This document shows positions 1 to 64,000 of a stretch of DNA of 64,000 nucleotides, one piece after another. The DNA is from a virus, in IMG/VR virus record IMGVR_UViG_3300028833_000146, positions 9,322 through 73,321 of that record. The stretch is one strand, 5' to 3'. A model generated the notes under the pieces. The model worked only from the letters and a program-made list of their open reading frames with translations. It did no database searches and was not told where the DNA came from. Each line of letters opens with the position of its first letter. Within the stretch, counting starts at the first letter, position 1. Made by a program: the position numbers and the translations under genes.

Positions 1-664
1 CGAACACGTCTTTAACCGTCTTTTCGTCTTTAGATTCTTCGTCCATGTCGTCTTCTTTGTCAGCATGTTCGACAGCTTCTTCTGTCTCTGACTGCTGTTT
101 CTTTGTCTCTCTCTTAGGTTTCTGAGGTTTCGGCTCTTCCTTAGTTTCAATTACAGGCTCTTCTTTAGCCTCTACTACAGGCTCGCCCTCGCTAGTCACA
201 GTATGCTCGATATACAGCTCTTCAACATCGTTGTAAATAATTGCAGAATCTGCAGAAATCTCTCCATGCTCTAGAACTGCATCAATATACGCCCCAGGAT
301 TTGCACCTGCTAGTACCAGGCTTACTTCACGAATTGCGCCGTGAAGGACATCACTTCCCTGCTGCTTAAGCTTATTTGCATAAATAGACAGTGCTGTAAC
401 ATCACCGTGCTGTACAAGTGCTTTAGCATTATTTCCAGCAGGAGTGTTGTTGAAAGAGCAGTATGCATAGACTCCTTCGTCGCGATTCTCAAGCAAAGCA
501 TGACCAAGAACATTCATTGGATCATTATGGTCATGATTCCACACAAGCGGAACTGTCTGACCATCATTCTGCTTAAAAGCGTCCTTACGAATTGTTCGTC
601 CATCAGAGCATCTGAGATCGTTTCTGGTCGCCCAGCCACTGAAATCAAAATTCTTTTTGCTCAT
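1..664 (-). CDS. Prohead protease (HK97 / S78-like) with acidic scaffold-like C-terminal tail; 5' part only, gene runs off window start
   Basis: ATG at 664-662 with AGGAGA RBS; hand translation MSKKNFDFSGWATRN...WNHDHNDPMNVLGH...EVSLVLAGANPGAYI matches HK97-family prohead protease signature; acidic E/K-rich tail; absent from ORF track because it has no in-window stop. Confidence 0.65.
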   Translation of the reverse strand, partial: MSKKNFDFSGWATRNDLRCSDGRTIRKDAFKQNDGQTVPLVWNHDHNDPMNVLGHALLENRDEGVYAYCSFNNTPAGNNAKALVQHGDVTALSIYANKLKQQGSDVLHGAIREVSLVLAGANPGAYIDAVLEHGEISADSAIIYNDVEELYIEHTVTSEGEPVVEAKEEPVIETKEEPKPQKPKRETKKQQSETEEAVEHADKEDDMDEESKDEKTVKDVF

Positions 665-810
665 ATAAGTGTTTTCTCCTATCGTCTATAAAACAACTAA
701 GCACTATAGATAGATCCTCCCCTCATTTTGAAATCGGGTATTATTCCTCTTATTTCGATAACAAGATTCAGAACAACCTAGCGTCTTAGTATGTTTATTA
801 AATAAAAAAA

Positions 811-2076
811 TTACGGTCCTTCTTCTCGGACCGTTTTATTTTCTGTATATGTTACTGGTGTATCGCTATTTGTTGTCGCAAATTGCTGACCATTTCCGAC
901 ATTAAGATTCTTATTTCTAAGCTCATCTGCAATAGGATTATCAACCGGCTTCATGCCAATGATCTGCCTAATCTCATTAGAAGAAGCGATCTCATTGCGG
1001 GTAAACTTATCGGCAATTTCTGCAATTTGACTTACAGGTACCATCTTAAATGGATCCTTAAAGTAAATAATCGATTGATTCTGTGATCTAGCGGTTTTTG
1101 TCAAGAACTTGCGCTTCATCTCGTCAACTATAGCAGATACGATAGGCTCTATAGTACGATTTGTATAATTAAGCATCGCCTGTTCATCTGCTGTGCCTTC
1201 GAGAATTTCTTTTGTAATACCGAGCTGGCTATACAGCATATCTGTAAGATACTCAATCTGTTTCATAAGATTGTTATCCAACGACCGATTAAGCTGCGTT
1301 ACTCTCTCGGTGCCGTCAGTATATGCTATTCCATATTTGGAATTAGCAAGCTGCATCTCAATTTCTCTTCGACGAGTTTCAGCTTGCTGTCTACGTTGCT
1401 CGTTCTTAATAATGTAAGGCAACTGAATAATAAGATCCAGCTTACCTGCTCCGCTTTGTTCATCAATAACGTCCAGTAAGTTCAATTTACGAATAAGACG
1501 TTGCATAGTAGAATTCGGTTCATTCATAATAGCATAAAGCGGATTCTCGACTATTGCCACTGTCTTCTTTGGTAAAACAACTCGCTCTTTAAGCCCAGTT
1601 GTCTCATTAAAAACCATAAGGCCAACCGAATAAGGATACCACTCGATAATCTTACCCGTTCTTAACTGCGTTATGTCATAAGATCCGGTTAATCTCGGGT
1701 TCATCGTGGTTTCCACAGGCACAATAGCCACACAACCATCATCAAACATGGACTGAACAACATCTTGCATAAATGCGCGGCCTGTTTGGTCCACGTTAGC
1801 TTCAAGTGTCAAACACGTATTAAGACCAGAATCGATAACAGAAGTGAATCTTCCATTCTCATCCAGCCTAACATGCTCAATGGTTATTGCTGCGCAATCA
1901 ATCGATATTCTGTTGTATACACTTGTTATGATCGACTTCTCGTTTCCCCTCGTAAATCTCATACGATCCGGACGATAAGAAGATACATAACCAATGTTTG
2001 TATACTGATCGGGAGGATCCCGATTCATGAAAGCATTCCAGGCATGCTTAAGCCTATTGGAAAATGTCTCGGGCAT
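811..2076 (-). CDS. Putative portal protein
   Basis: 421 aa; GGGAGG RBS; sits between terminase and prohead protease in the canonical TerL-portal-protease order. Confidence 0.5.
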   Translation of the reverse strand: MPETFSNRLKHAWNAFMNRDPPDQYTNIGYVSSYRPDRMRFTRGNEKSIITSVYNRISIDCAAITIEHVRLDENGRFTSVIDSGLNTCLTLEANVDQTGRAFMQDVVQSMFDDGCVAIVPVETTMNPRLTGSYDITQLRTGKIIEWYPYSVGLMVFNETTGLKERVVLPKKTVAIVENPLYAIMNEPNSTMQRLIRKLNLLDVIDEQSGAGKLDLIIQLPYIIKNEQRRQQAETRRREIEMQLANSKYGIAYTDGTERVTQLNRSLDNNLMKQIEYLTDMLYSQLGITKEILEGTADEQAMLNYTNRTIEPIVSAIVDEMKRKFLTKTARSQNQSIIYFKDPFKMVPVSQIAEIADKFTRNEIASSNEIRQIIGMKPVDNPIADELRNKNLNVGNGQQFATTNSDTPVTYTENKTVREEGP

Positions 2077-2158
2077 AGGTTACCTCCCTGGAAATATTAA
2101 TTATTTCTTACGTTTCTGATTTGATTGACTACTTTGAGAAGCTTTTTCGTTTTCCATC

Positions 2159-2647
2159 CTAATCGTTATATTTATATGGATCGTATATAGTATTTACTGC
2201 TTTAGCACTCAGCGCGTTCATACTATAATTAAATGAACTAAATGAAGCATCCGCAAACTGTTTGCCTCGAGAAATCTGCTTCTGGCTCAACGAAGAAGCA
2301 AGATTATCACCATATCTACGTTCCATTTTGTTATAAAACTTATTTGCCTTATTAATTGCTCTGGTGAGTTTGGTATTCGCTTTATTAAGCTTACTTGCAG
2401 ACTTTGAAACTTTCTCTTCCGATCTAAAGAATGTTTTACTATTCTCCTTCGAAAACTTATATGCACGCTTCGCCTGTTTCTCTTGCCGTCTTATTACTTT
2501 ATCCTGGAGTCTATCCAGCTTGGACGAATCTTTATTTATTCGAGCTTTTCCTGCTTCAGTCAAAGTACCGTCTTCATTCTGATAGCGTCTTACTCCCCAT
2601 TTCTGGCCGAGAATGCCATGATGAGATAGTTCATTACTGTATTCCAT
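2159..2647 (-). CDS. GILGQKWGVRR-motif family protein 1 (K-rich C-terminus)
   Basis: ATG at 2647 (track TTG at 2668 is less likely); N-terminal motif HHGILGQKWGVRRYQNEDGTLTEAGKARI. Confidence 0.6.
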   Translation of the reverse strand: MEYSNELSHHGILGQKWGVRRYQNEDGTLTEAGKARINKDSSKLDRLQDKVIRRQEKQAKRAYKFSKENSKTFFRSEEKVSKSASKLNKANTKLTRAINKANKFYNKMERRYGDNLASSLSQKQISRGKQFADASFSSFNYSMNALSAKAVNTIYDPYKYND

Positions 2648-2670
2648 AGTCCATTCCCCTGTTGTCAATT

Positions 2671-3336
2671 CTATCGTACATTCGCAAGCTCTTCTTTATA
2701 ATATTTATTGTACAGTCTCTTTGCTTCCGTATTCCCATCTTTTGGAGTAAATATCGCTGTCATTGGAAGATGCATAGCAGCAGTCATGCCAACTGAAAGC
2801 GCAGTCATTGCTCCAGCAGCAACCCAATCGCTAATCTTGGTGGTTTTTTCAAACACCATTTTAACGTTATCTTGACCTAGTTTATTAGCTGCAGATTTAG
2901 ACAATTTCAGATCTTTGAAAGAAATATCTTTCACTTTTTCTTGTCCATACTTTTCTATAAGATTTGCGCAATGTTTCTTAACTTCCGCTTCTTTTTCTTT
3001 GTAATCTTTAGCTAATCGCATTGCTGTCGTTTGAGCAGCCGTAGCCTTTTCATATGCTCGTTGTGTACTTCGCTTTTTTGCATCTGGATCTTTTTCAAAC
3101 TTTTTCGAAGCCTTATCCTCAAGTTTCGCTGCTCGGTTCATAGCTCCGACAGTTGCTATACCATATATAGTAGCTTCTCTTCCTTTATTGTACGCATCTT
3201 TATTATCAGATTTCAGTTCTTTGTAATAACGTTTACGGCCATCTGCCGTCAATGTACCATCAGCATTCTGAAACCGTCTTACGCCCCATTTCTGACCGAG
3301 GACGCCATAATGATATAGTTCGTTATTATAATCCAT
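2671..3336 (-). CDS. GILGQKWGVRR-motif family protein 2 (K-rich)
   Basis: N-terminal motif HYGVLGQKWGVRRFQNADGTLTADGRKRY; lysine-rich coiled-coil-like remainder. Confidence 0.6.
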   Translation of the reverse strand: MDYNNELYHYGVLGQKWGVRRFQNADGTLTADGRKRYYKELKSDNKDAYNKGREATIYGIATVGAMNRAAKLEDKASKKFEKDPDAKKRSTQRAYEKATAAQTTAMRLAKDYKEKEAEVKKHCANLIEKYGQEKVKDISFKDLKLSKSAANKLGQDNVKMVFEKTTKISDWVAAGAMTALSVGMTAAMHLPMTAIFTPKDGNTEAKRLYNKYYKEELANVR

Positions 3337-3354
3337 AGTTTATCTGTCCTCTGA

Positions 3355-4056
3355 TCATCTAAATTTTTTTGTGACTTCGCGAATTTCTTCTTGGCTCACC
3401 CCGTTAAGGGACATATCAGTTACCTGATTTGACAATCTTCCTAGTTGTTTCTGTTTACTATCGCTAGACTTCTGAGATGCTTTATGACGATTATAAGCAT
3501 AGAGGCCTGCTCCAACTGCTACAGCACCCAAAGCAACGGCTCCTCCTAATCCTGCCATACCGCTTGAATACAGACTCTTTGCTAGTGTCGCTCCAAACTG
3601 TGAATTCATCAAGTTCCCAACTGCTGCTTTCGCAGATTCACTAATTGTAGAACCGGCTAAATTCTGTCCAAGAACTTTCTGAATTTGAGAACTCGCGTAG
3701 CTCAACGGATTATTAGCCAATTTATCTGCACCGTATTTTTCTAAAAATTTAGTAGCAACAGTCCTATACTTATCATTGCCAACTGCTTTGATGTAATTCA
3801 AATAAGAAAGGTCCCGAGCTTCTGCTAAGGTTCCAAGACTTTTAATCCCTAAGGCTGCAGCAGCAGTTCCTGTAGTTGTTGCGGCTAATCCACCAAGCTG
3901 TGCTTTAGAGTCCATCTTCTCTTCAAAATTTTCTTTATTCCCATAACGTTTTCTGCCGGCTTCAGTCAAAGTACCGTCTTCATTCTGATAGCGTCTTACT
4001 CCCCATTTCTGGCCAAGAATGCCGTGATGGCACAAGTAATCATAGTCGTAGTCCAT
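3355..4056 (-). CDS. GILGQKWGVRR-motif family protein 3 (Gly/Ala-rich, membrane-like C-terminus)
   Basis: AAGGAG RBS; N-terminal motif HHGILGQKWGVRRYQNEDGTLTEAGRKRY; C-terminal glycine-zipper-like hydrophobic stretch. Confidence 0.6.
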   Translation of the reverse strand: MDYDYDYLCHHGILGQKWGVRRYQNEDGTLTEAGRKRYGNKENFEEKMDSKAQLGGLAATTTGTAAAALGIKSLGTLAEARDLSYLNYIKAVGNDKYRTVATKFLEKYGADKLANNPLSYASSQIQKVLGQNLAGSTISESAKAAVGNLMNSQFGATLAKSLYSSGMAGLGGAVALGAVAVGAGLYAYNRHKASQKSSDSKQKQLGRLSNQVTDMSLNGVSQEEIREVTKKFR

Positions 4057-4074
4057 GTTGCATCATCTCCTTAA

Positions 4075-4557
4075 TTAGTCTTTATAAGCAATGTTCTTCT
4101 TTGTATATGCAACACGTCCGCTTGCATATACGCCATTCTTCACTTTACGCATATCATAGCCTTTATCTGCTATTCCAGGGGTGATACCCATCGATCCACG
4201 GTTTGCAACATACCTAATTACTCGTCCAGATGGTACCTCAATATCCCCGATTTTCTTATTAAATAGATCGGCTAATTTTCTATTATAGGCGTTCATGTAC
4301 GAAGAACTGATCTTGCCATCCTTGTTGTACTTTCTAATATTAGGCGTGACCTCAGTACGGAGATAGTTGTTCAGCTCTTTCTTAACCGACTTGTACACTC
4401 TCTTATGAATTCGCTTGTCTATTTTAGAAGCGAGCTTCAACTCTTTTTTATCAAGACGTTTCTGCCCAGCAGGGGTAAGTGTTCCATCGTAATTCTGATA
4501 GCGTCTTATGCCCCATTTCTGTCCGAGGATGCCGTGATGAACTAAATAATCCCCCAT
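4075..4557 (-). CDS. GILGQKWGVRR-motif family protein 4 (basic)
   Basis: AAGGAGA RBS; N-terminal motif HHGILGQKWGIRRYQNYDGTLTPAGQKRL. Confidence 0.6.
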   Translation of the reverse strand: MGDYLVHHGILGQKWGIRRYQNYDGTLTPAGQKRLDKKELKLASKIDKRIHKRVYKSVKKELNNYLRTEVTPNIRKYNKDGKISSSYMNAYNRKLADLFNKKIGDIEVPSGRVIRYVANRGSMGITPGIADKGYDMRKVKNGVYASGRVAYTKKNIAYKD

Positions 4558-4571
4558 TTTGATTATTCTCC

Positions 4572-4600
4572 TTGCTTACAATGTTTATTAGATGTATAAT
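4572..4600 (+). promoter_or_regulatory. Sigma-A/sigma-70-type promoter TTGCTT-N17-TGTATAAT for the plus-strand lipoprotein gene
   Basis: -35 TTGCTT at 4572-4577, 17-nt spacer ending in TG, -10 TATAAT at 4595-4600, GGAGG RBS at 4619-4623. Confidence 0.5.
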
Positions 4601-4631
4601 TAGACAACAATACTAAATGGAGGCGAAACTT

Positions 4632-5063
4632 ATGAAACAACTTGTTAGTCTAATTCTTGCACTAGTTTTATGCTTTTCTTTAGCATGCTGTTCTTACGCG
4701 GAGTCCGAATTCAATCTAGACAACATGAGCATTGATGAGCTGCTCGAACTTAACACTGCCGTCAAATCCAAAATCGCAGAAAAATTAAAAGACATCGATC
4801 AGCCATATAAAATTATTCCTGCTGGGCGATACAACGCAGCAATCGACATAGTTGTCGGCTCATATGAAATAAGCCCAGTAGAAGAAACATGTGACTGGCA
4901 ATGTGCCATTCGAGATGATACCAATCCGCAAGGCTGGCGATTCTATGGCGAAAAGATCATAGAACCCGGTTCATATCTGAGAATTCCAGTAGAAGAAAAC
5001 TCATGTTTTAATATTACAACGGCATGCTACATTCGCAAATCCGAAGTAATAAACTTCGATTAA
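4632..5063 (+). CDS. Lipoprotein (moron; possible superinfection-exclusion/host-interaction protein)
   Basis: MKQLVSLILALVLCFSLAC|C lipobox signal peptide; ATG 4632 eight nt after GGAGG; the only plus-strand gene in the structural region; its stop codon overlaps the terL stop tail-to-tail. Confidence 0.7.
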   Translation: MKQLVSLILALVLCFSLACCSYAESEFNLDNMSIDELLELNTAVKSKIAEKLKDIDQPYKIIPAGRYNAAIDIVVGSYEISPVEETCDWQCAIRDDTNPQGWRFYGEKIIEPGSYLRIPVEENSCFNITTACYIRKSEVINFD

Positions 5064-6811
5064 TCGAACGCGTCTTTGTTAAGCTTGTATGCTATAAACG
5101 CATCCATCATAGCAGCGACATTATCGATCTTCTGCTCATGACGTTTCTTCCATAGCTTACGGTTTCCGTTCGTGTCTTCCAGAGTAATAGCATTACCCAT
5201 CGCAAATGACATAAGCTCTTCATCAAATATTAAGAGTCGGTCCTCTGCAAGCTTCTTAAGCTCACCAAGAGGTACCGACTCTGTTTTTGCACCCTGTATT
5301 ACTTTCTCTATTCCAAATGGTCCGTTCTCTGTTTCCCAACGTTCTACAAACGCCCTGGCATTATATGGGTCGAATCCAAAGCATCTAACGTCATACTGCA
5401 TCTCGTTTATATGATTGTCGAGGTCATCGTAAACTTCTGTAAGATCGAGTAACGACCCTTCCAGTACTATTAAACTGCCTTCTCTCATAAATTCTTCGTA
5501 CTTAAGCCGCATAGCAAGCGGCAGCTTACTAAACGTAAACGAAGAAATGTAGCTTCTGGTCTTAATACCGAATCTACCTCCGCCAAGAGGGAACATAAAT
5601 GTAAAGGCACAAAAATCGTCACCCTGTGAAAGATCAGCGCCCATAGCACACGGCATATTCCAATAACTCTGTCTTTTGTGAGGAATAGTTTCCTCATAGG
5701 TAAAGAAGTAAGTGTAGCCCTCCATAGGGATACCAAACCGCTTGGCAAGAATGTCGTTTCGTGCTGCGGGAACTTTCTCAGCTCTTTCTACATCCAACTG
5801 ATAAGTTTCGTAGCTTACTGTCTTTCCTATATTAGGATTAGCTTTAATCCACATTGCAGGATCTGCTACTTCGTCCACACTATCAAGCTTGTAATACCAA
5901 ATCGAAATGTGAGGATTAACATAGTCGCCTTTTAAGATGTCCATTAGTTCCATCTTAATAGTATCGCCACTACCATTTCGAACTGTACCCTCAGAACTCA
6001 TGGCTACTATAAGATAGTCGTCTACACCGCCCTTAGCTGCGCCTTGCTCAATTGCACCGATAGGATCTTCTCTAAGATCTCCGCTCAGCCATTCGTCAAC
6101 CGTAGCGCATTTTACTCGAAGGCCTTGCAACTTATTAATGCTCATAGGTCTTATTTCGAGGAGAGATCCGGTCAGAAAGTTCTCAATACCTTTCTTTGTA
6201 CTGGCTAGTTTTACTCGAGCAGCCTTTGAGCCAGTCGTGTTCTGCAAACTGCCCTCAGTTAAAAACTTAAATAAAGGCCCCCTTGATCTTACAATCGAAG
6301 TTCTTATTGGTGACAGTATTTCTTCAGCCTGTTTCATAGTAGGAGCGGTTGTAATTTGGTGAGTAGTAGCAGTGTCTATATTAAGAAAGTAATTTTGTAT
6401 GCAAGAACCGTACATGCTCTTCGCAGCACCTCGAGCAACTATAAGATACTGTTTATTTACGAGTCTCTTTTTTATGCGCCTTGTAACATAACGGCCACCA
6501 TGACCCTCGGTATAAGGCTCATATACAGTTCTTTCTACAAAATAGTACCAGCCAAATATCTGCTCAGCCCAGAGCTTAAATGTATCAAGTAGAACGAGGT
6601 CTGATCCGTCGGTCAAAGTAAGCTCATTCTCGCAATACTCAATAAATCCAGAAATAGCCTGATCATCGTAGTATACTCCAGGATTCGCTATAAGAGCATC
6701 AATACGATTCATCTCCATCGATATCTCTCTGCAAACTGGAATCTCACCACGAATCACAGCGTCTCTAAATTTACCGTAGTAAAGTGGCGTTGCAGTGTTC
6801 GAAAGTGACAT
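5060..6811 (-). CDS. terL: Terminase large subunit
   Basis: 583 aa; Walker-A-like LIVARGAAKS in N-terminal ATPase; C-terminal nuclease-like region (FGFDPYNARAF); Terminase_1-like organisation. Confidence 0.85.
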   Translation of the reverse strand: MSLSNTATPLYYGKFRDAVIRGEIPVCREISMEMNRIDALIANPGVYYDDQAISGFIEYCENELTLTDGSDLVLLDTFKLWAEQIFGWYYFVERTVYEPYTEGHGGRYVTRRIKKRLVNKQYLIVARGAAKSMYGSCIQNYFLNIDTATTHQITTAPTMKQAEEILSPIRTSIVRSRGPLFKFLTEGSLQNTTGSKAARVKLASTKKGIENFLTGSLLEIRPMSINKLQGLRVKCATVDEWLSGDLREDPIGAIEQGAAKGGVDDYLIVAMSSEGTVRNGSGDTIKMELMDILKGDYVNPHISIWYYKLDSVDEVADPAMWIKANPNIGKTVSYETYQLDVERAEKVPAARNDILAKRFGIPMEGYTYFFTYEETIPHKRQSYWNMPCAMGADLSQGDDFCAFTFMFPLGGGRFGIKTRSYISSFTFSKLPLAMRLKYEEFMREGSLIVLEGSLLDLTEVYDDLDNHINEMQYDVRCFGFDPYNARAFVERWETENGPFGIEKVIQGAKTESVPLGELKKLAEDRLLIFDEELMSFAMGNAITLEDTNGNRKLWKKRHEQKIDNVAAMMDAFIAYKLNKDAFD

Positions 6812-6814
6812 TGT

Positions 6815-7423
6815 TTATTGCTTTTGGCCTTTCTTCTTAAATAATCCCTTTTTAGATTCGTTCTTACCATTATCTCTAGCTTTTTCAAGCTTATCCTGCT
6901 TCTGCTGCTTGTCATTGGAATTGTTATTACCAATTTTGAAAGCTTTATTCAGTTCGTTGCTCATAACATCTTCAAAGTCTTTACCTGAAAATGCAGAGAT
7001 AGCAAAGGACTTACCTGCTGCCACAAGAGTAGGTTTCAGAACATCATGGACAAGCGCATTTTTAATTGGACCAGACGCTTTTTTACCTTTTTCTTGGTAA
7101 TTCTTTACAAAGTTCTGTTCCATCTGGGCTCTATTATTTAAATCTTTAAGCTCCTGATCCGTAAGAAGGCTAGGCTTCATTTTAGCAAGCTTAGCTCGTT
7201 GCTTAGCTTCATTTTTTCTTTTAGCCATAGCTTCTTTCTCAGACTGCTTTTGAGCTACTTTTAGCTCTCGTTTTTCTTTTGCCTGCTGCTGTTTTGCATA
7301 ACGTATTTTCCCAGCTTCAGTGAGACTTCCGTCTTCATTCTGAAAACGTCTTATACCCCACTTCATACCAAGAATCCCGCTATGCTGCAAATCGCCATCG
7401 GAACGTATGACCCTATATTCCAT
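6815..7423 (-). CDS. GILGQKWGVRR-motif family protein 5 (K/Q-rich coiled coil)
   Basis: Motif HSGILGMKWGIRRFQNEDGSLTEAGKIRY at aa 14-42; immediately upstream of terL. Confidence 0.6.
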   Translation of the reverse strand: MEYRVIRSDGDLQHSGILGMKWGIRRFQNEDGSLTEAGKIRYAKQQQAKEKRELKVAQKQSEKEAMAKRKNEAKQRAKLAKMKPSLLTDQELKDLNNRAQMEQNFVKNYQEKGKKASGPIKNALVHDVLKPTLVAAGKSFAISAFSGKDFEDVMSNELNKAFKIGNNNSNDKQQKQDKLEKARDNGKNESKKGLFKKKGQKQ

Positions 7424-7438
7424 TTTGTTTACCTGCCA

Positions 7439-7945
7439 TCAACATTTATCGTCTGCCATATAAAACAATAGACTTTCTCCATCAGTCTTATATGTCACGT
7501 TAAGATCACTGTCATCGTAATCACATTTTTTAGAAGATTTATTATGACTCTTCCTACTGCAAGATGACCTAGAATTAGAATAATCATCGTACTCGTCCGG
7601 ATCAAAGTTTTTACTACTTTCTGCACTATACAATCGCCATTCTAACTCTTTAATGTTTTCATTAATTGCATTGGCGTGTGCTGAACTCTGTGGTGGATCA
7701 AACATCATGCGCACTTTAAGGGCAATGTAGGTCTTTACGGCTTGTATATCTGTTTTATCATCGAAGAAATCCGACCATCTAGCCGAGGCATCTTCGATCA
7801 TCATAGGAGTATCCGGACCAACTCCCATCTGATGCAGAATCATCAGAACTGAATTAATGTCCATAAGAATATCTGCATCGAAGTACTCGTAATCTTCAGA
7901 TATACCGAGCAATTTCTTTACCGATATTAGAATTGATTCGGACAT
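7439..7945 (-). CDS. Hypothetical protein (acidic C-terminus); function unknown
   Basis: ATG 7945 preceded by GGAGGTGCTC RBS (track GTG at 7951 is less likely). Confidence 0.5.
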   Translation of the reverse strand: MSESILISVKKLLGISEDYEYFDADILMDINSVLMILHQMGVGPDTPMMIEDASARWSDFFDDKTDIQAVKTYIALKVRMMFDPPQSSAHANAINENIKELEWRLYSAESSKNFDPDEYDDYSNSRSSCSRKSHNKSSKKCDYDDSDLNVTYKTDGESLLFYMADDKC

Positions 7946-7962
7946 GAGCACCTCCTAATTGT

Positions 7963-8829
7963 TTATTTATTCTTGGAACGTTCGTAGTTACGCCTGTCCC
8001 AATCATCCATAACTTGATTGTAAAGTTCAAAGCTACGTACACCAGTTTTGGCTTCATTATCTAGCACTTTGTTATACCATTGCTCTCCCTTATCTACAAG
8101 GGCCTTAGTTTTTGGATCTTTTTTTGCATAGTTTTCCCATACATTTAAATCCATGTCCAACGAACCTTTTGAATCTTCAACCCAACGTTTGACGAAATCC
8201 TCTCTGGTTTCATCACCAGCCAGTCCTTCTTTTACACGCCGATCGTACCGTTCGTTAGCTGTTTCAGAAGCATACTTATTATATAGTTTTTCGTCACGGT
8301 GCAATTGTTCATATCTTTTATTAATTTCATCTTCAAGATCGAGTCGCTTTTCATAGTCGTACTTTTTCTTTTGCTCTTCTGATAAAAGACCATACTTGTT
8401 CGGGTTAGTCTTTTTATCATATTGTCTTAAAGCTCGCTCATCTATGCCTTTTTTATTACCTGAATTATACCGTTTCTCTCCAGCAGGAGTGAGAGAACCA
8501 TCTGGATTCTGATACCTACGAACTCCCCACTTCATTCCGAGGATACCATGATGAGCAAGTTCATTAGAAGGAATGTATTTAGAGAATCTATTTACATCAC
8601 CAACAGAAATATCGCTGAAGCTTAGTCCATACTCTTTCATACGTTTAATAATAGCAGAGGCAAGTTCCTTTTCATGTTTCGGATCTACATAATTAAAAAA
8701 CTTAATAGCTGATCGAACATGGTCTGCATCAGGCATTGGAAACTTCTTCTGGCTAGGAACACCATACTTTCTGTCCTGTTCATCCAAAGAACCAATTTTA
8801 ACTGCTCTGTGTATCATATACTGATTCAT
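7963..8829 (-). CDS. GILGQKWGVRR-motif family protein 6 with ~90-aa N-terminal extension
   Basis: Start ATG 8829 with AAGGAGAAAG RBS and ATGA overlap with the HNH gene stop (track start 8865 would translate the RBS); motif HHGILGMKWGVRRYQNPDGSLTPAGEKRY is internal. Confidence 0.55.
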   Translation of the reverse strand: MNQYMIHRAVKIGSLDEQDRKYGVPSQKKFPMPDADHVRSAIKFFNYVDPKHEKELASAIIKRMKEYGLSFSDISVGDVNRFSKYIPSNELAHHGILGMKWGVRRYQNPDGSLTPAGEKRYNSGNKKGIDERALRQYDKKTNPNKYGLLSEEQKKKYDYEKRLDLEDEINKRYEQLHRDEKLYNKYASETANERYDRRVKEGLAGDETREDFVKRWVEDSKGSLDMDLNVWENYAKKDPKTKALVDKGEQWYNKVLDNEAKTGVRSFELYNQVMDDWDRRNYERSKNK

Positions 8830-9260
8830 ATTACTCTTTCTCCTTTGCCTTGTTTCCATGGGCATGTATCATTTTTCTTTCTCTCTATAGGATCTTGTGG
8901 TAGCAAGTCAAAGCTGCCATAGTGAATAGCATTGTGTGTTCTATCCCCAACACAGATTAAGAACTCTGGATTCAATAAAATTTCGCGCTGGTAAATAATG
9001 TCATCTGAATCTACAGGATTCATATGATGCACTATAATTCGGCCAGCTATAGGATAGTTTGCTAATCCAAATTCGCAGCCATTATCGCGGACTATAACGC
9101 TATTTCGAACTCGCTTCCAAATTTCTGTATGATAAAAAGTTTGGTTCAAATATCTCTCGAATCCAAACGTCTCCTGACCAACAAGACCTCCGAGTTTCAG
9201 ATAGTTAAATCTTTCTACTAGAGAAGGAAGCTGAATCAGTTCACTGTAAGTCTTCATCAT
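8826..9260 (-). CDS. HNH endonuclease (packaging-associated)
   Basis: IIVHHMNPV...DRTHNAIH HNH motif; typical position next to the terminase genes. Confidence 0.75.
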   Translation of the reverse strand: MMKTYSELIQLPSLVERFNYLKLGGLVGQETFGFERYLNQTFYHTEIWKRVRNSVIVRDNGCEFGLANYPIAGRIIVHHMNPVDSDDIIYQREILLNPEFLICVGDRTHNAIHYGSFDLLPQDPIERKKNDTCPWKQGKGERVI

Positions 9261-9588
9261 TCTCCTGGGTACTCTGGCCGCTGTAACCTCTAAATGCCTT
9301 CATAGCATCAGCGTATAGTTCTTCGATATGCTTAGCAGATTTAAGTGCTTCGGTCTTTGCATCTAGCAACTGTGCCTGCTTAGCCATTATTTCTTTTTCT
9401 AACTTCTCTTTGGTCGAACCAAGCTTTAGATAATGCGTTATTACTTGTGAAGATGCCGTTCCATCTCTTAATTGCTGCTCCGCCAAATCAACAGCCAGTG
9501 CTATAAGTTGATTCTCTCGCGCTTCGGGAGTACCTGCAGGAGGACTTGGTAGAGTCGATTTTAACGGCTCTTTTCTAGTTTTTCCCAT
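9241..9588 (-). CDS. Hypothetical helical protein; possible terminase small subunit
   Basis: AAGGAGG RBS; 115 aa helical protein directly upstream of HNH and terL; no motif recognised. Confidence 0.35.
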   Translation of the reverse strand: MGKTRKEPLKSTLPSPPAGTPEARENQLIALAVDLAEQQLRDGTASSQVITHYLKLGSTKEKLEKEIMAKQAQLLDAKTEALKSAKHIEELYADAMKAFRGYSGQSTQENDEDLQ

Positions 9589-9695
9589 AGTTCTCGCCTC
9601 CTTACTCTGAGAATCAACAGGGTATTATATGACTCTCTGGAGGAATTGCTGTGGTTCGTAATATATTTCCTCCTACTTTCTATTTCATCTTGTTT

Positions 9696-9920
9696 TCATA
9701 TATCAGGATAACCTGCTCCTGGCGAAAACTGATCATGCTCGAAGTTGCACTTCCGTCCGCATGTGCATCTTATTATTCTTGCGGGATTGTAATAAAAGCA
9801 CTTTTTACAAGGGCGTTTACTTTCAATCTCTTCTATTCTGGCAAGACGCTCTTCAACTCTCTTCTTAGCGTCGCCATCTACTAATATTTGCTGTGCAAAA
9901 ATACCGGCCATACTATTCAT
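9696..9920 (-). CDS. Small Cys-rich (zinc-ribbon-like) protein
   Basis: AAAGGAAGA RBS; CKKCF...CTCGRKC. Confidence 0.4.
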   Translation of the reverse strand: MNSMAGIFAQQILVDGDAKKRVEERLARIEEIESKRPCKKCFYYNPARIIRCTCGRKCNFEHDQFSPGAGYPDI

Positions 9921-10083
9921 GTCTTCCTTTATGTATTATTTAAAGAATCATTTAAAGAGACGTAGGCAGAAAAGCAGAAGAAGTTTCTGTTGGTGTCATT
10001 ACAATCATCTGGAGAGGAGAAAAGCAGGGTCAACCATATTTCAAGAAAAACCTACGTCCCTTTAAATAACTCTCTAAATATAA

Positions 10084-10157
10084 TACCGAGGGAAGGATTC
10101 GAACCTTCGATCATACGATTATAAGTCGTCCGCTCAAACCTACTGAGCTGCCCCGGT
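10084..10157 (-). tRNA. tRNA with anticodon UAU (Ile, AUA-reading)
   Basis: Hand-folded cloverleaf: acceptor ACCGGGG/CCTCGGT (one G-U), D-arm GCTC/GAGC, anticodon loop CTTATAA, T-arm GAAGG-TTCGAAT-CCTTC, discriminator A; 74 nt. Confidence 0.8.
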
Positions 10158-10211
10158 AAAAACATTCTCAAAAATATCCCTCCGGAGAAATTCCGAAGAG
10201 GCCGGCGATGT

Positions 10212-10247
10212 AGAGGGGGGTGTATATAGTATAGGCCCCCCTCTAGG
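10212..10247. other. GC-rich 9-bp-stem hairpin (AGAGGGGGG...CCCCCCTCT) beside a second palindrome TAGGGTCACCCTA
   Basis: Perfect G/C stem in an otherwise AT-rich ~400-bp intergenic region next to the tRNA; no adjacent T-run, so not a classic terminator. Confidence 0.3.
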
Positions 10248-10656
10248 GTCACCCTAATATATAGGGGTGGTTTGGATATTTTTGTCTAAAACATTTCAAA
10301 ATACTACTTATTTCTTGAAATAATTATTAAATAGTTTGAAAAGAATCATTTAAAAAAGCTTTTTTAAATCTTTTCTTTTAATTGACCCCCCTTACTTACA
10401 AACAAAAATACATTTTTTTTTGTTTGTAAAGCAACAGGATCGCTAATGCATAACTTTTCTTAGTTATTTCTTAACAAATTCGCTAACAACTAAAACAAAA
10501 TTCCATTTAAACAAATCACAAAACGATTCTTAAATGCTACAAAGGTATTAGTTTGTTAAACTTTTTCTAAAAACTAATTAAAATTATTAGTTAAAAGAAC
10601 AAATTTTTAAACTTTTGAACTTTAAAAGTTAATTCTTTTCAGAAAAACTATTAAAA

Positions 10657-10923
10657 CTAATCAAGTTTCATTTCTTTTGTTTCTTTAATGAACACATTTA
10701 AAGGATCATATTTAATAATTTCGTCAATTGCACGATTAATTTCTTTCTCATTTTCGATAATTGAAAGTTGATCAGAAGTATATGCAAAACGACCAATCAT
10801 TCGAGTTGCTCTATTTCCTGTATAATTCTCATAAGCTTCCCATTCATCTCGTTCATTAAAGTAACTATAAGGATTGTCTTTCGTTGTAAGAGCACTAAAT
10901 AGCAATTGGAGCACCCCCTTCAT
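10657..10923 (-). CDS. Hypothetical protein
   Basis: 88-aa ORF overlapping the 3' end of the RNAP-like gene by 29 nt; no RBS seen; weak call. Confidence 0.3.
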   Translation of the reverse strand: MKGVLQLLFSALTTKDNPYSYFNERDEWEAYENYTGNRATRMIGRFAYTSDQLSIIENEKEINRAIDEIIKYDPLNVFIKETKEMKLD

Positions 10924-13900
10924 CTACTTGCATGTTGTTTTCAGCACCTTGTGAACCGAATCCAACAGCAATACGATCGACGGCACCTACAGAAATACCC
11001 AAAATGTCGGCTATGGTGGCTGGGCTGTAACCTTTTTCAAGATAGTTTCGAATTCTAGCAGCTTTTGATTCACTAACTTGATTTTTGTAATCTTTAGGCA
11101 TAGCTCTGTCTCTTAGCTTGTCCATGTCAGTGTTCTCAAGAATCTGTTTCAATTTATTTGCACTTATTGCGCCTGCTTGAATAGCTTCCCATTCTTCATC
11201 AGATACGTCTATACGTGCCTTCTTAGCCCCATACCGTACCCGTGCCTCTGCTAGCGCTTGGGATTTGACCTTTTTTTCATCTTCTGATGACATATTTGGA
11301 TTGTCTTGCTTTTTAGTCTTGAAAATCCAGTTAGCAGAGAGCTGTGCTTGCCGTTCGCGGGGGGAGTTCTTAAGGGCGTCGTCTAATTTATTATTCAATG
11401 TCGCAATTTCATTCTGATAACGGGCAGCAGCTTCCTTACTATAGGGGGTAGGGGCGGTAGCAATTAGTTCTTTTCTTGCTCTATTAGCAAGGGCATAAAG
11501 ACTATTCGCATAGTTAGCGTACGCAAGCTCTTGCTGCGTCTGATAATCTGACACCAAATATCCAGCGTCACCATACGTCTCTAGGGCGTACTGCATCTTA
11601 GAGATCTTTTGCTTCTTTACAGTAGGCTTATCCTCATATCCAACAATAAGAGGCTTCTGAATATCCATACCGGTTTTAGGGTCCTGTATGGTTATCGTTT
11701 CCTTTATTTTACGCCCATGACTGTCCTTTAAAACGACACCATTTTCATCTCTTTTATACTCGTATATGGGCTTATTATATGACTCGCCTGTTACCTTAAA
11801 GACTTTTTCACCTGTAGAAATATCAATTCCGTTTTTTACATTTGGATTGTTTGGATCGGTGTATGCTGTACGCCGTTTCGGAATATCCATAGGTGATTTT
11901 GACTTGGATATTAACGTAGATGCGCCGCCATTAGATTTTCCTTGATATTTAATATAAAGTTCTTTGACCTTATTATCTTTAGCACTCTGTCTCCAATCTA
12001 GATGATGTTTCTCAGCATCAATTATAACCATGGAGTGCTTGACTGCTCTACATATTTCATCCTCGTCTGCACCTTTAAGCGTCATATCAGTTATCAAATT
12101 GGATATTTTACCCATCTGATCCTGTTTCCTAAACCCATGCGCAGCATCAACAGGATATAAAGGAGAATTCTTATCTGTGATCTCGTACTGGTCTGTTGTA
12201 AAGTTCTCTAGCCCTTTCAACTTTGGGGTGGCTTTTATTTTGGTGCCAACGCCACCAAGTGATATCGGTATAACAAGGGCTGTATCGCCATCGAAATCTG
12301 CACCTGAAAGCTGAGAAGCGGCCTTCATGTTTATTCCGACTGCATCCGGTGCTTGTCCTATAATATCAATACCAGGTTTATATTCATTATTAACTTTCAA
12401 AACCGGTATTTCAAAGGTTCCTCCGTGCGGATGTCTAACAAGCACAACTGTATCACCAGTATGATAATTTGGCGCATAAATCTGTCCTTCAGGAATATCA
12501 GGAAGAGGCAGCAAAAGAGCACTAGTTTGTCCAGGAAGAGACTGTGCTTTCAAATGGACAGCCGAAGCATCGCAATCATCTGCGAATGACTGAAGATACT
12601 TTTGTCTGATCACCGGATTCGTGATGGCCATAATATCTTCATACTCATTCAACTTGCCTTGATAAGTAATATCCAGCTGCTGCTTGATAAGCGGAATATT
12701 CTGCTTTGAAAGAAACTGTGCAGAAAGGCGTTTCTTCCAGTTCATCCAGTCGCCTTCAGAGTTAACAATGTTAATAGCAGAAAGATGCTCTTTTCCGTCA
12801 GAACCAATATAGAATCTTTGACCGCCTTTTTCTTCTGGCTTAATCGCCGCACCAAATACGTTGTCTCTGTCTACAACTTTAATTCCATTTTCTTCTTTTG
12901 TTTTAAACTTTTTAAGTACATCTGACAAAGGTGTTCCTTCTGGATGCTTTGTATTAAAACGAACGTCAACTCCATCTGGAAGATTGTCGGAATAAATGGC
13001 CATTCCTTTGAGATAGTATTTGTCATCTACAGCAATTCTTACCTGAGCATAGTTTGATTTGCCAAGAGAAATGTCTTCTACTCCTCTTCGCAACTCAATT
13101 AGTCCATCCATTTCCGTTCCGCCAGTTCCATCTGGTTTGCCGTAGTTAATGGCTATGCGACTTGAATCTATGCTTTGAGGATAATACATTCCGTATTTAG
13201 TTCTCTCAAAACCCGGATGTTTTTCCTGAGCGGCGATAGAATATCCATCGTAATCGACAACAGATCTAATGTCTTCTAAGTTGTTAAACACATCTTTCTT
13301 GGTCACTCCCGGAGGAGCAAGAACTTTAAGGTGCGTGAATGAACCTGGATTTGTTGCCTGAGGAACAGTCAAATCAGAGAACAAAGAATATCCATTAGCC
13401 TTCAACAACTGTGCAGCTGCATTAAGGGTAACATCTGATACTCCGAGTTCTCTCTCAACACCAGCGCCAATATCCAGCATACCAACAGCATCTACCTGTT
13501 CCTTAAGTCTGAGAGCAATTGAAGATGCAGTTTTCTTACCTAATGCATTGTCCTGGGGTTTTAAATAGTTTCTGACTGTTCCTTCTGACAGGCCAAGCAT
13601 TTTGCCAATAGTACCGTTAGAATATCCATGGCGCTTCAAATCGACAACTTGCGCAATGTCGTCGATTTTCTTTGCTTCTTTGTTTGTGGTTATCTTCGCT
13701 CTAAACTCTCCAGTGGACATGTTCATGTCATGAGCGATTTGTGTATTGTTCCAATCAGGATGCTCTTTCTTTATCTCGTTTAATCGAGAAGCAAAGCCTT
13801 CATCTCTTTGAAACGGATTTTTTCCTGAACCAAGCGGATATCGACCTGATCCAACAGGCGCTCCATCAAGTTTACTTCTTCCTTCATGAGCTAAACTGAA

Positions 13901-13948
13901 AATATCCAGATCGTTGATCTCATTAAAGTAGGTTTCTTCCATGATCAT
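10895..13948 (-). CDS. Putative YonO-like single-subunit RNA polymerase (beta-prime-type DPBB with ADFDGD) flanked by N- and C-terminal HTH domains
   Basis: ~1017 aa; VVLVRHPHGG...GINMKAASQLSGADFDGDTALVIPIS aligns by eye with the beta-prime NRAPTLHR...NADFDGDQMAVHVP catalytic region; HTH-like GYSNGTIGKMLGLSEGTVRNYLK near the N-terminus and GYSPATIADILGISVGAVDRI near the C-terminus; start chosen at ATG 13948 (ATGA overlap with upstream stop), 13972 or 13942 are alternatives. Confidence 0.5.
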   Translation of the reverse strand: MIMEETYFNEINDLDIFSLAHEGRSKLDGAPVGSGRYPLGSGKNPFQRDEGFASRLNEIKKEHPDWNNTQIAHDMNMSTGEFRAKITTNKEAKKIDDIAQVVDLKRHGYSNGTIGKMLGLSEGTVRNYLKPQDNALGKKTASSIALRLKEQVDAVGMLDIGAGVERELGVSDVTLNAAAQLLKANGYSLFSDLTVPQATNPGSFTHLKVLAPPGVTKKDVFNNLEDIRSVVDYDGYSIAAQEKHPGFERTKYGMYYPQSIDSSRIAINYGKPDGTGGTEMDGLIELRRGVEDISLGKSNYAQVRIAVDDKYYLKGMAIYSDNLPDGVDVRFNTKHPEGTPLSDVLKKFKTKEENGIKVVDRDNVFGAAIKPEEKGGQRFYIGSDGKEHLSAINIVNSEGDWMNWKKRLSAQFLSKQNIPLIKQQLDITYQGKLNEYEDIMAITNPVIRQKYLQSFADDCDASAVHLKAQSLPGQTSALLLPLPDIPEGQIYAPNYHTGDTVVLVRHPHGGTFEIPVLKVNNEYKPGIDIIGQAPDAVGINMKAASQLSGADFDGDTALVIPISLGGVGTKIKATPKLKGLENFTTDQYEITDKNSPLYPVDAAHGFRKQDQMGKISNLITDMTLKGADEDEICRAVKHSMVIIDAEKHHLDWRQSAKDNKVKELYIKYQGKSNGGASTLISKSKSPMDIPKRRTAYTDPNNPNVKNGIDISTGEKVFKVTGESYNKPIYEYKRDENGVVLKDSHGRKIKETITIQDPKTGMDIQKPLIVGYEDKPTVKKQKISKMQYALETYGDAGYLVSDYQTQQELAYANYANSLYALANRARKELIATAPTPYSKEAAARYQNEIATLNNKLDDALKNSPRERQAQLSANWIFKTKKQDNPNMSSEDEKKVKSQALAEARVRYGAKKARIDVSDEEWEAIQAGAISANKLKQILENTDMDKLRDRAMPKDYKNQVSESKAARIRNYLEKGYSPATIADILGISVGAVDRIAVGFGSQGAENNMQVDEGGAPIAI

Positions 13949-14595
13949 ACTACTGCGTCCTCTGCTTTCCATTTACTTACGATTTTGTCCAATGTTATAA
14001 TCTGGTTCATTGCAGTCTGAATATCCATAGGATCTGGATCGCTTTCAATAATCTCGTCGCTTTGATAAATCCTCAAATGTGTAGAAATATCCATAGGTTT
14101 TACTCCGTACTCCAGACAAAAAAGTGCAGAATAAATTAGTGGCTGTTCAATATGAGCCGGAGTAACTCCACTTTTATAATCGTGAATTCTTAATTCTTTG
14201 TCGCGAAAATATATAGCGTCAGTTGTCCCGAAACAATTGTCAGAATAATAGAGCAGAACTTCTGAATCCATCTGAAAACCGATAGCATCATTTACATAGC
14301 GCTTCAAATTATCAAACTTAGAATCGAGATCAATCACGCTCATCGGTAAACCCTTGTCGAGCAAGTACATCATCACATCATTTTTGTCAGTCTTGTACAT
14401 TCGCAGCCGATATTTAATTCTCTTTTCGGCATATTCATGAAGGGTTGTTCCGATCACAGTAGCGTACTGAGCTTTGTACCTTCGAAATATCAATTCTAAA
14501 GATTCTTCGTCAGTTCCATAATTAAGCCAGCTGTAACCGCTTGGATTAAATAGTGCATGCTTACCTACTAAATTTGAGTGCTTGTTCCAGTTCAT
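13945..14595 (-). CDS. PD-(D/E)xK-family nuclease (exonuclease-like)
   Basis: 216 aa; TTDAIYF...ELRIHDYKSG resembles a D...(D/E)xK core; AGAGG RBS. Confidence 0.45.
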   Translation of the reverse strand: MNWNKHSNLVGKHALFNPSGYSWLNYGTDEESLELIFRRYKAQYATVIGTTLHEYAEKRIKYRLRMYKTDKNDVMMYLLDKGLPMSVIDLDSKFDNLKRYVNDAIGFQMDSEVLLYYSDNCFGTTDAIYFRDKELRIHDYKSGVTPAHIEQPLIYSALFCLEYGVKPMDISTHLRIYQSDEIIESDPDPMDIQTAMNQIITLDKIVSKWKAEDAVV

Positions 14596-14869
14596 TTAAA
14601 ACCTCTTTCTTGTTTTCTGGATAAATGTAACTTGCATAGGACATCTCATTCATCCTTTTCACATAATATGGTTGATTTCCTCTGTCTTGCGATTGAAACA
14701 TTTCTGCTTCATCACGTTTACACTCAAGCGCAGCCCAATTATTATTGTAAAGAACTAAAAGGTCTGGAATTCCCTGAATATATCCAGCATCATTCTTAAG
14801 AACAATACATCCAGGAAACCGACTTTTTAATTCTTTAATCAGCTTTGCTTGAAAATTATTCTCTTTCAT
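14561..14869 (-). CDS. VRR-NUC domain nuclease
   Basis: GIPDLLVLYNNNWAALECK matches the VRR-NUC PD..(D/E)xK core; GGAGAGAAG RBS. Confidence 0.65.
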   Translation of the reverse strand: MKENNFQAKLIKELKSRFPGCIVLKNDAGYIQGIPDLLVLYNNNWAALECKRDEAEMFQSQDRGNQPYYVKRMNEMSYASYIYPENKKEVLNELEQALKFSR

Positions 14870-15455
14870 TTCTTCTCTCCAAAAAGAAATAGGAGATGGA
14901 AAATATCCATGAAGAACACACTCCGTCCATTTTCTCTTTCTCTCCTATTATGCGCGGTGTATTTTTTACGCTGAAATTAATTGGCATTAAAAAATGTAAA
15001 AATAGCTATAAAAATACGTCTTATTTTTTGTCCACAAAAAATTGGCCAAATTGCCCAGTTTTTTTTTTATTTAAATAAAAAAAAAAAAAAAAAAAAAAAT
15101 TAATAATAGGAAAAAAGGTGGGCAAACTGGCCAAGATTATTTTTTGTACCCACAAAAAATCAATTTTATTGCCACTTTTTTATCGTTTTTCGCGTTTTTC
15201 GTCAACTTTGGAAATATTTGTGCCCACAAAAAATAGCCAATTTTGCCCACTTTTTTTCTGGCCAAAACCCACTTTTTCTGGCCAAAAACGATTATTTGTG
15301 GGCACAAAAAATATCCATTTTTCAAAAAATGCAAATTTTGGCCAGTTTTTATCGATTTTGGCCAGTTTTTGAAAAGTCAAATCTGGCCAAAAAACACGAT
15401 TATTTGTGGGCACAAAAATTATTTTTCGCTATTATTTGTGGGCACAAAAAATATC
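14870..15455. repeat. Non-coding palindrome/iteron cluster with AT-only palindrome T10-ATTTAAAT-A23; candidate replication origin or regulatory hub
   Basis: Six copies of the palindrome TTTGTGGGCACAAA(AAAT) (15028, 15143, 15217, 15292, 15396, 15430); at least eight TGGCCAAAA / TTTTGGCCA units; direct repeat CACTTTTTCTGGCCAAAA twice; homopolymers T10 (15059-15068) and A23 (15077-15099); the ORFs predicted here are low-complexity artefacts. Confidence 0.6.
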
Positions 15456-15500
15456 AGAAAAATCAAAAAATGAGATGCGTTGTATTATTTGCATCTCATT
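15456..15500 (-). terminator. Intrinsic terminator after the RHH gene
   Basis: 10-bp stem AATGAGATGC/GCATCTCATT followed by a T-run on the minus strand. Confidence 0.5.
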
Positions 15501-15509
15501 TATATTGTG

Positions 15510-15710
15510 TTATGGTCTTACGTTTTCGTACTTTTCCCACATTTCTTCCAGCGCTGTTCGCATGATTTCAGACTTTCCACAAGAAAACTCTTTGGACAAA
15601 ATACTCAATTTGCGCCGTTCTTCTATAGTAAGCCTCAGTTTGAAAGAGTCACATCTTTTATTTACAAAGTCTATTCGAGGGCGGCCTCTTCGTTTTTCTG
15701 CGCTTTTCAC
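15510..15710 (-). CDS. Ribbon-helix-helix (MobC/CopG-like) DNA-binding protein
   Basis: KRRGRPRIDF...RLTIEERRKL pattern; probable GTG start at 15710 overlapping the upstream TGA (GTGA coupling) after GGAGGAGGA; the track TTG start at 15740 lies inside the upstream gene. Confidence 0.5.
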   Translation of the reverse strand: MKSAEKRRGRPRIDFVNKRCDSFKLRLTIEERRKLSILSKEFSCGKSEIMRTALEEMWEKYENVRP

Positions 15711-16270
15711 TCCTCCTCCAAATCGTTCAGAGCTACACAAATTAGATTCAGAAGTTTTTCAACTTTAGATTTCGTTGCGGTATTAAATATAATCCCTTCT
15801 CGGTTTTTATCGTACCAGTCAAATACTTCGTATAAATTTCCTGTTCTCCAGCTGAAAGACCACCAGTCGCAGATCATCTCCAAAATATCCATATCAGGCA
15901 TTTCTAGTGGCTCAACCTGCTCATCGCTGTGGTCATCATGTATCAAAACCCAGTACTGCCAATGATGCGGATTCGAATGTATGTGATGTAACCAAGCATA
16001 ATTAAAGCTCTTATCGACCTCTTCCGATTTAGACTCACTGTCATCATTTCCGTAAAAATAGTCGTCATAAGCCTGATATTCTTCTAAACTGTATTTCGAA
16101 ACATCGTGATTTCTAATCCTTTCAAGCATTTTCTGCTCGTTTTCGGCACCGAGCATGTCCGGAAGTGTTTCCTTTAACTCTTTTTCATCAATGTGCTGTC
16201 TGATCCACAAATATCCAGTTCTTACGGCATCAATGTGACTTTTCAAATACTCATCATACTTTTTGCTCAT
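15707..16270 (-). CDS. Hypothetical protein (His/Trp-rich)
   Basis: ATG 16270 after GAGGG RBS. Confidence 0.45.
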   Translation of the reverse strand: MSKKYDEYLKSHIDAVRTGYLWIRQHIDEKELKETLPDMLGAENEQKMLERIRNHDVSKYSLEEYQAYDDYFYGNDDSESKSEEVDKSFNYAWLHHIHSNPHHWQYWVLIHDDHSDEQVEPLEMPDMDILEMICDWWSFSWRTGNLYEVFDWYDKNREGIIFNTATKSKVEKLLNLICVALNDLEEE

Positions 16271-16463
16271 TGTTATTACCCTCATCTTCTGAATCGTTTT
16301 TCTTAACTCGCAAGTGGACAGAATTCAAAAGCGGCATCAAAAGAAACCACAGTAATGAATATCTATTAAAATGTATAGACGCATACACAATTCCGCATAT
16401 AAAAGCAATGTTTTCAAGCATATTACATATTGAATTAATAATAAAAGCTTTTTCCATATTCAT
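16254..16463 (-). CDS. Small hydrophobic protein (uncertain)
   Basis: 69-aa ORF, no clear RBS. Confidence 0.3.
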   Translation of the reverse strand: MNMEKAFIINSICNMLENIAFICGIVYASIHFNRYSLLWFLLMPLLNSVHLRVKKNDSEDEGNNNEQKV

Positions 16464-16614
16464 AACACACCCAATCTATGTAAAAAATATCCATAAAGAA
16501 CCAGCAAAATACCGCTAAATACTTTCACTCGACCAAATTTCAAATGGTCCATGAAGTCAAACCATTTTCCTGCAATCAAGCACACTAGTACCAGGGCACA
16601 TAAGCGAACAAATA

Positions 16615-16860
16615 TCAAGCTTGCTCACCGCACATTTTGTTCCAACCGCTCCTTAGATCCTGCATTACATCTTTAAAATCATTCTCGTCTTCACCATAGC
16701 CGACAGTCGAAATTGGCATCAAGATACATTTATCACAGCCAACGGTCAAATATCTAGTCCCCCATTCGACTTCTTTTGGCTTTCTACCACAATAAGGGCA
16801 CTTTCCCCATAATTTCTGCTGATTTTTAAGACTAATTTTCAGAATTTCGTTGTTTTCCAT
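16615..16860 (-). CDS. Zinc-ribbon protein
   Basis: AGGAGA RBS; CPYCG...CDKC. Confidence 0.5.
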   Translation of the reverse strand: MENNEILKISLKNQQKLWGKCPYCGRKPKEVEWGTRYLTVGCDKCILMPISTVGYGEDENDFKDVMQDLRSGWNKMCGEQA

Positions 16861-16872
16861 TATTAAATTCTC

Positions 16873-17094
16873 CTAATTTCGTAGATTCCAGTTCTTAATA
16901 GCTCTTTTCTCAGCTTCTAAGTAACTCCTTATCCCAGCAGTTCCGGTCTTAGAGCTTTCAATTGTGGACCTTCTCCTACATTCAGGACATTCTAAATAAA
17001 TGAAACCATCATACAAGCACACTAAAGGCACCGCATGACAGTTTCTGCAAGGTAAAACAGTCCCGTCGAGTTGTCGTTTTAAAATATTACTCAT
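16873..17094 (-). CDS. Zinc-ribbon protein
   Basis: CRNCH...CPECRR; ATGA overlap with the upstream gene. Confidence 0.5.
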   Translation of the reverse strand: MSNILKRQLDGTVLPCRNCHAVPLVCLYDGFIYLECPECRRRSTIESSKTGTAGIRSYLEAEKRAIKNWNLRN

Positions 17095-17474
17095 TTTTTC
17101 GCAGCATTAACTTGTGCTAAGATCTGACTCTTAGTTTCATCTAAATCAATCACTATTTTAGTGTAGCTATTAAACTTGTTTGTTGATTCGTCGTAGAAAT
17201 ATAATTCTCCTGCCCTTACTAGACTAGGAACCGCATATCCACATTCGCTATGAATCCATTCTAAGAAAGCTTTTGCTCTCTTTGTATCAAGAATGTAAAT
17301 ATAACAGGCCCGTTCATATGCAACCGACGGATTTTTGTCTGTGATAAGTTTCTTCTTGCTATCGAACAGCATCACACTATCGATTGAGTTAAGTCTCTCC
17401 TCATGCTCCAGGCACTCTTCTTTAGAATCGAATTCTTCACCGTCATCCGAAATATAAATCTCACGAATTTTCAT
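17091..17474 (-). CDS. Hypothetical protein
   Basis: ATG 17474 after AAGAGGAAAG RBS (track TTG at 17501 is less likely). Confidence 0.45.
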   Translation of the reverse strand: MKIREIYISDDGEEFDSKEECLEHEERLNSIDSVMLFDSKKKLITDKNPSVAYERACYIYILDTKRAKAFLEWIHSECGYAVPSLVRAGELYFYDESTNKFNSYTKIVIDLDETKSQILAQVNAAKK

Positions 17475-17603
17475 ATTCTTTCCTCTTAAAAACATCTCCA
17501 ATAATTTCCATTAACTCACTTGCTGGATGCGTTTCTAAAAACCTCAGAATCTCGTCATAAATATCATTCTTCTCATTTGTATAAGGGCTATCACCATACA
17601 TGC

Positions 17604-17789
17604 TCATTTTTTATTCCTATCCTTCATAGTAATTTCTTCTTCGCATTTTATAATGAATCCGTCCATAGTCACTCCAGACTCGATGTTGACCTTACCCTTT
17701 TTCTCCCATTCTTTTTTAATCGTATCTCTCGCAATTCTTCCACTAATGGTTAGAGGCAATACGTACTTCTCAGTATGGAGTATAGTCAC
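17604..17789 (-). CDS. Small hypothetical protein
   Basis: GTG start after GGAGAG. Confidence 0.3.
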   Translation of the reverse strand: MTILHTEKYVLPLTISGRIARDTIKKEWEKKGKVNIESGVTMDGFIIKCEEEITMKDRNKK

Positions 17790-17795
17790 TCAGTA

Positions 17796-18095
17796 TCATC
17801 TCTCCTTCATATCAGGTAAAGCATGAAACCAACTGCATGCCGAATCGTCTAGATCTATTTCACCGTGCCATTCGCAATAGTCTTTACCGTCAAGACCAAA
17901 ATATGCATATTCGCAGTTGCCACAAGTTTTATCCTCGTCCTTTTCCTCCTCATAAAAACAACTGCAAGCTGAACTATTTGGATCTACCTCACGTATTGGA
18001 TATTCCTCACGTGGATCCTCACAATACCATTTATCATCTTTGCTGCTATAATATACGAAATCACAATCGAAGCAGGTTTTACCTTCGTCTTCCAT
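17796..18095 (-). CDS. Cys-rich acidic protein
   Basis: GAGGAGAAA RBS; multiple CxxC pairs. Confidence 0.5.
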   Translation of the reverse strand: MEDEGKTCFDCDFVYYSSKDDKWYCEDPREEYPIREVDPNSSACSCFYEEEKDEDKTCGNCEYAYFGLDGKDYCEWHGEIDLDDSACSWFHALPDMKER

Positions 18096-18295
18096 TATTT
18101 CTCCTCTTCTTCCTCAAGTCCATAATACTCTTTCAAATACGGAAAGAACTCATCGGCGAACTTTGTGAAACAGCTTTTGCATAGATGGCCACATGGTTGA
18201 GCATCAACGCTTATGTGATGATAGTCACCTTTGTCACTTCTTGAGTCACCATACATTAGTTTCTCACAACAATCGCATCTGATCATGTTTGACAT
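18095..18295 (-). CDS. Cys-rich small protein
   Basis: GAGGAGGAA RBS; CDCCEK...CGHLCKSC. Confidence 0.5.
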   Translation of the reverse strand: MSNMIRCDCCEKLMYGDSRSDKGDYHHISVDAQPCGHLCKSCFTKFADEFFPYLKEYYGLEEEEEK

Positions 18296-18301
18296 GAAAT
18301 A

Positions 18302-18472
18302 TCATTCCTCCTCATCCTTTTCTCTAGGCCGCTTATCTCTGAATTTAAATGTCCGATTTCCCTTACACCACGGACAACTCCCATGATTCCTGCACGACTT
18401 ATCAATAGCCTTTGATCCATGAAACTGTTTCCGCCATTCTTTCTTATGCTCAATTGCTTTGTCCAGACTCAC
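18302..18472 (-). CDS. Small Cys-rich protein (56 aa), not in ORF track
   Basis: GTG 18472 six nt after AAGAGGTGA; translation ...CRNHGSCPWCKGN...; fills the gap between annotated genes. Confidence 0.4.
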   Translation of the reverse strand: MSLDKAIEHKKEWRKQFHGSKAIDKSCRNHGSCPWCKGNRTFKFRDKRPREKDEEE

Positions 18473-18485
18473 AGAATATCACCTC

Positions 18486-18740
18486 TTAATAATCAATGGT
18501 TTTGTAGATTTCTTTTCCATCGCCATATTCTTTAATAATCTGTTTGTATCCAGCATTTGTTTGCTTAGTATCTTCATAGTAAAAGAAAATGTGCCCGAAT
18601 TTAATTGCTTTATGCATAAATCGTTCAGCTTCTTTCTTTGACTTAGCACCGACTCTATATCTACCGGCGGTTGATCGTTGATACAATTTTCTAGGCCTAC
18701 CAGAATCAACTAGGAAAATATAATTCATTATTTGCTTCAT
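18486..18740 (-). CDS. Hypothetical protein
   Basis: 84-aa ORF. Confidence 0.4.
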   Translation of the reverse strand: MKQIMNYIFLVDSGRPRKLYQRSTAGRYRVGAKSKKEAERFMHKAIKFGHIFFYYEDTKQTNAGYKQIIKEYGDGKEIYKTIDY

Positions 18741-18942
18741 ATTTATTATCGGCGTCTACCATAGCATTCATTGCCTCGGTCATAGAACATTCTTCAAGAA
18801 GTTTTCTGCTCATCTCCTCAGTTTCAGCGCATATAAACATGTAGCCTATATCATACAAAATCTTTGAAGCATACTGATCTCTTTCGTCAGTACTTTTTTC
18901 AAGCATTTTCGAATAATTAATTATTTTTTGTCCGACATACAT
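18706..18942 (-). CDS. Hypothetical protein
   Basis: AAAGGAGAAAGG RBS. Confidence 0.5.
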   Translation of the reverse strand: MYVGQKIINYSKMLEKSTDERDQYASKILYDIGYMFICAETEEMSRKLLEECSMTEAMNAMVDADNKYEANNELYFPS

Positions 18943-18957
18943 TCGCCTTTCTCCTTT

Positions 18958-19284
18958 TCACTTAATAGCTCTGTTCTTCTCAGTACGCTTTCGAATCCTC
19001 TCAACATCTTTCTTAATAATATTTGTATCGGTTTTAGTTTCGTTTAATACTTCAAGTCTCTTAGTTATAAACATCAGCATATTTTTCTCATAACTCTGTC
19101 CCTCTTCAATACAGCATAGTTTTCTATGGCATTCGCAAAGCCAGTCATTAGCTATAATAACTTTTGCGGAAATCTCTTCAAGAGTTGACCGAATATCCAT
19201 TAAGCATAGGAGACTTGCAAGTGCACTTACCGCAGTTAACACAACTCCAACTATAAACACAATCATAACTTTCTCAACGTCCAT
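18958..19284 (-). CDS. Membrane protein
   Basis: AGGAGA RBS; N-terminal TM helix. Confidence 0.5.
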   Translation of the reverse strand: MDVEKVMIVFIVGVVLTAVSALASLLCLMDIRSTLEEISAKVIIANDWLCECHRKLCCIEEGQSYEKNMLMFITKRLEVLNETKTDTNIIKKDVERIRKRTEKNRAIK

Positions 19285-19294
19285 ATTCTATCTC

Positions 19295-19438
19295 CTATCT
19301 CTTCATAGATTTTATAAGGTAGACTATCTCCTCAACGTTGTCCAGGATAAGATGAAGGGTAACAGTCTTTATGGTTGAAAGCACAACAATAATAGTCATA
19401 AGTGTTATAACCAAGTACACAAAAGTATTAGCATCCAT
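19295..19438 (-). CDS. Small membrane protein (47 aa), not in ORF track
   Basis: GGAGGGAATA RBS then ATG 19438; translation MDANTFVYLVITLMTIIVVLSTIK... Confidence 0.4.
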   Translation of the reverse strand: MDANTFVYLVITLMTIIVVLSTIKTVTLHLILDNVEEIVYLIKSMKR

Positions 19439-19448
19439 TATTCCCTCC

Positions 19449-19640
19449 TCACTTTCCAATCAAATATAACGACATAGCAACCATAAGCGACAGAATTGCA
19501 TACAGCTGCTTCGTAATCTCCACCTGGAATGTATTCTCTCGTCTAATCACCATAAGCTCTATGGCATCGATTGCAAATATCACTGCGAATCCGATCATAG
19601 CAATAAGTCTTGCTGCGTCTAAAACTGAAAGTATTGTCAT
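19449..19640 (-). CDS. Small membrane protein
   Basis: ATGA overlap with the upstream gene; two TM helices. Confidence 0.45.
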   Translation of the reverse strand: MTILSVLDAARLIAMIGFAVIFAIDAIELMVIRRENTFQVEITKQLYAILSLMVAMSLYLIGK

Positions 19641-19807
19641 TTATAATCTCCTTTCTCCTTCTTATTTTGACATTTCTTAGGGAAAGAACGGATAAAACCT
19701 TGCTTCTTAACACACCAATAATTACTTACCGTGAGTTCCCCTAACTTGTTTTTATTCCTATAATACTTTGTAAAGTATATGCACCCTTTGCAGTCACGGA
19801 TATTCAT
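19637..19807 (-). CDS. Cys-rich small protein
   Basis: ATG 19807 after GAAGGAGGAAAC (track start 19840 would translate the RBS). Confidence 0.5.
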   Translation of the reverse strand: MNIRDCKGCIYFTKYYRNKNKLGELTVSNYWCVKKQGFIRSFPKKCQNKKEKGDYK

Positions 19808-19986
19808 GTTTCCTCCTTCGGTGGTTCTGTGCAACAGCAAGTCAGCAATTTTAGTTCAATCAGTTCCTTGCTCAGTTTCTCAATGGCATCGGCGGCTTGC
19901 ACAATTAAGTTTGCGGCCTCTTTGAACTGCGCCGCCTTTAGCATTTCTTCGACTTCTCTTAGATGCTTTACCAGTTCGTCATACAT
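19804..19986 (-). CDS. Hypothetical coiled-coil protein
   Basis: 60-aa ORF; ATGA coupling with the downstream gene. Confidence 0.4.
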   Translation of the reverse strand: MYDELVKHLREVEEMLKAAQFKEAANLIVQAADAIEKLSKELIELKLLTCCCTEPPKEET

Positions 19987-20018
19987 CAGCTTCTACCACC
20001 CTCCATTAACTTTAGCCT

Positions 20019-20258
20019 TCATATCTTTTCTCCTTTCAAATTCCAACTCTCTTTGACCCACTGTTCTCTACAAGCGTTACAGTCCTCGTCATAACAACAG
20101 AAACCGGGATTGTATCCAGGAGGACAAGGTATTTCTGAAACCTTATACGTATTTGAATCTGTTATCACGTATCTACTGTCATCGAGTTTGATCCCTAACA
20201 ATTTGGCGATTTCCTCTAGAGATCCTTCAACAACAGCACCATTAATGTAAGCAGTCAT
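20019..20258 (-). CDS. KVNG-family small Cys-rich protein (paralogue a)
   Basis: N-terminus AYINGAVVEGSLEEIAKLLGIK; C-terminus CPPGYNPGFCCYDEDCNACREQW. Confidence 0.5.
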   Translation of the reverse strand: MTAYINGAVVEGSLEEIAKLLGIKLDDSRYVITDSNTYKVSEIPCPPGYNPGFCCYDEDCNACREQWVKESWNLKGEKI

Positions 20259-20536
20259 TCATTCTCTCCCTCCAATTCCTTTTTAGCTTCATCTATGAAA
20301 TTTTTCATTAAAATAACCGATTTAAATACAAGTCCGTCTGGAGAAAACTCACTATGTTTGAAATCGTCTTCGGTTAGAACATAGTCCATCAAAATATAAT
20401 CCTTGGGTTCTTTTGCATTTTCATCCACAATTCTAATGATGAGAGATTTTTTCGAACAGCCTTCAAGACTGTCAAAGCATATGCTATAGCCGGAATTCAC
20501 CAGATTAAATATCTTGTTCAGTAATGTATTTTCCAT
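20255..20536 (-). CDS. Hypothetical protein
   Basis: 93-aa ORF. Confidence 0.45.
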   Translation of the reverse strand: MENTLLNKIFNLVNSGYSICFDSLEGCSKKSLIIRIVDENAKEPKDYILMDYVLTEDDFKHSEFSPDGLVFKSVILMKNFIDEAKKELEGENE

Positions 20537-20548
20537 TTAAATATCTCT

Positions 20549-20740
20549 TTAAAAACAAGTAAAATCCATTCCGCCTAATGTACAATGGCAAGGTCCTTTT
20601 CCATAGTTAGGACAGTTCTTGCATGGATCTGGAATAAAATCATAGTCAATTACCCGCACCGGACTTAACTGGATTCCAAGGATTCTCGCAATTTCTTCCG
20701 GTGTTCCTTCGACCTCTGTTCCATTAACCTTTGCTTTCAT
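20549..20740 (-). CDS. KVNG-family small Cys-rich protein (paralogue b)
   Basis: ATG 20740 after AGGAGC; MKAKVNGTEVEGTPEEIARILGIQ...CKNCPNYGKGPCHC. Confidence 0.5.
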   Translation of the reverse strand: MKAKVNGTEVEGTPEEIARILGIQLSPVRVIDYDFIPDPCKNCPNYGKGPCHCTLGGMDFTCF

Positions 20741-20756
20741 GTTCGCTCCTTCCTTT

Positions 20757-20969
20757 TCATAAACAGCGTTGTGGATTGCAACCCTCACCTTGATGAGGAC
20801 AACCCTTGCAAATGTCCAGCTCATCATTAGGTTTCTTATTTTTCTGTTCATGTTTGACCAAAAAATCATCGTAGTCAATCACCGGTCCATGATTGTATTT
20901 AACTTCAAGAAACTTAGCTATTTCCTCAGGAGTTCCCTCAAACTCAATACCATTAACGTTTGCTTTCAT
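20757..20969 (-). CDS. KVNG-family small Cys-rich protein (paralogue c)
   Basis: ATG 20969 after GGAGGAAGAG; MKANVNGIEFEGTPEEIAKFLEVK...CKGCPHQGEGC. Confidence 0.5.
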   Translation of the reverse strand: MKANVNGIEFEGTPEEIAKFLEVKYNHGPVIDYDDFLVKHEQKNKKPNDELDICKGCPHQGEGCNPQRCL

Positions 20970-21336
20970 TCTCTTCCTCCAATTTCTTGCGCATTTCATC
21001 TAGTATTTCGCATACAGCTTGTTCTGGGTCAACTGTGTAATTTATAAAATACTCCTGACTCGTAGCTCTGTTGATCGCTTTATTAAGAGAATTCTTCAAT
21101 AGTTGAATTTTTAAAATCTGGTATCCGAATCTACCGCCGTTGTTGAAAGACACGGTATAACCTTTACCGATTAGTTCAAATATCTTAGAAAACAAGTCGG
21201 CTTCTTCCCTCTTCATTTCGTTGTCTTTGTAACCTTCCCAACACTTCTCACAATTCATATCATAATCAGCACAAAACCCGCCATTGTATCCAGGTGGGCA
21301 GAAAGGATCTTCATTCATATTTTCACCCCTCCTCAT
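20953..21336 (-). CDS. Hypothetical protein sharing the CPPGYNGGFC module with paralogue a
   Basis: DPFCPPGYNGGFCADYDMNCEKCW near the N-terminus. Confidence 0.45.
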   Translation of the reverse strand: MRRGENMNEDPFCPPGYNGGFCADYDMNCEKCWEGYKDNEMKREEADLFSKIFELIGKGYTVSFNNGGRFGYQILKIQLLKNSLNKAINRATSQEYFINYTVDPEQAVCEILDEMRKKLEEENESKR

Positions 21337-21650
21337 AACCTTTCCTCTATAAACTTAATTGTCGATGAATCAGATGTTATAGTAAACGGATAATAGCTCC
21401 AAATATGAACTATTCCACTCGGGTAATCACAATCCATACGAAAATTTCCGCCTTTAAGTTCTACATCATCGCAATATCCGCCAAACCTTACTAGTTTCTT
21501 GTCCTCATCTTTGAAACTAGCAACGAAGTCCATACACTCCCAACCACTTTCATGTTTTTTACGATTAGGAATAACCCAGACTCCGATAACACCATGAAGA
21601 ACCTCATCCCATTCGCGTTTTGGTGTAGCGAGTAATTCTTTTCTTGTCAT
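21333..21650 (-). CDS. Hypothetical protein
   Basis: 105-aa ORF; ATGA coupling. Confidence 0.45.
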   Translation of the reverse strand: MTRKELLATPKREWDEVLHGVIGVWVIPNRKKHESGWECMDFVASFKDEDKKLVRFGGYCDDVELKGGNFRMDCDYPSGIVHIWSYYPFTITSDSSTIKFIEERL

Positions 21651-22082
21651 TCAAGCACCCTCCTCCACCAATTCGAATGTGAATCCTTTTACCCTTCGTT
21701 TTTCGCCACCGTATTTAGGCATATAAATAGCTTTGTAAATGTTTGAATTCTGCTCGTATGGAATTCCCAATGCTTCACAAACCGATCTATAGCCATAGAA
21801 TATCTCTCCAGTTTCTATGACACGAATCCTAGTTCTACAACTATCAGGAAACCCTTCAAATGCTTTTAAATATAACGATAATACTCCTCGCTTCACATGA
21901 CCTCGACCAGTGCTAAGTGTGACAGCTCCATAACGATCACGTTTTTTGATCCGCCCGGTCTTGTTATTCTTGACCCTCTGCTTGTTACTGACAGAATATA
22001 ATGGAAACTCAGAAATTATTCGCCACTGTTCTCTAGGTTCTGAAGTCTTCCAGATAGATTTAGGCAGTTTAAATTTGTCCAC
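21651..22082 (-). CDS. NUMOD4-motif protein (homing-endonuclease-associated DNA-binding module, no nuclease domain seen)
   Basis: EQWRIISEFPLYSVSNKQRVKNNKTGRIKK matches the NUMOD4 signature (..YEVSN.GRVRS..). Confidence 0.45.
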   Translation of the reverse strand: MDKFKLPKSIWKTSEPREQWRIISEFPLYSVSNKQRVKNNKTGRIKKRDRYGAVTLSTGRGHVKRGVLSLYLKAFEGFPDSCRTRIRVIETGEIFYGYRSVCEALGIPYEQNSNIYKAIYMPKYGGEKRRVKGFTFELVEEGA

Positions 22083-22264
22083 TCAGATCAATCCTCTCTA
22101 ATCGTCCTCTCCGTAAAGAATCTTTTGAATATCTTCTAGCTCGCGTTCAATTACGCTACAACTATCATCACTTAATGGTCTTTTATTCCTTAGACGCAAA
22201 AGAGCATTGTTAACACTTGATCTCATGTCCTCCAGATCATCCGTAGTAAATATCACTACCTGTT

Positions 22265-22456
22265 TCATAAGACCTCCTTCAATTTACACCACTCAGGTTT
22301 ACCGACATCAAACTCCGCATAGTGATAACGATCTACACATCCGTTAGAATATAAATTGCAACCTCTATAGGTTTCATCGCCAAATGGACACTCCGAGCAT
22401 TTAGTAATCTCATTGCTCACTTCGAACATATATTTGTACTTAGTGTACTCAGCCAA
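22265..22456 (-). CDS. Cys-rich small protein
   Basis: CSECPFG...C..C. Confidence 0.45.
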   Translation of the reverse strand: MAEYTKYKYMFEVSNEITKCSECPFGDETYRGCNLYSNGCVDRYHYAEFDVGKPEWCKLKEVL

Positions 22457-22639
22457 TTAAATCAATCCTTTCTGGATCAAAATATAAAGCGCCATGCCGG
22501 TGAATAGTGAACTCATAACTACATTTATAAGCGCTGAAATACCCTCATCCACATCATCTCCAGCAATAGTAGAAAACAAATAGCTAGCTACCACCACTGC
22601 AAATATAATTACTCCAACAGCAATCCGTCCTAGAATCAA
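22457..22639 (-). CDS. Small membrane protein
   Basis: two TM helices. Confidence 0.4.
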   Translation of the reverse strand: MILGRIAVGVIIFAVVVASYLFSTIAGDDVDEGISALINVVMSSLFTGMALYILIQKGLI

Positions 22640-22851
22640 TAGAAATCCTCCTCATAGTATCTCGTAAACAGCCAAAATTTCTTCCTTTCATATTCCAGTT
22701 TCTTACCAAGCATAGTTTCTAACTCCGTAACAAGCTGCTCGAATGCCACATCACAATTCTGTACACCAGGAGTTTCGATTTCGTATTGATCTAGCATTTC
22801 TTTAAAATTAGCGAAGACGGTCCTCAGCATTTCGAAACTCTGTTCAGTCAT
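22636..22851 (-). CDS. Hypothetical protein
   Basis: 71-aa ORF. Confidence 0.45.
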   Translation of the reverse strand: MTEQSFEMLRTVFANFKEMLDQYEIETPGVQNCDVAFEQLVTELETMLGKKLEYERKKFWLFTRYYEEDFY

Positions 22852-23085
22852 TTCTCCTCATCCTCCTATCAAAGAACCAACCTTCCCAATAGCCGAAAAT
22901 ATATCGTGCGTAGGCAAGTGTCACCTCTTCGTAACGTCTCAAAAGTTCTCTTAAAATATAAAGCCAGCGACGTGCGCCTCTTAGTAGCATTACGTAATTT
23001 TTTGGATTAAGCGTCTCACTATAATTGAACTAAAGATCTACGGCTATTACTCTTTTGACCTTATCAGCGAAAGGCTCATAAAATA

Positions 23086-23421
23086 TCAAAGTGCCTCGAG
23101 CTCCTTCTCCACATTAGCCAAGTTGCTTTCCACATCACTTTTAGTCGTTTCAAGTAAGATCCTCACAGCTTCTCTCGGAACAGGTAATTCTTCATATGCC
23201 ATCTCCTCATAACGCTTATCAAAATATAAAAATGACATTTTATAGAATGGGTCCGTAATATAGCCGTTGTCCCATTCATCCTTGGATCTAATTTTTTCTG
23301 TACACTTGATAGCCTTTTTATCCCAGTTGTCGAGAAGCAGCTGAATATCTTCAAGTATGCTTTTCAGTTTCTCAATTTCTTTTACTAAGTTGCTGGCTTT
23401 ATAGAAATTGTCAGTTGTCAT
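23086..23421 (-). CDS. Hypothetical coiled-coil protein
   Basis: 111-aa ORF. Confidence 0.45.
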   Translation of the reverse strand: MTTDNFYKASNLVKEIEKLKSILEDIQLLLDNWDKKAIKCTEKIRSKDEWDNGYITDPFYKMSFLYFDKRYEEMAYEELPVPREAVRILLETTKSDVESNLANVEKELEAL

Positions 23422-23427
23422 TTCAAG

Positions 23428-23775
23428 TTACCATTCTTTCTCACCATAGATGCATACTTTTGTGATTAAGTATCCACATACTTCAGTTGGTTTGTTATAG
23501 ATCATATCATATTCCAGATCAATCCTATACTCGTTTTCATCCACAATAACACCGTCTATACCAACGATTACGGTGTTCCAAGAATTATCAGCGAGACCTT
23601 TGTATACATTCACAAGATGCCTATCCACTTTACTTACACTATTTAAGTAGCGAAGCAAATGTTCTTTCGTGTCATTATAAAGATACTCTGTGCTCTTAGC
23701 CGTTAGAAACTCCATAAGATCATCATATTGTGTCTGTTTCTGGAATTCTTCAGTCATTTCCTCGCACATCCCCAT
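23428..23775 (-). CDS. Hypothetical protein
   Basis: 115-aa ORF. Confidence 0.45.
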   Translation of the reverse strand: MGMCEEMTEEFQKQTQYDDLMEFLTAKSTEYLYNDTKEHLLRYLNSVSKVDRHLVNVYKGLADNSWNTVIVGIDGVIVDENEYRIDLEYDMIYNKPTEVCGYLITKVCIYGEKEW

Positions 23776-24005
23776 TCCAGCTCCTTAAAAGCTTCAAATG
23801 CCTCATAAGCCTTCGAAGCTTCATCGAATAACGAATTGTACTTTTCGCGAAGCGGCATATCTTCTCCTAGTCGTGCTTTTGGATCGGCCATTATCTCAGC
23901 GTGCTTTTTCTCGTATGCGTCCCATGCTTCTTGCTGTTGCAAGTGTAGTTCCTGCGATTTTGCTTCAAGGATATGATATGTAGTCATCAACTCTTCAGCT
24001 GTCAT
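23754..24005 (-). CDS. Hypothetical protein
   Basis: 83-aa ORF. Confidence 0.45.
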   Translation of the reverse strand: MTAEELMTTYHILEAKSQELHLQQQEAWDAYEKKHAEIMADPKARLGEDMPLREKYNSLFDEASKAYEAFEAFKELEWGCARK

Positions 24006-24014
24006 ACTCTCTCC

Positions 24015-24437
24015 TTACAATCCAAGCTCTTCACTAAGTTTTTTAGATCTATAGTCTTTAATAATCTTCTTAGCATGTTCCTCGTCTCTAGCTGTGCAAT
24101 AGCCATTAAAATATAATTCATACAGTGTTTCGCGATAATATGACCCTCTTAAGAATTCGCCATAAGTTTGATAATTAGTTTTGTCTGTGTAATGATCGAC
24201 ACTAACCGATTTAATTTGTCCTTTGTTATCGACAATAACTTTGTAAACAGGATACAGCTCAGCTCGTTCTTCTGGAATATCAGCATCAAGAATGTACTCG
24301 GTTATGTACACAGGATCATCAACGGATCCGTATTTCCGTTCCATCCATTCTGCTTTCTCTTTATCCATCGTTACGGCCATAATATAACGATCGGAATACT
24401 CTCCATTTTCAATAACATATACGGTTTTATTGTTCAT
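24015..24437 (-). CDS. Hypothetical protein
   Basis: ATG 24437 with GGAG RBS (MNNKTVYVIENGEY...). Confidence 0.45.
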   Translation of the reverse strand: MNNKTVYVIENGEYSDRYIMAVTMDKEKAEWMERKYGSVDDPVYITEYILDADIPEERAELYPVYKVIVDNKGQIKSVSVDHYTDKTNYQTYGEFLRGSYYRETLYELYFNGYCTARDEEHAKKIIKDYRSKKLSEELGL

Positions 24438-24877
24438 TCCTCTTCTAACTCCTCTAGATGTCGCTCGCACTTCTCGACCAACGCCTCATATGTCCTGCAC
24501 TGTGCGTCACATGTCTGCTTAGCTTTTGCTATTTTTTCACGAGTATCCTTAATCTGATTTTGCAAATATATCTTATTCACTTTTTTTAAATACTCGTCAG
24601 AAGTATCAGGACGATCCCAGAAGTACGATGAAGTTTCGAAATCACGCCGTTTTGCAAGAAATAGGTCGTCGAGTAAGGTTTCTGTATCATCCGGATCATG
24701 AACACTGGCAAAACAAAGCTGGACCAACTCGTCATTTCCAGGAACGATCACATAAATATAATGCTGATTCAAGTAAGCAACAGCACGCCTCTCGACACTG
24801 ATTCGTCCGTCCGGATAACATATGACTTCGTAAATACAGTTCTTTTTGCTTAGGAACTGTTTCTCAGGTATGCTCAT
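24434..24877 (-). CDS. Hypothetical protein
   Basis: 147-aa ORF; ATGA coupling. Confidence 0.45.
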   Translation of the reverse strand: MSIPEKQFLSKKNCIYEVICYPDGRISVERRAVAYLNQHYIYVIVPGNDELVQLCFASVHDPDDTETLLDDLFLAKRRDFETSSYFWDRPDTSDEYLKKVNKIYLQNQIKDTREKIAKAKQTCDAQCRTYEALVEKCERHLEELEEE

Positions 24878-24886
24878 TTCTCCTCC

Positions 24887-25195
24887 TCAAGTCTCACTAT
24901 TTTCATGCCTCAACTCAAAATATCCAGTGTTTCTGCTCCCGCTGTATTCATATAGATAGTTTTCTAGCGCCTTAATACAGCATTCTTTAGAACAGAGATC
25001 GAGTGATTCGACCGATTCGCAGCTGTCATTTCCCCAATCGTAATGACCTGTAGTAAGATGCCAATATTCATTATGCCTAGTACGTTTATTATCATTAATC
25101 TCGTAAATTGTCTTTCCGCAAATATCACAAGTGCAAAGTCCGTGCACAGTTACTTCCTGTTCGACGAGCCTCTTCTCAGTTATACGTTTTATCAT
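24887..25195 (-). CDS. Cys-rich zinc-binding protein
   Basis: CTCDICGK...C..CC. Confidence 0.45.
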   Translation of the reverse strand: MIKRITEKRLVEQEVTVHGLCTCDICGKTIYEINDNKRTRHNEYWHLTTGHYDWGNDSCESVESLDLCSKECCIKALENYLYEYSGSRNTGYFELRHENSET

Positions 25196-25479
25196 TCGAT
25201 AATCTCCTTTAACGTTTTATATGAATATCTTTCTATCTCGATTTCCAGTAACTTCATCCCATCAAGTTTTCTCTGCCATTCGTAGGTAGGGCCGCCATAG
25301 ATAGATCGAGCACTATGCAAATATCTTTCGAAACCATTGTCTTTTAGAAGTTTAATCTTCCGCTTCCATTTGATGTTTTGTACAACACCAATGGATAGAA
25401 GTATTGAGAACGCTATTGCAAAGAAACCAATGATTGCGGCTTCTCCGATTAACTTTAGCATAAAATACTTTTCAACCAT
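25192..25479 (-). CDS. Membrane protein
   Basis: N-terminal TM helix. Confidence 0.4.
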   Translation of the reverse strand: MVEKYFMLKLIGEAAIIGFFAIAFSILLSIGVVQNIKWKRKIKLLKDNGFERYLHSARSIYGGPTYEWQRKLDGMKLLEIEIERYSYKTLKEIIE

Positions 25480-25625
25480 TTAACTCCTCCCTCAATCTCC
25501 TTATCTCATCCGCTGCCTCATTCAATAGCTTTCCCATGCAGGCAATGCACTCTCCTTTTTGTGATCTACGAAGCCCATCGAGTTCACATTCGCCACAACA
25601 GGCATCATCACAAATTGCGATTTTC

Positions 25626-25883
25626 TCAAGAATATCCATTTAGTTCTCCTCCACAAAACGGGCAATGTGTAATAGCAATTTCCGTCGTTAGTATTGGAAC
25701 TCGAAACATACTTTCCGTTCCTTCAAGTGTTCCTCTTAAAGAACTTCCGTCAGCATCATTTATCAAATATAAACGTAGAGTTAGAGCTCCGTTGAACTTC
25801 TCACCACAATGGTTATACAGCCAATCGCTTTCAAGAAATAATTTTCCAGTTTCTTTTAGCCGAGAACAAATTTTGCAGCTCAC
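25626..25883 (-). CDS. Zinc-ribbon protein
   Basis: CKICS...HCPFCGG. Confidence 0.45.
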   Translation of the reverse strand: MSCKICSRLKETGKLFLESDWLYNHCGEKFNGALTLRLYLINDADGSSLRGTLEGTESMFRVPILTTEIAITHCPFCGGELNGYS

Positions 25884-26170
25884 TTCTTCTCTCCTTCGAC
25901 ATCCAGTAGTTTTATAATCTCTCCTACTTTGTTACTAAGATCGATGAATTCGTCATAAGAAAGGAAATCCCCAGCGCAGTCTCTGTACTGTTTCAGTGCT
26001 TTTATCATTAGGTACTTTTGCTCACCGGTAAATATCTTAGCTTCGTCACCTTTAAAAGTTTCTAGCTCCCTTATAGCATTGCCACAACCCTCAAAATTTT
26101 CATGAAGAACATCATTGAAATATTTAAAGACCGTCTTGATCACTTCATGGCGATTAACGTATAGAATCAT
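25880..26170 (-). CDS. Hypothetical protein
   Basis: 96-aa ORF. Confidence 0.45.
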   Translation of the reverse strand: MILYVNRHEVIKTVFKYFNDVLHENFEGCGNAIRELETFKGDEAKIFTGEQKYLMIKALKQYRDCAGDFLSYDEFIDLSNKVGEIIKLLDVEGEKK

Positions 26171-26336
26171 TTAAAATCTCTCTTTCTCCGGCATGTTCTA
26201 CAAATATAACCGTTATAATCTTTGTAAAGCATTGTATGAGAGTCTCCACAAACAAAGCAACAAACAACAGTTCCTTTACGCTTTCTCTGCTGCCTTAAAG
26301 ACATCGTAGACATACAACCGTATAAATATGATTCAT

Positions 26337-26693
26337 TTACTGGCATATCTCGTCCTCCTTTACCTCTCTAGCTTCTTCTAAATATCCATGGAACAGGTAT
26401 TCATCTGAATTTCTATAAATTTCAGTAATATCATCTATGAATTTGTAGAACTCTTCTTTCTTTTCGATCCATCCAGATCTAGGAGAAGTGCCATAATCTC
26501 CGAATAGCATTACTGATATCATCCAGAACATTTCAAGCCATTCTTTTAGCTGGCCGTCATACTTATAATAATCTGGCAAAATGTATCCAGTAGTCTCAGA
26601 AGGCTGGATTTTCTTCCATTCAAGAATATCTTCTGCAATCCCGTTGTACCAAACTACAGAGTCTAATGCATATATTAGTTGTTCCTTGGTCAT
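26337..26693 (-). CDS. Hypothetical protein (C-terminal GYLEEAR module)
   Basis: C-terminus ...YLFHGYLEEAREVKEDE shares a 22-nt exact DNA repeat with 28958-28980. Confidence 0.45.
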   Translation of the reverse strand: MTKEQLIYALDSVVWYNGIAEDILEWKKIQPSETTGYILPDYYKYDGQLKEWLEMFWMISVMLFGDYGTSPRSGWIEKKEEFYKFIDDITEIYRNSDEYLFHGYLEEAREVKEDEICQ

Positions 26694-26875
26694 TTTTCTT
26701 TACCCCATTTGTATTTATAAGACTCGCACCAAACATCCGATCCCCAAGCATGTCTCTTGTCACAATGAATGAATTTAGGAGGACCTGCAACAATCGTCAA
26801 ACCGAATTTGCATTTACTACAAGTGACATTTTCTTTATCAACACCATACTTTTCAGCAAGCTCTTTTCTATTCAT
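26690..26875 (-). CDS. Zinc-ribbon protein
   Basis: CSKCKF...HCDKRH...C. Confidence 0.45.
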   Translation of the reverse strand: MNRKELAEKYGVDKENVTCSKCKFGLTIVAGPPKFIHCDKRHAWGSDVWCESYKYKWGKEK

Positions 26876-28155
26876 TTCCCCTCACCTTTCATAATCCGGT
26901 TAAAGTACCGTCCTTCGTTGAATGTCTTCTTCTCAGCAATAGCTCTGCCAATAGCAATATCAATTGGCGCTTTTGACTTCAGATGGTAGTAATACAAATC
27001 CTTAAACGGTGTATTGAGTCGGTCAATTCGTCCCTCAGCCTGTTTCATCGTCTTATAGCTGTAGTTCTGGCTGTAAAATATAATTGTATCTGTCTTGATG
27101 CAATTCCAACCCTCACACAAATTGTACTGCACTAGAAAGCACCACTTTTCCCCACTTGGTATCTCCTGGTGTTTATGCCCATTCCACTCAGCCACTTCAA
27201 ACCCATAAGCTATATCCGTAAGAGTTTCCTTAATTACCTTGAGCTCATAGTCAAAGTTGTAAAATATAATTGCTTTTGGATGCTCATCAAGGATGTCCAG
27301 CAGCTCATACAATCGCGAAACGTCTTTATTAACCGATTTCCTCAGGCAGTAACACAAACTGGAAGCATTATCGAGTGGCTCGTCCTTCCAAGGATCCCAA
27401 CGTTTTTTCATAATTTGTTTGTAGATGTTCTTATCCCATTCGCAATTAATATCAATATGGTGAGCAGTGGTCGGTCTTTCGAAGTCCATGTCTACAAGGA
27501 CCCGCTCCCTTAACCTCTCGAGTCTCTTCGTGTTGAAATATCTATCAACTTTCCAATAAGTGCCCATCCGCTTGAAAGAAACATGCTCCCGGTTGAACTC
27601 ACTGCGGTTTTTATAAAAACCATTCGCCACAAATACAGGAATATAATCAGTCCATGTATCACCAGGCGTAGCGGACAGTAAGATCCACTGGTTCTTCTTA
27701 GTAATCTTCAGAAATGCTTTGACCCAAGCGCCGTTCCCAACAACTCGCTGCTCGTCAAATATAAAGAACGCGCCTTCGATGTCAGAGTATTTATGGATGT
27801 TGTTCCATGAGTCGATCACCACTTTTAGATCAACGTATGGTTCCTTGCCACCACTATCTGCCTCTTTCTGCTTTTTTCCCTCACTAGTCGCAGAATATAA
27901 AAGAAACGGAATGCATTCTTTCTCCCATTCGAATGTATCCCGCTTCCTCGCAGTTGTTATTATGTATAAATCAATCGGATGAGTCATAAGTTCGAACTTC
28001 GGTCTTATTCTCCCTCCGCCCACTACACAGTGGTAATAAGCCAAAGCCGTTCTCGACTTTCCGGATCCGACCCCGCCACAGAGAATGCAGCCATTATGCA
28101 TGTTTTTTAGCGCTTCTCTCTGATGGTCATACAGGTTAATTGGCAATTTGCTCAC
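26872..28155 (-). CDS. SF2 (DEAD/DEAH-like) helicase
   Basis: GTG start; LYDHQREAL, Walker A GGVGSGKSRTAL, motif II FIFDEQ, motif III LLSATPG, motif VI QAEGRIDR. Confidence 0.8.
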   Translation of the reverse strand: MSKLPINLYDHQREALKNMHNGCILCGGVGSGKSRTALAYYHCVVGGGRIRPKFELMTHPIDLYIITTARKRDTFEWEKECIPFLLYSATSEGKKQKEADSGGKEPYVDLKVVIDSWNNIHKYSDIEGAFFIFDEQRVVGNGAWVKAFLKITKKNQWILLSATPGDTWTDYIPVFVANGFYKNRSEFNREHVSFKRMGTYWKVDRYFNTKRLERLRERVLVDMDFERPTTAHHIDINCEWDKNIYKQIMKKRWDPWKDEPLDNASSLCYCLRKSVNKDVSRLYELLDILDEHPKAIIFYNFDYELKVIKETLTDIAYGFEVAEWNGHKHQEIPSGEKWCFLVQYNLCEGWNCIKTDTIIFYSQNYSYKTMKQAEGRIDRLNTPFKDLYYYHLKSKAPIDIAIGRAIAEKKTFNEGRYFNRIMKGEGK

Positions 28156-28164
28156 ACCTTTGTT

Positions 28165-28395
28165 TTAAATATCATCCTTAGCATCTGTTAGTGGATACGT
28201 AACACCGGCTCGTTCGTAGTCACAGCAGTCATACGCATAATCAGTATCGAGGTAGTCATAGCCCCATGTGCAATCTTGTCTTTTGTAATGATCACAGCGC
28301 TTGCAATTTGATATGTTGTCTTCCATTTCTATTTTCATTTTACTCAATCCATCCAATAACGCTTCCATCCGGTCTCTTAAAACCATAAGTATCAA
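28165..28395 (-). CDS. Cys-rich acidic small protein
   Basis: CKRCDHYKRQDC...CCDYERAG. Confidence 0.4.
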   Translation of the reverse strand: MILMVLRDRMEALLDGLSKMKIEMEDNISNCKRCDHYKRQDCTWGYDYLDTDYAYDCCDYERAGVTYPLTDAKDDI

Positions 28396-29188
28396 TGGTG
28401 CTGGTATAAAGATTCTTTACCTCCTCAAATTTGTCAAAAGGTATTTCTTTTTCAAGATCGTAATCTATGGTCGGCAGGTGCTCATAATGCTCAAGATCAT
28501 AGAAATCATCTAAATACTCTTCTTTAGTCCATTCCCAATAGACTTTAAATAAGATAGTTCTCTTTCCAATATCAATTGTGACTCGACCCTCTTCCCAATT
28601 TCGAGTATTTAACATGCCTTCTTGTGTAATACTAAGAACCCCTTCGTTTCTACCTACACAATCGTGTATTGGTAAATACTTTGAAAGCTCCGGATCGGCA
28701 AGAATATAATTCCTTTCTAAAGCATTAATCCCTGCCCCCGTAGAGTCAAGAAGCTTGATAGCCAAATCCAGATCGTCTTTGGCCGGTTCTTGTATCGCAT
28801 TCAATTTGTCGAGAATAGCACCTGTGCGCCGTAAACTTATTCCGGTATATGCATCCCAGTGATAATACGCATTGGCAAGAAGTTTTCCATTAGAAACAAT
28901 TTCAACATTTAATCTCTGACCCATTTCTATTCTCCTTTTATAGTCTATCTTTTCCTTTCTAGCTTCTTCTAAATATCCACGGAGCATATATATACCGTAA
29001 TTTTCATTAACTTTCTGAAATTCTTTCGAAGGCGACGATGTCACCCAATTCAAATATAAATGCGCCTTAACCCAATAGAAAAACTTTTTGTTTTTGGTGT
29101 ACAGATACTTTTTCATGCTCTTAACAACGTCCGGAATATATTTCCACGGTCTGTTATACCAAAGTGTGAAAACTATTTTTCTAAACAT
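28340..29188 (-). CDS. Hypothetical two-module protein; an internal start at 28924 may give a separate C-terminal product
   Basis: N-terminal 88 aa homologous to the C-terminus of 26337..26693 (YGIYMLRGYLEEARKEK), then an internal AAAAGGAGAATAGAA-ATG at 28924. Confidence 0.4.
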   Translation of the reverse strand: MFRKIVFTLWYNRPWKYIPDVVKSMKKYLYTKNKKFFYWVKAHLYLNWVTSSPSKEFQKVNENYGIYMLRGYLEEARKEKIDYKRRIEMGQRLNVEIVSNGKLLANAYYHWDAYTGISLRRTGAILDKLNAIQEPAKDDLDLAIKLLDSTGAGINALERNYILADPELSKYLPIHDCVGRNEGVLSITQEGMLNTRNWEEGRVTIDIGKRTILFKVYWEWTKEEYLDDFYDLEHYEHLPTIDYDLEKEIPFDKFEEVKNLYTSTIDTYGFKRPDGSVIGWIE

Positions 29189-29200
29189 ACTTTCTCCGTT

Positions 29201-29491
29201 TCATTTCTCAATCTCTACAGCAAAGACGTTTGTGTTCAGAGCAGCGAATCGAAGAACCTTAGCTTCTGCATACTCCGGCTTCAAATACATCTTAGGCTGG
29301 AAAGGTGAGCATAAAGTAAACAATATCTCAGAAACATTTTTCTCCTCGCGAGTACAATCGCAGAATCTATTGAAATTCTCCTCACCATTAAGAACATAGA
29401 TTCGAATATAATCGAAATTAGTGCTTGTGTCGTAATCGAAACTACCATACGAATAAAGTACTACGGTATTTGCAAAGTCATTAAGTGTCAT
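29201..29491 (-). CDS. Hypothetical protein
   Basis: 96-aa ORF. Confidence 0.4.
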   Translation of the reverse strand: MTLNDFANTVVLYSYGSFDYDTSTNFDYIRIYVLNGEENFNRFCDCTREEKNVSEILFTLCSPFQPKMYLKPEYAEAKVLRFAALNTNVFAVEIEK

Positions 29492-29653
29492 TTTTCTCCT
29501 CCTCAGAATATAATTTGTCGAAATACTCGTTCCAGATTTTCTCGGTAAATCTTTGCAGTACGCCGAAAGGAAATTTCTCCTCGCTATCAGGTTTAAGTCC
29601 GAATTTCTGTTCCATTTCTTTTACGATGTAGCTCCATGAAATTGAGTAATCCA

Positions 29654-29860
29654 TTATCTATTAGTCTTCTTTATTAACCCTTTAACCCAGTAAATTCTTC
29701 TCATAACCTCTTTAGGTTCTTCGTCTACGTGGTAGTATTTGGTATGATAAGGTGTAACTGCTACTACACTGCCTGACCCCTTATCGCCCTCGACGACAAT
29801 GATAGAGTCGATGGAAATATAAATAGGCCCACCTTCGCACGTTAATTCAATGAACCCCAT
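29654..29860 (-). CDS. Hypothetical protein
   Basis: 68-aa ORF. Confidence 0.4.
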   Translation of the reverse strand: MGFIELTCEGGPIYISIDSIIVVEGDKGSGSVVAVTPYHTKYYHVDEEPKEVMRRIYWVKGLIKKTNR

Positions 29861-30189
29861 TTGTCGCCTTCCTCAAGCGCCTCGCCTACTTCCTTAAGCG
29901 CCGCATCTACTTTGTTCCGAATTGATTTTAAATATGCTATTGATGTCGACACATACCCAGCATCAGTATAGAATTCTTCGATGGTCCTCACCATCAGGAT
30001 CCTGTAACAAGCGTCTCTATCGAATTCACCGGCAAGAGGGCATTCATCACAATGCTTCCCAATACATAGTCTAAGAATCTTTATAAGTTCTGGTTTCGTG
30101 ACTTTGCTAATGTCTTTATCAAGTTTCATTACTTCTCCTCTCTTCATGATCATTCCAGTCCTGTTCGAGTTTTTGTTTGAAAATATCAT
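29842..30189 (-). CDS. Hypothetical protein
   Basis: 115-aa ORF. Confidence 0.4.
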   Translation of the reverse strand: MIFSNKNSNRTGMIMKRGEVMKLDKDISKVTKPELIKILRLCIGKHCDECPLAGEFDRDACYRILMVRTIEEFYTDAGYVSTSIAYLKSIRNKVDAALKEVGEALEEGDKWGSLN

Positions 30190-30448
30190 TCGCTAGGATA
30201 ACATTCTCAGCTTCAATTACACTCCACCAGGAATTATTGTATCCCACAAATCCATATGTGTTTAACCCATGACGCTCAACTGCAGCTTGATATTGATTAT
30301 AAAGTTGCTGGACACGTTCTCGAACATTTTTAAAGCCAATACCTTTAATTTCAGAATCAAACTCAGATTTTAAAATATCAAGATCAACTATCTGGTAATC
30401 GTCCCATGGATAGACAGGATACCATTTAATAAGATAGCGCCTCATCAT
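30119..30448 (-). CDS. Hypothetical protein
   Basis: 109-aa ORF. Confidence 0.4.
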   Translation of the reverse strand: MMRRYLIKWYPVYPWDDYQIVDLDILKSEFDSEIKGIGFKNVRERVQQLYNQYQAAVERHGLNTYGFVGYNNSWWSVIEAENVILANDIFKQKLEQDWNDHEERRSNET

Positions 30449-30711
30449 TTACCTATCCTCTCCCTCAGGAAATTATTAAATCGATCAATAGCATTCGCCA
30501 TAATACCAACTAAATAAGCCAATATCTGAAACGGCCAAAATGCCATTAAAATTAGCGCATCTGCTTCGTAGCAACACTCTTTTGGAGCAAACCACCTGTC
30601 TGGATACTTTACCGAAATAAACATAAAGAGCATGCAGACCGCAAAACCGACTACTAAATAGATGTAAATACCAAGCAAGACTTCTAATATTAGAGCCATT
30701 TCCTCCACCAT
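30445..30711 (-). CDS. Membrane protein
   Basis: three predicted TM helices. Confidence 0.4.
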   Translation of the reverse strand: MVEEMALILEVLLGIYIYLVVGFAVCMLFMFISVKYPDRWFAPKECCYEADALILMAFWPFQILAYLVGIMANAIDRFNNFLRERIGK

Positions 30712-30742
30712 CCTCTCCTTTCAGAAAATATAATTAGAAGCG

Positions 30743-31090
30743 TTATCGAAGCAATATCGCTTCTGCGTTATTAATAGTCCGCTCCATGTTACAGAGTTGT
30801 TCCACCAAACTGAGAATAAGGATCTGGTTCTCTTGTTTCAACTCAGAATATTTACTAATCAGTTCTACAGTTCTCTCGCCATGAGTATGCTGCCACCAAT
30901 CTCTTTCAGGACAAAACTCGCATTCGACAGGTTTCTTGCTCCCCCTATCGTATCCTAAGTCATATCCTTTCTTGTAAACTTCGGCATTACTTCCGCACTC
31001 CATCATGCAATTATCAAGTCTGTTCACAAACTCTCCAAGCTGAGGCCTGAGTGCTCTCCAATCTTCAGTTACTCGTTTTGGATCAGTCAT
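30743..31090 (-). CDS. Hypothetical protein (Cys/His-rich)
   Basis: 115-aa ORF. Confidence 0.4.
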   Translation of the reverse strand: MTDPKRVTEDWRALRPQLGEFVNRLDNCMMECGSNAEVYKKGYDLGYDRGSKKPVECEFCPERDWWQHTHGERTVELISKYSELKQENQILILSLVEQLCNMERTINNAEAILLR

Positions 31091-31488
31091 GAAATATCCC
31101 CTTTCTTTTTGCTCACGATCTCAATCGGGTAGCCCAGCTTGTCTTCGATTTCTTCAACCGACATTTTTCTAGGGTACCGTTCAAGCGTTTTCTCGGCATA
31201 TGCATATTTGGCATCCGATAGTTCTCCATTAGCTTCCCTCATGTAGCAAACATCGTCATCGAGCTTAATTTTGTAACTGATGCAATCACTAACAGCTCTA
31301 ATATTTAATTCTGGTACAAGCCGATTCGGTCTAAGTGGAAGTACTGCTTCTGGAATATCAACAAGCAACTTTTCGTATTCTGTTTCAACTAGATACTGTA
31401 TATGCATTGTTGGGTAATTTTCACCCTCCGGATCAATTTTCACATCACATTTAATAAGTTTAGCCTTAGCATCGGGTTTAATTTTCAT
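31087..31488 (-). CDS. Hypothetical protein
   Basis: 133-aa ORF; ATGA coupling. Confidence 0.4.
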   Translation of the reverse strand: MKIKPDAKAKLIKCDVKIDPEGENYPTMHIQYLVETEYEKLLVDIPEAVLPLRPNRLVPELNIRAVSDCISYKIKLDDDVCYMREANGELSDAKYAYAEKTLERYPRKMSVEEIEDKLGYPIEIVSKKKGDIS

Positions 31489-31507
31489 TTCCCTATTTCT
31501 CTCCCTT

Positions 31508-32479
31508 TCACTTAACTTTTTCGCTGGAAAGCCCTAAATCTAACATATAATTCGTGTTATCCCCAAGAACTGTAGAAGGAAGCTCGCCATTCCATTGTTT
31601 AATCCAGTAATACTTGATGAGGTCCTGTGTAAGAGCTTCGGAAATTCTCTGATTCATTTCGGCTTCTCTCTGACCAGCGAACAAACTTGCTTCAGCCTGG
31701 ATCTGAACAACTTCAAGATCGGCATTAGCAGCGATGATTGCTTTTTCTGCCTCTGCATTGGCTGCAATAACTGAACGTTTAGCCCTTGCTTCTTCTTCCA
31801 TGGTTTGCTGTGCTTGCTGAGTTTCTGCAGTTAGTTTGTTTTGTGCTGCCACCTGTTTGGCTTCGACAGCATTAGTAAACGCATCAGTAAAGTCGATATC
31901 TTCAACAGAAATCGAAATCACAACGATGCCATACTGCTTCATATCTGCTGCTGTTTCCTGAAGAATAGTATCTGATAAGGTCTCGCGCTTTGAAATAAGA
32001 TTTTCAGCTGAATACTGCGAAAAGACAGCTTTAGTGTTCTCTACGATTCTCGGATACATCACATTTTCGTAATATGAAGTGCCGACGGTTTTATACAGAA
32101 TCTGGGCTGTTTCCTGATCAATGCAATAGTTAATACTTAGGATTAGATCTACTTGCTGAATATCACTGGAAAAAGCAGAAGTCTGTATCTGAACCTTCTG
32201 GGTTCGATTGTCCATGATAATAACATTCTGCCAAGGAGCAATGAAATTAACACCTGCCTGAAGTGTTCTGTCCTCTACCTTACCAAATGTTGTTAGAATG
32301 CCAGTGTTTCCAGTTGGTACAATAGAAAAACAAGATGCAGTGAGCACCCCAACTGCCAGCGCGCATCCAATATATGTAGGATAGATTACCTTTTTGCCTT
32401 CTTCATTCAAAGTTGTAATTAATGTAGATATACCGATTCCAAGAACGATAAATACTATAGACAGCAAAATAGAAACCAT
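31508..32479 (-). CDS. SPFH / band-7 (HflC/stomatin/prohibitin-like) membrane protein
   Basis: N-terminal TM, GILTTFGKVEDRTLQAGVNFIAPWQNVIIMDNRTQKVQI SPFH core, A/E/Q-rich coiled-coil tail. Confidence 0.8.
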   Translation of the reverse strand: MVSILLSIVFIVLGIGISTLITTLNEEGKKVIYPTYIGCALAVGVLTASCFSIVPTGNTGILTTFGKVEDRTLQAGVNFIAPWQNVIIMDNRTQKVQIQTSAFSSDIQQVDLILSINYCIDQETAQILYKTVGTSYYENVMYPRIVENTKAVFSQYSAENLISKRETLSDTILQETAADMKQYGIVVISISVEDIDFTDAFTNAVEAKQVAAQNKLTAETQQAQQTMEEEARAKRSVIAANAEAEKAIIAANADLEVVQIQAEASLFAGQREAEMNQRISEALTQDLIKYYWIKQWNGELPSTVLGDNTNYMLDLGLSSEKVK

Positions 32480-32535
32480 TTTTCTTTCTCCTTATTTTTT
32501 AGTAATTAATCAAATTTGTTCAGTTCTTATTTCAA

Positions 32536-32730
32536 TCAGATTCCTAATATGTTCATGCACCATTGAGCCGCAAATGCGGAGATTATTCCAACTATCAGAA
32601 CAATACCTCCTATGAGATAACACATCTTGAAATCTCGTTCTCCACTTAAGAGCCCAAATATAGCTGTTGTAAATATATGACCAATTTCGAACAGCACCAG
32701 TCCAGCAACGATCTTAATTATCATTTTCAT
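32536..32730 (-). CDS. Small membrane protein, paralogue 1 (possible NfeD-like partner of SPFH)
   Basis: KIVAGLVLFEIGH...; paralogue of 32737..32964. Confidence 0.45.
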   Translation of the reverse strand: MKMIIKIVAGLVLFEIGHIFTTAIFGLLSGERDFKMCYLIGGIVLIVGIISAFAAQWCMNILGI

Positions 32731-32736
32731 TTCCTT

Positions 32737-32964
32737 TCAGACCGCCAAAATAGTTATACATCCATAAATAATTAACACGCCTAGCAAGAATGTTACTATG
32801 AGATCAAACGCTATTAAGTAAGATTGTTTGAAATTCTCTCTATCACTTGGACCTGTTAGCAATATTGTGCCTAATAGATGAACGATTTCGAACAGCACCA
32901 GACCAGCAACGATCTTAAGTATCACCATTAATCTGCATTGTTTTTTCAAGCATATCATTAGCAA
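32737..32964 (-). CDS. Small membrane protein, paralogue 2
   Basis: KIVAGLVLFEIVH... Confidence 0.45.
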   Translation of the reverse strand: MLMICLKKQCRLMVILKIVAGLVLFEIVHLLGTILLTGPSDRENFKQSYLIAFDLIVTFLLGVLIIYGCITILAV

Positions 32965-33136
32965 GCTTGAGCATTTCGTGAGTCGATGAAGTTTGTTCCT
33001 TCAGCCAATTGATGTAATCATCACGCTGTTCTTTTGTTACATATGGCTCGGCCATCCTAAAGCTTTCAATATAAAGCATAGTCCATCTTGTCTGAATAAG
33101 TAATTCCATCAGTAAAGCCTTATCGCCTGCATTCAT
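32915..33136 (-). CDS. Hypothetical protein
   Basis: 73-aa ORF. Confidence 0.4.
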   Translation of the reverse strand: MNAGDKALLMELLIQTRWTMLYIESFRMAEPYVTKEQRDDYINWLKEQTSSTHEMLKLANDMLEKTMQINGDT

Positions 33137-33345
33137 TTCTTAATCTCCCAAAATGTCACATCGCCATTGTCATCTTCCATTCGTTCAAACCGCTCAGGAT
33201 GATTCTCTGGATCTTTGCAAGGGCCATTCTTAGCATGATCTTCGAAAACTGTATGGTGACAAAAATATTCATCACCGAAGATCTCGCATTGCCGAAACCG
33301 AAGCTCGCAAGCTTTCCTGTCGCACAAATATAATGTTCCGTTCAT
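33133..33345 (-). CDS. Cys/His-rich small protein
   Basis: CDRKACELRFRQCE...CHH. Confidence 0.4.
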   Translation of the reverse strand: MNGTLYLCDRKACELRFRQCEIFGDEYFCHHTVFEDHAKNGPCKDPENHPERFERMEDDNGDVTFWEIKK

Positions 33346-33347
33346 TC

Positions 33348-33839
33348 TTAGTCTTCAGCCCCTTCTTCGATCTCGCCCGTAACTTCAGCTGTTCCAACAC
33401 AGTCACACCCTTCGGCCCATTCTCTCATGAAATTCGCGCATGCTTTAGCGAATTCTGGTAAATGTTCTTTAATCTTATGAGAATAGTCCGGAGCGATTCT
33501 CACATTTATACTCCAGCCGTCTTTCTTTTCTTCCGGAATCCACTTCTTAGAATCTTTCTTAAAGTCCTTGTAGCTCTCACCAAATATCTTTTTAAGCATG
33601 CACATAGCAATGCCCAGTTCATAGTTAAAGTCATCGTCCTTTGCGCACTTGGTAACCGTCTTGCTTCCATCGTTCCAAAATACGATCGTAGCCGGTCCAG
33701 AAAATATAACTTTACGAATCTTAATGTATTTACCGGCCTCAAACGTTTCCGAGGCTTTTATCTTTTTTATTACTTCTCTTTTTCCATCTGGCAGAAGCGC
33801 ATAAACTGTAGCGGCGTCAAGATCAAAATCAAACCCCAT
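33348..33839 (-). CDS. Hypothetical protein
   Basis: 163-aa ORF. Confidence 0.45.
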   Translation of the reverse strand: MGFDFDLDAATVYALLPDGKREVIKKIKASETFEAGKYIKIRKVIFSGPATIVFWNDGSKTVTKCAKDDDFNYELGIAMCMLKKIFGESYKDFKKDSKKWIPEEKKDGWSINVRIAPDYSHKIKEHLPEFAKACANFMREWAEGCDCVGTAEVTGEIEEGAED

Positions 33840-34022
33840 CCTCTTTCTCCTTTATCTAAAAATATTAAACGTCACAAGCATTGTAACTATCACCGAAAAT
33901 ATAATATTAATACCTGCTTTGAACCATCGTACATTACTTTCACTAGATGCGTATAATGTAATAAAACTTAGAATAAAAACAAAAATCGCAAACAAATACG
34001 TTTTTATCATCAGTTTTTCTCC

Positions 34023-34232
34023 TTAGTTAGCAACAGTTAGCAATACTTTTCTTACTATCTCGGTCAGGCTATCATTAAAATAATATGAATGATCATCCGC
34101 TGTACGAATACAAACCACGTTTTCTTCTTCGTAAATGGCTGTAATTTGGAGAACATTAATTAAGACTCGTCTTCCATCTGCCATTGTCAGATCAATAAAT
34201 TTAGGCCTTATCGTCGGATTTTGTATTGGCAT
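34023..34232 (-). CDS. Hypothetical protein
   Basis: 69-aa ORF. Confidence 0.35.
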   Translation of the reverse strand: MPIQNPTIRPKFIDLTMADGRRVLINVLQITAIYEEENVVCIRTADDHSYYFNDSLTEIVRKVLLTVAN

Positions 34233-34383
34233 CGTTCTCCTCCGGTTTTTTCCTCTGATATTGCGTCTTTAACCATTCGATTTCTTCTTTTTCTTTCTGT
34301 TGTTCTTTTTTACGTTTCTCCACCATTTCGAGATAGTTTTTATTCGCTATCCCGATAAGCGCTTTCTTTGCTGCGTCGGTCAT
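34201..34383 (-). CDS. Hypothetical K/E-rich protein
   Basis: 60-aa ORF. Confidence 0.35.
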   Translation of the reverse strand: MTDAAKKALIGIANKNYLEMVEKRKKEQQKEKEEIEWLKTQYQRKKPEENDANTKSDDKA

Positions 34384-34432
34384 ATAACTTTCTTTTATTT
34401 CCTTTCTAACATCGTCTATTCTGTAGAAAATA

Positions 34433-34810
34433 TCATTCTACATCAATCCTTTTGCCGCAATTAGGGCAAAATCTATCTCCAGGTTCACCAGCTTCATTAC
34501 AATATGGACAACACCACATACCCTTTACAAATATCCAGTTTCTTGCTCGCTCTTTAACATTAGTCAGGCCGAGCAAGTAATCGCAAGATACTCCGAGGTA
34601 GCTAGCCAGTACTTGCAGTGTTCTCGCCGAGGGCATTTTGTTGTTGTAAATATAATTATTTAGAGTCTCCCTACTTACAACCCCGTCATCTGCCAAAGCC
34701 TGCTTGGTTTGTCCGGAATCGCTTATAGCCTCGTTTAGTCTTTTTATAAAAATATCAGAATCTGAAACCATACGTGCTTTCGCTGCTTCACGAAACTCAT
34801 GCTTGGTCAT
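34433..34810 (-). CDS. XRE-family HTH transcriptional regulator with C-terminal zinc ribbon
   Basis: QTKQALADDGVVSRETLNNYIYNNKMPSARTLQVLASYLGVSCDYLLG (HTH_3-like); C-terminal CCPYCN...CPNCGK. Confidence 0.75.
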   Translation of the reverse strand: MTKHEFREAAKARMVSDSDIFIKRLNEAISDSGQTKQALADDGVVSRETLNNYIYNNKMPSARTLQVLASYLGVSCDYLLGLTNVKERARNWIFVKGMWCCPYCNEAGEPGDRFCPNCGKRIDVE

Positions 34811-34819
34811 ATAGATACC

Positions 34820-35257
34820 TCAGCGCATAAACATTTTATCACTACGGGTCATGCCGAGAGAAGGCGGTAATGTAAAGCGTAGCCACTTAAGCTTAGCAAA
34901 ATATAATACTTCCCATTTGTCGTCTCCGATTTCATAGCCCTCCCAGTTTTCGCCGTTCCAATAATCCTGAGAAATATAAATGTGGTCTTTCTCGATTCCA
35001 TCCTCACTGTCGAAATGAGCCTTAAGAATCAGAATATAATCAGCGGAGTTATTAGGCTTCATGTCGTTCGGACTTCCGGTATGCCAGAAATTCTCATATG
35101 TCGCTTTAACACGTTCTTGCTCTTCGTAAAGAACACTCTCTGCAATACTGAGGCCTTTGATTATTCCTGTTTCACGCTCGTCGTTTTCATCCGCTCTAAG
35201 TTCTCTATCCAAACGAAGTTCCTGCAATCTCTGAAGAGCTCTTGTGTATTTACCCAT
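34820..35257 (-). CDS. Hypothetical protein
   Basis: 145-aa ORF. Confidence 0.45.
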   Translation of the reverse strand: MGKYTRALQRLQELRLDRELRADENDERETGIIKGLSIAESVLYEEQERVKATYENFWHTGSPNDMKPNNSADYILILKAHFDSEDGIEKDHIYISQDYWNGENWEGYEIGDDKWEVLYFAKLKWLRFTLPPSLGMTRSDKMFMR

Positions 35258-35280
35258 TAATATTTCTCCTTTTTAAAAAT

Positions 35281-35319
35281 ATAAAATTAAGAAAAGAGGG
35301 TCATATTTCAGACCCTCTT
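35281..35319 (-). terminator. Intrinsic terminator after the SSB-like gene
   Basis: AAGAGGGTC...GACCCTCTT stem followed by a T-run on the minus strand. Confidence 0.5.
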
Positions 35320-35329
35320 GAATATCAAA

Positions 35330-35881
35330 TTAGAATGGTAATCCTTCGTCATCTGAATTAACAGCAGAATATCCATTTCCGACTCCTCCGCCAATTTCAG
35401 GAAGACTCTGGAAATCTTCGTCTGAGGTAAAATCATCTTCTTTAATCCAAACAATCAGCCCTCTAAGGTAAGCAGTGATTCCTCTGTTAGAACCTTTTTC
35501 ATACGGGCTGAGTGTAATCTGAACTTTTGCTCGCTCGATATACTCCCGATCGAGATTGCCGACGGTTTCCATTGTAAGACGCATCTTACCACGCGGTGTC
35601 ACTCTCCACATTTCTTCCGGAGGATAGGCACCAAACAGCACTTTCAGGGTGTACAGCGGCTCTCCATCACCATTCTCAGGAACATGTGTTCTGACATTTG
35701 CACCTTTAATTACTACTCCACTTTTAGTTACAAGCTCGACATTTGAAAGCAGATCCACCTGCTCGCTGTTTAGCACCACATTAAAATATCTTTTGCCTTC
35801 TTCTGTATAATCTGTGGCTCTTCCAGAAAAGTTTTTCCATCTAAGTTCGACATCTCTAAGAGTTACATTCATTCTAGACAT
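35330..35881 (-). CDS. Putative ssDNA-binding protein with SSB-type acidic C-terminal tip
   Basis: C-terminus ...NSDDEGLPF resembles the DDD(I/L)PF tail of bacterial SSB; no motif recognised in the rest of the protein. Confidence 0.4.
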   Translation of the reverse strand: MSRMNVTLRDVELRWKNFSGRATDYTEEGKRYFNVVLNSEQVDLLSNVELVTKSGVVIKGANVRTHVPENGDGEPLYTLKVLFGAYPPEEMWRVTPRGKMRLTMETVGNLDREYIERAKVQITLSPYEKGSNRGITAYLRGLIVWIKEDDFTSDEDFQSLPEIGGGVGNGYSAVNSDDEGLPF

Positions 35882-35908
35882 TGTTAATTATTGCTCCTTA
35901 AAATATAA

Positions 35909-36106
35909 TTAGTTATTTTCAGTAATTGTTTCCGGCTGTGCTTCAGCTTTTGCTTCCGGAATAAATTCAAACGCGTAGTCTTTCGTGATTAGGCCTTTAA
36001 GTCCAAGGCCTCCAGCGTAAGTAACTGCTATACCTGTGACGGCTGTGCTGATGCCAGTTATAAGCGTTACGACTGTAAAAAGAATATTCTGTGTTTTCTT
36101 ACTCAC
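35909..36106 (-). CDS. Small membrane protein
   Basis: 65-aa ORF with a TM helix. Confidence 0.4.
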   Translation of the reverse strand: MSKKTQNILFTVVTLITGISTAVTGIAVTYAGGLGLKGLITKDYAFEFIPEAKAEAQPETITENN

Positions 36107-36277
36107 TTCTTATTCCCTCCTTTCTTAATAATATTCCCCAGCCCTTTACGTTCCTGGTAAAGAGTCGGGAGCATCACAATTCCCTCCCTTAAATATCTTT
36201 CCTGACGATTGTGGTTACGCTTTTCGAATCCACTGTTTTTGTATCTGTTTGCCATTTTAGTTTTCTCCTTTCAAATA

Positions 36278-36310
36278 AAAGGAGGGCCGTTGTAGACCCT
36301 CAGTTTTTCT
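36278..36310. terminator. Bidirectional hairpin terminator
   Basis: A4-GAGGGCCGTTGTAGACCCTC-T5. Confidence 0.4.
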
Positions 36311-36312
36311 AT

Positions 36313-36507
36313 TTAGTTGCTTAATGCTTTTAAAAATCCGACCGTAAAACCTTTCAAATAGCCCCTAAAGTAGCTAATATGTCCAAGAACATAGCATTCA
36401 ATCTTAAATATAAAAATTCTTAAATCGCTATATCCGTCCAGCTTTAGCCTCGTACTATAGTGGGCAATCTTATTTCTAAGCTCTACTTCGTAATCTTTAA
36501 GTTTCAT
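36313..36507 (-). CDS. Hypothetical protein
   Basis: ATG 36507; promoter motif upstream. Confidence 0.4.
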   Translation of the reverse strand: MKLKDYEVELRNKIAHYSTRLKLDGYSDLRIFIFKIECYVLGHISYFRGYLKGFTVGFLKALSN

Positions 36508-36530
36508 TTTCGCTCCTCCTAAAAATAGTA

Positions 36531-36558
36531 TTTCATTTAAGGAGCTGTAAAATTTGCG
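36531..36558 (-). promoter_or_regulatory. Conserved phage promoter-like motif
   Basis: plus strand TTTCATTTAAGGAGCTGTAAAATTTGCG. Confidence 0.5.
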
Positions 36559-36911
36559 ACTAGGATGTTCAATTCATCACACATGGCTTTGAATCGTTCT
36601 TTCTTCTCGCTAAGGGACACAAGCCTCGCTTCTTCAGGACCGTACTGATCTCCTGATTCATAATAGCTGAAATACCAATCCGGACCTTTGAACTCGAAAT
36701 CATCGTACTTAGGTTCATGCCTGTAAGAACCGCAACCATAAGAGTGAGCTAACTCGAAATATCTTTTTACCAAAAGTGCCTCTTCTTTAGTTCGCGCATA
36801 AATAGCCTCAATATTATGGTAAGAGTCTACTTTACATGGCATTTTGTCGATAACGTACCTGCGAATATCTTCATAGTTATTGATATGAATGTATCTTAGA
36901 ATATCATCCAT
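36537..36911 (-). CDS. Hypothetical protein
   Basis: ATG 36911 overlapping the upstream stop; the track 37055 start runs through the upstream gene. Confidence 0.4.
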   Translation of the reverse strand: MDDILRYIHINNYEDIRRYVIDKMPCKVDSYHNIEAIYARTKEEALLVKRYFELAHSYGCGSYRHEPKYDDFEFKGPDWYFSYYESGDQYGPEEARLVSLSEKKERFKAMCDELNILVANFTAP

Positions 36912-37338
36912 CCGGTTTCTTCTTTTTATACCTCTCCTCAAATGGAGGATAAATATCAGGGCTGATGTACTCGTACAGTTCTTGATCCAGCTTAGATCCA
37001 GACCACCAGAGATCAGTGTCATGATTCTCCTCAACATCCAGATCAAATAGATCACCGTAATCAGCTGAAGCTTCTCCTATATACTGCATCAAATCAAGAA
37101 AGAAGTCATTGGAAATATCAATCTTCTTCTCCGCTGCCATTCGACCAAGAGCAATGATCGCCATGTCAATGCCATAGGTTGTTCCGGAACCAATCCCTTG
37201 CTGACAAGCTTCATGCCGAATCGGTTTCATGTAGGTCTTGAGATACTGATTGACTATTTCTGCAAAATACTCATCGTGCTCTTTCTTAGATCTGAAGACT
37301 GCATAATATGGGACTTTAATCTTACTCACTTTCATCAT
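36904..37338 (-). CDS. Hypothetical protein
   Basis: 144-aa ORF. Confidence 0.45.
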   Translation of the reverse strand: MMKVSKIKVPYYAVFRSKKEHDEYFAEIVNQYLKTYMKPIRHEACQQGIGSGTTYGIDMAIIALGRMAAEKKIDISNDFFLDLMQYIGEASADYGDLFDLDVEENHDTDLWWSGSKLDQELYEYISPDIYPPFEERYKKKKPDG

Positions 37339-37529
37339 TGATTGCCTTTGTTAAATATCACAAGAGCTTCACGAATTAAACGACTAGTATGATCATACAC
37401 ATAGCTAGCAGATTGAACTGTCTGATCCTGATGAGTTCTTAAATATCTGTTAATTTGCTCTTCGATCGTATTCGATGCTGCTCTATTAACTATGTCTTCT
37501 TGAAACACCTTAGCTATTTGACGCATCAA
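37335..37529 (-). CDS. Hypothetical protein
   Basis: 64-aa ORF. Confidence 0.35.
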   Translation of the reverse strand: MMRQIAKVFQEDIVNRAASNTIEEQINRYLRTHQDQTVQSASYVYDHTSRLIREALVIFNKGNQ

Positions 37530-37761
37530 AAGCCTCCCTTATCACGTTAATAGGCCCATTAAGTGTTGTGAAACTAGTAGGAACATTACCATAATAAGCG
37601 CACCGAACTTCAACGATAACGTCTTGTGAGTTAGATCCTCCAGACCAAGTTTTAAAGTCTTTAACAGCGCCTTGGAAAATATCTTTCTTGCTACAGACCT
37701 GCGTATGAATGCATGAATCACACGATTTAGGAATATTAATCATTCTTATCTGTCCTTTCAC
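37510..37761 (-). CDS. Cys-containing small protein
   Basis: 83-aa ORF. Confidence 0.35.
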   Translation of the reverse strand: MKGQIRMINIPKSCDSCIHTQVCSKKDIFQGAVKDFKTWSGGSNSQDVIVEVRCAYYGNVPTSFTTLNGPINVIREAFDASNS

Positions 37762-37933
37762 AAATATCAGCGCATTCTTTAAAATGACTAAATGACACAG
37801 GGTACGGATAACCGGACTCTTTAAGATCCTTAGTAATCTTTGCCCGAAAACAACTCTCTGGGCATTTTTCAGGATCGTAATCGAGACAATGACAAATATC
37901 AGAGTGATCCATTGTTCTCCTGCTCCTTTTCAA
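37736..37933 (-). CDS. Cys-rich small protein
   Basis: 65-aa ORF. Confidence 0.35.
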   Translation of the reverse strand: MKRSRRTMDHSDICHCLDYDPEKCPESCFRAKITKDLKESGYPYPVSFSHFKECADICERTDKND

Positions 37934-38495
37934 CCGATTCGATCATCCAGTTCAAATATACTCTAGCTTTCTTCAGATCTTCGAGACCATTCTTCTGCCG
38001 GAATCTCCAGACGTACTTCAGAACATTTCCCTTGCAGTAGTCCTGAAATCCATCAGGAGGCATGGAAGCTTCAATGGCCTTGATACACTCGATTCCGCCT
38101 TGAGTATAGTGGTTTGGATGATTGACCATATCTGGCTCAGATTCCTTTTCGACACTGTGAACCATACTGGTAACGTTATTAAGCAAATTTTTCATATGCT
38201 CCATATCACGTAGGTCATCGGCGCTTGGCCCATAAGCACAAGTTCCGTCAATATCTGGAACTATGCCGCAATGACCTTTGCGAGAACAATAATCACATAC
38301 ATAAGGCTCGCTCTTTGCCTCAGCATGCTCATTTACTCCGACATAGTCAATTGCTGGGATTGGTGCTGCATCTGTAATATAATCAGTACAATTTTCTACA
38401 AAACGATCTGGGTTTATCTGCGCACATCCATGCCCAAACAATGAGCACGTTCTACATGTGAGTGCTGATGTACTTACTGTTGTTGCTTGATCCAA
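37899..38495 (-). CDS. Cys-rich N-terminus plus DUF3310-like C-terminal domain
   Basis: TTG start after AGGAGG; C-terminus NHPNHYTQGGIECIKAIEASM...GNVLKYVWRFRQKNGLEDLKKARVYLNWMIE. Confidence 0.45.
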   Translation of the reverse strand: MDQATTVSTSALTCRTCSLFGHGCAQINPDRFVENCTDYITDAAPIPAIDYVGVNEHAEAKSEPYVCDYCSRKGHCGIVPDIDGTCAYGPSADDLRDMEHMKNLLNNVTSMVHSVEKESEPDMVNHPNHYTQGGIECIKAIEASMPPDGFQDYCKGNVLKYVWRFRQKNGLEDLKKARVYLNWMIESVEKEQENNGSL

Positions 38496-38514
38496 AATAT
38501 CATTCCTCCTTTTT

Positions 38515-41500
38515 TTAACTTACAAACCACTCAAAGTCACCGAATTTAGAAATATCAGTTACCGCGTCGTCTGCTAGGCGCTTGTAATAGCTTGTGTCAA
38601 CTTTATCCTGAAGATCTCTCAATCGTACGACTTCGGATTCTAGCCACCGGTAACCTTTCGTTCCAGCGACAGCACCTTTTTTATCCCCGTTTATTCTGAA
38701 TAATTCACCTGCACCATAACCAGCTAAAATAGGTGTAAACTGTCCAACACGTCCAACGAAAATATAATTATGCTCGTCTTCAGCAAGCCCTTCATTCATG
38801 TCCAAATATATGGCAGCATCACCTGCAACGGATTTTGTTTCGCAGTAGTCTTCAAACACAATTGGCTCGTGACTGAAGAGTGTCTTAAATACATACGGAA
38901 CTGCAAACTGAGTTCCAGTAGCAGTCCATCTGGTTGGTTCAGGATTTCCTTTTGCCGTGGCTTTTTTACAAGCTTTGACCCAATCTCCATCGTCTGTTGT
39001 TACTTTCGCGATATAAACAGCGTCATTTACGAGGCAGATCTTCTCGAACTTATGCTCGATCTCAAATCTGTAGCCGTATTTCTCTCCAAAGCCAAGAATA
39101 AATTTCTGAAGCTCAGGAGTAGGATCCACAACTTTGATCGAGTCTGTTTTACAATGGATCGGATGGCCTCCGCGGGCCTTAACCTCCTCCAGCAAATCGA
39201 CCATAAACAGTGCGCCACGCTTTGCAACAATATTATCTTTATTGCGCTTGTCTCTAAACGGACTCTGATAGCCGTCTCTCTCTATTTGAGCAGTCAGGCC
39301 GTAGACAGCGTTGATAGCTATTTTTTCAGCTGAGGAGATGCCTTTAGGATCAGCGCCCTGCTCTAAGAACGGAGCCAGTCTTCCTCCGAACAAAGTTTTT
39401 GCTTTTTCAAGATCTTCATGCTTAATGGCTAAACGTGACTGCAAAATATCATAAAAGTTGTGCGTGTATTTCCCAAATAAGTATTCTGTGCAAACACTAT
39501 TTGGGTGCTCTGATTCCACATCGAATGTTATTACGTTTGAGTACATTCCAGGCTCGGACCATACGAACCCACCTTCTCCTACATAGTGCCCTCTATAATA
39601 AGAGCGCTGATCCTTTGGTTTTGAAATATCAAACGTATACCCTTCGAAGTATGGAAGAACACTTTGAGCTTTTCCGTGCTTTTGTGCCATCATTTTAGGA
39701 TAGTTTGTTTCAAGAAATTCCCGCATCTCTTCCGGAATATCAGCAACTGGTTCTGCCAAATTACGGTAATAGAAAACTGATTGCGGAGATCTATTTGTGC
39801 CAAATATCAGTTTTGCTGTTAGACTATTCGTTGAATCGTTAGCAGTGCCGCCGGCAAGATCCGCTAGTATCCTTCTGGCAATAAAGTCGGACTCCAGATG
39901 CTCAAATACAGCTTCAGTTGCAAGAACATCGTTTACACAATAATCTGCAACGAGATCCCATTTATCTTCAGGAACAGGCTGATCCCATGGCAGACCCAAC
40001 TCTTGATGGTGAATGCCAAGAGATATTTCCCATTTTTTTAAGCTCTGTTTTTTAGCTGCAAAGTCATAAATATCCGTGTACGATATATTGTATGCAGCTC
40101 CGATTTTAGCGGCTCTCTCATTAGCAATTATAGCTTTTGAACGATTATAGAGGTCTAAGTTACTTTCTCCCAGTAGTCTTGCATACAGAATGTGATTATC
40201 ATAATCGCGATTATTAAAGCCAATTAATTTAAACTTAACAAGTTCTGAAATATCAGTAGGAGTTGGGTTAATTAGCTTCACGGGGTTTTTTCCCTTAGCT
40301 TTATACACAACTACAAATAAATTAGGAAACACCTCAACGTCGAAAAATATCAGTGTATCGAAATCGTATTTTTCAAAGTTTTCGCTGAGGATTTCCGATT
40401 TCCACTTCATCTTGTTTGTTAAATTCAAACAATAATCAGCGTTGTGTGTACTTCTGCCAGCAAAACTAATCACCGCAGCGGCCATATCCGAAACATCGTA
40501 TTCCAGATTATCTTCATGAGCTTTTTCGAGAGCTTTATAAATATAATCTATACTTGTTTTTGTAGCATGCGGAGGATACTCTTTCAGCAAATTGCGCTTA
40601 ATATAAGTTCGTATGGCTTTTTCGTTTTTAAACCCGTCGAAATTGATCATTTTTTTAGTAGCTTTTAATGGCAATCCCGAATCAATTGTTGCTATGGGCA
40701 GGTTATTGCATCTCGTTAATTTTCTTCTTAAAGAACTTTTGCCAGTAAATATCTTTATTTCGATAGAGTCATCATAGATCCTGCTTAAATTATTTACATC
40801 ACCGCTGTAAATATAATGAAGATGAATCCCCTCTCCAGATTTACTGCACTCTGCATAAGTCGCAGGCCATTTTGCAGCAGCTTCTGCATTTAATTCGAAC
40901 GATTTTTTCCCGTCAGAATCCTTGATGTCAAAATCGACTACAATATAATTTTGAAACTCTTCCGGAAACAATAGATAATGCTCTTTGGTTGTATCGAGAT
41001 CTTTAAGCCTAGTCTTAACTTTATCCCATGGTTTATATGGCGTTCCGTTTTCATTTGAATACTGGGCAGGCCATTCTTTACAAATATCATCTAAAATAGA
41101 CTTAGTTTCTGTCAAAGAAAGCATTTCGGTTTGAGGCCTTGGCTCGTTCACATAATCAAGCGTATTCATAAACTTGTCAGTTATAAACCCAGAATATAAG
41201 TTTCGTACCCTGCTACCTTTGTCGTCGGGATTTTTTCCCCTCTCCTCAAAATCTTTGAAATAGGACTTCAATTCTTCTTTAAATATCCGCATAGAATACG
41301 GAAACGCCACCCTTGCGTCATCGCAGTAGGTCTTATACATCTCGTACGCGGCTTTCAGCGTTGTAGAATCGTCACGTTTGAATACTTCATATGAATCCAA
41401 CACGAAATTGTAAAAGTCATTCGACGCTCCTATCATAGCTGTTGGAATATAATTATTATAGTAACCAGGATCTTCGTTATAGACATCGAGACAATGCTGC

Positions 41501-42474
41501 GCTATCCCTCCGAGCTCAAACTTAATTTTATTTGTAAGCTTGTCATATGTTTCGCGAGGTAATTTGTTACCTGTTGGTGATACATCGATAAGTCTACGTA
41601 TTATACCTGATTTAGAGTCTGTAATTCTAACCGGTTTATTTGTGCCCATGATAAGGAACGAGTTAAATCGCATTGGATAGGCCGATTTAAACTTTTCGTT
41701 CATTACCATCGTCTCGTGTGATACAATGCTATTTAGCCGTGTGTTATCTTCTATTTTAGATAAATCACCGTCGTGCTGAATTGCTACGAGAGGATTTGCT
41801 TTAAATGGCTCCATCGCGAAAGTATTATTCGGATTTCCTAGCGACTTTGCGTCAAATACACTCCAATATCCTTGAAAAAGAAGCTGAATAATATTAAGAA
41901 CAGTAGATTTACCTGTTTTCGGCGCACCGTACATAACTAGAAACTTCTGAATGTCTTTAGAATCCCCAGAAATAATCGCGCCTATAGCCCACTCGATTTT
42001 ATGCCGTTCGGTAGGAGAATATAATGTACTTATTAGTTCTTCCCACGCTGGAATCGGAGCACTGCCTATTGAATATGGTAATTTCATACTTGCATAATCG
42101 GTTTTTGTGACCTGCGTGTTCTGGAATATAAGTCTTTCGTCAAGAGAAACATAGTTATCCCATAATTGCTCCTTGACATATTGATGGAACTTATTAACCA
42201 TTTTCGTATCTCCATCCCACATATATGCTATATGCATTTTTCCACAATCTGGGTTTTGTTTCTTATATTCTTCAGCTCCGGCTTTAAGCTCCTTATCTAT
42301 CAAATATAATGCGACTTCTTCTTTTGTAGACCAAAGATTATTTTCTTCATCCCAAATAGCATAAAATTCATTGCCTCTAACCATTAGATCTTCACTGGAC
42401 TTAACAATGAACTTTGGATATATTTCCACTCCATTTTTCGTTATTTTTGAAGTGGCTTTCATAAAGTCAAGCAT
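38515..42474 (-). CDS. Replicative fusion protein: SF3 helicase, archaeo-eukaryotic primase (AEP) and family-B DNA polymerase with 3'-5' exonuclease
   Basis: 1319 aa; SF3 motifs GAPKTGKST / LVAIQHD / FLIMGTN; AEP motifs VVDFDIKDSDG and SGEGIHLHYIY; Exo I FFDVEVF, Exo II NNRDYDN, Exo III YCVNDV; Pol A ITFDVESEHPNS, Pol B KIAINAVYG, Pol C CKTDS. Confidence 0.75.
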   Translation of the reverse strand: MLDFMKATSKITKNGVEIYPKFIVKSSEDLMVRGNEFYAIWDEENNLWSTKEEVALYLIDKELKAGAEEYKKQNPDCGKMHIAYMWDGDTKMVNKFHQYVKEQLWDNYVSLDERLIFQNTQVTKTDYASMKLPYSIGSAPIPAWEELISTLYSPTERHKIEWAIGAIISGDSKDIQKFLVMYGAPKTGKSTVLNIIQLLFQGYWSVFDAKSLGNPNNTFAMEPFKANPLVAIQHDGDLSKIEDNTRLNSIVSHETMVMNEKFKSAYPMRFNSFLIMGTNKPVRITDSKSGIIRRLIDVSPTGNKLPRETYDKLTNKIKFELGGIAQHCLDVYNEDPGYYNNYIPTAMIGASNDFYNFVLDSYEVFKRDDSTTLKAAYEMYKTYCDDARVAFPYSMRIFKEELKSYFKDFEERGKNPDDKGSRVRNLYSGFITDKFMNTLDYVNEPRPQTEMLSLTETKSILDDICKEWPAQYSNENGTPYKPWDKVKTRLKDLDTTKEHYLLFPEEFQNYIVVDFDIKDSDGKKSFELNAEAAAKWPATYAECSKSGEGIHLHYIYSGDVNNLSRIYDDSIEIKIFTGKSSLRRKLTRCNNLPIATIDSGLPLKATKKMINFDGFKNEKAIRTYIKRNLLKEYPPHATKTSIDYIYKALEKAHEDNLEYDVSDMAAAVISFAGRSTHNADYCLNLTNKMKWKSEILSENFEKYDFDTLIFFDVEVFPNLFVVVYKAKGKNPVKLINPTPTDISELVKFKLIGFNNRDYDNHILYARLLGESNLDLYNRSKAIIANERAAKIGAAYNISYTDIYDFAAKKQSLKKWEISLGIHHQELGLPWDQPVPEDKWDLVADYCVNDVLATEAVFEHLESDFIARRILADLAGGTANDSTNSLTAKLIFGTNRSPQSVFYYRNLAEPVADIPEEMREFLETNYPKMMAQKHGKAQSVLPYFEGYTFDISKPKDQRSYYRGHYVGEGGFVWSEPGMYSNVITFDVESEHPNSVCTEYLFGKYTHNFYDILQSRLAIKHEDLEKAKTLFGGRLAPFLEQGADPKGISSAEKIAINAVYGLTAQIERDGYQSPFRDKRNKDNIVAKRGALFMVDLLEEVKARGGHPIHCKTDSIKVVDPTPELQKFILGFGEKYGYRFEIEHKFEKICLVNDAVYIAKVTTDDGDWVKACKKATAKGNPEPTRWTATGTQFAVPYVFKTLFSHEPIVFEDYCETKSVAGDAAIYLDMNEGLAEDEHNYIFVGRVGQFTPILAGYGAGELFRINGDKKGAVAGTKGYRWLESEVVRLRDLQDKVDTSYYKRLADDAVTDISKFGDFEWFVS

Positions 42475-42513
42475 TACATAACATTTCTCCTTTCGCCAAA
42501 ATATAATGGAGAA

Positions 42514-42696
42514 TTATTCTTTAGGAGTTTCCTCCTGCGTCTCGCCATTCCCAAGTACTTTTGAAATATAATAGGCAATAAATAAAGTAATAGCGGTCGC
42601 TGCAACTTTGCCGATATTATATCCGAAACCTTCTGCAAAACCATTTTTGAAAGATTCTCTAGTTTTCACTTTTGTCCCCTCCAACATAAATTTCAA
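42514..42696 (-). CDS. Small membrane protein
   Basis: 60-aa ORF with a TM helix. Confidence 0.35.
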   Translation of the reverse strand: MKFMLEGTKVKTRESFKNGFAEGFGYNIGKVAATAITLFIAYYISKVLGNGETQEETPKE

Positions 42697-42961
42697 TTAA
42701 ACTGTCAATATCATAATCTTCATACGCTTTCGGCCAATCTAGCCTATTTTTTTCTGCATCGGCCATGACAGCCATATAAGAAAGAACTCGCAGCATGTCT
42801 TCTTTCGGAGCTCCCAAATACTCCATTTGCTCTATAAGAAGATTACACGCCACGAGTTCTTTTGCTTTATTAATAATCACAAACGGTTTGTCTTCTGGCA
42901 AAATATACTTTTCTTTAACTTTTTCAAGTAGTTCTTTTAACTCGTTCGAAATCTTATCCAT
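42659..42961 (-). CDS. Hypothetical protein
   Basis: 100-aa ORF. Confidence 0.4.
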   Translation of the reverse strand: MDKISNELKELLEKVKEKYILPEDKPFVIINKAKELVACNLLIEQMEYLGAPKEDMLRVLSYMAVMADAEKNRLDWPKAYEDYDIDSLIEIYVGGDKSEN

Positions 42962-42974
42962 TATTCCTCCAGTA

Positions 42975-43526
42975 TTAATACGTCAGCTCGCTTAAATACC
43001 ATGTTAGTTGACACCATATCTCGACAATTCGCATGTCCTTCGAATCATCGTGAATACGGAACAAGCCACCATCGCCATCCTTTGCATATTTTCTATCGAG
43101 CATGGTATCTACTATTTCTTCAACTCGTTCTTCGTCAAAATTCTCATCAGTCATTTGATCCAAATGCATATTGGTGATCATTTCCCAGAACCATTTTCCT
43201 GTATTGTCTCCTACACTAGGGTCACCCATAATGTGATCTTCACATCTTCTTGCTAATGCCGCCATCATTTCGAGAACACTGCAAGGGCCTGTTAAATATA
43301 AATACACGTCACGGTAAGAATACTCAGATTCTACCGCCTGCTCAACGAATCTGAATCTAAGATCTAAGCCGTCTGATGCCCTATTATTATCATTAGGCAT
43401 GATTGGAATAAACTGCCTAAAATATAAATAGGACATCAGCTCTCTATAGTTACCGTGATAAGAACACCAACTGCAAGTAAGATCGACTAACCATGCGCAA
43501 TAGTCTTCCCTTATCTTGCTTTTCAA
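42975..43526 (-). CDS. Hypothetical protein
   Basis: 183-aa ORF. Confidence 0.45.
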   Translation of the reverse strand: MKSKIREDYCAWLVDLTCSWCSYHGNYRELMSYLYFRQFIPIMPNDNNRASDGLDLRFRFVEQAVESEYSYRDVYLYLTGPCSVLEMMAALARRCEDHIMGDPSVGDNTGKWFWEMITNMHLDQMTDENFDEERVEEIVDTMLDRKYAKDGDGGLFRIHDDSKDMRIVEIWCQLTWYLSELTY

Positions 43527-43535
43527 ATTTGCTCC

Positions 43536-44186
43536 TTATCCGAACATTATTTCATCATATGTTCTATCACTCTTTGTAATATCAATGTCAATGCCGAGCT
43601 CATCGTTTCTAATGAATATTTCATCTTTCTCCGTATGCTCAACATAGTCCATCATCGCTTTACCTATGTACTCTTCTATTTCCATTTCTGAGCCGTGAGT
43701 ATCCGCATAAGTGCCGTCTACATAATACACAATGTTAATAGGCGTATAATACGGCCGTTCATTCGGACTCGGCATACGTTTTAGAATATAAGGTTTCGTC
43801 ATATCAGTACCAGGTTCTACCAAAGTAGAATTATCTACTTCTGGCTCATCGGAATCAGTTTCTTCAAAATCTTCCCCCTGGAAATTTGAGTAATCAATTT
43901 TATGAGCATCTACTTCTATGTTCTTAATGGACGATTCATCCAGTTCTTGTTTTCGAGCCATATCAAGCGCTTTTGTGTAAATATCAAGAGAAGGCTTGTT
44001 CTTAGATGCCTCAGCTTTTTCTTTTGCAGACTCGCTGTAAGCTGCAAAAGCCTGACGGACAGACTCTAGCTCTTTTTCATACAAAGCCTTATGCTTATTA
44101 TCGAGTTTTTTGTTTAATACGGCAAATGTAATAACAGAACCGAGTGCAACTCCGATTGCAAATATAATAGGTTCCTTAACGTTCAT
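43536..44186 (-). CDS. Membrane-anchored acidic protein
   Basis: N-terminal TM helix. Confidence 0.45.
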   Translation of the reverse strand: MNVKEPIIFAIGVALGSVITFAVLNKKLDNKHKALYEKELESVRQAFAAYSESAKEKAEASKNKPSLDIYTKALDMARKQELDESSIKNIEVDAHKIDYSNFQGEDFEETDSDEPEVDNSTLVEPGTDMTKPYILKRMPSPNERPYYTPINIVYYVDGTYADTHGSEMEIEEYIGKAMMDYVEHTEKDEIFIRNDELGIDIDITKSDRTYDEIMFG

Positions 44187-44400
44187 CGCTCTTCTCCTTC
44201 AAATCGATGGTGCAGCCATGCACTACTTCATCAGGGCCAATAATAATGCCAAGTTTTGTGCACTTTGCCTTTTCCATATCGTCGAGAATACCATCCAAAC
44301 GAGCATCGATCTTACTGTATAGTTCTTTGAGGATCTCCAAATCCTCAGGATTATCTCTAGGTGTAAGCGCGGGGCACGTTGCTTTAACTTTAATACTCAT
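44176..44400 (-). CDS. Hypothetical protein
   Basis: 74-aa ORF. Confidence 0.4.
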   Translation of the reverse strand: MSIKVKATCPALTPRDNPEDLEILKELYSKIDARLDGILDDMEKAKCTKLGIIIGPDEVVHGCTIDLKEKSDER

Positions 44401-44414
44401 TCTCTAATTACCTC

Positions 44415-45485
44415 TCAATCATAAAATGACAAAATATTAGTCTGAACGTTGAAGTCCATAATGTAGCATTTGCGAAGTTCGTATTTGCAAGTATTCTCGT
44501 TGTATTCTTCATACATTACCGGAAACAGTTCAATACGAATTCCTTCATCTAAATATCGTTTTTCACCAGTGTGAGGATCCACAGCTACAAATCTCATCTC
44601 TCTTGTCTCAGGATCGATTTCGGCATGGTATCCCATGATTTGTCCAGCTGCAGTTCTCTTAAAGCCAAGCTCTTTGAGAATATCATTCAAGGCATAAGTG
44701 TGCCTGTAGCTGTATCTAATCTGTCTATTAAAGTATGTTTCCCAGTCTCGAACGAACTTGTTATTGTAAATATAATTTTCTTTAAGTGTCTTAGGATCAT
44801 ACTCGAATTCTTCTGTATGCTCGGCGTCAAATATCTGTGCATACATGGAGTGCTTAGCAAGTTCCTCACTAAGTACTTCCTGCTTAGTACGTCTGATCTT
44901 CGGTTTTCCTTCACGATCAAGTTTCGGCTCACCGTTCTTGTTTGTCTCTACTTCTTCGTATTCTCTTTCAGTAATACCATAATAGAGCTTTCGTTCCTCG
45001 TCATCTCCAACTTTGTCCCTGACACGATCACGGTATCCAGCAAGTGTGCTCGCATAAAGGCCACATGTTTCAATCGCATTAGACAGCCTATCGCTAATAA
45101 TGCCAACGCCTTTGCCGATTAAACCAAGCGAAACAATCTCTAATCCGACAGCCGGGCCTATAACTTTGCAAATTTTCAGGCCGCCATTAGCATAGGCTTC
45201 ACAAAGAAGAACCCAGCCTTTCTTGCCAGCTTCCTCGAGCTTTTCGCGATCTTTTGCTGTTTCTCTAGCTTCTGAAATATCATTCTTGACTTCTTCGATG
45301 GTTTCCTTAGTCTCTTTACCTGCTTTCCAGGCAAGGTACGCAGAAGCGACAGAGCCTATCATGCCAAGCGTTACATAAATAATAGGTTTTGACTGGTAGA
45401 GTTTATTTGTCGCCTTATTTACGAGGGCACTTTCGATGAGCTTGTTCTTAATACTCATAATATGTTTACTTCCTTTCAAGAGCAT
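44415..45485 (-). CDS. Two-TM membrane protein, family member A
   Basis: Two N-terminal TM helices plus a soluble domain ending ...ALNDILKELGF; paralogous to 46342, 47496 and 48371. Confidence 0.5.
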   Translation of the reverse strand: MLLKGSKHIMSIKNKLIESALVNKATNKLYQSKPIIYVTLGMIGSVASAYLAWKAGKETKETIEEVKNDISEARETAKDREKLEEAGKKGWVLLCEAYANGGLKICKVIGPAVGLEIVSLGLIGKGVGIISDRLSNAIETCGLYASTLAGYRDRVRDKVGDDEERKLYYGITEREYEEVETNKNGEPKLDREGKPKIRRTKQEVLSEELAKHSMYAQIFDAEHTEEFEYDPKTLKENYIYNNKFVRDWETYFNRQIRYSYRHTYALNDILKELGFKRTAAGQIMGYHAEIDPETREMRFVAVDPHTGEKRYLDEGIRIELFPVMYEEYNENTCKYELRKCYIMDFNVQTNILSFYD

Positions 45486-45486
45486 G

Positions 45487-45702
45487 TTACATTTGTGACA
45501 GAATATTCATCTGCCCTGGAATTTGTTTTTCTTGTTTTTTCATTCGGGGTTTATTTGTAGCTATTCTCCGTTTTGTATGCGATTTGTAGATGGCATAGAT
45601 CTGATTATCGGGCATGTCTATAATCTTCTGATTACGAATATAACCACGAGGATACATCGTCATCAATTTTTCACGCATATTAATGATTTCTTTATTTTTC
45701 AT
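45487..45702 (-). CDS. Small basic protein
   Basis: 71-aa ORF. Confidence 0.35.
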   Translation of the reverse strand: MKNKEIINMREKLMTMYPRGYIRNQKIIDMPDNQIYAIYKSHTKRRIATNKPRMKKQEKQIPGQMNILSQM

Positions 45703-45705
45703 ATA

Positions 45706-46323
45706 TTACCTATTGATAGGCTTAGCCTTTGGCAAATCGATTATATACTCGCCGTCGAAGTTGCGTTTGACCATCGCGCCGCTAAGATCGTTCCAACCGT
45801 AGTTATTACTTGTCCAGTTCGGTTGAGACATGTTTGAAAACTCATACATTTGCGCAACCGTAACATACGGATAAACTCGCAGATGTTCTTTCATAGCCAT
45901 CAAAACAAGCTCCGCATCTCCTTTAGATTCATATGAAAGATCATCGCATATAAACGCACTAGAAACACTTGGAGTAGGAGAATTTTGTTTCTTAGAAAAA
46001 CTGTTATAAGAAACCCTGTCGCCTATTCTTCTACTGCTAGTACTTGGCCGATAGTCTCCAAATATCATCATCTGGAAACTACTCTCAATTGTGCCGACGA
46101 TACCCTCTATAATATCGTAGAAGAGATCTTTAACTTTAGGGGCGATTATGTCGTTAATCACCCCATCACGAATATCACGGAAATCGTTTTGAATTAAAAA
46201 GCCCTTGACACCTTTTGGTGTTTGGGGCTTTGTTTTAGGAGTGCTAGTAATCACACTAGACACTTTCACGTCTTCATTGTTTTGTGCCGAAGGCATATCT
46301 ATGTTTGTCGGGTAATCGTTCAT
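45706..46323 (-). CDS. Hypothetical protein
   Basis: 205-aa ORF. Confidence 0.45.
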   Translation of the reverse strand: MNDYPTNIDMPSAQNNEDVKVSSVITSTPKTKPQTPKGVKGFLIQNDFRDIRDGVINDIIAPKVKDLFYDIIEGIVGTIESSFQMMIFGDYRPSTSSRRIGDRVSYNSFSKKQNSPTPSVSSAFICDDLSYESKGDAELVLMAMKEHLRVYPYVTVAQMYEFSNMSQPNWTSNNYGWNDLSGAMVKRNFDGEYIIDLPKAKPINR

Positions 46324-46341
46324 TTTTGTTTACGCCCTTTC

Positions 46342-47235
46342 TCATATGGAATACGGAATATAATTCGGTCCATTCCTAAATCGGATTACTTTATACGTAA
46401 ATCCTTGATCAGTAATGTTAATGTCGCCAGAGAACTGACAATATTCAACAAGCCCATCATTCACGTTAAATCCGAATTCTTCACCAAGTCCTGTCATGTC
46501 TAACCCAAGAATAGAATAATACTCGTTCAGTTTAACGTAACAATCATCGACACCGTAATAGCATCCTCTACCATAGCGAATATCATTGATTCTCATATTA
46601 AGTTCATTAAGGCACGAGTCTATGAACGCTGGACTTGCTTTGACCCATCTCTTTGTATAATAGTCCAAATATAACTGGGATCCTGTTCCAGTATCAAACA
46701 CGTTAGTGAGCCCATCTTCACTTCTATTTCGTGAAACATGCTGCTCTGCTGCTCGCTCCTCAATTTCATCGGCTTTCTCATCACCAAGAAGTTCTCTTGC
46801 TGCCGCTTTTGTGTCTTTGGAATCAGCGATATAATACGCGAGTGCTGTTGCCATCGACGACAGACGGTCCGTATTTTCTTTCTGAGCAAGAAGTAAAAAT
46901 ATAACACCGGCAGACTGAGCAAGAAGCGGAAGGATCCAATATTTGTACACTTCTGGAACTGCTTCTTTTACAGGAATCGGAGATGCAACAATTTCATCAT
47001 ACTTTTCCTGATCCTCATCGGATAAGTTTTCGTACTCCGACGGATCAGCGAGAATATCATTAAGTTTTTCCGCCTTCATGTCCGCCGTTTTGTTCATAGT
47101 TTTTACGGTTGCCATAACAGCCAACGCACTTCCGGTTATCATTAACACGATTCCGGTGCCAGTCATAATAGCAGGTCTGTTCTGAACAAATGAAGCTTTC
47201 ATAGAATTAAATGCGCTTTTTACATCAAATTTCAT
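46342..47235 (-). CDS. Two-TM membrane protein, family member B
   Basis: MKFDVKSAFNS... two TM helices; C-terminal LNEYYSILGLD. Confidence 0.5.
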   Translation of the reverse strand: MKFDVKSAFNSMKASFVQNRPAIMTGTGIVLMITGSALAVMATVKTMNKTADMKAEKLNDILADPSEYENLSDEDQEKYDEIVASPIPVKEAVPEVYKYWILPLLAQSAGVIFLLLAQKENTDRLSSMATALAYYIADSKDTKAAARELLGDEKADEIEERAAEQHVSRNRSEDGLTNVFDTGTGSQLYLDYYTKRWVKASPAFIDSCLNELNMRINDIRYGRGCYYGVDDCYVKLNEYYSILGLDMTGLGEEFGFNVNDGLVEYCQFSGDINITDQGFTYKVIRFRNGPNYIPYSI

Positions 47236-47247
47236 GCTTTTCTCCTT

Positions 47248-47281
47248 TTAAGATAAAAATATGGAGTCTGTAAAAGACTCC
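47248..47281 (-). terminator. Hairpin terminator with loop TGTAAAA
   Basis: GGAGTCTGTAAAAGACTCC followed by a T-rich run on the minus strand. Confidence 0.4.
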
Positions 47282-47287
47282 GATTTC

Positions 47288-47443
47288 TTAGTATTGGTTT
47301 CCCTCTTCAGTCGTTTCTACATCTTTCTTCTTTGCTTCGCGTATCGTCTTTACTGCTCCTGTTACGCCTGTATAAATCTGCGTAGCGCCGATAATCGCAG
47401 TAGCAATACACGCCGTCAAACCAACGATCATAGTTACTGACAT
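47288..47443 (-). CDS. Small membrane protein (51 aa), not in ORF track
   Basis: TAGGAGGTTTATATTTT-ATG 47443; MSVTMIVGLTACIATAIIGATQIYTGV... Confidence 0.4.
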   Translation of the reverse strand: MSVTMIVGLTACIATAIIGATQIYTGVTGAVKTIREAKKKDVETTEEGNQY

Positions 47444-47465
47444 AAAATATAAACCTCCTATAATG

Positions 47466-47495
47466 TTCTATTATGAACTCTGTAAAATTTACGAA
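47466..47495 (-). promoter_or_regulatory. Conserved phage promoter-like motif
   Basis: plus strand TTCTATTATGAACTCTGTAAAATTTACGAA. Confidence 0.5.
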
Positions 47496-48359
47496 TTAAG
47501 ACTCAGAAATAAACCACTCGTAGATCTCATCGAATGTCGGCTCAGAATCAAATATAATTAAATACCCGTACGTCCCATCATCAAAATAAATCTTCTTATG
47601 TGTAAAGCCAACCCAGTCATACCCGTTATCGAACCCCGCTTCTTTCGACCAACCATCACCATCTCCGTATGACACTTTGTCCGCTCCAAACATTGTTAAT
47701 AGCTCATTAAGACTAGCAAATTCCCCGTTGCGATCATTCCATAAGAACTTATTAAACGCATACTCTGCCATCAGAACTTCAAGCATCGTTGATTTGAACC
47801 ACATTCGATCACCATCATCTGAGTTTACGCCTTCGATATAGAATGTCATCTCATTGCCATAATCCTCGTGCTGTAGATCATCATCACTAAAATATAAATG
47901 ATGCGGCTTATTAAAAATCTGGTTTTTATCTTCCGGTTTCTTATCTCTTAATTCAGAAGCGAGAGCTCCAACTGCAAAGCCTTTGTACTTATCTAATCGT
48001 GCGGACTGATTATTAACAATTTGTTCGAGAGAGCCAACGGATTCGAGCGCCTTTGTATTTCCACGGCGAATGCACCACGATGTTCCAAATGCTGCAAGAA
48101 CTGGCGGTGTAAATATCACTGCAGTGCCAATAATTTCTTTAATTTTTTCTTTTAAAGAAAGTTCTTTGAATTTTTTCGGAACTGTAGATGACTCTGTGAT
48201 ATTGTCTTTAGAGCCCATTTCCCATTCCATCCACTTTGTTGTAGAAACAAATGTTAGAACTCCAGTTGCAGCTACTCCAGCAATACTATACCATGAAAAT
48301 GCGGTAGGAGATATAGCTTTAGTTTTAACTGTGGATAATAGGTCTTTAAAATTGATCAT
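47496..48359 (-). CDS. Two-TM membrane protein, family member C
   Basis: MINFKDLLSTVKTKAISPTAF...; ...TMLEVLMAEYAFNKF...NELLTMFGAD. Confidence 0.5.
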   Translation of the reverse strand: MINFKDLLSTVKTKAISPTAFSWYSIAGVAATGVLTFVSTTKWMEWEMGSKDNITESSTVPKKFKELSLKEKIKEIIGTAVIFTPPVLAAFGTSWCIRRGNTKALESVGSLEQIVNNQSARLDKYKGFAVGALASELRDKKPEDKNQIFNKPHHLYFSDDDLQHEDYGNEMTFYIEGVNSDDGDRMWFKSTMLEVLMAEYAFNKFLWNDRNGEFASLNELLTMFGADKVSYGDGDGWSKEAGFDNGYDWVGFTHKKIYFDDGTYGYLIIFDSEPTFDEIYEWFISES

Positions 48360-48370
48360 CGTTTCTCCTT

Positions 48371-49189
48371 TTACTCACGAGGATGATTATAAAGCGGCAT
48401 TGATCCGCCAAAGAACGGATCAGAATACGAGACACAATAATCACTGAAACTAGGGGGATCAATATAATCTACAGACACAATTTTTTCTCCGATTTCTTCG
48501 TCAAATATCCACGAATGCTTAAAGTGGATCCATTGAACTTCTCCGCCCCAATCTTCGATCATCTTCTCATAAGTCCATCCTAGTTTGTCATACTCTTCTC
48601 GGCACTGATCTAAAATATCAAGAAGCTCGAAGAAGTCATATACAGAAACTGATCCATAGCCTTCTGAGAATCTCTGGTTAAGCGCATACTCTGCAAATAT
48701 AACGTCTGCCATAGTAGACTGAAAATAGACAATATGATCTGCTGTTCCGCAAACGCTAAACCACTGCAGGCCTTCTTCTGGTTTCTTATGACTAAAATCT
48801 TTTAGCACCTCTGCCGCGGCTAAAGCAGGAGCCGTTGATCTTAGTGTTCTTAATCGATTCTGAGTATTCGTAGCGACAGAATTAATCACGCCAGTATAGT
48901 CGATCCACTTAGTTTCTGCTTTGTTGATGCAATACACTGTAGCGATCGCAGTTACTATTGTAGGAATATAATTTCTGACAACCGTTCGAATCTCCTCTGC
49001 CGTTTCTTCTGGAGTAGACTCTTTTTCTAAATTTTCACCCTGGGATTTTTTCTCATATTCGTGCTCGCATTGTTTTCTAGTGTTAAGAATTGCCATTGTG
49101 ATCGTAGCACCAACTCCAAACAGCGCATAAGTAGCAAACGCTTTCGGAGACGTTGCCCTATCAAACAGCCCTTTTAGATTAATTCTCAT
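48371..49189 (-). CDS. Two-TM membrane protein, family member D
   Basis: MRINLKGLFDRATSPKAF...; ...TMADVIFAEYALNQRF...FFELLDILD. Confidence 0.5.
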   Translation of the reverse strand: MRINLKGLFDRATSPKAFATYALFGVGATITMAILNTRKQCEHEYEKKSQGENLEKESTPEETAEEIRTVVRNYIPTIVTAIATVYCINKAETKWIDYTGVINSVATNTQNRLRTLRSTAPALAAAEVLKDFSHKKPEEGLQWFSVCGTADHIVYFQSTMADVIFAEYALNQRFSEGYGSVSVYDFFELLDILDQCREEYDKLGWTYEKMIEDWGGEVQWIHFKHSWIFDEEIGEKIVSVDYIDPPSFSDYCVSYSDPFFGGSMPLYNHPRE

Positions 49190-49322
49190 TTATCCTCCTT
49201 TTTCGCTGGTCTTACTTGCTTATTGAAAATATAAATAAGCTCAGCCATTTCTATCGGTCGAACCATTTGCGTAATAAGTAGATCTTCCATTATCTTAATG
49301 CTCTCCTCTCTCCACAGCATTG

Positions 49323-49550
49323 CTAATTTCGATCTTCAAACCCTCTCATGCATTGCATGTTACAAATTTCTCCGTCTAATTTGCAGAATGGTATATGCGC
49401 TCCCATGTCTTCTTCCCATTCAACACTTTCGCATTCTTCTTGAATCTTCTTTTCTTTAATATATCTTTCTGAGTCATACAGATTCCACGGCATTGGCAAA
49501 GGATTCATCGGCGCAGCCTGAAACTGCGATAAAAATTCTTTCTTGTTCAT
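49323..49550 (-). CDS. Cys-rich small protein
   Basis: 75-aa ORF. Confidence 0.4.
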   Translation of the reverse strand: MNKKEFLSQFQAAPMNPLPMPWNLYDSERYIKEKKIQEECESVEWEEDMGAHIPFCKLDGEICNMQCMRGFEDRN

Positions 49551-49593
49551 CTAATAGTCACCATCATAAGATTTAAAGTTGAAAAACTTCATA

Positions 49594-50334
49594 CTAATAA
49601 ACTCGTTCAGGAGTATATTCATTGACCGTGCTCATTCCATAAACATCAACTGTCGGATCATATAAAATATCTTCTCCATCGATTTCGCTAACCGTCCATG
49701 CATGATAGTGCGAATCGGCGAATCCTATAACTAGCTTAGATTTAATTCCTTGTGACCTGAGCATAGCAACTACTATAGCTGCTAAATCCTGGCATATCCC
49801 CATGCATTTGTTCAATGAAGCGTCAATCTCTGGGAGCATACCTGTAGATTTTGTTACAGCTTTAATAAAATCGTAGGCGAAATAGCTCTTAATATAATTT
49901 TTAACTTCTTCAAAATATTGCCTATCATTTTTTCCGTCATGCAAATCCGCAGCAAGTTTCACAACCTGTGAATCTTTTGTATAATTCACATACTGATTTG
50001 GAATATAAAAAGCTGCGTCAGGATTCTCCATTAGAGCATTAAAACCAACAGATCCAATTTCTTCATATGCGTTGCCATATGCATTAGAATATAAAACAAC
50101 AGAATAAAAACCGGGACCTTTAATTAACGGAAATAGTTCAAAGGCTCCGGCGTTATTCAGACCGTACGTTGCTCCGTAGTTTCCGTGTTGGAAAATACGG
50201 AGCTTAAGTTTGCTATTCGTAGGTTCTTTAATCGCTGCAAATATAAATCCTTCGCTTGAACCGTGCGAATCAACTAACAATTTTCCCCCTCTGCGATTAA
50301 CCTCTTTAAATTCGGGCCACAGATTATTTCTCAT
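49594..50334 (-). CDS. Transglutaminase-like cysteine protease domain protein
   Basis: Cys in NKCMGICQDLAAIVVAMLRSQGI, His in HYHAWTV, Asp in DILYDPT: C-H-D triad spacing of the transglutaminase-like superfamily. Confidence 0.55.
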   Translation of the reverse strand: MRNNLWPEFKEVNRRGGKLLVDSHGSSEGFIFAAIKEPTNSKLKLRIFQHGNYGATYGLNNAGAFELFPLIKGPGFYSVVLYSNAYGNAYEEIGSVGFNALMENPDAAFYIPNQYVNYTKDSQVVKLAADLHDGKNDRQYFEEVKNYIKSYFAYDFIKAVTKSTGMLPEIDASLNKCMGICQDLAAIVVAMLRSQGIKSKLVIGFADSHYHAWTVSEIDGEDILYDPTVDVYGMSTVNEYTPERVY

Positions 50335-51040
50335 TTTTAGGTTCGTAAGTAATTAGCTCTTCAGCATACGGAAGAGTCTTAATCCAGCCACAGAATCCAG
50401 TTTTCTCGCCAGACCATTCAGTGAGCTTATGATGCCTGCGAGCGAAGAATATCCGTCTAAGAGTCTGATAATTAAGGTCAACTGTCCTTTTCTGCATATA
50501 GGAAGAAGGAAGCATCTGAATTAGCTGTTTCCAAATAATGTACGACTGAGGATCTTTACGCTCTACTGCACGCACATATCTTTCTCTTATATGATTTAAA
50601 AAATCGATTGTTCCTTTAGCCCATTCCTGTTGCGTCATCTGTTCCCCATCGCAATCATAAAGAACAGTGCCATCAAGCGTCTCCCATGAAAAGTCGTTAA
50701 TGGTGATTTCTCTTTTCATAATTGTATGCATGGTTGACTCAGAATTAGCGACGGTACTCACCTTGTAAGTGTCAAATTCCTTCCACCAGTAAAGCGGAGC
50801 ATTTATATCTGCCTGTGCATGAATGTATCTCATGAACTTAGAGTCGTCATCTCCGCCTGCTCTGAGAAGCTTCTGACAGAGCTCGAGATCCTTATGGCCA
50901 ATCTCGTCTCCAAAACCAATGTCTGGATCAAAACTGTCAGACTTTTCTCTGTTCTTAAACGGGTTTCTCATACCCAGAATAGCACCATAAAATCCACTTA
51001 CTTCAATCGTTTCAATATTAATCACTCGTTTTCTCCTCAC
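50324..51040 (-). CDS. Hypothetical protein
   Basis: 238-aa ORF. Confidence 0.45.
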   Translation of the reverse strand: MRRKRVINIETIEVSGFYGAILGMRNPFKNREKSDSFDPDIGFGDEIGHKDLELCQKLLRAGGDDDSKFMRYIHAQADINAPLYWWKEFDTYKVSTVANSESTMHTIMKREITINDFSWETLDGTVLYDCDGEQMTQQEWAKGTIDFLNHIRERYVRAVERKDPQSYIIWKQLIQMLPSSYMQKRTVDLNYQTLRRIFFARRHHKLTEWSGEKTGFCGWIKTLPYAEELITYEPKNEK

Positions 51041-51222
51041 TTAGCCTGTTTATCGAAATAGTCATTTAAAATACTCTTGAATTTTGTTACATCTGTCCAT
51101 TTTGCTGAATCGTCTTCAAACGTATCTCGAACGCCATCAGGATCAGACTCAGAAAAACACTCGAATGATCCATCTTCGTATTTTACAAGCCTAATCGTCT
51201 CTAGTCTTTCAAGATCAATCAT
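51037..51222 (-). CDS. Small acidic protein
   Basis: 61-aa ORF. Confidence 0.4.
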   Translation of the reverse strand: MIDLERLETIRLVKYEDGSFECFSESDPDGVRDTFEDDSAKWTDVTKFKSILNDYFDKQAK

Positions 51223-51404
51223 TCTTTTTCTCCATTATTATCTAGGTAATTGTTCACAGTAGACTCTGACATTCCGAGTACTTCAGCAATCTGCTCTATA
51301 GAATATCCAGAATCGAGCAATGCTTTTGCTCGAATTTGAAGTTCTCGATCCTGTTTCTTTTTCTCTTCGCTAGCTTTTACCCGTCTTTTTGGTAGTTTCT
51401 TCAA
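51219..51404 (-). CDS. Small HTH DNA-binding protein (sigma region-4 / LuxR-like helix-turn-helix)
   Basis: GYSIEQIAEVLGMSESTVNNYL. Confidence 0.5.
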   Translation of the reverse strand: MKKLPKRRVKASEEKKKQDRELQIRAKALLDSGYSIEQIAEVLGMSESTVNNYLDNNGEKE

Positions 51405-51440
51405 ATGTACTCTCCTCTCAAAAATATAAAAGGACCTGCA

Positions 51441-51707
51441 CTAGGCCCCTTCCGCTTTTTCTTTTTCCCACTCTTCGCTCATTCTCTGATCTATCAGATG
51501 ACACTGAATATCCCAGACCTTATTTTTAACCGCTAGAATCTCTGTTTCCTGTTTTTTAAATAATGCTCTGAATTCCTCAGTAATCATAGGTGTCTCTAAT
51601 TTTGCCCTATATAATTGCTCAAGCATAGTTAACAGTGCATATTTGATAAGAGTGCAATCATCCTCGGTTAATTTAATAAGCTCTGCATCTTTTCCGTCTT
51701 TAGACAT
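51441..51707 (-). CDS. Hypothetical protein
   Basis: 88-aa ORF; promoter motif upstream. Confidence 0.4.
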   Translation of the reverse strand: MSKDGKDAELIKLTEDDCTLIKYALLTMLEQLYRAKLETPMITEEFRALFKKQETEILAVKNKVWDIQCHLIDQRMSEEWEKEKAEGA

Positions 51708-51729
51708 AGATAAACCTCCTAAAGTAGTA

Positions 51730-51758
51730 TTTCATTATTGGGACTGTAAAATTTACGG
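51730..51758 (-). promoter_or_regulatory. Conserved phage promoter-like motif
   Basis: plus strand TTTCATTATTGGGACTGTAAAATTTACGG. Confidence 0.5.
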
Positions 51759-52658
51759 ATCCTGTACTTTTGCAAATAACCCTATGTCTGCTATGCTTAA
51801 CTGGAACGATAGTTTGTATACAATGCCATCATCGTTAAGTAATGAGCCAAGAGCATTAAGGATTTCATCACGTGATCCGCTTAAGTTCATTTGAGCATCT
51901 ACCAAAGCAGAAAACATAAAAGCCGGTTTTTTTTCAGGTTTCTCCTCAGTATTAAATATATGAGCATATTCCGAAACAGGCCTAATATGTGTCTGTTTGG
52001 CGATAGTCTCGTTGCCTTCAGGAATTAAAAGAATATCACTATTTCCTGTTTTTGGAGGTTCTTTTCTGGTTTCAATTTCAAAACGTTCCTTAAGGATTTC
52101 ATCATCAGTCTTACTCTGTGTTGGCTCAAATTCCCGTTCTTTTACTGTCTGAGCTTCTGTCCTCTGCACAACCTCTGCATCTTCTTTCTTTTCTGGCTTA
52201 GTGAGGAAATCAAGAAAACGTTCATCCATTGTTTTTCCGGTTCCGCCTTTCTTAAATAGCGTCTCAGACTTAAACTTGGCGCAGCAATACTGAGAAAATG
52301 TTCCCGGCTTCACGCCAAACATATCTGCAATATCGCGTTGACGAGCGCCATAGTTGTTTACAAGACCATTAATATAATTAACCTGCATCGTTTTTGGAAG
52401 AGATCTGAATTTCTTCCAATCATGAAGAGGCTCGTTCATATTAATGGAAAAACAAGGGCCACTAAGCTTTTTTTTCTGTGCAGGGGTCAAATGATCCGAA
52501 GGCAGGGTGCACCTCTTACTTTTACTTCCGTTCTTCTTATGAAATGCACCCGTCTTCATTTTGCTGCGTTCCGCCACATCTTGATTGAATACATAGCGCT
52601 CGTCTGTCATAAAATAATTCTCCTCACAATTAATTATCTTTGTTTCCTTTATTTCCAC
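51753..52658 (-). CDS. Hypothetical protein with central HTH-like segment
   Basis: 301 aa; GARQRDIADMFGVKPGTFSQY. Confidence 0.45.
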   Translation of the reverse strand: MEIKETKIINCEENYFMTDERYVFNQDVAERSKMKTGAFHKKNGSKSKRCTLPSDHLTPAQKKKLSGPCFSINMNEPLHDWKKFRSLPKTMQVNYINGLVNNYGARQRDIADMFGVKPGTFSQYCCAKFKSETLFKKGGTGKTMDERFLDFLTKPEKKEDAEVVQRTEAQTVKEREFEPTQSKTDDEILKERFEIETRKEPPKTGNSDILLIPEGNETIAKQTHIRPVSEYAHIFNTEEKPEKKPAFMFSALVDAQMNLSGSRDEILNALGSLLNDDGIVYKLSFQLSIADIGLFAKVQDP

Positions 52659-52842
52659 GAAGCGTCATATCAGATAATAATTGGCTACATATAGTCACAG
52701 CCTCTTCATTGGTAAAGCCGTTCTTTACAAGACTGGTTTTAAGTAAACCGAGATACTCTCCAACAGCTCCAATTCCAACAATAAGTGCCTCTATCTGCTT
52801 GCTAACATCTTCTTTACTCATTGGTAGTTCCTTTCGTATCAT
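52630..52842 (-). CDS. Hypothetical protein
   Basis: 70-aa ORF. Confidence 0.35.
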   Translation of the reverse strand: MIRKELPMSKEDVSKQIEALIVGIGAVGEYLGLLKTSLVKNGFTNEEAVTICSQLLSDMTLRGNKGNKDN

Positions 52843-53011
52843 AAGTTTCTCTTACCATATCTGTTAAATAGTAATTTTTTAAATCACCAAGCTCTTCGCG
52901 ATGCGAGTTATAAAGGTGCACTACTAGTCTGGCGGTATTTGATCCTGCATAAGACTCTATAGACTTACCGCAAAATTTACAAACATACTTTTTTTGATCT
53001 GAAAATATCAT
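52814..53011 (-). CDS. C2H2-like zinc-finger small protein, paralogue 1
   Basis: CKFCGKSIES...HLYNSH. Confidence 0.45.
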   Translation of the reverse strand: MIFSDQKKYVCKFCGKSIESYAGSNTARLVVHLYNSHREELGDLKNYYLTDMVRETYDTKGTTNE

Positions 53012-53024
53012 GAAGCTCTCCTAA

Positions 53025-53264
53025 TCACGTTACTTCGAAGCACCCTATTATCTGCTCTTTTAATAATGCGATCGCAAAAGTCATCATAGAGTAGCCCTCA
53101 CGATGCTGTGTTCTTACATGGTCCATCAATTCCAAATAACCCCAAGCAGGTCTGGTTGTGTTTTCAGGAAAAAATATAAGTTCGCCACGTTCATCTTGGA
53201 ACATAGTGAACTCTTTACCACAGAATTTGCATTTACAAGTTTTTATCGCATCTTTAATTGGCAC
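53025..53264 (-). CDS. C2H2-like zinc-finger small protein, paralogue 2
   Basis: CKCKFCGKEFT...HVRTQH. Confidence 0.45.
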   Translation of the reverse strand: MPIKDAIKTCKCKFCGKEFTMFQDERGELIFFPENTTRPAWGYLELMDHVRTQHREGYSMMTFAIALLKEQIIGCFEVT

Positions 53265-53284
53265 TATAAACCTCCTTAAAACAT

Positions 53285-53315
53285 AAAAAGAGCCACAAAT
53301 ATGTGACTCTTTTCC
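53285..53315 (-). terminator. Hairpin terminator
   Basis: AGAGCCACA..TGTGACTCT flanked by A/T runs. Confidence 0.4.
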
Positions 53316-53321
53316 TTATAC

Positions 53322-53537
53322 TTACAGATCTCCATCCGGCATATCGTAATCTTCCGGATCATAATACTCTTCGTAATCGTCTTCCGGAACACGCTCGAAA
53401 TAAATAAGCGATTTTCCGTCCTTGACTTCTTCGAACGCTCGGTTTCCGCAGATTATGCACATCCATTCTTTAGGGCCACCTTCATCAACGCGGACCATGG
53501 CTGTGTCACATACAGGGCACTCTAAATATCTTTCCAT
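53322..53537 (-). CDS. Zinc-ribbon protein
   Basis: CPVCD...CIICGN. Confidence 0.4.
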   Translation of the reverse strand: MERYLECPVCDTAMVRVDEGGPKEWMCIICGNRAFEEVKDGKSLIYFERVPEDDYEEYYDPEDYDMPDGDL

Positions 53538-53576
53538 CTTAAGCCCTCCTGAAATAAGTGTAGGAGGATTAATATA

Positions 53577-54047
53577 TCACATAATTGGAATTTTGTCAAA
53601 TACTGTTTCCCATACTTCGCGTTTGAGCGGTTTAAAACGTAATTTCCACATAATCTGCCGAACTGTAACTGTAGGATATAATCCGTTATCATCTGGCCCT
53701 TTGGCATGCTTTTTAAAAAAGTCAAGAAAACCAGAAGCTAAATATAAATCGTCCACTAAACAAGCGTCAATCTCTGTCCAATAAGTAGTTTTATTCTTCG
53801 GATTAAACCGCTGCTGGATGACGGCAAGTCCAGAACTACTAATTTTATACAACGTGCACGTAGTATAAATCGGATGGTTACACGCGTATGTTTCTCCATA
53901 TTGGCTAAAATATAATTTTGGAGGCTTATAATAATATCTCATAACGTACTTTATAAAGTGAAGAGCCAGTGTATTCTCTATTGGCTCTTCACTGGTTACT
54001 AACGTTTCAAGGTCGGATTCGGATGATTTGGCTCCTTGTTCTGCCAT
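53577..54047 (-). CDS. Hypothetical protein
   Basis: 156-aa ORF. Confidence 0.45.
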   Translation of the reverse strand: MAEQGAKSSESDLETLVTSEEPIENTLALHFIKYVMRYYYKPPKLYFSQYGETYACNHPIYTTCTLYKISSSGLAVIQQRFNPKNKTTYWTEIDACLVDDLYLASGFLDFFKKHAKGPDDNGLYPTVTVRQIMWKLRFKPLKREVWETVFDKIPIM

Positions 54048-54460
54048 CTAGCGAATCTCGAGGTGTATGCATGTCCATTCGACTCAAAATACTCAGATTT
54101 ATACTGAGCCCTGGAATTCGCGATCCAAGTTCCAAGAAAAGTTACTAAGGTCACACCGGCGGTTATGCAAACCTGAATCATAGTGCGTTTTGCCTCGCTA
54201 TCTTTCATGCGAGTTTCGTGCTCAAGCTTCTCGCTTTCTATGCCTCTCCGCATAGAATCGATAGTTGCTTCAGCATCGATCCTGTCTTGTTCGATAGTCA
54301 GCTTATTTCGTAACTCATCATCGTCGTTTGCCAACTCAATGTGCTTAACTAACTGCTTGGAAATCTTCTCATATTCGTCCGACTCAGGATTAATCGTCGC
54401 AAGTTTGTCGCTCAAACGTGCAATCTCTTCATCCAACTTCTGCCTACAAAGATCATTCAT
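53999..54460 (-). CDS. Coiled-coil protein with C-terminal TM helix
   Basis: 153-aa ORF. Confidence 0.45.
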   Translation of the reverse strand: MNDLCRQKLDEEIARLSDKLATINPESDEYEKISKQLVKHIELANDDDELRNKLTIEQDRIDAEATIDSMRRGIESEKLEHETRMKDSEAKRTMIQVCITAGVTLVTFLGTWIANSRAQYKSEYFESNGHAYTSRFARWQNKEPNHPNPTLKR

Positions 54461-54488
54461 TTGATTTCCTCCTCAAAATTTTAATATA

Positions 54489-54514
54489 CCATTATGGGAA
54501 CTGTACTTTTTGCG
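54489..54514 (-). promoter_or_regulatory. Conserved phage promoter-like motif (variant)
   Basis: plus strand CCATTATGGGAACTGTACTTTTTGCG. Confidence 0.45.
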
Positions 54515-54743
54515 AAGAATCGTCCTCGATTGCTACTTTAAAAATCACAGTTTTCATTTGAGGTATCCTTTCAGGAGGGATGTTAAACTCAAAAAGATAC
54601 TTATCACTTTCTTCTCCTCTAGTTACATGTATTATGCCATCATGCTTGTTTTGTCTAAAAAATATAAAACCGGCCACAGTTCCAACTAGAAAGCCGATAA
54701 AAAACAGCATATACCACTGCATATTATTAAGGACTTCAAACAT
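54492..54743 (-). CDS. Small membrane protein
   Basis: 83-aa ORF. Confidence 0.4.
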   Translation of the reverse strand: MFEVLNNMQWYMLFFIGFLVGTVAGFIFFRQNKHDGIIHVTRGEESDKYLFEFNIPPERIPQMKTVIFKVAIEDDSSQKVQFP

Positions 54744-54761
54744 TTCTAATGCCTCGCACGT

Positions 54762-55175
54762 TTAACGTCCAGTAGATCCAAAACCGGCTTCTCCACGGTC
54801 TGTTTCGCTAAGCTTATTAACTTCTTTAATATCACATACAGCACACGGTGTTATAACTAGCTGCGTAATCTTATCGCCGACATTAAAACTTACAATCTGC
54901 TTGCTGGCATTAAAAAGAATGGCGTGCACGGAACCTCGATATGAGCTATCGATTGTTCCACTGCTCGTCACTCCTTTAAGCATCAACCCTGATTTACTTG
55001 TGATTTGTCCTACATAACCATCCGGTATCTCTACATGAACTCCGGTATCAATATCTTTATGCTCACCGGGATATAGATCAAAATCATAAGGTGTTTTAAG
55101 ATCTAATCCGGCGTCCATAGGATGCGCACGCTTAGGCAAATACGCTCCATTATCGAGTTTTACTTTAATAGTCAT
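54762..55175 (-). CDS. dut: dUTP diphosphatase (dUTPase)
   Basis: AGLDL, GTIDSSYRG, RGEAGFGSTG trimeric dUTPase motifs. Confidence 0.9.
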   Translation of the reverse strand: MTIKVKLDNGAYLPKRAHPMDAGLDLKTPYDFDLYPGEHKDIDTGVHVEIPDGYVGQITSKSGLMLKGVTSSGTIDSSYRGSVHAILFNASKQIVSFNVGDKITQLVITPCAVCDIKEVNKLSETDRGEAGFGSTGR

Positions 55176-55384
55176 GGTGTTACTCCTTTAATAAATGTTT
55201 TATATTTTCCATGGTTATCAGCGATTGACACTTTATCTCCTGCGAGATAATAGCCCTTAATTTGGTTCCACACATAATCGAGCGAATCTCCTTCCCAGCA
55301 ACGAATATCAAAGATATTGCCTAGATGCTCTCCTTTGTAAATTACACGTTTAAGTTCGATCATCGCCATCCTCCTCAATATCAT
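55172..55384 (-). CDS. Hypothetical protein
   Basis: 70-aa ORF; ATGA coupling. Confidence 0.4.
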   Translation of the reverse strand: MILRRMAMIELKRVIYKGEHLGNIFDIRCWEGDSLDYVWNQIKGYYLAGDKVSIADNHGKYKTFIKGVTP

Positions 55385-55519
55385 AGAAAGCTAAAGGGAA
55401 AATATCCACGTGCTCATTATCGGTCCAGTTCATCTCGCTAGGATCAGTTTCGCCCACAAACTCAAGGAGTTCTTTCTTGGCTTTTTCGTTCAGATCATGG
55501 TAATAGATCGTAAATGTTT

Positions 55520-55753
55520 TCATTTAGCGCCTCCTAAAGCTACTTTAAGTTCGTCATAAAGCCATCTCATGCGTTTTTCCATCTGATCTGACTCGCCATG
55601 ATAATACGTTGTATCTGCATCGTTGAAGTTCTGATGTGAAACACACGCTTGAACCCGACTATGTGAATAAATATCGCCTGTCTCCATTAAAAGGTTAAGC
55701 TTCTGGAGCGGCGTAGCATTTTTATGAATATCAACAAACTCATCAAAGGTCAT
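55520..55753 (-). CDS. Hypothetical protein
   Basis: 77-aa ORF. Confidence 0.4.
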   Translation of the reverse strand: MTFDEFVDIHKNATPLQKLNLLMETGDIYSHSRVQACVSHQNFNDADTTYYHGESDQMEKRMRWLYDELKVALGGAK

Positions 55754-55965
55754 TCGATTTCCTCCTCGAGATAAGCACGGATCTTATCTTTACATTCTTC
55801 AGAAGTACAACGACAAGAAGTCTTACATGGACAATTCCAGCAATCTAAGAAATCAAAAGAAATATCTACAGCGTCATCGATTGTCTTAATGCTGCCATAA
55901 AGAAATTCCATTCCTGGTTTAAGTTGTTCGAATCTAGTCATGCTGTCTCCTTTCCATTTAAGCAA
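55750..55965 (-). CDS. Cys-rich small protein
   Basis: CWNCPCKTSCRC. Confidence 0.4.
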   Translation of the reverse strand: MLKWKGDSMTRFEQLKPGMEFLYGSIKTIDDAVDISFDFLDCWNCPCKTSCRCTSEECKDKIRAYLEEEIE

Positions 55966-56324
55966 AGCTTCTTAATTATTGTCTGAGGACTACGTATAAT
56001 TCTGCTCCAATCAGCAAACAGTTCCACTTGCTCAATCGAATAGTCGTCACAATACTCGCCATCGCCATTTTCTCGTCTATAAATAATAGAAGCTCCAAGA
56101 TCACAGTTGCTTTCATCGTCCCAGTAAGTTGTAATCGAGTAACCTTTAAGCAATGTGTCGTTTTTTATTTTTCTCGTGGTGTTATCGATCAGCTCCTCCA
56201 GATAACTGCGAGCGTCTTCATAAGAAAAGAAAACTCCAACCGTATGACAATCGCCGGCTTTAAAATTATCCCATTCTCGATTTAAAATCTGCCAGCATTT
56301 AATGAATTCTCTTTCCATACTCAA
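55938..56324 (-). CDS. Hypothetical protein
   Basis: 128-aa ORF. Confidence 0.45.
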   Translation of the reverse strand: MSMEREFIKCWQILNREWDNFKAGDCHTVGVFFSYEDARSYLEELIDNTTRKIKNDTLLKGYSITTYWDDESNCDLGASIIYRRENGDGEYCDDYSIEQVELFADWSRIIRSPQTIIKKLCLNGKETA

Positions 56325-56429
56325 CCTCCTCGTCTAGTTTTATGAAAAATATCTTTTAAATAAGTAAAAGGCCGATCGTTAAGACCAGCCTTTCCAGTTA
56401 AAGCATGATATATTATATGAACTCCAAAT

Positions 56430-56633
56430 TCAAAGATGACGACCACCGAAAATATCAACAGCAATAGCTGAATCATAGCCTGATCCTTTCTCAACAATAT
56501 TTATAGTTCCGTTTCCAGTTCGATCAATTGTTATGTCAGGAGTTAACCCGTTTACTGTGACTGCCAGATTTCCGTATTTTCGAATCAGCAATTCAAGAAT
56601 ACTCACAAATTCAGAAGCCTTGATCTCGTCCAT
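56430..56633 (-). CDS. Hypothetical protein
   Basis: 67-aa ORF. Confidence 0.35.
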   Translation of the reverse strand: MDEIKASEFVSILELLIRKYGNLAVTVNGLTPDITIDRTGNGTINIVEKGSGYDSAIAVDIFGGRHL

Positions 56634-56639
56634 TCGTGC

Positions 56640-56966
56640 TCACTTCATAAAACTTGTGTCATAATATGGCGGGAACGTGATTGTGAACTTATATGAATCA
56701 TCAGACCCAACATAAAAATAAATATTGTCTTTATTCATTCGATCTTTAAACATAATCCTCTTCAGATTAAAACGAAGATCGTCTGAAATTTGGATCTTCA
56801 TTTTATCGCAGAGTGCCGAAATACTTACATACCCTTTAGCCGCAAGAAGATCATTGTATTCTCTAATAAACTCTATCGCTGCCTCTTCATCTCGGAAATT
56901 AAATTGGTCCAAAATATCATTCACTTTATCCTGTGTATGGTATGAAAGCGCATATTTAGTTACCAT
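56640..56966 (-). CDS. Hypothetical protein
   Basis: 108-aa ORF. Confidence 0.4.
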   Translation of the reverse strand: MVTKYALSYHTQDKVNDILDQFNFRDEEAAIEFIREYNDLLAAKGYVSISALCDKMKIQISDDLRFNLKRIMFKDRMNKDNIYFYVGSDDSYKFTITFPPYYDTSFMK

Positions 56967-58215
56967 TCTTTTTCTCCTCTTTTATTTCTTTAATCGCGTC
57001 GTTCAATTCGCACCAAGCTATTCCAGCCCCTATCATTTCTGGTCCCTCTTTGAAAATATCATTCGCTAAACCACTGACCATGCGTACTACATAACTTCTT
57101 GGGACGCATCGTAGATTTGAAAGCTCACAGTTTTGTTTATTCCCGTCCAAGAATATAATGCAATGATCTTCCGGAATAGAGCCATTGGCTTGCTCCCAAA
57201 TATAACGGTGTTTTGTTACCCAATTCTCTCGCCAATTTTTTGTTGAGTCATTTACTGGAATATCTGAAAGTTTTATCCAAATATAGCCGCTGTTAACTAT
57301 CTCAGTTCCAATGGGTTTAGTGTTTGTTGCAACAGGGGGCTTCTTAGGAATCTGTGTTCTTCCTTCTTTTTCTCTCAAGTTTCTGATTCTTCCGAAAACG
57401 CTATCCATGCTAAGTTTTATACCAAATTTATCTGACATGTCTTCAGCAAGTTGCGAATAAAACATATTCTGGTAATTGTCTAGTAGGTACTTGTCCATAT
57501 CATCGGTCCATCGCACTTTGCGTCTTAAGTTTAACCTGGTTACTTTGTTATTAATGCTATTCTCAGTCATCTGAACGTTAAACTTCTTGGACATAGTTGT
57601 AGCCAGCTCTTCATAGGTCATATATTCAAAATTATCAATAAGAAACTGGATCATTTCGTCGGTCCAATATGTCTTTCCTTTATGGCCCTTTTTAAAGATG
57701 TTGGGATCTTTTTTCAAACGCATTTGTCTAAGCTGATACGAAATACCCCATACAGTAATTGAGAGATTGAACTTTTCGGACATCTCAATAGCTAAATCTT
57801 CGTATTTCATCTTGGCATAATTATTAGCTAAAAACTCGCGCATTTCATCAGTCCAAATACTACTGTTATTCTGAGTTAATCCTAATTTCCGTAACTTATG
57901 CCCTATGCTTTCTTCGTTCATCGGAACGCCATATCTTTCAGACATAATAGATGCAAGATCTTTATGAAGCATGGACCCATAATTATCAACAAGAAACCGA
58001 ACCATTTTGTCGGTCCAATAAGATTTTCCTTTACATCCTTTTTTCAGCCCTAACTGACCAAGCTTTCTAGAAATATAATTATGATCCATAACTACACAGA
58101 ACTTTTCACTCATTACAGCAGCTAGATCGTCATAGTTCATTAAAGTATAGTTGCTGGACAGAAATTGGATCATCTCCTCTGTCCAGCGAACATCTGACCG
58201 TCTATTTCTACTCAT
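56956..58215 (-). CDS. HNH endonuclease with five tandem Myb/SANT-like DNA-binding repeats (homing-endonuclease-like)
   Basis: Five ~50-60-aa repeats WT(D/E)(D/E)M..FL..NY..M.Y..LA..MS.KF...; C-terminal HNH (IIFLDGNKQNCELSNLRCV); start ATG 58215 overlaps the upstream stop, since the track start 58302 adds a junk hydrophobic N-terminus inside the upstream gene. Confidence 0.6.
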   Translation of the reverse strand: MSRNRRSDVRWTEEMIQFLSSNYTLMNYDDLAAVMSEKFCVVMDHNYISRKLGQLGLKKGCKGKSYWTDKMVRFLVDNYGSMLHKDLASIMSERYGVPMNEESIGHKLRKLGLTQNNSSIWTDEMREFLANNYAKMKYEDLAIEMSEKFNLSITVWGISYQLRQMRLKKDPNIFKKGHKGKTYWTDEMIQFLIDNFEYMTYEELATTMSKKFNVQMTENSINNKVTRLNLRRKVRWTDDMDKYLLDNYQNMFYSQLAEDMSDKFGIKLSMDSVFGRIRNLREKEGRTQIPKKPPVATNTKPIGTEIVNSGYIWIKLSDIPVNDSTKNWRENWVTKHRYIWEQANGSIPEDHCIIFLDGNKQNCELSNLRCVPRSYVVRMVSGLANDIFKEGPEMIGAGIAWCELNDAIKEIKEEKKNGN

Positions 58216-58465
58216 CGGCAGCCACCAAAATCGCAATCTCAGAAGATTTAGGCAGCTTCTGCTCATAAACAAGCTTCTGAGCGCGCAGGATAACATCCGC
58301 ATTATTTATCATCTGCTTTGAAAGGCTAGAAAAGACCGCTGCAGAATCAAGAACTTTCTTCTGCGTTTCTCTCGGCAGGTTCTCGCTATCTTTTACCTTT
58401 TTAAGTTCTTCTCCGAGCATGTTATGCAGATCGATAAGATTCATTCTCTTTCTCCTTTTTAGCAC
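58208..58465 (-). CDS. Hypothetical protein
   Basis: 85-aa ORF. Confidence 0.45.
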   Translation of the reverse strand: MLKRRKRMNLIDLHNMLGEELKKVKDSENLPRETQKKVLDSAAVFSSLSKQMINNADVILRAQKLVYEQKLPKSSEIAILVAADE

Positions 58466-58469
58466 GTCA

Positions 58470-58823
58470 TTAAGATCCGATTAGTTCGTGTTCAATTATT
58501 TCAAAATAAAAATCCCACAGTTTCCATGGACGCTTTAGATCTTCATCTTCTTCATCGTCAGCATCTGAAATCTGAGCACCTCGAATATATTTTCTGGATA
58601 CCTCAGTATTGCGCCATGGATTTCTTTCATTCAATTCCTGTTCATCATATTCTTTTATTAGTTTTGGAAATTCGAACTCACTAACTTTTAGAATATCAAG
58701 ATTTTTCACTGCGTTCTCTGCCAGCTCTTTTGTGGCATAGAAACCAATCGCCATTTCATAGTCTTCACGAGCTTCATAAGATTCATAATTAGCGCAACGG
58801 CAGCGGATTTCATAAATTTTCAT
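58470..58823 (-). CDS. Hypothetical protein (Cys-containing)
   Basis: ATG 58823 after AAAGGAGAAAAAG (track start 58961 translates the RBS as ERRKRM). Confidence 0.45.
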   Translation of the reverse strand: MKIYEIRCRCANYESYEAREDYEMAIGFYATKELAENAVKNLDILKVSEFEFPKLIKEYDEQELNERNPWRNTEVSRKYIRGAQISDADDEEDEDLKRPWKLWDFYFEIIEHELIGS

Positions 58824-59325
58824 TCTTTTTCTCCTTTCTAAGCAGCCGAAGAAATATCTCTTCGAACTTCTCCCATTCTTCGTCTCGCTCCTCTGAGTCG
58901 AGATTACGATCTCGTGTATATTCATATGACTTCTGAATATCAATACCACCATGTTTTTCAAGTACTTTGTCCACTACTTCGACTGGAACCCATCCGTAGA
59001 CCGTATCCATTGGAACATTCGGATTTTCAGCATATCCTATCAATTCTTCATCTTCTTCAGTGGGAAAGCCGAGCTCAACGCTTTTATACGGTTTAAACTT
59101 TGAAACACGAATTTGGGACCTCCATCTTGGAATGAAACCGAACTTTGAAATATCAATCTGAGATTTTCTTGGCTCACAATAATGGTCCTCGCTAGCCTGA
59201 ATAGATACTCCGAATCCATCCTTACAGATAACAAATGGTCTTCTAAATTGCTGAAACGATGACCAGTCAGAATAAGTATGGACAGTACCACACCAAAATG
59301 CTTCAAGAAACTGATTAGTATTCAT
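58810..59325 (-). CDS. Hypothetical protein
   Basis: ATG 59325 after AAAGGAGAAAGAG. Confidence 0.45.
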   Translation of the reverse strand: MNTNQFLEAFWCGTVHTYSDWSSFQQFRRPFVICKDGFGVSIQASEDHYCEPRKSQIDISKFGFIPRWRSQIRVSKFKPYKSVELGFPTEEDEELIGYAENPNVPMDTVYGWVPVEVVDKVLEKHGGIDIQKSYEYTRDRNLDSEERDEEWEKFEEIFLRLLRKEKKNENL

Positions 59326-59651
59326 TCTCTTTCTCCTTTCCAAATAAACCCAGTCTGTTCGTACAAAAGCTTAGGGGAAATATAATAGTTAATCTTCCCT
59401 TTCCGTGAGTCGATGTCCTGCACGTCTAGGATCACATGACCGTTCCTAGTTGCAGTTCCAATCGGCAACCAACCGGCAATGATACCTGCATGTATCCAAC
59501 AAGGATCCTTACCAAACACTCGAGCAGCTACTTTAGTCGGAACTGATCCTGGAGGAAATGTCACGTCTGGCTTTAGCTTCTCTCCAAGCTGTGCCTTAAT
59601 ATCTGTTATCAGTTGTTCTAATTCTCCAATTGTTAACTGCGAAATATCCAT
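59322..59651 (-). CDS. Hypothetical protein
   Basis: 109-aa ORF. Confidence 0.4.
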   Translation of the reverse strand: MDISQLTIGELEQLITDIKAQLGEKLKPDVTFPPGSVPTKVAARVFGKDPCWIHAGIIAGWLPIGTATRNGHVILDVQDIDSRKGKINYYISPKLLYEQTGFIWKGERE

Positions 59652-59953
59652 CAGGCTCTCCTTTTCTTAGTCCGCTCAAGTATCGCCAGATCATACTCCT
59701 TTTCAATGTAACGAATATAAATAGGTATTTTGTCTATTGTTCTAACCACTGCTGTGTCGAGTTTATTCCAATGATTTTTAAAAGCTCTAGTCAGTGTTAC
59801 TCCGTTATATCCGAAATATTCTTTAATACCCTTTCGATACTTCTGACGAAAAAGAAAATAGTCTTTGTTTTCATACTTAATATAAAAATCATGGTACGCC
59901 TGATCTTTATGCTCGTCATATACCATCACACAATAAATACGCGGATTCTTCAT
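59651..59953 (-). CDS. Hypothetical protein
   Basis: 100-aa ORF with RBS GGAGGAAAC. Confidence 0.4.
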   Translation of the reverse strand: MKNPRIYCVMVYDEHKDQAYHDFYIKYENKDYFLFRQKYRKGIKEYFGYNGVTLTRAFKNHWNKLDTAVVRTIDKIPIYIRYIEKEYDLAILERTKKRRA

Positions 59954-59967
59954 AGTTTCCTCCTTAA

Positions 59968-59994
59968 AGTAATTATCGACTGTAGCAAAATATC
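59968..59994 (-). promoter_or_regulatory. Promoter-like motif (variant, -10 GATAAT)
   Basis: plus strand AGTAATTATCGACTGTAGCAAAATATC. Confidence 0.4.
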
Positions 59995-60077
59995 ATATTT
60001 TCTTGTCGTCTGCGTGCGGGTTATACAAAAGAAAAGAGCCCATGTCAGAACTCTTTTCTACTCAAACTATTGCATGT

Positions 60078-60299
60078 TCATATGTGTAGCTGCAGATCTT
60101 TATCGCTTGCAGTGACTCCTAGGTAAAATTCTGCTATGCTGAGACCTAGTTCAATAATGCCTAAGCTAGCTAAAATCTTCACTGCTGCTAAATTTCCAGT
60201 AGCAACTATAATAGCAGTAACTCCGAGCGCAAATCTTAATAACGCCTCGGCATAGCCCAAACCTAAAACAATTCGTGCAAGTTTATCCGAATAGTGCAT
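60078..60299 (-). CDS. Small membrane protein (holin-like, speculative)
   Basis: 73 aa, two TM helices, GGAGGTAGATT RBS. Confidence 0.45.
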   Translation of the reverse strand: MHYSDKLARIVLGLGYAEALLRFALGVTAIIVATGNLAAVKILASLGIIELGLSIAEFYLGVTASDKDLQLHI

Positions 60300-60323
60300 A
60301 ATCTACCTCCAAATATAATAGTA

Positions 60324-60352
60324 TTTCATTATATTAGCTGTAAAAAATACGG
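60324..60352 (-). promoter_or_regulatory. Conserved phage promoter-like motif
   Basis: plus strand TTTCATTATATTAGCTGTAAAAAATACGG. Confidence 0.5.
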
Positions 60353-60367
60353 GGCATGTAAAGCCCC
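60340..60367 (-). terminator. Hairpin terminator whose T-run overlaps the next promoter motif
   Basis: GGGGCATGTAAAGCCCC then a T-run on the minus strand. Confidence 0.45.
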
Positions 60368-60377
60368 AAATATAAAA

Positions 60378-60542
60378 CTACTCTTTATTTACATTCAGTA
60401 TATCGTTAACCTGCTTCTCTGTAAGTCCGGTTTTCAACGCGATCCAGCCATAAGTATAGCCTTTCTGTCTAAAACGCTCGATCTCGTTGGCTAACTTAGC
60501 TGATACTGTCGTACCGTTTCTTTTAATAGTTTTTACAGACAT
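60378..60542 (-). CDS. Small HTH DNA-binding protein (Cro/excisionase-like size)
   Basis: ATG 60542 after GGAGGTATTGTC; GYTYGWIALKTGLTEKQVNDIL. Confidence 0.5.
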   Translation of the reverse strand: MSVKTIKRNGTTVSAKLANEIERFRQKGYTYGWIALKTGLTEKQVNDILNVNKE

Positions 60543-60570
60543 GACAATACCTCCAAAATATAAATAATTA

Positions 60571-60599
60571 TTCACTATACAGCCTGTAAAAATTACGAA
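60571..60599 (-). promoter_or_regulatory. Conserved phage promoter-like motif
   Basis: plus strand TTCACTATACAGCCTGTAAAAATTACGAA. Confidence 0.5.
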
Positions 60600-60643
60600 A
60601 TTATTAATTATAGATGACAAAATTATTACATAACAGTCTGTTT

Positions 60644-60699
60644 CTATCCTAGATTAAGTGGTATACTCCTCTCGTGCGCACGGATTTAATCTAGAATAG
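60644..60699. promoter_or_regulatory. Operator-like inverted repeat flanking an extended -10 promoter for the plus-strand gene
   Basis: Arms CTATCCTAGATTAA (60644-60657) and TTAATCTAGAATAG (60686-60699) match 13 of 14 as an inverted repeat; between them TGgTATACT (extended -10, 60659-60667) and the palindrome CGTGCGCACG (60673-60682); the right arm overlaps the AGGAG RBS of 60711..61112. Confidence 0.5.
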
Positions 60700-60710
60700 G
60701 AGAAATATAA

Positions 60711-61112
60711 ATGAATCAGAGATCTGTTATTTCGCAAAAGAACAAATATTGGATCCCAAAACACAGGTACCTTGAACTTAAGCACTATTGCATGCAATAT
60801 CCTGAGTGGAAATCGGCTTTAAGATCAATCGCTCTTCTGCAAGCGCATTCCGATAAAATATCTGCTGATGGTTTTTCAGATCCAACAAACAGCATTGCTA
60901 TAAAAGAACTTAAATATAAAGAAAAGATGCAACTTGTTGAGTCTGTAGCCATTCAAACAGATCCCGAAATAGCTAAGTGGATCATCGAAGGAGTCATCAA
61001 CAGTTACAGCTATGAATATTTAAAATATCAACTTGGACTTCCTGCGGGACGAGACCTATACTACGACCGGTATCGTAAATTCTTCTGGCTTTTAGATCAA
61101 CGCAAAGCATAA
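60711..61112 (+). CDS. Hypothetical protein on the opposite strand (switch or moron gene)
   Basis: AGGAG RBS 8 nt before ATG 60711; 133 aa; only plus-strand gene in the region; divergent from the HTH gene. Confidence 0.55.
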   Translation: MNQRSVISQKNKYWIPKHRYLELKHYCMQYPEWKSALRSIALLQAHSDKISADGFSDPTNSIAIKELKYKEKMQLVESVAIQTDPEIAKWIIEGVINSYSYEYLKYQLGLPAGRDLYYDRYRKFFWLLDQRKA

Positions 61113-61144
61113 AAAAAAAGAGGGAGGCATCTGTAGCGTCCCTC
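61111..61144 (-). terminator. Intrinsic terminator
   Basis: GAGGGAGGCATCTGTAGCGTCCCTC, T9 on the minus strand. Confidence 0.55.
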
Positions 61145-61151
61145 TATAATC

Positions 61152-61460
61152 TCATGCTACAGGTGTCTCCACCTCTGGTACTGAAATATCATTCTCTACT
61201 GGAATCTCAGTGCTAGGGATTTCAGGATCAACTGGAGTTGAGGTCATCTCCGTTGCTTTCATGATCGCAATCGCCGCAGTAGCAGCGGCAGTAGCGACGC
61301 CAATATAGCTGCATACAGTCGCAACCGTCTTACCGACTGGTTTACGATCTCCTTTGGCAGCTTCTCGCTTAGCTTTTCGCTCTGCCCTCTTCTCTGCGCG
61401 GATTGTTTTCCGTTCAGCATGGTTGGCCTTAATAGCTCCAAAATTAATCACTTTTTCCAT
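61152..61460 (-). CDS. Basic protein with C-terminal TM helix
   Basis: ATG 61460 after AAAGGAATTACTATT (track TTG at 61544 is less likely). Confidence 0.45.
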   Translation of the reverse strand: MEKVINFGAIKANHAERKTIRAEKRAERKAKREAAKGDRKPVGKTVATVCSYIGVATAAATAAIAIMKATEMTSTPVDPEIPSTEIPVENDISVPEVETPVA

Positions 61461-61495
61461 AATAGTAATTCCTTTCTTTAAAAAATATTTAGTAT

Positions 61496-61524
61496 CCATT
61501 ATAGAAACTGTATTTTTTACGAAT
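61496..61524 (-). promoter_or_regulatory. Conserved phage promoter-like motif
   Basis: plus strand TCCATTATAGAAACTGTATTTTTTACGAA. Confidence 0.5.
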
Positions 61525-61552
61525 AAAAAATGAGGCCGTTGCAAACAGCCTC
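61524..61552 (-). terminator. Intrinsic terminator
   Basis: GAGGCCGTTGCAAACAGCCTC then a T-run on the minus strand. Confidence 0.5.
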
Positions 61553-61562
61553 GAACTGGGAA

Positions 61563-61739
61563 TCATTCGTCGCTATGTCGTCTCATAGAAGAATCAACTA
61601 ATTTGCAGATTCCAAATATCGCTGCGCCTGGAATCTTGAATGCACAAAATACAACAACCATTGACAAAAACCAATAATCCAGCATCGCTCGCCATATATA
61701 ACCTGCTATTTCTTTTGCCTTTTCTACAAAATCATACAT
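61563..61739 (-). CDS. Small membrane protein
   Basis: ATG 61739 after TTTAGGAGGTATTATT; MYDFVEKAKEIAGYIW... with a TM helix. Confidence 0.4.
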   Translation of the reverse strand: MYDFVEKAKEIAGYIWRAMLDYWFLSMVVVFCAFKIPGAAIFGICKLVDSSMRRHSDE

Positions 61740-61762
61740 AATAATACCTCCTAAAATATAGA

Positions 61763-61792
61763 TTCCATTATATAATCTGTACTTTTTTCGAA
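61763..61792 (-). promoter_or_regulatory. Conserved phage promoter-like motif
   Basis: plus strand TTCCATTATATAATCTGTACTTTTTTCGAA. Confidence 0.5.
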
Positions 61793-61830
61793 AGAGTAAG
61801 GCTATGTAAGCCAAACTCTTTCTAAAGTAA

Positions 61831-62055
61831 TTATTTAATTCCAATGTAATCGCCGTATTCATCGTATTCGCTTTCATCACAGCTATCACCGGCTAACGTG
61901 TCGAAACCGAGAACTAGCAGGGTAATCCCAAGGCCTAATTCTATTCCCTGTACCATATCTACCTTGGTCTCCCATACAAGTGCTCCGGTAATCGCCATTA
62001 TCACCCAAACAGCTAAAACCAGCATAACTCCAATAAATTTTGTTGATTTTTTCAT
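61831..62055 (-). CDS. Small membrane protein
   Basis: ATG 62055 after AAAGGAGATTATAAA; MKKSTKFIGVMLVLAVWVIMAITGALVW... Confidence 0.45.
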   Translation of the reverse strand: MKKSTKFIGVMLVLAVWVIMAITGALVWETKVDMVQGIELGLGITLLVLGFDTLAGDSCDESEYDEYGDYIGIK

Positions 62056-62080
62056 TTTATAATCTCCTTTAAAAGTATTT

Positions 62081-62110
62081 CTTTCATTAAAGAGACTGTA
62101 AAATTTACGG
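62081..62110 (-). promoter_or_regulatory. Conserved phage promoter-like motif
   Basis: plus strand CTTTCATTAAAGAGACTGTAAAATTTACGG. Confidence 0.5.
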
Positions 62111-62136
62111 CAAAAAAGAGGGCAATGTAAGCCCTC
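62111..62136 (-). terminator. Intrinsic terminator (loop ATGTAAG)
   Basis: GAGGGCAATGTAAGCCCTC then T6 on the minus strand; overlaps the stop codon of 62135..62293. Confidence 0.5.
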
Positions 62137-62293
62137 AGTCCTTCCTTTTCTTATCCCCAATATCTAATCGGCGAAACTTTTCCTTATTATAACTTCGTAC
62201 GACCTTCGATACGATCAACGATAATAGCATAGTAGCCACTATGACTATTAGTATGAACATAAAAATTGTCGATTTGTTTGCAATAATTATCAT
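62135..62293 (-). CDS. Small membrane protein (52 aa), not in ORF track
   Basis: TAAAAGGAGAATACTCT-ATG 62293; MIIIANKSTIFMFILIVIVATMLLSLIV... Confidence 0.4.
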   Translation of the reverse strand: MIIIANKSTIFMFILIVIVATMLLSLIVSKVVRSYNKEKFRRLDIGDKKRKD

Positions 62294-62317
62294 AGAGTAT
62301 TCTCCTTTTAAATATTA

Positions 62318-62347
62318 TTTCATTAAAGAGCTTGTAAATTTTACGAA
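62318..62347 (-). promoter_or_regulatory. Conserved phage promoter-like motif
   Basis: plus strand TTTCATTAAAGAGCTTGTAAATTTTACGAA. Confidence 0.5.
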
Positions 62348-62399
62348 AAAATAAAAGTGCCTGTTTTCTTTTATTACGGACCAGATTACCCGTTAATCT

Positions 62400-62545
62400 G
62401 CTTTACTTCACACTGCGTTGGTCAGTAAGCCCGTAACCAGTTCGGTCAAAACTGGCGAGTAGCATGACCGTGCTACTCTGGAAGCTTCCTTTTCCCAAGG
62501 AATTTAATGCCGCCACGTTTCGTTTTCGTCGCCCAGCAACTTCTT
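62400..62545 (-). ncRNA. Candidate structured ncRNA (~145 nt) driven by a conserved promoter motif
   Basis: GC-richer than flanks; no RBS or credible ATG after the promoter at 62548-62577; perfect local stems in the sense RNA: GAGUAGCA-CGGUCA-UGCUACUC, CCAGUU-UUGACCG-AACUGG, CAGAUUA-ACGGG-UAAUCUG; the 70-aa track ORF 62403..62615 starts with TTG inside the upstream terminator and looks spurious. Confidence 0.3.
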
Positions 62546-62547
62546 TC

Positions 62548-62577
62548 TTTTCATTATAGGACCTGTATTTTTTACGA
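62548..62577 (-). promoter_or_regulatory. Conserved phage promoter-like motif
   Basis: plus strand TTTCATTATAGGACCTGTATTTTTTACGAA. Confidence 0.5.
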
Positions 62578-62580
62578 AAT

Positions 62581-62613
62581 ATAAAAACTAAGGGAGGTGT
62601 AATCCTACCTCCC
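62581..62613 (-). terminator. Intrinsic terminator (loop GTGTAATCC)
   Basis: GGGAGGTGTAATCCTACCTCCC then a T-rich run on the minus strand. Confidence 0.5.
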
Positions 62614-62826
62614 AATGCTTTGCCAAAAACTAACTATACCATCAATAAAATCGCTAACTTCTACACAAGTAAGCTTATCGCCGCTAGCAGCCAGCATTAG
62701 TTCATTAGCATGTTTTAAAGCGTTCATAGTGCCATTCTCGTATCCCCAACTATACATTTCGAATGCACCTAATGCCAAACAAGCAATAAATATCAATGCC
62801 AGCAGCACATTAAATAATCTACTCAT
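62605..62826 (-). CDS. Small membrane protein
   Basis: AAGGAGG RBS; MSRLFNVLLALIFIACLALGAF... Confidence 0.45.
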   Translation of the reverse strand: MSRLFNVLLALIFIACLALGAFEMYSWGYENGTMNALKHANELMLAASGDKLTCVEVSDFIDGIVSFWQSIGR

Positions 62827-62858
62827 AAAAATGCCTCCTTATTTGATAAAGTATTATG

Positions 62859-62888
62859 TTTTCATAATATAAGATGTAATATTTACGG
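62859..62888 (-). promoter_or_regulatory. Conserved phage promoter-like motif
   Basis: plus strand TTTTCATAATATAAGATGTAATATTTACGG. Confidence 0.5.
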
Positions 62889-62890
62889 AC

Positions 62891-62920
62891 AAAAAAATGA
62901 GGGGCGCTGTAATACCCCTC
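62891..62920 (-). terminator. Intrinsic terminator (loop GCTGTAATAC)
   Basis: GAGGGGCGCTGTAATACCCCTC then T7 on the minus strand. Confidence 0.5.
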
Positions 62921-62927
62921 GTCCTCA

Positions 62928-63077
62928 TTAGTCATCTTCGTACAATACCTTATCGGACCACTTACGTATAAACTTTCCGTAACTTTTAGGGAACGCGTAC
63001 ATCCAAATTATCATGGCAACTCCGGCCACGAAACTGAACAGATAAGTAATCCCTGCAATTTTCATAAATTTACTCAT
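62928..63077 (-). CDS. Small membrane protein (49 aa), not in ORF track
   Basis: AAAGGAGAACCATT-ATG 63077; MSKFMKIAGITYLFSFVAGVAMIIWMYAF... Confidence 0.4.
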   Translation of the reverse strand: MSKFMKIAGITYLFSFVAGVAMIIWMYAFPKSYGKFIRKWSDKVLYEDD

Positions 63078-63100
63078 AATGGTTCTCCTTTAAAATAGTA

Positions 63101-63130
63101 TTTTCATTATAAGAGCTGTAATTTTTATCC
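63101..63130 (-). promoter_or_regulatory. Conserved phage promoter-like motif
   Basis: plus strand TTTTCATTATAAGAGCTGTAATTTTTATCC. Confidence 0.5.
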
Positions 63131-63144
63131 CCCCCCCGATTTTG

Positions 63145-63173
63145 ATGAAAAATGAGGGGAGTTGTATCCCCTC
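63145..63173 (-). terminator. Intrinsic terminator (loop GTTGTA)
   Basis: GAGGGGAGTTGTATCCCCTC then a T-run on the minus strand. Confidence 0.5.
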
Positions 63174-63185
63174 TTGCTCCTCCTT

Positions 63186-63344
63186 TCAATCGTAATCCCA
63201 ATCCATGCCATCATAGCTGGATCCATAATCACAAGTAGCCCCATAACCTCTGAGGTCAACAATAGAATCTTTTGTCTCCACGTACATTACCATGTGAGTT
63301 CTCGAATCGTACATCGTTACCATCTGAATGCTGGGGTTTTCCAT
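63186..63344 (-). CDS. Small acidic protein (52 aa), not in ORF track
   Basis: TTTGGAGGATTATATT-ATG 63344; MENPSIQMVTMYDSRTHMVMYVETKDSIVDLRGYGATCDYGSSYDGMDWDYD. Confidence 0.35.
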   Translation of the reverse strand: MENPSIQMVTMYDSRTHMVMYVETKDSIVDLRGYGATCDYGSSYDGMDWDYD

Positions 63345-63380
63345 AATATAATCCTCCAAAATGATGTGATTTGAGATTTA

Positions 63381-63410
63381 TTTCTCATTATAGAAACTGT
63401 AATTTTTGCG
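63381..63410 (-). promoter_or_regulatory. Conserved phage promoter-like motif
   Basis: plus strand TTTCTCATTATAGAAACTGTAATTTTTGCG. Confidence 0.5.
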
Positions 63411-63434
63411 TATTATGTAAACTTATAGAAAAAA

Positions 63435-63520
63435 ATAGCCGTTGTGGAATTGAACCACTTCTCATCCGGCGTTTTTCGTTCGACTATTCCCGATGCGCAT
63501 TTACCGTAATGCTAATGGCT
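63435..63520 (-). ncRNA. tRNA-like ncRNA (acceptor, D- and T-arms recognisable; anticodon arm aberrant)
   Basis: Sense RNA AGCCAUUAGCAUUACGGUAAAUGCGCAUCGGGAAUAGUCGAACGAAAAACGCCGGAUGAGAAGUGGUUCAAUUCCACAACGGCUA followed by U7: acceptor AGCCAUU/AACGGCU (6 of 7), D-arm GCAUU-ACGGUA-AAUGC, T-arm GUGG-UUCAAUU-CCAC, central CAUCGG/CCGGAUG helix closing a 20-nt loop; sits between its own promoter motif and a U-run; no protein-coding potential. Confidence 0.35.
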
Positions 63521-63526
63521 ATTTTT

Positions 63527-63557
63527 CTTTCATTATATGCATTGTAAAATTTGCGAA
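63527..63557 (-). promoter_or_regulatory. Conserved phage promoter-like motif
   Basis: plus strand CTTTCATTATATGCATTGTAAAATTTGCGAA. Confidence 0.5.
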
Positions 63558-63582
63558 AAAGAGAGCCTGTGTAAGAGCTCTC
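63556..63582 (-). terminator. Intrinsic terminator (loop CTGTGTAAG)
   Basis: GAGAGCCTGTGTAAGAGCTCTC then T5 on the minus strand. Confidence 0.5.
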
Positions 63583-63590
63583 GACTCGTA

Positions 63591-63962
63591 TTATTTCAAC
63601 AACTTCATACTTGCCAGGATCTGAGCCATTGATTCGCCATTCGAGCGTCTCTGGTCAATTTCCAGCGCTTCACTAGGTTTAAGCTTTCTATTAAGCTCGT
63701 GATAATAACCGAGCGAACGATCGTAAATATAAAGATCTTTCAGGTCCTGTTCCTTCTTCAGGTCGATCTTCCGGTCAACAGACTTAGCAATTCCGCTAAC
63801 TGTCTTAATAACCGTAATCCCTACCGGAATTAGAATTCCTGCTGTAATCTCTTTGTTTTCCTTCATCCACTCAATTGCCTGACGAGTCTTGTACTTCGCT
63901 TTAAATGTAAAGCCTGTCCATCTCGCATTCATTTCGCTCTTGATGTCTTCAAATGATTTCAT
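63591..63962 (-). CDS. Hypothetical protein with central TM helix
   Basis: ATG 63962 seven nt after GGAGG; TATAAT -10 at 63992-63997 on the minus strand. Confidence 0.45.
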   Translation of the reverse strand: MKSFEDIKSEMNARWTGFTFKAKYKTRQAIEWMKENKEITAGILIPVGITVIKTVSGIAKSVDRKIDLKKEQDLKDLYIYDRSLGYYHELNRKLKPSEALEIDQRRSNGESMAQILASMKLLK

Positions 63963-63983
63963 AATTTTTCCTCCAAATATAAA

Positions 63984-64000
63984 TTTTGTCATTATAGCAA
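63984..64000 (-). promoter_or_regulatory. Promoter motif, truncated by window end
   Basis: plus strand TTTTGTCATTATAGCAA (TATAATGACAAAA on the minus strand). Confidence 0.35.

Follow-up and report, generated by a model that had tools for sequence, protein, structure and literature searches.

A 30-base motif recurs on the coding strand of this phage DNA far above chance expectation. We propose, with a probability of roughly 60% as judged from sequence, that the motif is a phage-polymerase promoter from which transcription starts at the G that follows its AT-rich hexamer. The probable reader is not the host enzyme but a single-protein RNA polymerase encoded by the phage itself. If true, this would give the polymerase family its first proposed promoter sequence, and the motif is shared by related phages of very different bacteria.

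The window, which is the entire 64,000-nucleotide stretch analysed, belongs to a known siphophage group that includes Lactococcus phage 1706, Faecalibacterium phage FP_oengus and several actinophage clusters. Common to this group is a single-chain, YonO-like RNA polymerase that carries a DFDGD motif and begins and ends with a helix-turn-helix domain. It is represented in the window by the following gene:

10895–13972, minus strand: YonO-like single-chain RNA polymerase, 1025 amino acids, with SGADFDGD and terminal helix-turn-helix domains; proposed motif reader

Form and distribution of the motif

A preliminary description of this DNA had reported a repeated motif of ~30 base-pairs, and its existence is borne out by seven matches at three or fewer mismatches versus 0.00 expected in 100 shuffles. 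Matches at seven or fewer mismatches number 15, with every one on the minus strand. These strong copies, of the form TTCG(T/C)AAATTTTACAG-N4-TATAATGAAA, have position-weight-matrix scores of 24.6 to 40.9, with a clear gap to the site ranked next (14943, score 13.3), which a family-wide matrix lifts to 19.3 to give a weak 16th copy. All 16 are on the minus (coding) strand and no antisense copies were found. The motif comprises a CGC box at positions 3–5, an ACA box at 13–15 and an AT-rich hexamer at 21–26, followed directly by a conserved G-A-purine-A at 27–30. The copies are listed below, where 'both matrices' refers to the window and family matrices.

63987–64000, minus strand: edge-truncated copy ..TTGCTATAATGACA, showing TATAATGA at 63996–63989; 5' of 123-aa ORF 63962–63591
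63528–63557, minus strand: copy TTCGCAAATTTTACAATGCATATAATGAAA; ≤3 mismatches, family matrix 38.4; heads non-coding tRNA-like unit
63383–63412, minus strand: copy TACGCAAAAATTACAGTTTCTATAATGAGA; both matrices; 5' of 52-aa ORF 63344–63186
63102–63131, minus strand: copy GGGATAAAAATTACAGCTCTTATAATGAAA; family matrix 23.4, degenerate upstream CGC box; 5' of 49-aa ORF
62860–62889, minus strand: copy TCCGTAAATATTACATCTTATATTATGAAA; both matrices; 5' of 73-aa ORF
62549–62578, minus strand: copy TTCGTAAAAAATACAGGTCCTATAATGAAA; ≤3 mismatches, family matrix 42.0; heads ~190-nt non-coding unit
62318–62347, minus strand: copy TTCGTAAAATTTACAAGCTCTTTAATGAAA; ≤3 mismatches; hexamer TTTAAT, position 2 without A
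62082–62111, minus strand: copy GCCGTAAATTTTACAGTCTCTTTAATGAAA; ≤3 mismatches, family matrix; hexamer TTTAAT
61763–61792, minus strand: copy TTCGAAAAAAGTACAGATTATATAATGGAA; ≤7 mismatches, both matrices
61494–61523, minus strand: copy TTCGTAAAAAATACAGTTTCTATAATGGAT; ≤7 mismatches, both matrices
60570–60599, minus strand: copy TTCGTAATTTTTACAGGCTGTATAGTGAAT; ≤3 mismatches; 5' of 54-aa helix-turn-helix-like ORF
60324–60353, minus strand: copy CCCGTATTTTTTACAGCTAATATAATGAAA; family matrix; upstream part is the T-run of the preceding terminator
59966–59999, minus strand: possible degenerate copy TTTTGCTACAGTCGATAATTACTT, read from the sequence; 5' of ORF 59953–59651
54487–54516, minus strand: copy TTCGCAAAAAGTACAGTTCCCATAATGGTA; both matrices; overlaps 3' end of upstream ORF
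51730–51759, minus strand: copy TCCGTAAATTTTACAGTCCCAATAATGAAA; ≤3 mismatches, family matrix
47466–47495, minus strand: copy TTCGTAAATTTTACAGAGTTCATAATAGAA; ≤3 mismatches, family matrix
36531–36560, minus strand: copy GTCGCAAATTTTACAGCTCCTTAAATGAAA; both matrices; hexamer TTAAAT
14943–14972, minus strand: weak copy AGCGTAAAAAATACACCGCGCATAATAGGA; window matrix 13.3, family matrix 19.3; ~1 kb upstream of polymerase gene

The look-alike at 59966–59999 is under the matrix threshold and was picked up by neither the window nor the family matrix scan. The preliminary description had counted 17 copies, although its own figures of 14 and four add up to 18, and had assigned 14 to positions 59968–64000, where 11 full copies and the edge-truncated one are found. 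Its outlying copies at 36531, 47466 and 51730 are confirmed, and the one given as 54489 is present but starts at 54487.

Each copy is intergenic or covers the final 7–25 nt of the upstream ORF. Each also precedes a Shine-Dalgarno site by 8–25 nt or heads a non-coding unit.

Conservation of the motif in polymerase-encoding phages

The same rigidly spaced CGC, ACA, AT-rich hexamer and GA elements occur in Streptomyces, Arthrobacter, Gordonia, Bifidobacterium, Lactococcus and Faecalibacterium phages, in all cases on the sense strand only. The motif is thus conserved across polymerase-sharing phages of Firmicutes and Actinobacteria, including Streptomyces phage Bilo (GC 0.61), Lactococcus phage 1706 (GC 0.33), Arthrobacter phage Mudcat, Bifidobacterium phage BitterVaud1, Gordonia phage Tanis and FP_oengus, and is also present in five metagenomic contigs. 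Each polymerase-encoding relative examined carries it with identical spacing, and the family matrix picks out 124 instances across 12 sequences, every one of them on the sense strand.

Among 82 metagenomic loci (1.13 Mb) selected solely because they encode the polymerase, 107 matches are on the polymerase strand versus one on the opposite strand, and 65 loci carry at least one match. In most of these loci a copy precedes the polymerase gene by ~970 nt, which is the position of the weak copy at 14943 in the window. Because the phages are all related to one another, shared descent confounds the association between motif and polymerase. No relative without the polymerase was found that could act as a natural knock-out, with 252 records containing full-length primase-polymerase and 250 containing RNA polymerase. 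Sequence conservation extends beyond the hexamer (GAAA; in actinophages GAGACCCCTA), and the promoters of phage polymerases are likewise conserved past this position.

Evidence bearing on the enzyme that reads the motif

Most copies and lineages have a perfect or near-perfect TATAAT, which is the -10 consensus of the main host sigma factor, and host or dual reading may therefore apply. Primary sigma factors of both Firmicutes and Actinobacteria read TANNNT-type -10 elements, and the host enzyme reads the early genes of most phages. The copies might accordingly be host promoters in which the upstream block and T-run represent a UP-like AT-rich element or cassette ancestry. We consider this unlikely given several features of the motif. 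As the preliminary description had recognized, it is not a standard -35/-10 promoter: every copy lacks a -35 box at 16–18 bp, where the sequence reads TTTTTC-like, and TG is present at the extended -10 position in 0 of 15 copies. The essential A at hexamer position 2 is missing from three window copies (TTTAAT or TTAAAT) and from 13 of 13 FP_oengus copies (CTTTAT). Moreover, the CGC and ACA boxes are conserved, and their spacing fixed, in phages with only ~40% protein identity and hosts in different phyla. A general scan for sigma-70 sites returned 33 versus 32.6 expected.

The position of downstream elements does not fit sigma-70 either. A Shine-Dalgarno core starts 0–5 nt past the hexamer in 33 of the 124 instances (e.g. 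TATAAT-GAAAGGAGG), and an FP_oengus tRNA-like gene starts at motif position 28. These arrangements place the start site within ~0–4 nt of the hexamer, because a start 6–8 nt downstream would truncate the ribosome binding site or the tRNA-like gene. Of the two options originally offered, the comparative evidence favours a promoter for the phage RNA polymerase over an extended-type host promoter.

The upstream boxes require a conserved phage reader, which could instead be a DNA-binding protein that redirects the host core polymerase, much as T4 does with MotA/AsiA or as a phage-encoded sigma factor would. The large helix-turn-helix protein could act as a sigma-like factor or activator, given that its helix-turn-helix matches are of the sigma-region-4/LuxR type, or another early protein could serve, such as the 54-aa protein with a weakly similar helix-turn-helix. 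This arrangement also seems improbable to us. A mere specificity factor would have no need of the catalytic DFDGD loop and the conserved core of ~900 aa that the large protein retains, and no sigma domain turned up in a search of 20 further mid-sized window proteins. The start-site constraints still oppose sigma-70 geometry.

Our preferred reading is that the motif is a promoter of the single-chain, two-barrel (YonO-like, phage-1706-type) polymerase. Its two fused helix-turn-helix domains would read the CGC and ACA boxes, which are separated by roughly one turn of the helix, and the AT-rich hexamer would serve as the melting region. Initiation at or beside the G after the hexamer would give a geometry of the T7/SP6 type, unlike that of sigma-70. 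Phage P23-45 provides a precedent: its virion two-barrel polymerase uses conserved promoters of its own and has a conserved terminator motif.

The polymerase homologues of phage 1706 and ReqiPoco6 are annotated 'structural protein' in two database records, and it is thus plausible that the enzyme is injected with the DNA. We infer that it would then fire the motif promoters at the start of infection. Because the polymerase gene lies behind a weak motif copy, another entry point is needed, either virion delivery or a host promoter.

FP_oengus encodes an integrase. After prophage induction in this phage, an injected polymerase would be unavailable.

Terminator-like hairpins and non-coding units

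Each promoter is predicted to drive a short unit (small ORF or small RNA) ending at a GC hairpin plus U-run, with the terminator T-run leading directly into the next promoter. The hairpin-plus-U-run endings noted earlier are well supported (16 elements versus 5.1 expected in 54000–64000), as is the overlap of a terminator T-run with the following promoter, seen at 60338–60353. Two units are non-coding:

63428–63524, minus strand: promoter to T-run, cloverleaf-like fold with a tRNA-type T-arm, z = -2.28; not called in other scans of the window
62348–62545, minus strand: structured, ~190 nt, promoter to T-run, z = -2.17; no convincing ORF in the ORF search

The following hairpins were identified, with 'scan' denoting the hairpin-plus-T-run scan.

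63561–63582, minus strand: terminator-like, GAGAGCT-CTTACACA-GGCTCTC, T-run; scan
63154–63173, minus strand: terminator-like, GAGGGGA-TACAAC-TCCCCTC, T-run; scan
62899–62920, minus strand: terminator-like, GAGGGGT-ATTACAGC-GCCCCTC, T-run; scan
62592–62613, minus strand: terminator-like, GGGAGGT-AGGATTAC-ACCTCCC, T-rich tail; scan
62118–62136, minus strand: terminator-like, GAGGGC-TTACATT-GCCCTC, T-run; scan
61791–61820, minus strand: apical GGCT-TACAT-AGCC within a longer AAGAGT../..ACTCTT stem; fold, -18.1 kcal/mol
61532–61552, minus strand: terminator-like, GAGGCTGTT-TGC-AACGGCCTC, T-run; the one early-cassette hairpin lacking TACA
61119–61145, minus strand: terminator-like, AGAGGGA-CGCTACAGATGCC-TCCCTCT, 9-T run
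60350–60368, minus strand: terminator-like, TGGGGC-TTTACAT-GCCCCG; T-run common to promoter 60324
60030–60059, minus strand: terminator-like, loop TGACAT; scan
47263–47281, minus strand: terminator-like, GGAGTCT-TTTAC-AGACTCC, with TTTACAG spanning the loop-stem junction; outside the cassette array
36282–36301, minus strand: terminator-like, GAGGGTC-TACAAC-GGCCCTC; outside the cassette array

By shape, the hairpins look like intrinsic terminators. The preliminary description had placed (C/T)TGTAA in nine of 11 loops; the exact plus-strand TGTAA occurs in six, and the (C/T) prefix mostly fails. The broader proposal of a word shared by loops and promoters holds statistically for the window and some of its relatives, namely Mudcat, BitterVaud1 and the L012/L025/L039 lineage, but is not universal, given that the loops are GAAA in FP_oengus and UUCG or UACG in L036. 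These exceptions indicate that the polymerase family does not require ACA, and that the hairpins still resemble ordinary intrinsic terminators in shape, with any special role of the loop being putative.

The TACA loops might have no function of their own if the terminator-promoter cassettes are paralogues spread by duplication and recombination, reminiscent of the promoter/stem-loop cassettes of T4-type phages, and the loop word was inherited rather than selected. We give this possibility slightly less than even odds. Near-identical terminator families occur within individual genomes (FP_oengus, GAGCTTACGA-GAAA-TCGTAGGCTC; L036, GCCCC-TTCG-GGGGC; Tanis, TAACCC-CACAA-GGGTTA), the window stems are uniformly GAGGG-like, and L012 has one cassette more than L025 and L039. 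However, window stems do differ from one another even though the loop word persists, with sense-strand TACA present in eight of 10 early-cassette loops versus 0.19 expected. The word is also strand-specific, with 35 ACA versus one TGT among 87 loops, and in several lineages it follows the variant of the ACA box found in the promoter.

Copies of the motif in the window

A repeated 30-bp motif is present in the window on the minus strand, which also carries all of the window's genes except one. A search with the sense pattern TTCGTAAATTTTACAG-N4-TATAATGAAA yielded seven matches at no more than three mismatches, compared with 0.00 expected from 100 dinucleotide-preserving shuffles, and 15 matches at no more than seven mismatches, all of which lie on the minus strand. 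When a weight matrix was prepared from these 15 copies, the copies themselves scored 24.6-40.9 and the next-best site in 128 kb (both strands) scored 13.3. This next-best site, at 14943, scores 19.3 with a matrix derived from the wider phage family, and we count it as a weak 16th copy. Every copy is either intergenic or overlies the final 7-25 nt of the upstream ORF, and the copies stand 8-25 nt before a Shine-Dalgarno site or head a non-coding unit.

The preliminary description of this DNA had reported 17 copies, 14 of them between 59968 and 64000. The repeat is real, as is a bias in hairpin loops treated below, but these counts are too high because the region contains 11 complete copies plus an edge-cut copy (TATAATGA, at 63996) and a degenerate look-alike near 59966-59999. 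Its breakdown of 14 copies plus four others also sums to 18 rather than to its stated 17, and the copy that it placed at 54489 lies at 54487.

The motif in related phages

An exact scan of IMG/VR for TTTTACAG-N4-TATAATGAAA identified five contigs, each with 6-16 reiterated copies. We also compared the early regions of complete phage genomes encoding a homologue of the window's polymerase, a 1025-aa YonO-like protein. The motif was found in all seven of the polymerase-encoding phages examined, which represent six host genera and two phyla.

Versions of the motif in the early regions of related phages
Streptomyces phage Bilo (GC 0.61): GTCGCACGTTTTACATGGCTTATAATGAGAcccctac
Lactococcus phage 1706 (GC 0.33): TTCGCATGTTTTACATATACTATAGTAGAA
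Arthrobacter phage Mudcat: TTCGCGTAAATTACATGGGCTATAATAGAA
Bifidobacterium phage BitterVaud1: TTCGCGATAAAAACATCGCTTATGATGAAA
Gordonia phage Tanis: TTCGCAGGGAATACACGTCCTATAATGAGAcccctaYgaaagg (13 copies)
Faecalibacterium phage FP_oengus: GACGCGAAAAATACAGCCTCCTTTATGGAA (13 copies)

The spacing is constant in all of these versions, with C3-G4-C5 (the CGC box), A13-C14-A15 (the ACA box), a hexamer at positions 21-26, and G27-A28. The first box is CAC rather than CGC in 1706. A search of 12 sequences with a family matrix located 124 instances, each of them on the coding strand, with information peaks at positions 3-5, 13-15 and 21-28.

A set of 82 IMG/VR loci (1.13 Mb), chosen solely for encoding the polymerase, contained 107 matches on the polymerase strand and one on the opposite strand, and at least one match was present in 65 of the 82 loci. 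In most polymerase loci a copy precedes the polymerase gene by ~970 nt, the place that the weak copy at 14943 occupies in the window. The antisense strand is the cleaner control for these counts; a set of 38 single-hit loci is a biased one, since an exact 22-mer match is built into every one of them. These findings suggest that the motif travels with the polymerase gene whatever the host, a co-occurrence that is confounded by common descent.

The polymerase and its phage group

Among the window's gene products are a large terminase, a portal protein, a 1319-aa primase-polymerase, a helicase and the 1025-aa polymerase-like protein. The last of these matches phrog_4291 (annotated as RNA-dependent RNA polymerase; E = 1e-300) and carries at residues 556-563 the sequence SGADFDGD, invariant in an alignment of six sequences, which is the loop by which two-barrel RNA polymerases bind metal. 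Near each terminus of the protein, helix-turn-helix segments match sigma-70 region 4 and LuxR-type models, and no sigma-like domain was found in 20 other mid-sized window proteins. In a Pfam scan and a PDB sequence search with a polymerase profile, matches were confined to helix-turn-helix parts or proteins. We consider the protein a probable YonO-like two-barrel polymerase, based on the phrog_4291 match, on the HHpred analysis of Koert et al., and on the work of Ruprich-Robert and Thuriaux (PMC2919709), who list a phage 1706 protein among five YonO-like families.

Koert et al. defined an interphylum phage group whose signature gene encodes a protein in which an RdRP-like core (by HHpred) is combined with two helix-turn-helix domains, and promoters are unmentioned in their account. 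The window falls within this group of siphoviruses, which includes 1706, FP_oengus and actinophages; by primase-polymerase, its closest isolate is FP_oengus (52% identity). Polymerase homologues that are ~40% identical over >90% of their length occur in 250 phage records, with hosts among Arthrobacter, Gordonia, Streptomyces, Lactococcus (1706-like), Microbacterium, Rhodococcus, Curtobacterium, Bifidobacterium and Faecalibacterium. The primase-polymerase is distributed in the same way, and no relative with the primase-polymerase but without the RNA polymerase was present in the phage collection searched. Two homologues, those of phage 1706 and Rhodococcus phage ReqiPoco6, bear the annotation 'structural protein'. 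When bacterial genomes were scanned for the polymerase, one match emerged (CALGGR010000011.1, 71% identity), a 10-kb metagenome-assembled contig binned as Fretibacterium, which is too weak a basis for naming the host.

Promoter class and predicted start site

The TATAAT-like hexamer is a feature shared with promoters read by sigma-70 or sigma-A. The window motif differs from these in that it has neither a -35 box nor a TG extension, tolerates T at hexamer position 2, and has a predicted start 0-4 nt past the hexamer. For example, the sequences 16-18 bp upstream read TTTTTC, TATTTC or TTTGCC, which match a TTGACA-like box at only two or three of six positions, and the TG of an extended -10 element, one base before the hexamer, occurs in none of the 15 N4 spacers. 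Sigma-70-family factors need an A at position 2 of the hexamer. The form TANNNT (A2, T6) is found in 12 of the 15 window copies, the exceptions to A2 being those at 62082 and 62318 (TTTAAT) and 36531 (TTAAAT), and in FP_oengus the hexamer is CTTTAT, which is devoid of A2, in 13 of 13 copies. A sigma-70 scan of 54000-64000 returned 33 sites versus 32.6 expected.

The position of the start site can be approached from the sequences that follow the hexamer. Shine-Dalgarno cores begin 0-5 nt after it in 33 of the 124 instances (e.g., TATAAT-GAAAGGAGGATATTGAAATG), and a tRNA-like gene of FP_oengus with an odd anticodon loop (called by ARAGORN; L131 2935-3006) begins at motif position 28, which is 1-2 nt past the hexamer. 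Because a start 6-8 nt downstream, as in sigma-70 promoters, would cut off these Shine-Dalgarno cores and the tRNA-like gene, we infer that transcription must start within ~0-4 nt of the hexamer. Conservation also extends beyond the hexamer (GAAA, or GAGACCCCTA in actinophages), which is typical of phage-polymerase promoters and untypical of host ones.

A sigma-70 promoter is thus disfavoured by its defining features, namely the -35 box, the TG extension and, by inference, the start position. Other architectures were also considered and rejected. Reading TTTACA as a -35 box with an AT-rich -10 downstream gives inconsistent spacing, too short a leader and no enrichment over shuffles, and a sigma-54-like -24/-12 geometry mismatches the sequence. 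A hairpin promoter of the type used by phage N4 would involve a within-promoter inverted repeat, and such a repeat is not family-wide. It occurs in all BitterVaud1 copies (GCGAT..ATCGC) and in some window (GTAAA.TTTAC) and Mudcat copies, and is absent in Tanis, Bilo, 1706 and most copies of the group of related sequences that includes L012.

The polymerase that probably reads the motif

We estimate a probability of roughly 0.6 that the motif is the promoter of the phage's own polymerase. Phages with proteins only ~40% identical, and with hosts from Lactococcus to Streptomyces, retain the CGC and ACA boxes without change in their spacing. Some conserved phage protein must read these boxes, and the obvious candidate is the polymerase, to which two helix-turn-helix domains are fused. 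Between the two readings offered in the preliminary description, the phage polymerase is favoured over an extended-type host promoter; its further idea of a recognition element shared with hairpin loops is suggestive but not general.

With a hexamer that is a perfect TATAAT in most cases, reading by the host enzyme, or by both enzymes, is conceivable. FP_oengus carries an integrase, which implies that, on prophage induction at least, initial synthesis of its polymerase must depend on host transcription. If the motif is read by the phage polymerase, the helix-turn-helix domains would occupy the CGC and ACA boxes, the AT-rich hexamer would melt, and transcription would start at about G27. An enzyme carried in the virion would be available for the very first transcripts.

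Organization of the cassette array

The region ~59950-64000 is a string of short units, each comprising the motif, then a small ORF or a non-coding stretch, and then a GC hairpin with a T-run. Eleven such units occupy 4 kb. The ORFs encode 49-123 aa, and the T-run after each hairpin continues directly into the TTCG of the following motif. An ORF is lacking in two of the units.

Non-coding units of the array
63428-63524 (97 nt), minus strand: cloverleaf-like fold with an 8-bp acceptor-like stem and a tRNA-type T-arm GUGGUUCAAUUCCAC, followed by a T-run and preceded by a promoter
62348-62545 (~190 nt), minus strand: structured, with a minimum free energy of -58 kcal/mol and z = -2.2

Neither unit was matched in Rfam or called by ARAGORN and, given the lack of an Rfam match, both appear to be of no described family. 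At the gathering threshold the sole Rfam match was a tRNA-Ile at 10084-10157, and at a relaxed E-value the array region was at chance level. The arrays of the L012 group and of Tanis contain non-coding units similar to that at 62348-62545.

One whole cassette (promoter plus small ORF, at position 12331) is present in the metagenomic contig L012 beyond its close relatives L025 and L039, and this comparison suggests gain or loss at cassette boundaries. A near-identity DNA search with 59800-64000 against 50,697 phage records returned no match.

The sole gene on the opposite strand, at 60711-61112 (plus), lies inside the array and encodes a 133-aa protein of phrog_11237, whose function is unknown. 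Upstream of it is a host-type extended -10 element, TGgTATACT, flanked by the inverted repeat TAGATTAA/TTAATCTA. The repeat looks like an operator, and the gene may be a host-transcribed regulator. A 54-aa early protein encoded at 60378-60542 (minus) has a helix-turn-helix, KGYTYGWIALKTGLTEKQVNDIL, with weak likeness to the N-terminal one of the polymerase (BLASTP E = 0.022), and could act as a competitor for the promoter boxes.

Terminator-like hairpins and their loops

Hairpins follow ORF ends on the coding strand. Their GC stems are 5-9 bp long and their loops 3-13 nt, and a T-run comes directly after them. There are 16 such hairpins in 54000-64000 versus 5.1 expected, and in shape they look like intrinsic terminators. 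The preliminary description had singled out a pentamer shared by their loops. This claim holds in substance, since the sense-strand word TACA occurs in eight of 10 early-cassette loops versus 0.19 expected (P ~1e-12), although the word is not universal. The eight loops are CTTACACA, TACAAC, ATTACAGC, AGGATTAC-A, TTACATT, TACAT, CGCTACAGATGCC and TTTACAT, and a ninth reads TGACAT. The word is also found in two terminators beyond the array, at 47281 and 36301.

Among 87 terminator-like hairpins from 11 related sequences, ACA is present in 35 loops versus 9.4 expected and its complement TGT in one versus 7.4 expected, and the loop signal is therefore strand-specific. The loop word also tends to follow each lineage's own version of the ACA box.

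Loop words and ACA-box versions by lineage
Window: loop word TTACA; promoter box TTTTACAG
L012, L025 and L039 (related sequences): loop word TAAACAG; promoter box AAACAG
BitterVaud1: loop word GATGGAAACAT; identical 11-mer in one promoter
Mudcat: loop word CTAACA(C/A); promoter box ATTACA

Exceptions are FP_oengus, which has GAAA tetraloops, and the related sequence L036, which has UUCG or UACG loops. Each genome contains families of near-identical terminators, and this points to duplication and concerted evolution of cassettes. The loop word might therefore have been inherited with the cassette, an explanation to which we assign somewhat less than even odds; both the near-identical families and the loops of FP_oengus and L036, which lack ACA, speak for it. 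A speculative alternative is that the word is functional, for instance in that the permanently attached promoter-reading domain of the polymerase re-engages it during elongation and favours pausing at the U-run, much as a promoter word met again by sigma-70 or sigma-A during elongation could cause a pause. The U-run lies ~14 nt beyond the loop word, a distance equal to that between G27 and the ACA box. Although suggestive, this geometric agreement is weak evidence because the distance is partly set by ordinary terminator dimensions. A fixed composite in which the loop word is paired with the ACA box of the promoter was rejected, as the distances between them vary from 18 to 35 nt.

A more complete scheme can be drawn in which a virion-delivered two-barrel polymerase finds its promoters unaided via its fused helix-turn-helix domains, with the CGC and ACA boxes one helical turn apart, starts after the hexamer, and re-uses ACA in terminator loops for pausing and release. 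We regard this scheme as unlikely in its entirety. If true, it would represent a minimal sigma-free transcription system with terminators that mimic promoters, in phages of hosts from Firmicutes to Actinobacteria.

Comparison with known systems

The closest parallel in promoter architecture is provided by phages T7 and SP6, whose promoters are rigid, contiguous, strand-specific blocks of 23-30 bp with an AT-rich stretch before a purine-rich start, reiterated ahead of many genes. The SP6 sequence ..CACTATA-GAAGA can be compared with ..TATAAT-GAAA of the window, and in both cases conservation runs into the transcribed region, which for the window is defined by an inferred start site. The T7 enzyme, however, has a Pol-I-like fold that is unrelated to the two-barrel one. 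Coliphage N4 injects a virion polymerase, for which extruded DNA hairpins serve as early promoters. Early transcription by an injected phage enzyme is what is proposed here as well, but the N4 enzyme is T7-like, whereas that of the window is predicted to be two-barrel.

In T4-type phages, the promoter-early/stem-loop (PeSL) cassettes of Arbiol et al. 2010 reportedly consist of stem-loop and sigma-70 early promoter modules that flank small, poorly conserved early genes. The window's group resembles them in its reiterated stem-loop and promoter modules, its small variable ORFs, and relatives that differ by whole cassettes. The two differ in that PeSL cassettes are sigma-70 promoters of T4-type myoviruses, whereas the present motif is a putative non-sigma-70 one in a siphovirus group.

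The nearest system in mode of working is Thermus phage P23-45, in which the two-barrel virion protein gp96 is responsible for transcription of the first genes, acting at conserved AT-rich promoters of its own (bioRxiv 10.1101/2022.12.01.518664). The same study measured start sites and polymerase occupancy, found a conserved motif common to several gp96 terminators, and observed that relatives devoid of a gp96-type polymerase lack the promoter motif. In contrast to the window's polymerase, gp96 is fused to the tape-measure protein, with no helix-turn-helix fusions reported, and its promoter sequences are unrelated to those of the window. YonO of the Bacillus prophage SPbeta is a proven single-chain DNA-dependent RNA polymerase that transcribes a late operon from a single mapped start, with its promoter sequence explicitly left undetermined (Forrest et al. 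2017, PMC5467207). The window motif, in contrast to this one late-operon start, heads many early and middle units.

A full-text literature search that included motif strings, with the Garneau 2008 paper on the phage 1706 genome outside its coverage, found neither this promoter consensus nor the loop signature of the terminators described, and the motif strings retrieved unrelated papers only. The promoter also goes unmentioned in papers on phages of Arthrobacter and Microbacterium and on the interphylum group. Both the phage group and the signature gene for its polymerase-like protein had been reported before. What we rate as new is a putative set of promoters and terminators specific to the phage polymerase, in a family of polymerases for which the searched literature offers none.

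Single-chain polymerases of the YonO type are regarded as minimal relatives of the multi-subunit enzyme of cells. Their promoter recognition is made testable by a 30-bp consensus that recurs ~16 times per genome and has natural variants in the hundreds, in phages of hosts with 32-61% GC. The motif also offers a transcription map for a large phage group, with no fewer than 250 sequenced isolates and 523 metagenomic loci. It could account for the way in which these phages maintain a base composition remote from that of their hosts, and a compact orthogonal promoter/polymerase pair for Gram-positive hosts may follow.

Other elements in the window

Several additional features were recorded in the window.

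10083-10158: tRNA-Ile (anticodon TAT), after the following stretch
10200-10650: long AT-rich non-coding stretch ending in CACCCCCCTCTACATCGCCGGCC
14960-15500: non-coding region just upstream of the nuclease-polymerase operon, with repeats TTTTTTGTGCCCACAAATAAT and CTGGCCAAAAT and a run of 27 T
44415-49189, minus strand: four paralogous DUF6353 proteins of 356, 297, 287 and 272 aa, in the middle region

In the stretch at 10200-10650, CACCCCCCTCTACATCGCCGGCC resembles the right genome end of Bilo (CCCCCCTTCTGCATCGCCGCCCT) and is probably the cos site, in which case the window would span the junction of the genome ends. The region at 14960-15500 looks like a replication origin or packaging site, and comparable repeat regions occur at the same genome position in Bilo (38817-39202) and Tanis (44832-45128).

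A conserved non-coding element with CTTAAACGAC is found in one intergenic region of Bilo, Tanis and Mudcat (L047 26990-27160, L051 27247-27410 and L049 23310-23433), and is a candidate for a family-wide small RNA. The window hairpin GGTCTTAACGATCGGCC (~56366-56394) may be related to this element.

Follow-up and report, generated by a model that had tools for sequence, protein, structure and literature searches.

A tRNA-like element near the integrase

The window, meaning the whole 64,000-nt stretch of viral DNA that was analysed (IMG/VR record IMGVR_UViG_3300028833_000146, positions 9,322 to 73,321), contains between 60 and 64 kb a row of small genes, each with the same promoter motif and a hairpin terminator. 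Within this variable region of single-gene promoter-terminator units, beside the integrase, the minus strand at 63435-63521 folds over 87 nt into a cloverleaf that comprises an acceptor stem, a D arm carrying GG, and a T arm with the loop UUCAAUU. The minus-strand sequence of the element is UAGCCAUUAGCAUUACGGUAAAUGCGCAUCGGGAAUAGUCGAACGAAAAACGCCGGAUGAGAAGUGGUUCAAUUCCACAACGGCUAU, followed by a U-rich tail. The region looks accessory, and siblings exchange other small RNAs into the slot. Pfam scans of 28 window proteins found no tRNA-handling enzyme. In the order of transcription, the features of the locus are as follows.

63561..63582, minus strand: intrinsic terminator of the upstream 123-aa gene, with a 7-bp stem, 4 G-C pairs and a T run; conserved in relatives
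63531..63547, minus strand: phage promoter motif TTACAATGCATATAATG, from motif enrichment; precedes every RNA variant in siblings
63515..63521, minus strand: acceptor 5' strand UAGCCAU, from sequence and RNAfold
63497..63512, minus strand: D arm GCAUU-ACGGUA-AAUGC, including the elbow GG of tRNA, from sequence, RNAfold and covariation
63463..63495, minus strand: expanded arm at the place of the anticodon arm, from sequence and RNAfold
63444..63458, minus strand: T arm GUGG-UUCAAUU-CCAC, from sequence, RNAfold and compensatory changes in relatives
63436..63442, minus strand: acceptor 3' strand ACGGCUA, CCA not encoded, from sequence, RNAfold and model alignment
63429..63435, minus strand: U7 tract straight after the acceptor stem, from sequence; in all window-clade variants

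The motif TTACA-N5-TATAATG occurs at 13 sites in the window compared with 0.7 expected, a count reached by none of 100 shuffles. Eleven of these sites are on the minus strand, clustered at 60.3-63.6 kb. The copy at 63531-63547 has its -10 box at 63532-63537, and the usual spacing of ~7 nt would place the transcription start near 63524-63526, giving a 3-5-nt A leader. The upstream 123-aa gene occupies 63591-63962, and its terminator at 63561-63582 isolates the RNA gene as its own transcription unit. At the other end, the U7 tract holds the discriminator U and is a putative terminator, making it the likely point of termination. The only open reading frames overlapping the element are antisense and encode 43-58 aa.

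The minimum free energy structure from RNAfold is the same cloverleaf, at -22.3 kcal/mol and with 44% of the ensemble. The acceptor stem, UAGCCAU/ACGGCUA, is closed by both ends of the molecule and forms six of seven pairs with a single A.C mismatch; an eighth pair is possible between U 63514 and A 63443. The D arm contains G18-G19 and the T loop conforms to UUCRANY, as in tRNA. The central arm does not have the 5-bp stem, 7-nt loop and U33 of an anticodon arm. In its place there is a 6-bp stem (CAUC-GG / CC-g-GAUG, 4+2 pairs with one bulged G, 63490-63495 with 63463-63469) closing a 20-nt loop (63470-63489). With no anticodon, the RNA would be unable to decode.

An earlier note on this DNA had described a tRNA-like RNA without coding potential that stands alone with its own promoter and has another helix in place of the anticodon arm, folding with one acceptor mismatch, a D arm, a T arm and a 20-nt loop. 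The RNAfold structure is identical to that fold, and the element's own phage promoter motif and the purely antisense reading frames agree with the rest of the description. The comparison with shuffled controls that it proposed gives a z-score of -1.96, with 5 of 200 shuffles equally stable. The short variants of relatives have z-scores of -0.1 to -1.0. The thermodynamic signal is modest, and stability by itself discriminates weakly for these RNAs. The canonical tRNA(UAU) that the note placed elsewhere in the window is called by both ARAGORN and Rfam as tRNA-Ile(UAU) at 10083-10158.

Searches for known tRNA-like genes

ARAGORN at default settings makes no call on the element, and an Rfam search of the 351-nt stretch 63300-63650 gave no tRNA match at the gathering cut-off (29 bits) or at E <= 10. 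When ARAGORN is relaxed (-i, -ps80) it returns a tRNA-Tyr(AUA) with a 14-nt intron, which would favour a decoding tRNA that carries an intron or has an enlarged anticodon loop. That model is below the default thresholds, however, with no U33 and a G.G in the anticodon stem, and its proposed loop, GAAUAGC, requires the insert to be at 38/39 instead of the canonical 37/38. The relatives described below are also entirely without an anticodon loop, carrying at this position a stub with a 3-4-bp stem and a tetraloop. Small tRNA introns of this kind are not known from bacteria. A decoding tRNA is considered extremely improbable, and the suggestion of the earlier note that the element could be an intron-containing tRNA is not upheld. 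Another of its suggestions, a degenerate tRNA, is unlikely if decay is meant, because the stub itself covaries.

Other candidates were considered and rejected. For tmRNA, ARAGORN -m at a lowered threshold returned nothing and Rfam gave no tmRNA match. A Y RNA-like molecule (YrlA) was set aside as the ends here close an acceptor stem, and Rfam gave no match. The AlaRS identity pair G3.U70 is present in one relative only (L011) and is not conserved.

Relatives in the same slot

The upstream 123-aa protein has 45 homologues, with identity falling from 98% to about 42%. The contigs that carry them come from metagenomes whose record names resemble ruminant gut surveys. The window phage is found again, identical, in two of the loci (L001 and L002). 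Where the 123-aa protein is 71-98% identical, the slot following its gene carries an RNA in L004, L005, L008, L011, L027, L031-35, L038, L157 and L158. Loci that reach far enough upstream have the integrase ~1 kb upstream, and the same small promoter-driven genes lie downstream. The sibling RNAs are promoter-driven and 64-66 nt long, with a 3-4-bp stem and a tetraloop cap (GAAA, UUCG) in place of the long arm; their stubs are CGU-GAAA-ACG, CUC-GAAA-GAG, CUG-GAAA-CAG and CCAC-UUCG-GUGG. The variants and the contents of the slot are given by locus.

L005, L157, L004, L027, L158, L031-35: UAGCUAUUAGCAUUACGGUAAAUGCG-CGU-GAAA-ACG-AGAAGCGGU(C/U)CAACUCCGCAACGGCUAU
L038: acceptor UAAUUAU/ACGGUUA, stub CUC-GAAA-GAG
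L008: stub CC(C)-GAAA-(U)GG
L011: stub CUG-GAAA-CAG
L023 (one of the IMG/VR pattern loci described below): stub CCAC-UUCG-GUGG
L012: slot empty, flanking genes retained
L003, L007 and part of L004: slot holds an unrelated ~125-nt RNA
L159: ~195-nt RNA, the 3' end of which is a different anticodon-less tRNA-like module

Other searches for relatives added little. Megablast and blastn searches of the locus against the phage database found nothing relevant, as did a search with L023 as the query. The exact D-arm...T-arm pattern gave 0 matches in IMG/VR, where a search with the neighbouring protein likewise found no relatives. A metagenome scan with the 19-nt D-arm recovered one true relative (L027) and six chance matches within genes, and missed the L001 contig.

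Comparison of the window's 33-nt arm with the relatives' 3-bp stub shows that the first three pairs are homologous (C-G, A-U, U-A vs C-G, G-C, U-A). Judged by these pairs, the window arm is an expanded stub and not an intron. The long arm is known only from the identical copies in L001 and L002, and its stem therefore has no independent covariation support. Its loop sequence is particular to this phage and is probably not the conserved, working part of the molecule.

The single-stranded 20-nt loop is at the exact insert site of engineered tRNA scaffolds, which raises the possibility of a base-pairing or protein-binding sRNA built on a tRNA scaffold, the active part being this loop or the 5' and 3' extensions seen in relatives. 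An extra domain does precede the tRNA-like module in L158, L031 and L004 (a 65-nt three-way junction) and in L159 (~120 nt), and excerpts of the report on Bacillus cereus tRNA-Other propose it as an element resembling tRNA that sits in a larger regulatory RNA (PMC3399842). Most relatives, however, have nothing beyond the 64-66-nt module itself, whose tetraloop is closed (L005, L157, L038, L011), such that the module seems self-standing in most of them. Antisense matches to the loop within the 64 kb are also at chance level, the best run being 13 including G-U compared with 12-15 in shuffles. A scaffolded sRNA is unlikely on this evidence.

Several relatives raise questions about the acceptor end. 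L011 and L023 score 49.5 and 53.4 bits on the Rfam tRNA model and so pass its cut-off of 29; the alignment shows their anticodon loop as a deletion. In both, the -10 box abuts the presumed 5' acceptor strand, so these RNAs may start at about U8 without an acceptor stem, with the T arm and U-rich tail acting as terminator. The acceptor of L008 is degenerate; there, the molecule could instead be closed by GAUAGA/UCUAUC pairing between leader and trailer. As the acceptor is dubious in these three loci, the acceptor end is possibly not essential, and the likely functional core shifts to the elbow formed by the D and T arms. Position 55 in the T loop is U or C among relatives, an uncommon trait if the RNA were to be read as a true tRNA.

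Covariation and covariance models

Covariation was assessed against the cloverleaf-minus-anticodon structure, using 11 relatives (excluding the window) aligned by plain MAFFT. Standard pairs make up 86.1% of alignment cells, compared with 36-57% in controls whose 3' partners were shifted by 1-3 columns, and the covariation score is 0.654 compared with at most 0.235 for the shifted controls; none of 500 shuffles reaches the observed values. Changes on both sides are seen in 13 of 19 pairs, and all four helices covary. The earlier note had counted a lack of covariation in related phages against its claim, and compensatory changes are found in every helix. An alignment fitted to a covariance model gives the same picture as MAFFT.

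The stub helix is 93.9% paired, with two of its three pairs changed on both sides. The D stem is 100% paired across relatives and pair 12-23 switches from A-U to U-A in L008 and L011. The T stem changes from GUGG/CCAC to GCGG/CCGC in L005 and to GAGG/CCUC in L008. The acceptor covaries in L005 and in L038, where G3-C70 becomes A-U and two C-G pairs become U.G. The A6.C67 mismatch is retained in all four window-like variants (window, L005, L031, L038).

These changes bear on whether the element might be a non-functional remnant, either a decaying phage tRNA gene or an attP-like integration fragment near the integrase. The integrase is ~1 kb upstream in all relatives, tRNA gene fragments derived from integration are common (PMC9897764), and some anticodon-less copies occur inside phage tRNA arrays (L015, L017, L019). 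Integration, however, leaves a duplicated partial copy only (PMC9897764), whereas both halves of the cloverleaf are present here together with a promoter of their own. Compensatory changes distinguish close phages, and across the relatives they affect every helix, the stub among them. Tetraloop caps also recur in separate lineages. In L159 the slot is filled by a second, unrelated anticodon-less module (acceptor AUAGGAA/UUCCUAU, stub CUU-AAUU-GAG, 32.5 bits on the tRNA model), which argues for selection on such an RNA. A remnant is considered very unlikely.

A related question is whether the element works only in cis, as a structured terminator or insulator between early units or as a processing signal for RNase P or RNase Z, with no trans function. 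The early region is made of promoter-terminator units, the U tract comes immediately after the acceptor, the element lies between an A-rich leader and a U-rich tail, and the T arm with the U-rich tail could terminate transcription in L011 and L023. Against this, neighbouring units terminate by simple G+C hairpins, and the upstream gene terminates before the promoter of the RNA, a dedicated promoter which serves this RNA alone. The conserved GG, UUCAA and D stem are unneeded for termination, and in L012 the element is missing with no loss of the flanking genes. A purely cis-acting element is judged quite unlikely.

Conservation is concentrated in the elbow and core (U8, G10, C11, GG, G53, U54, C56, A57, A58, C61), invariance among the IMG/VR members being partly by construction as the search pattern fixed TAGCWT, WGCGC and GGTYCAAHTCC. 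Among relatives, free variation is seen in the sequence of the acceptor, in its mismatches and in the discriminator. A conserved elbow and core with a variable acceptor and discriminator argues against a fixed aminoacylation identity. This matters for a further explanation, that the RNA is an aminoacyl carrier outside translation, being cut by RNase Z, given CCA, charged by an anticodon-blind host synthetase and then handing its amino acid on to a transferase whose substrate is cell wall, lipid, protein or DNA. One precedent for such a carrier is the non-proteinogenic tRNAGly of staphylococci. Aminoacyl-tRNA-dependent reactions occur in phages, as Mom of phage Mu uses Gly-tRNA (PMC13219725). 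The acceptor stem, elbow and single-stranded 3' end are kept in the window, L005 and L038, and the missing anticodon would exclude the RNA from the ribosome. There is no conserved identity set, however, with pairs 1-72, 2-71 and 3-70 varying along with the discriminator, and in L008, L011 and L023 the acceptor is either degenerate or perhaps not transcribed. Pfam scans of the 28 window proteins also saw no GNAT, Fem or transferase-like gene. A carrier role is therefore regarded as improbable.

Two covariance models were applied to the window RNA. Model R2 was built from the relatives' alignment with the window excluded, its seed including close relatives. When run on the 64 kb, it finds 63435-63521(-) at 56.5 bits (E 2.5e-19) as the sole match at E < 0.1, and aligns the window RNA with 27 nt inserted at the relatives' 4-nt loop. 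Model R3 was built from five members, all outside the window clade, and gives the window RNA 29.1 bits, which does not separate it from genuine tRNAs at 17-35 bits. The wider anticodon-less class clearly derives from tRNA, but on the R3 scores it may be polyphyletic, with more than one origin.

The wider class and SpF41

A pattern in which the D arm and T arm are too close to fit an anticodon arm gave 10 IMG/VR loci. For most of them (L015, L017-L019 and L021-L023) a drawing with base-paired stems in the acceptor, D and T arms plus a short, closed stub is possible, while L014/L020 and L016 are less regular. Some are within phage tRNA arrays (L015, L017, L019) and others stand alone with their own promoter and terminator. 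By R2 the window RNA belongs to the working class defined by an acceptor, D arm, short stub and T arm; R3 does not separate it. Scanning IMG/VR for long central arms revealed more tRNA-like genes that ARAGORN does not call, e.g. L162 with a 4-bp stem and a 21-nt loop. A pattern scan of genome contigs gave 118 matches, mostly tRNA-Leu false positives in which an anticodon arm fits the pattern; the true cases are L083, in a Streptococcus hyovaginalis prophage, and perhaps L100. That such RNAs amount to a tRNA without its anticodon, recurring across phages, is a by-product of the analysis.

Three of these loci score 73-84 bits on the Rfam model RF02435, SpF41_sRNA (cut-off 52 bits): L018 (73.5), L022 and L083 (84). 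L023 and L159 score 35.9 and 28.2 bits, respectively. The window RNA has no match to this model in 63300-63650 at E <= 10, and the short variants of its clade have none at E <= 1. As it does not reach the model, the window RNA is not filed as an SpF41 member. SpF41-like sequences are found in 17 Streptococcus phage records, covering phages and prophages and including A25 and a satellite. These copies are unannotated or lie under 'hypothetical protein' calls, and that of A25 is directly upstream of terS.

SpF41 corresponds to the sRNA F41/srn277 of S. pneumoniae TIGR4, which gives a Northern signal. A deletion mutant of F41 is attenuated in sepsis progression, and transposon mutants are less fit in the nasopharynx and blood (PMC3395615). 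It is present in 4 of 385 strains (PMC12323649). Pull-downs with F41 recovered RNase Z and the 3'-5' exonuclease Cbf1; RNase Z was also recovered with unrelated csRNAs, so this pull-down is not specific (PMC7196914). F41 is the top-enriched ncRNA in Cbf1 CLIP, has its 3' end trimmed in vivo by Cbf1 and sediments in the light fraction (PMC7196914). The F41 literature examined (PMC3395615, PMC7196914, PMC12323649) contains no description of F41 as tRNA-like or phage-borne, and a full-text literature search found no description of a class of anticodon-less or tRNA-mimicking phage RNAs.

Proposed role

The element is very probably a separately transcribed phage gene for a tRNA-derived RNA that does not decode. 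The mechanism is put forward tentatively, as a tRNA mimic which would act in trans and tie up a factor that reads the body of tRNA. Identity and mechanism taken together, that is a non-decoding tRNA-derived RNA acting in trans as a mimic, stand an even chance of being correct. In the proposed mechanism, the RNA would be transcribed early from its own phage promoter and terminate at the U tract. Its ends would be handled by the tRNA and sRNA end machinery of the host, namely RNase P, RNase Z with CCA addition, and 3' exonuclease, and the tRNA fold would give it stability. Enzymes that read the tRNA body should recognise the window RNA. It would then act in trans by occupying a host or phage factor that reads the elbow or the acceptor-T arm and not the anticodon, serving as a decoy or competitor outside translation. 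The decoy suggested in the earlier note is thus kept as a candidate role, and its RNase P or CCA-adding substrate and primer-like RNA are further candidates.

A broader and more speculative reading, which is doubtful at this stage, is that 'headless' tRNAs, with the acceptor, D arm and T arm retained and a tetraloop stub or foreign loop in place of the anticodon loop, are made again and again by phages of several lineages. These would use them as a dedicated class of mimics acting in trans, a class that would have been overlooked through being invisible to tRNA finders. Such RNAs could possibly soak up or mislead host immune effectors or enzymes acting on the tRNA body. The headless-tRNA reading would cover temperate phages of the rumen Lachnospiraceae type, phages of Streptococcus together with their satellites (SpF41), and jumbo phages that carry tRNA arrays. 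Candidate targets within it are CCA-modifying toxins, nucleases that act on the acceptor or T loop, RNase P and RNase Z, and T-box leaders.

The tRNA genes of phages are usually explained by codon usage or by the replacement of tRNAs cut by host anticodon nucleases. If the trans-acting mimic is correct, a tRNA body without an anticodon fits neither role and would represent a third use of tRNA mimicry by phages. For SpF41/F41, a virulence phenotype and binding partners have been reported with no mechanism, and as a phage-borne member of the same architectural class it could provide an experimental system. There is also a consequence for annotation, as such genes are missed by ARAGORN and are hidden in deposited genomes under spurious 'hypothetical protein' calls.

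Comparison with known systems

The window RNA shares with canonical tRNA (RF00005) the acceptor, D and T arms and the bases U8, G10, G18-G19, U54, C56 and A58. Its 3' end is encoded without CCA, as in many Firmicutes tRNA genes. It differs in having no anticodon arm or loop, in the conserved A.C mismatch of the acceptor, and in position 55, which is U or C in relatives. The tRNA-like domain of tmRNA and YrlA similarly mimic tRNA through a T arm, D loop and acceptor with no anticodon. However, tmRNA has a tag reading frame and pseudoknots, and the ends of YrlA, in excerpts of its description, are on the anticodon side, together with a stem that binds Ro (PMC4201824).

The (8/4) allo-tRNAs of phages and rumen Clostridia (Mukai et al. 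2017, PMC5389517) offer another comparison. A drawing of this type, with 8 bp in the acceptor, a 1-nt linker, 5 bp in the D stem and 4 bp in the T stem, is possible for the window clade and uses invariant bases only. The habitat is also the same, judged by the rumen-metagenome-like record names. Unlike the window RNA, the allo-tRNAs have anticodons and many of them decode. B. cereus tRNA-Other, likened here by description, is in excerpts of its report tRNA-derived, located on or beside a mobile element and non-translational, with a regulatory phenotype (PMC3399842). Unlike the window RNA, tRNA-Other lies, in those excerpts, at the flank of a chromosomal pathogenicity island and is expressed as part of larger RNAs that extend beyond it on either side (PMC3399842).

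By architecture, SpF41 appears to be the closest described relative. It has an acceptor-like closing stem, a D region with GG, its own promoter and a T arm GGUUCRAAUCC, and the Rfam consensus line shows a short hairpin with a 4-nt loop at the place of the anticodon arm, as in the sibling layout. SpF41 differs in having a separate 3' terminator hairpin, whereas in the window RNA a U tract directly follows the acceptor, and in its position just upstream of terS rather than in the early region near the integrase. It also carries a stub where the window RNA has its 33-nt arm. The window RNA can be placed beside the known, uncharacterised SpF41-type phage sRNAs and, more broadly, the tRNA-like RNAs, among which its expanded arm is the distinctive feature.

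Promoters and the small-gene module

On the minus strand of the window, the small genes between 60300 and 63600 each follow their own copy of a compact promoter motif, TTACA-N5-TATAATG, which drives them, and each ends in a hairpin terminator. In appearance the run is an early or accessory module. The two boxes of the motif are only 5 nt apart, a spacing unlike that of a normal -35/-10 promoter, so TTACA, the upstream box, may be recognised by something else.

Other RNAs at the same site in sibling phages

In sibling phages, which share the conserved 123-aa gene, the site following that gene holds other RNAs or, ahead of the tRNA-like module, an additional RNA domain:

L003:2934-3066, L007:1185-1312 and L004:3513-3642, an unrelated RNA of ~125 nt that likewise has a promoter to itself and a U tract
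L159:1521-1715, an RNA of ~195 nt, flanking protein 95% identical
L158:713-778, and likewise L004:3925-3990, L031:1655-1722 and L027, a three-way-junction RNA domain of ~65 nt between promoter and tRNA-like module

The ~125-nt RNA has no Rfam matches at E ≤ 1, and its folding beats shuffled sequences only weakly (z = -1.2). In the ~195-nt RNA, a long hairpin domain at the 5' end precedes an anticodon-less tRNA-like module of another kind (1641-1706), which scores 32.5 bits as tRNA and 28.2 bits as SpF41, the pneumococcal sRNA F41 of Rfam (RF02435). The three-way-junction domain consists of a GAAGAGG/CCUCUU closing stem and two hairpins. It lies downstream of the promoter and ahead of the tRNA-like module, with which it makes up a two-module transcript (z = -2.5 for the entire transcript).

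tRNA-like genes with long central arms elsewhere

tRNA-like genes with long, non-decoding central arms were also found in other IMG/VR contigs:

L162:8032-8115
L166:4745-4827
L176
L172:388-465
L174:5636-5721
L179:3041-3111
L181:4571-4656

All have good acceptor, D and T arms, with central arms that have 10-22-nt loops or are long hairpins, and none was called by ARAGORN. The scan of genome contigs for anticodon-less tRNA-likes (loci L039-L156) returned mostly bacterial tRNA-Leu genes instead. These are caught because the anticodon arm of tRNA-Leu, CUAGCUUNAGGUGCUAGCGC, mimics a D arm, a pitfall to watch for if the search is repeated.

Other genes of the window

10083-10158 (-), ordinary tRNA-Ile, anticodon UAU
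44415-49189 (-), four DUF6353 paralogues in tandem (356, 297, 287 and 272 aa)
2671-8865, four proteins with a short DUF7211 motif in common
56956-58302 (-), 448-aa protein with repeated helix-turn-helix-like units, ending in an HNH endonuclease domain at the C terminus

The canonical tRNA described in the earlier note was confirmed by Rfam at 60.7 bits. The gene of the HNH-domain protein is flanked on one side by the replication genes and on the other by the putative early module of small genes.

SpF41 in Streptococcus phages

SpF41 is itself carried by Streptococcus phages, namely A25 (L160, KT388093.1 11752-11858) and 16 other records, and lies directly upstream of the small terminase gene. 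The phage-borne RNA is unannotated and overlaps a 'hypothetical protein' call at the latter's 3' end. The satellite Javan160 also has SpF41 (L161:3006-3071), together with a second, weaker tRNA-like match at 3160-3226.
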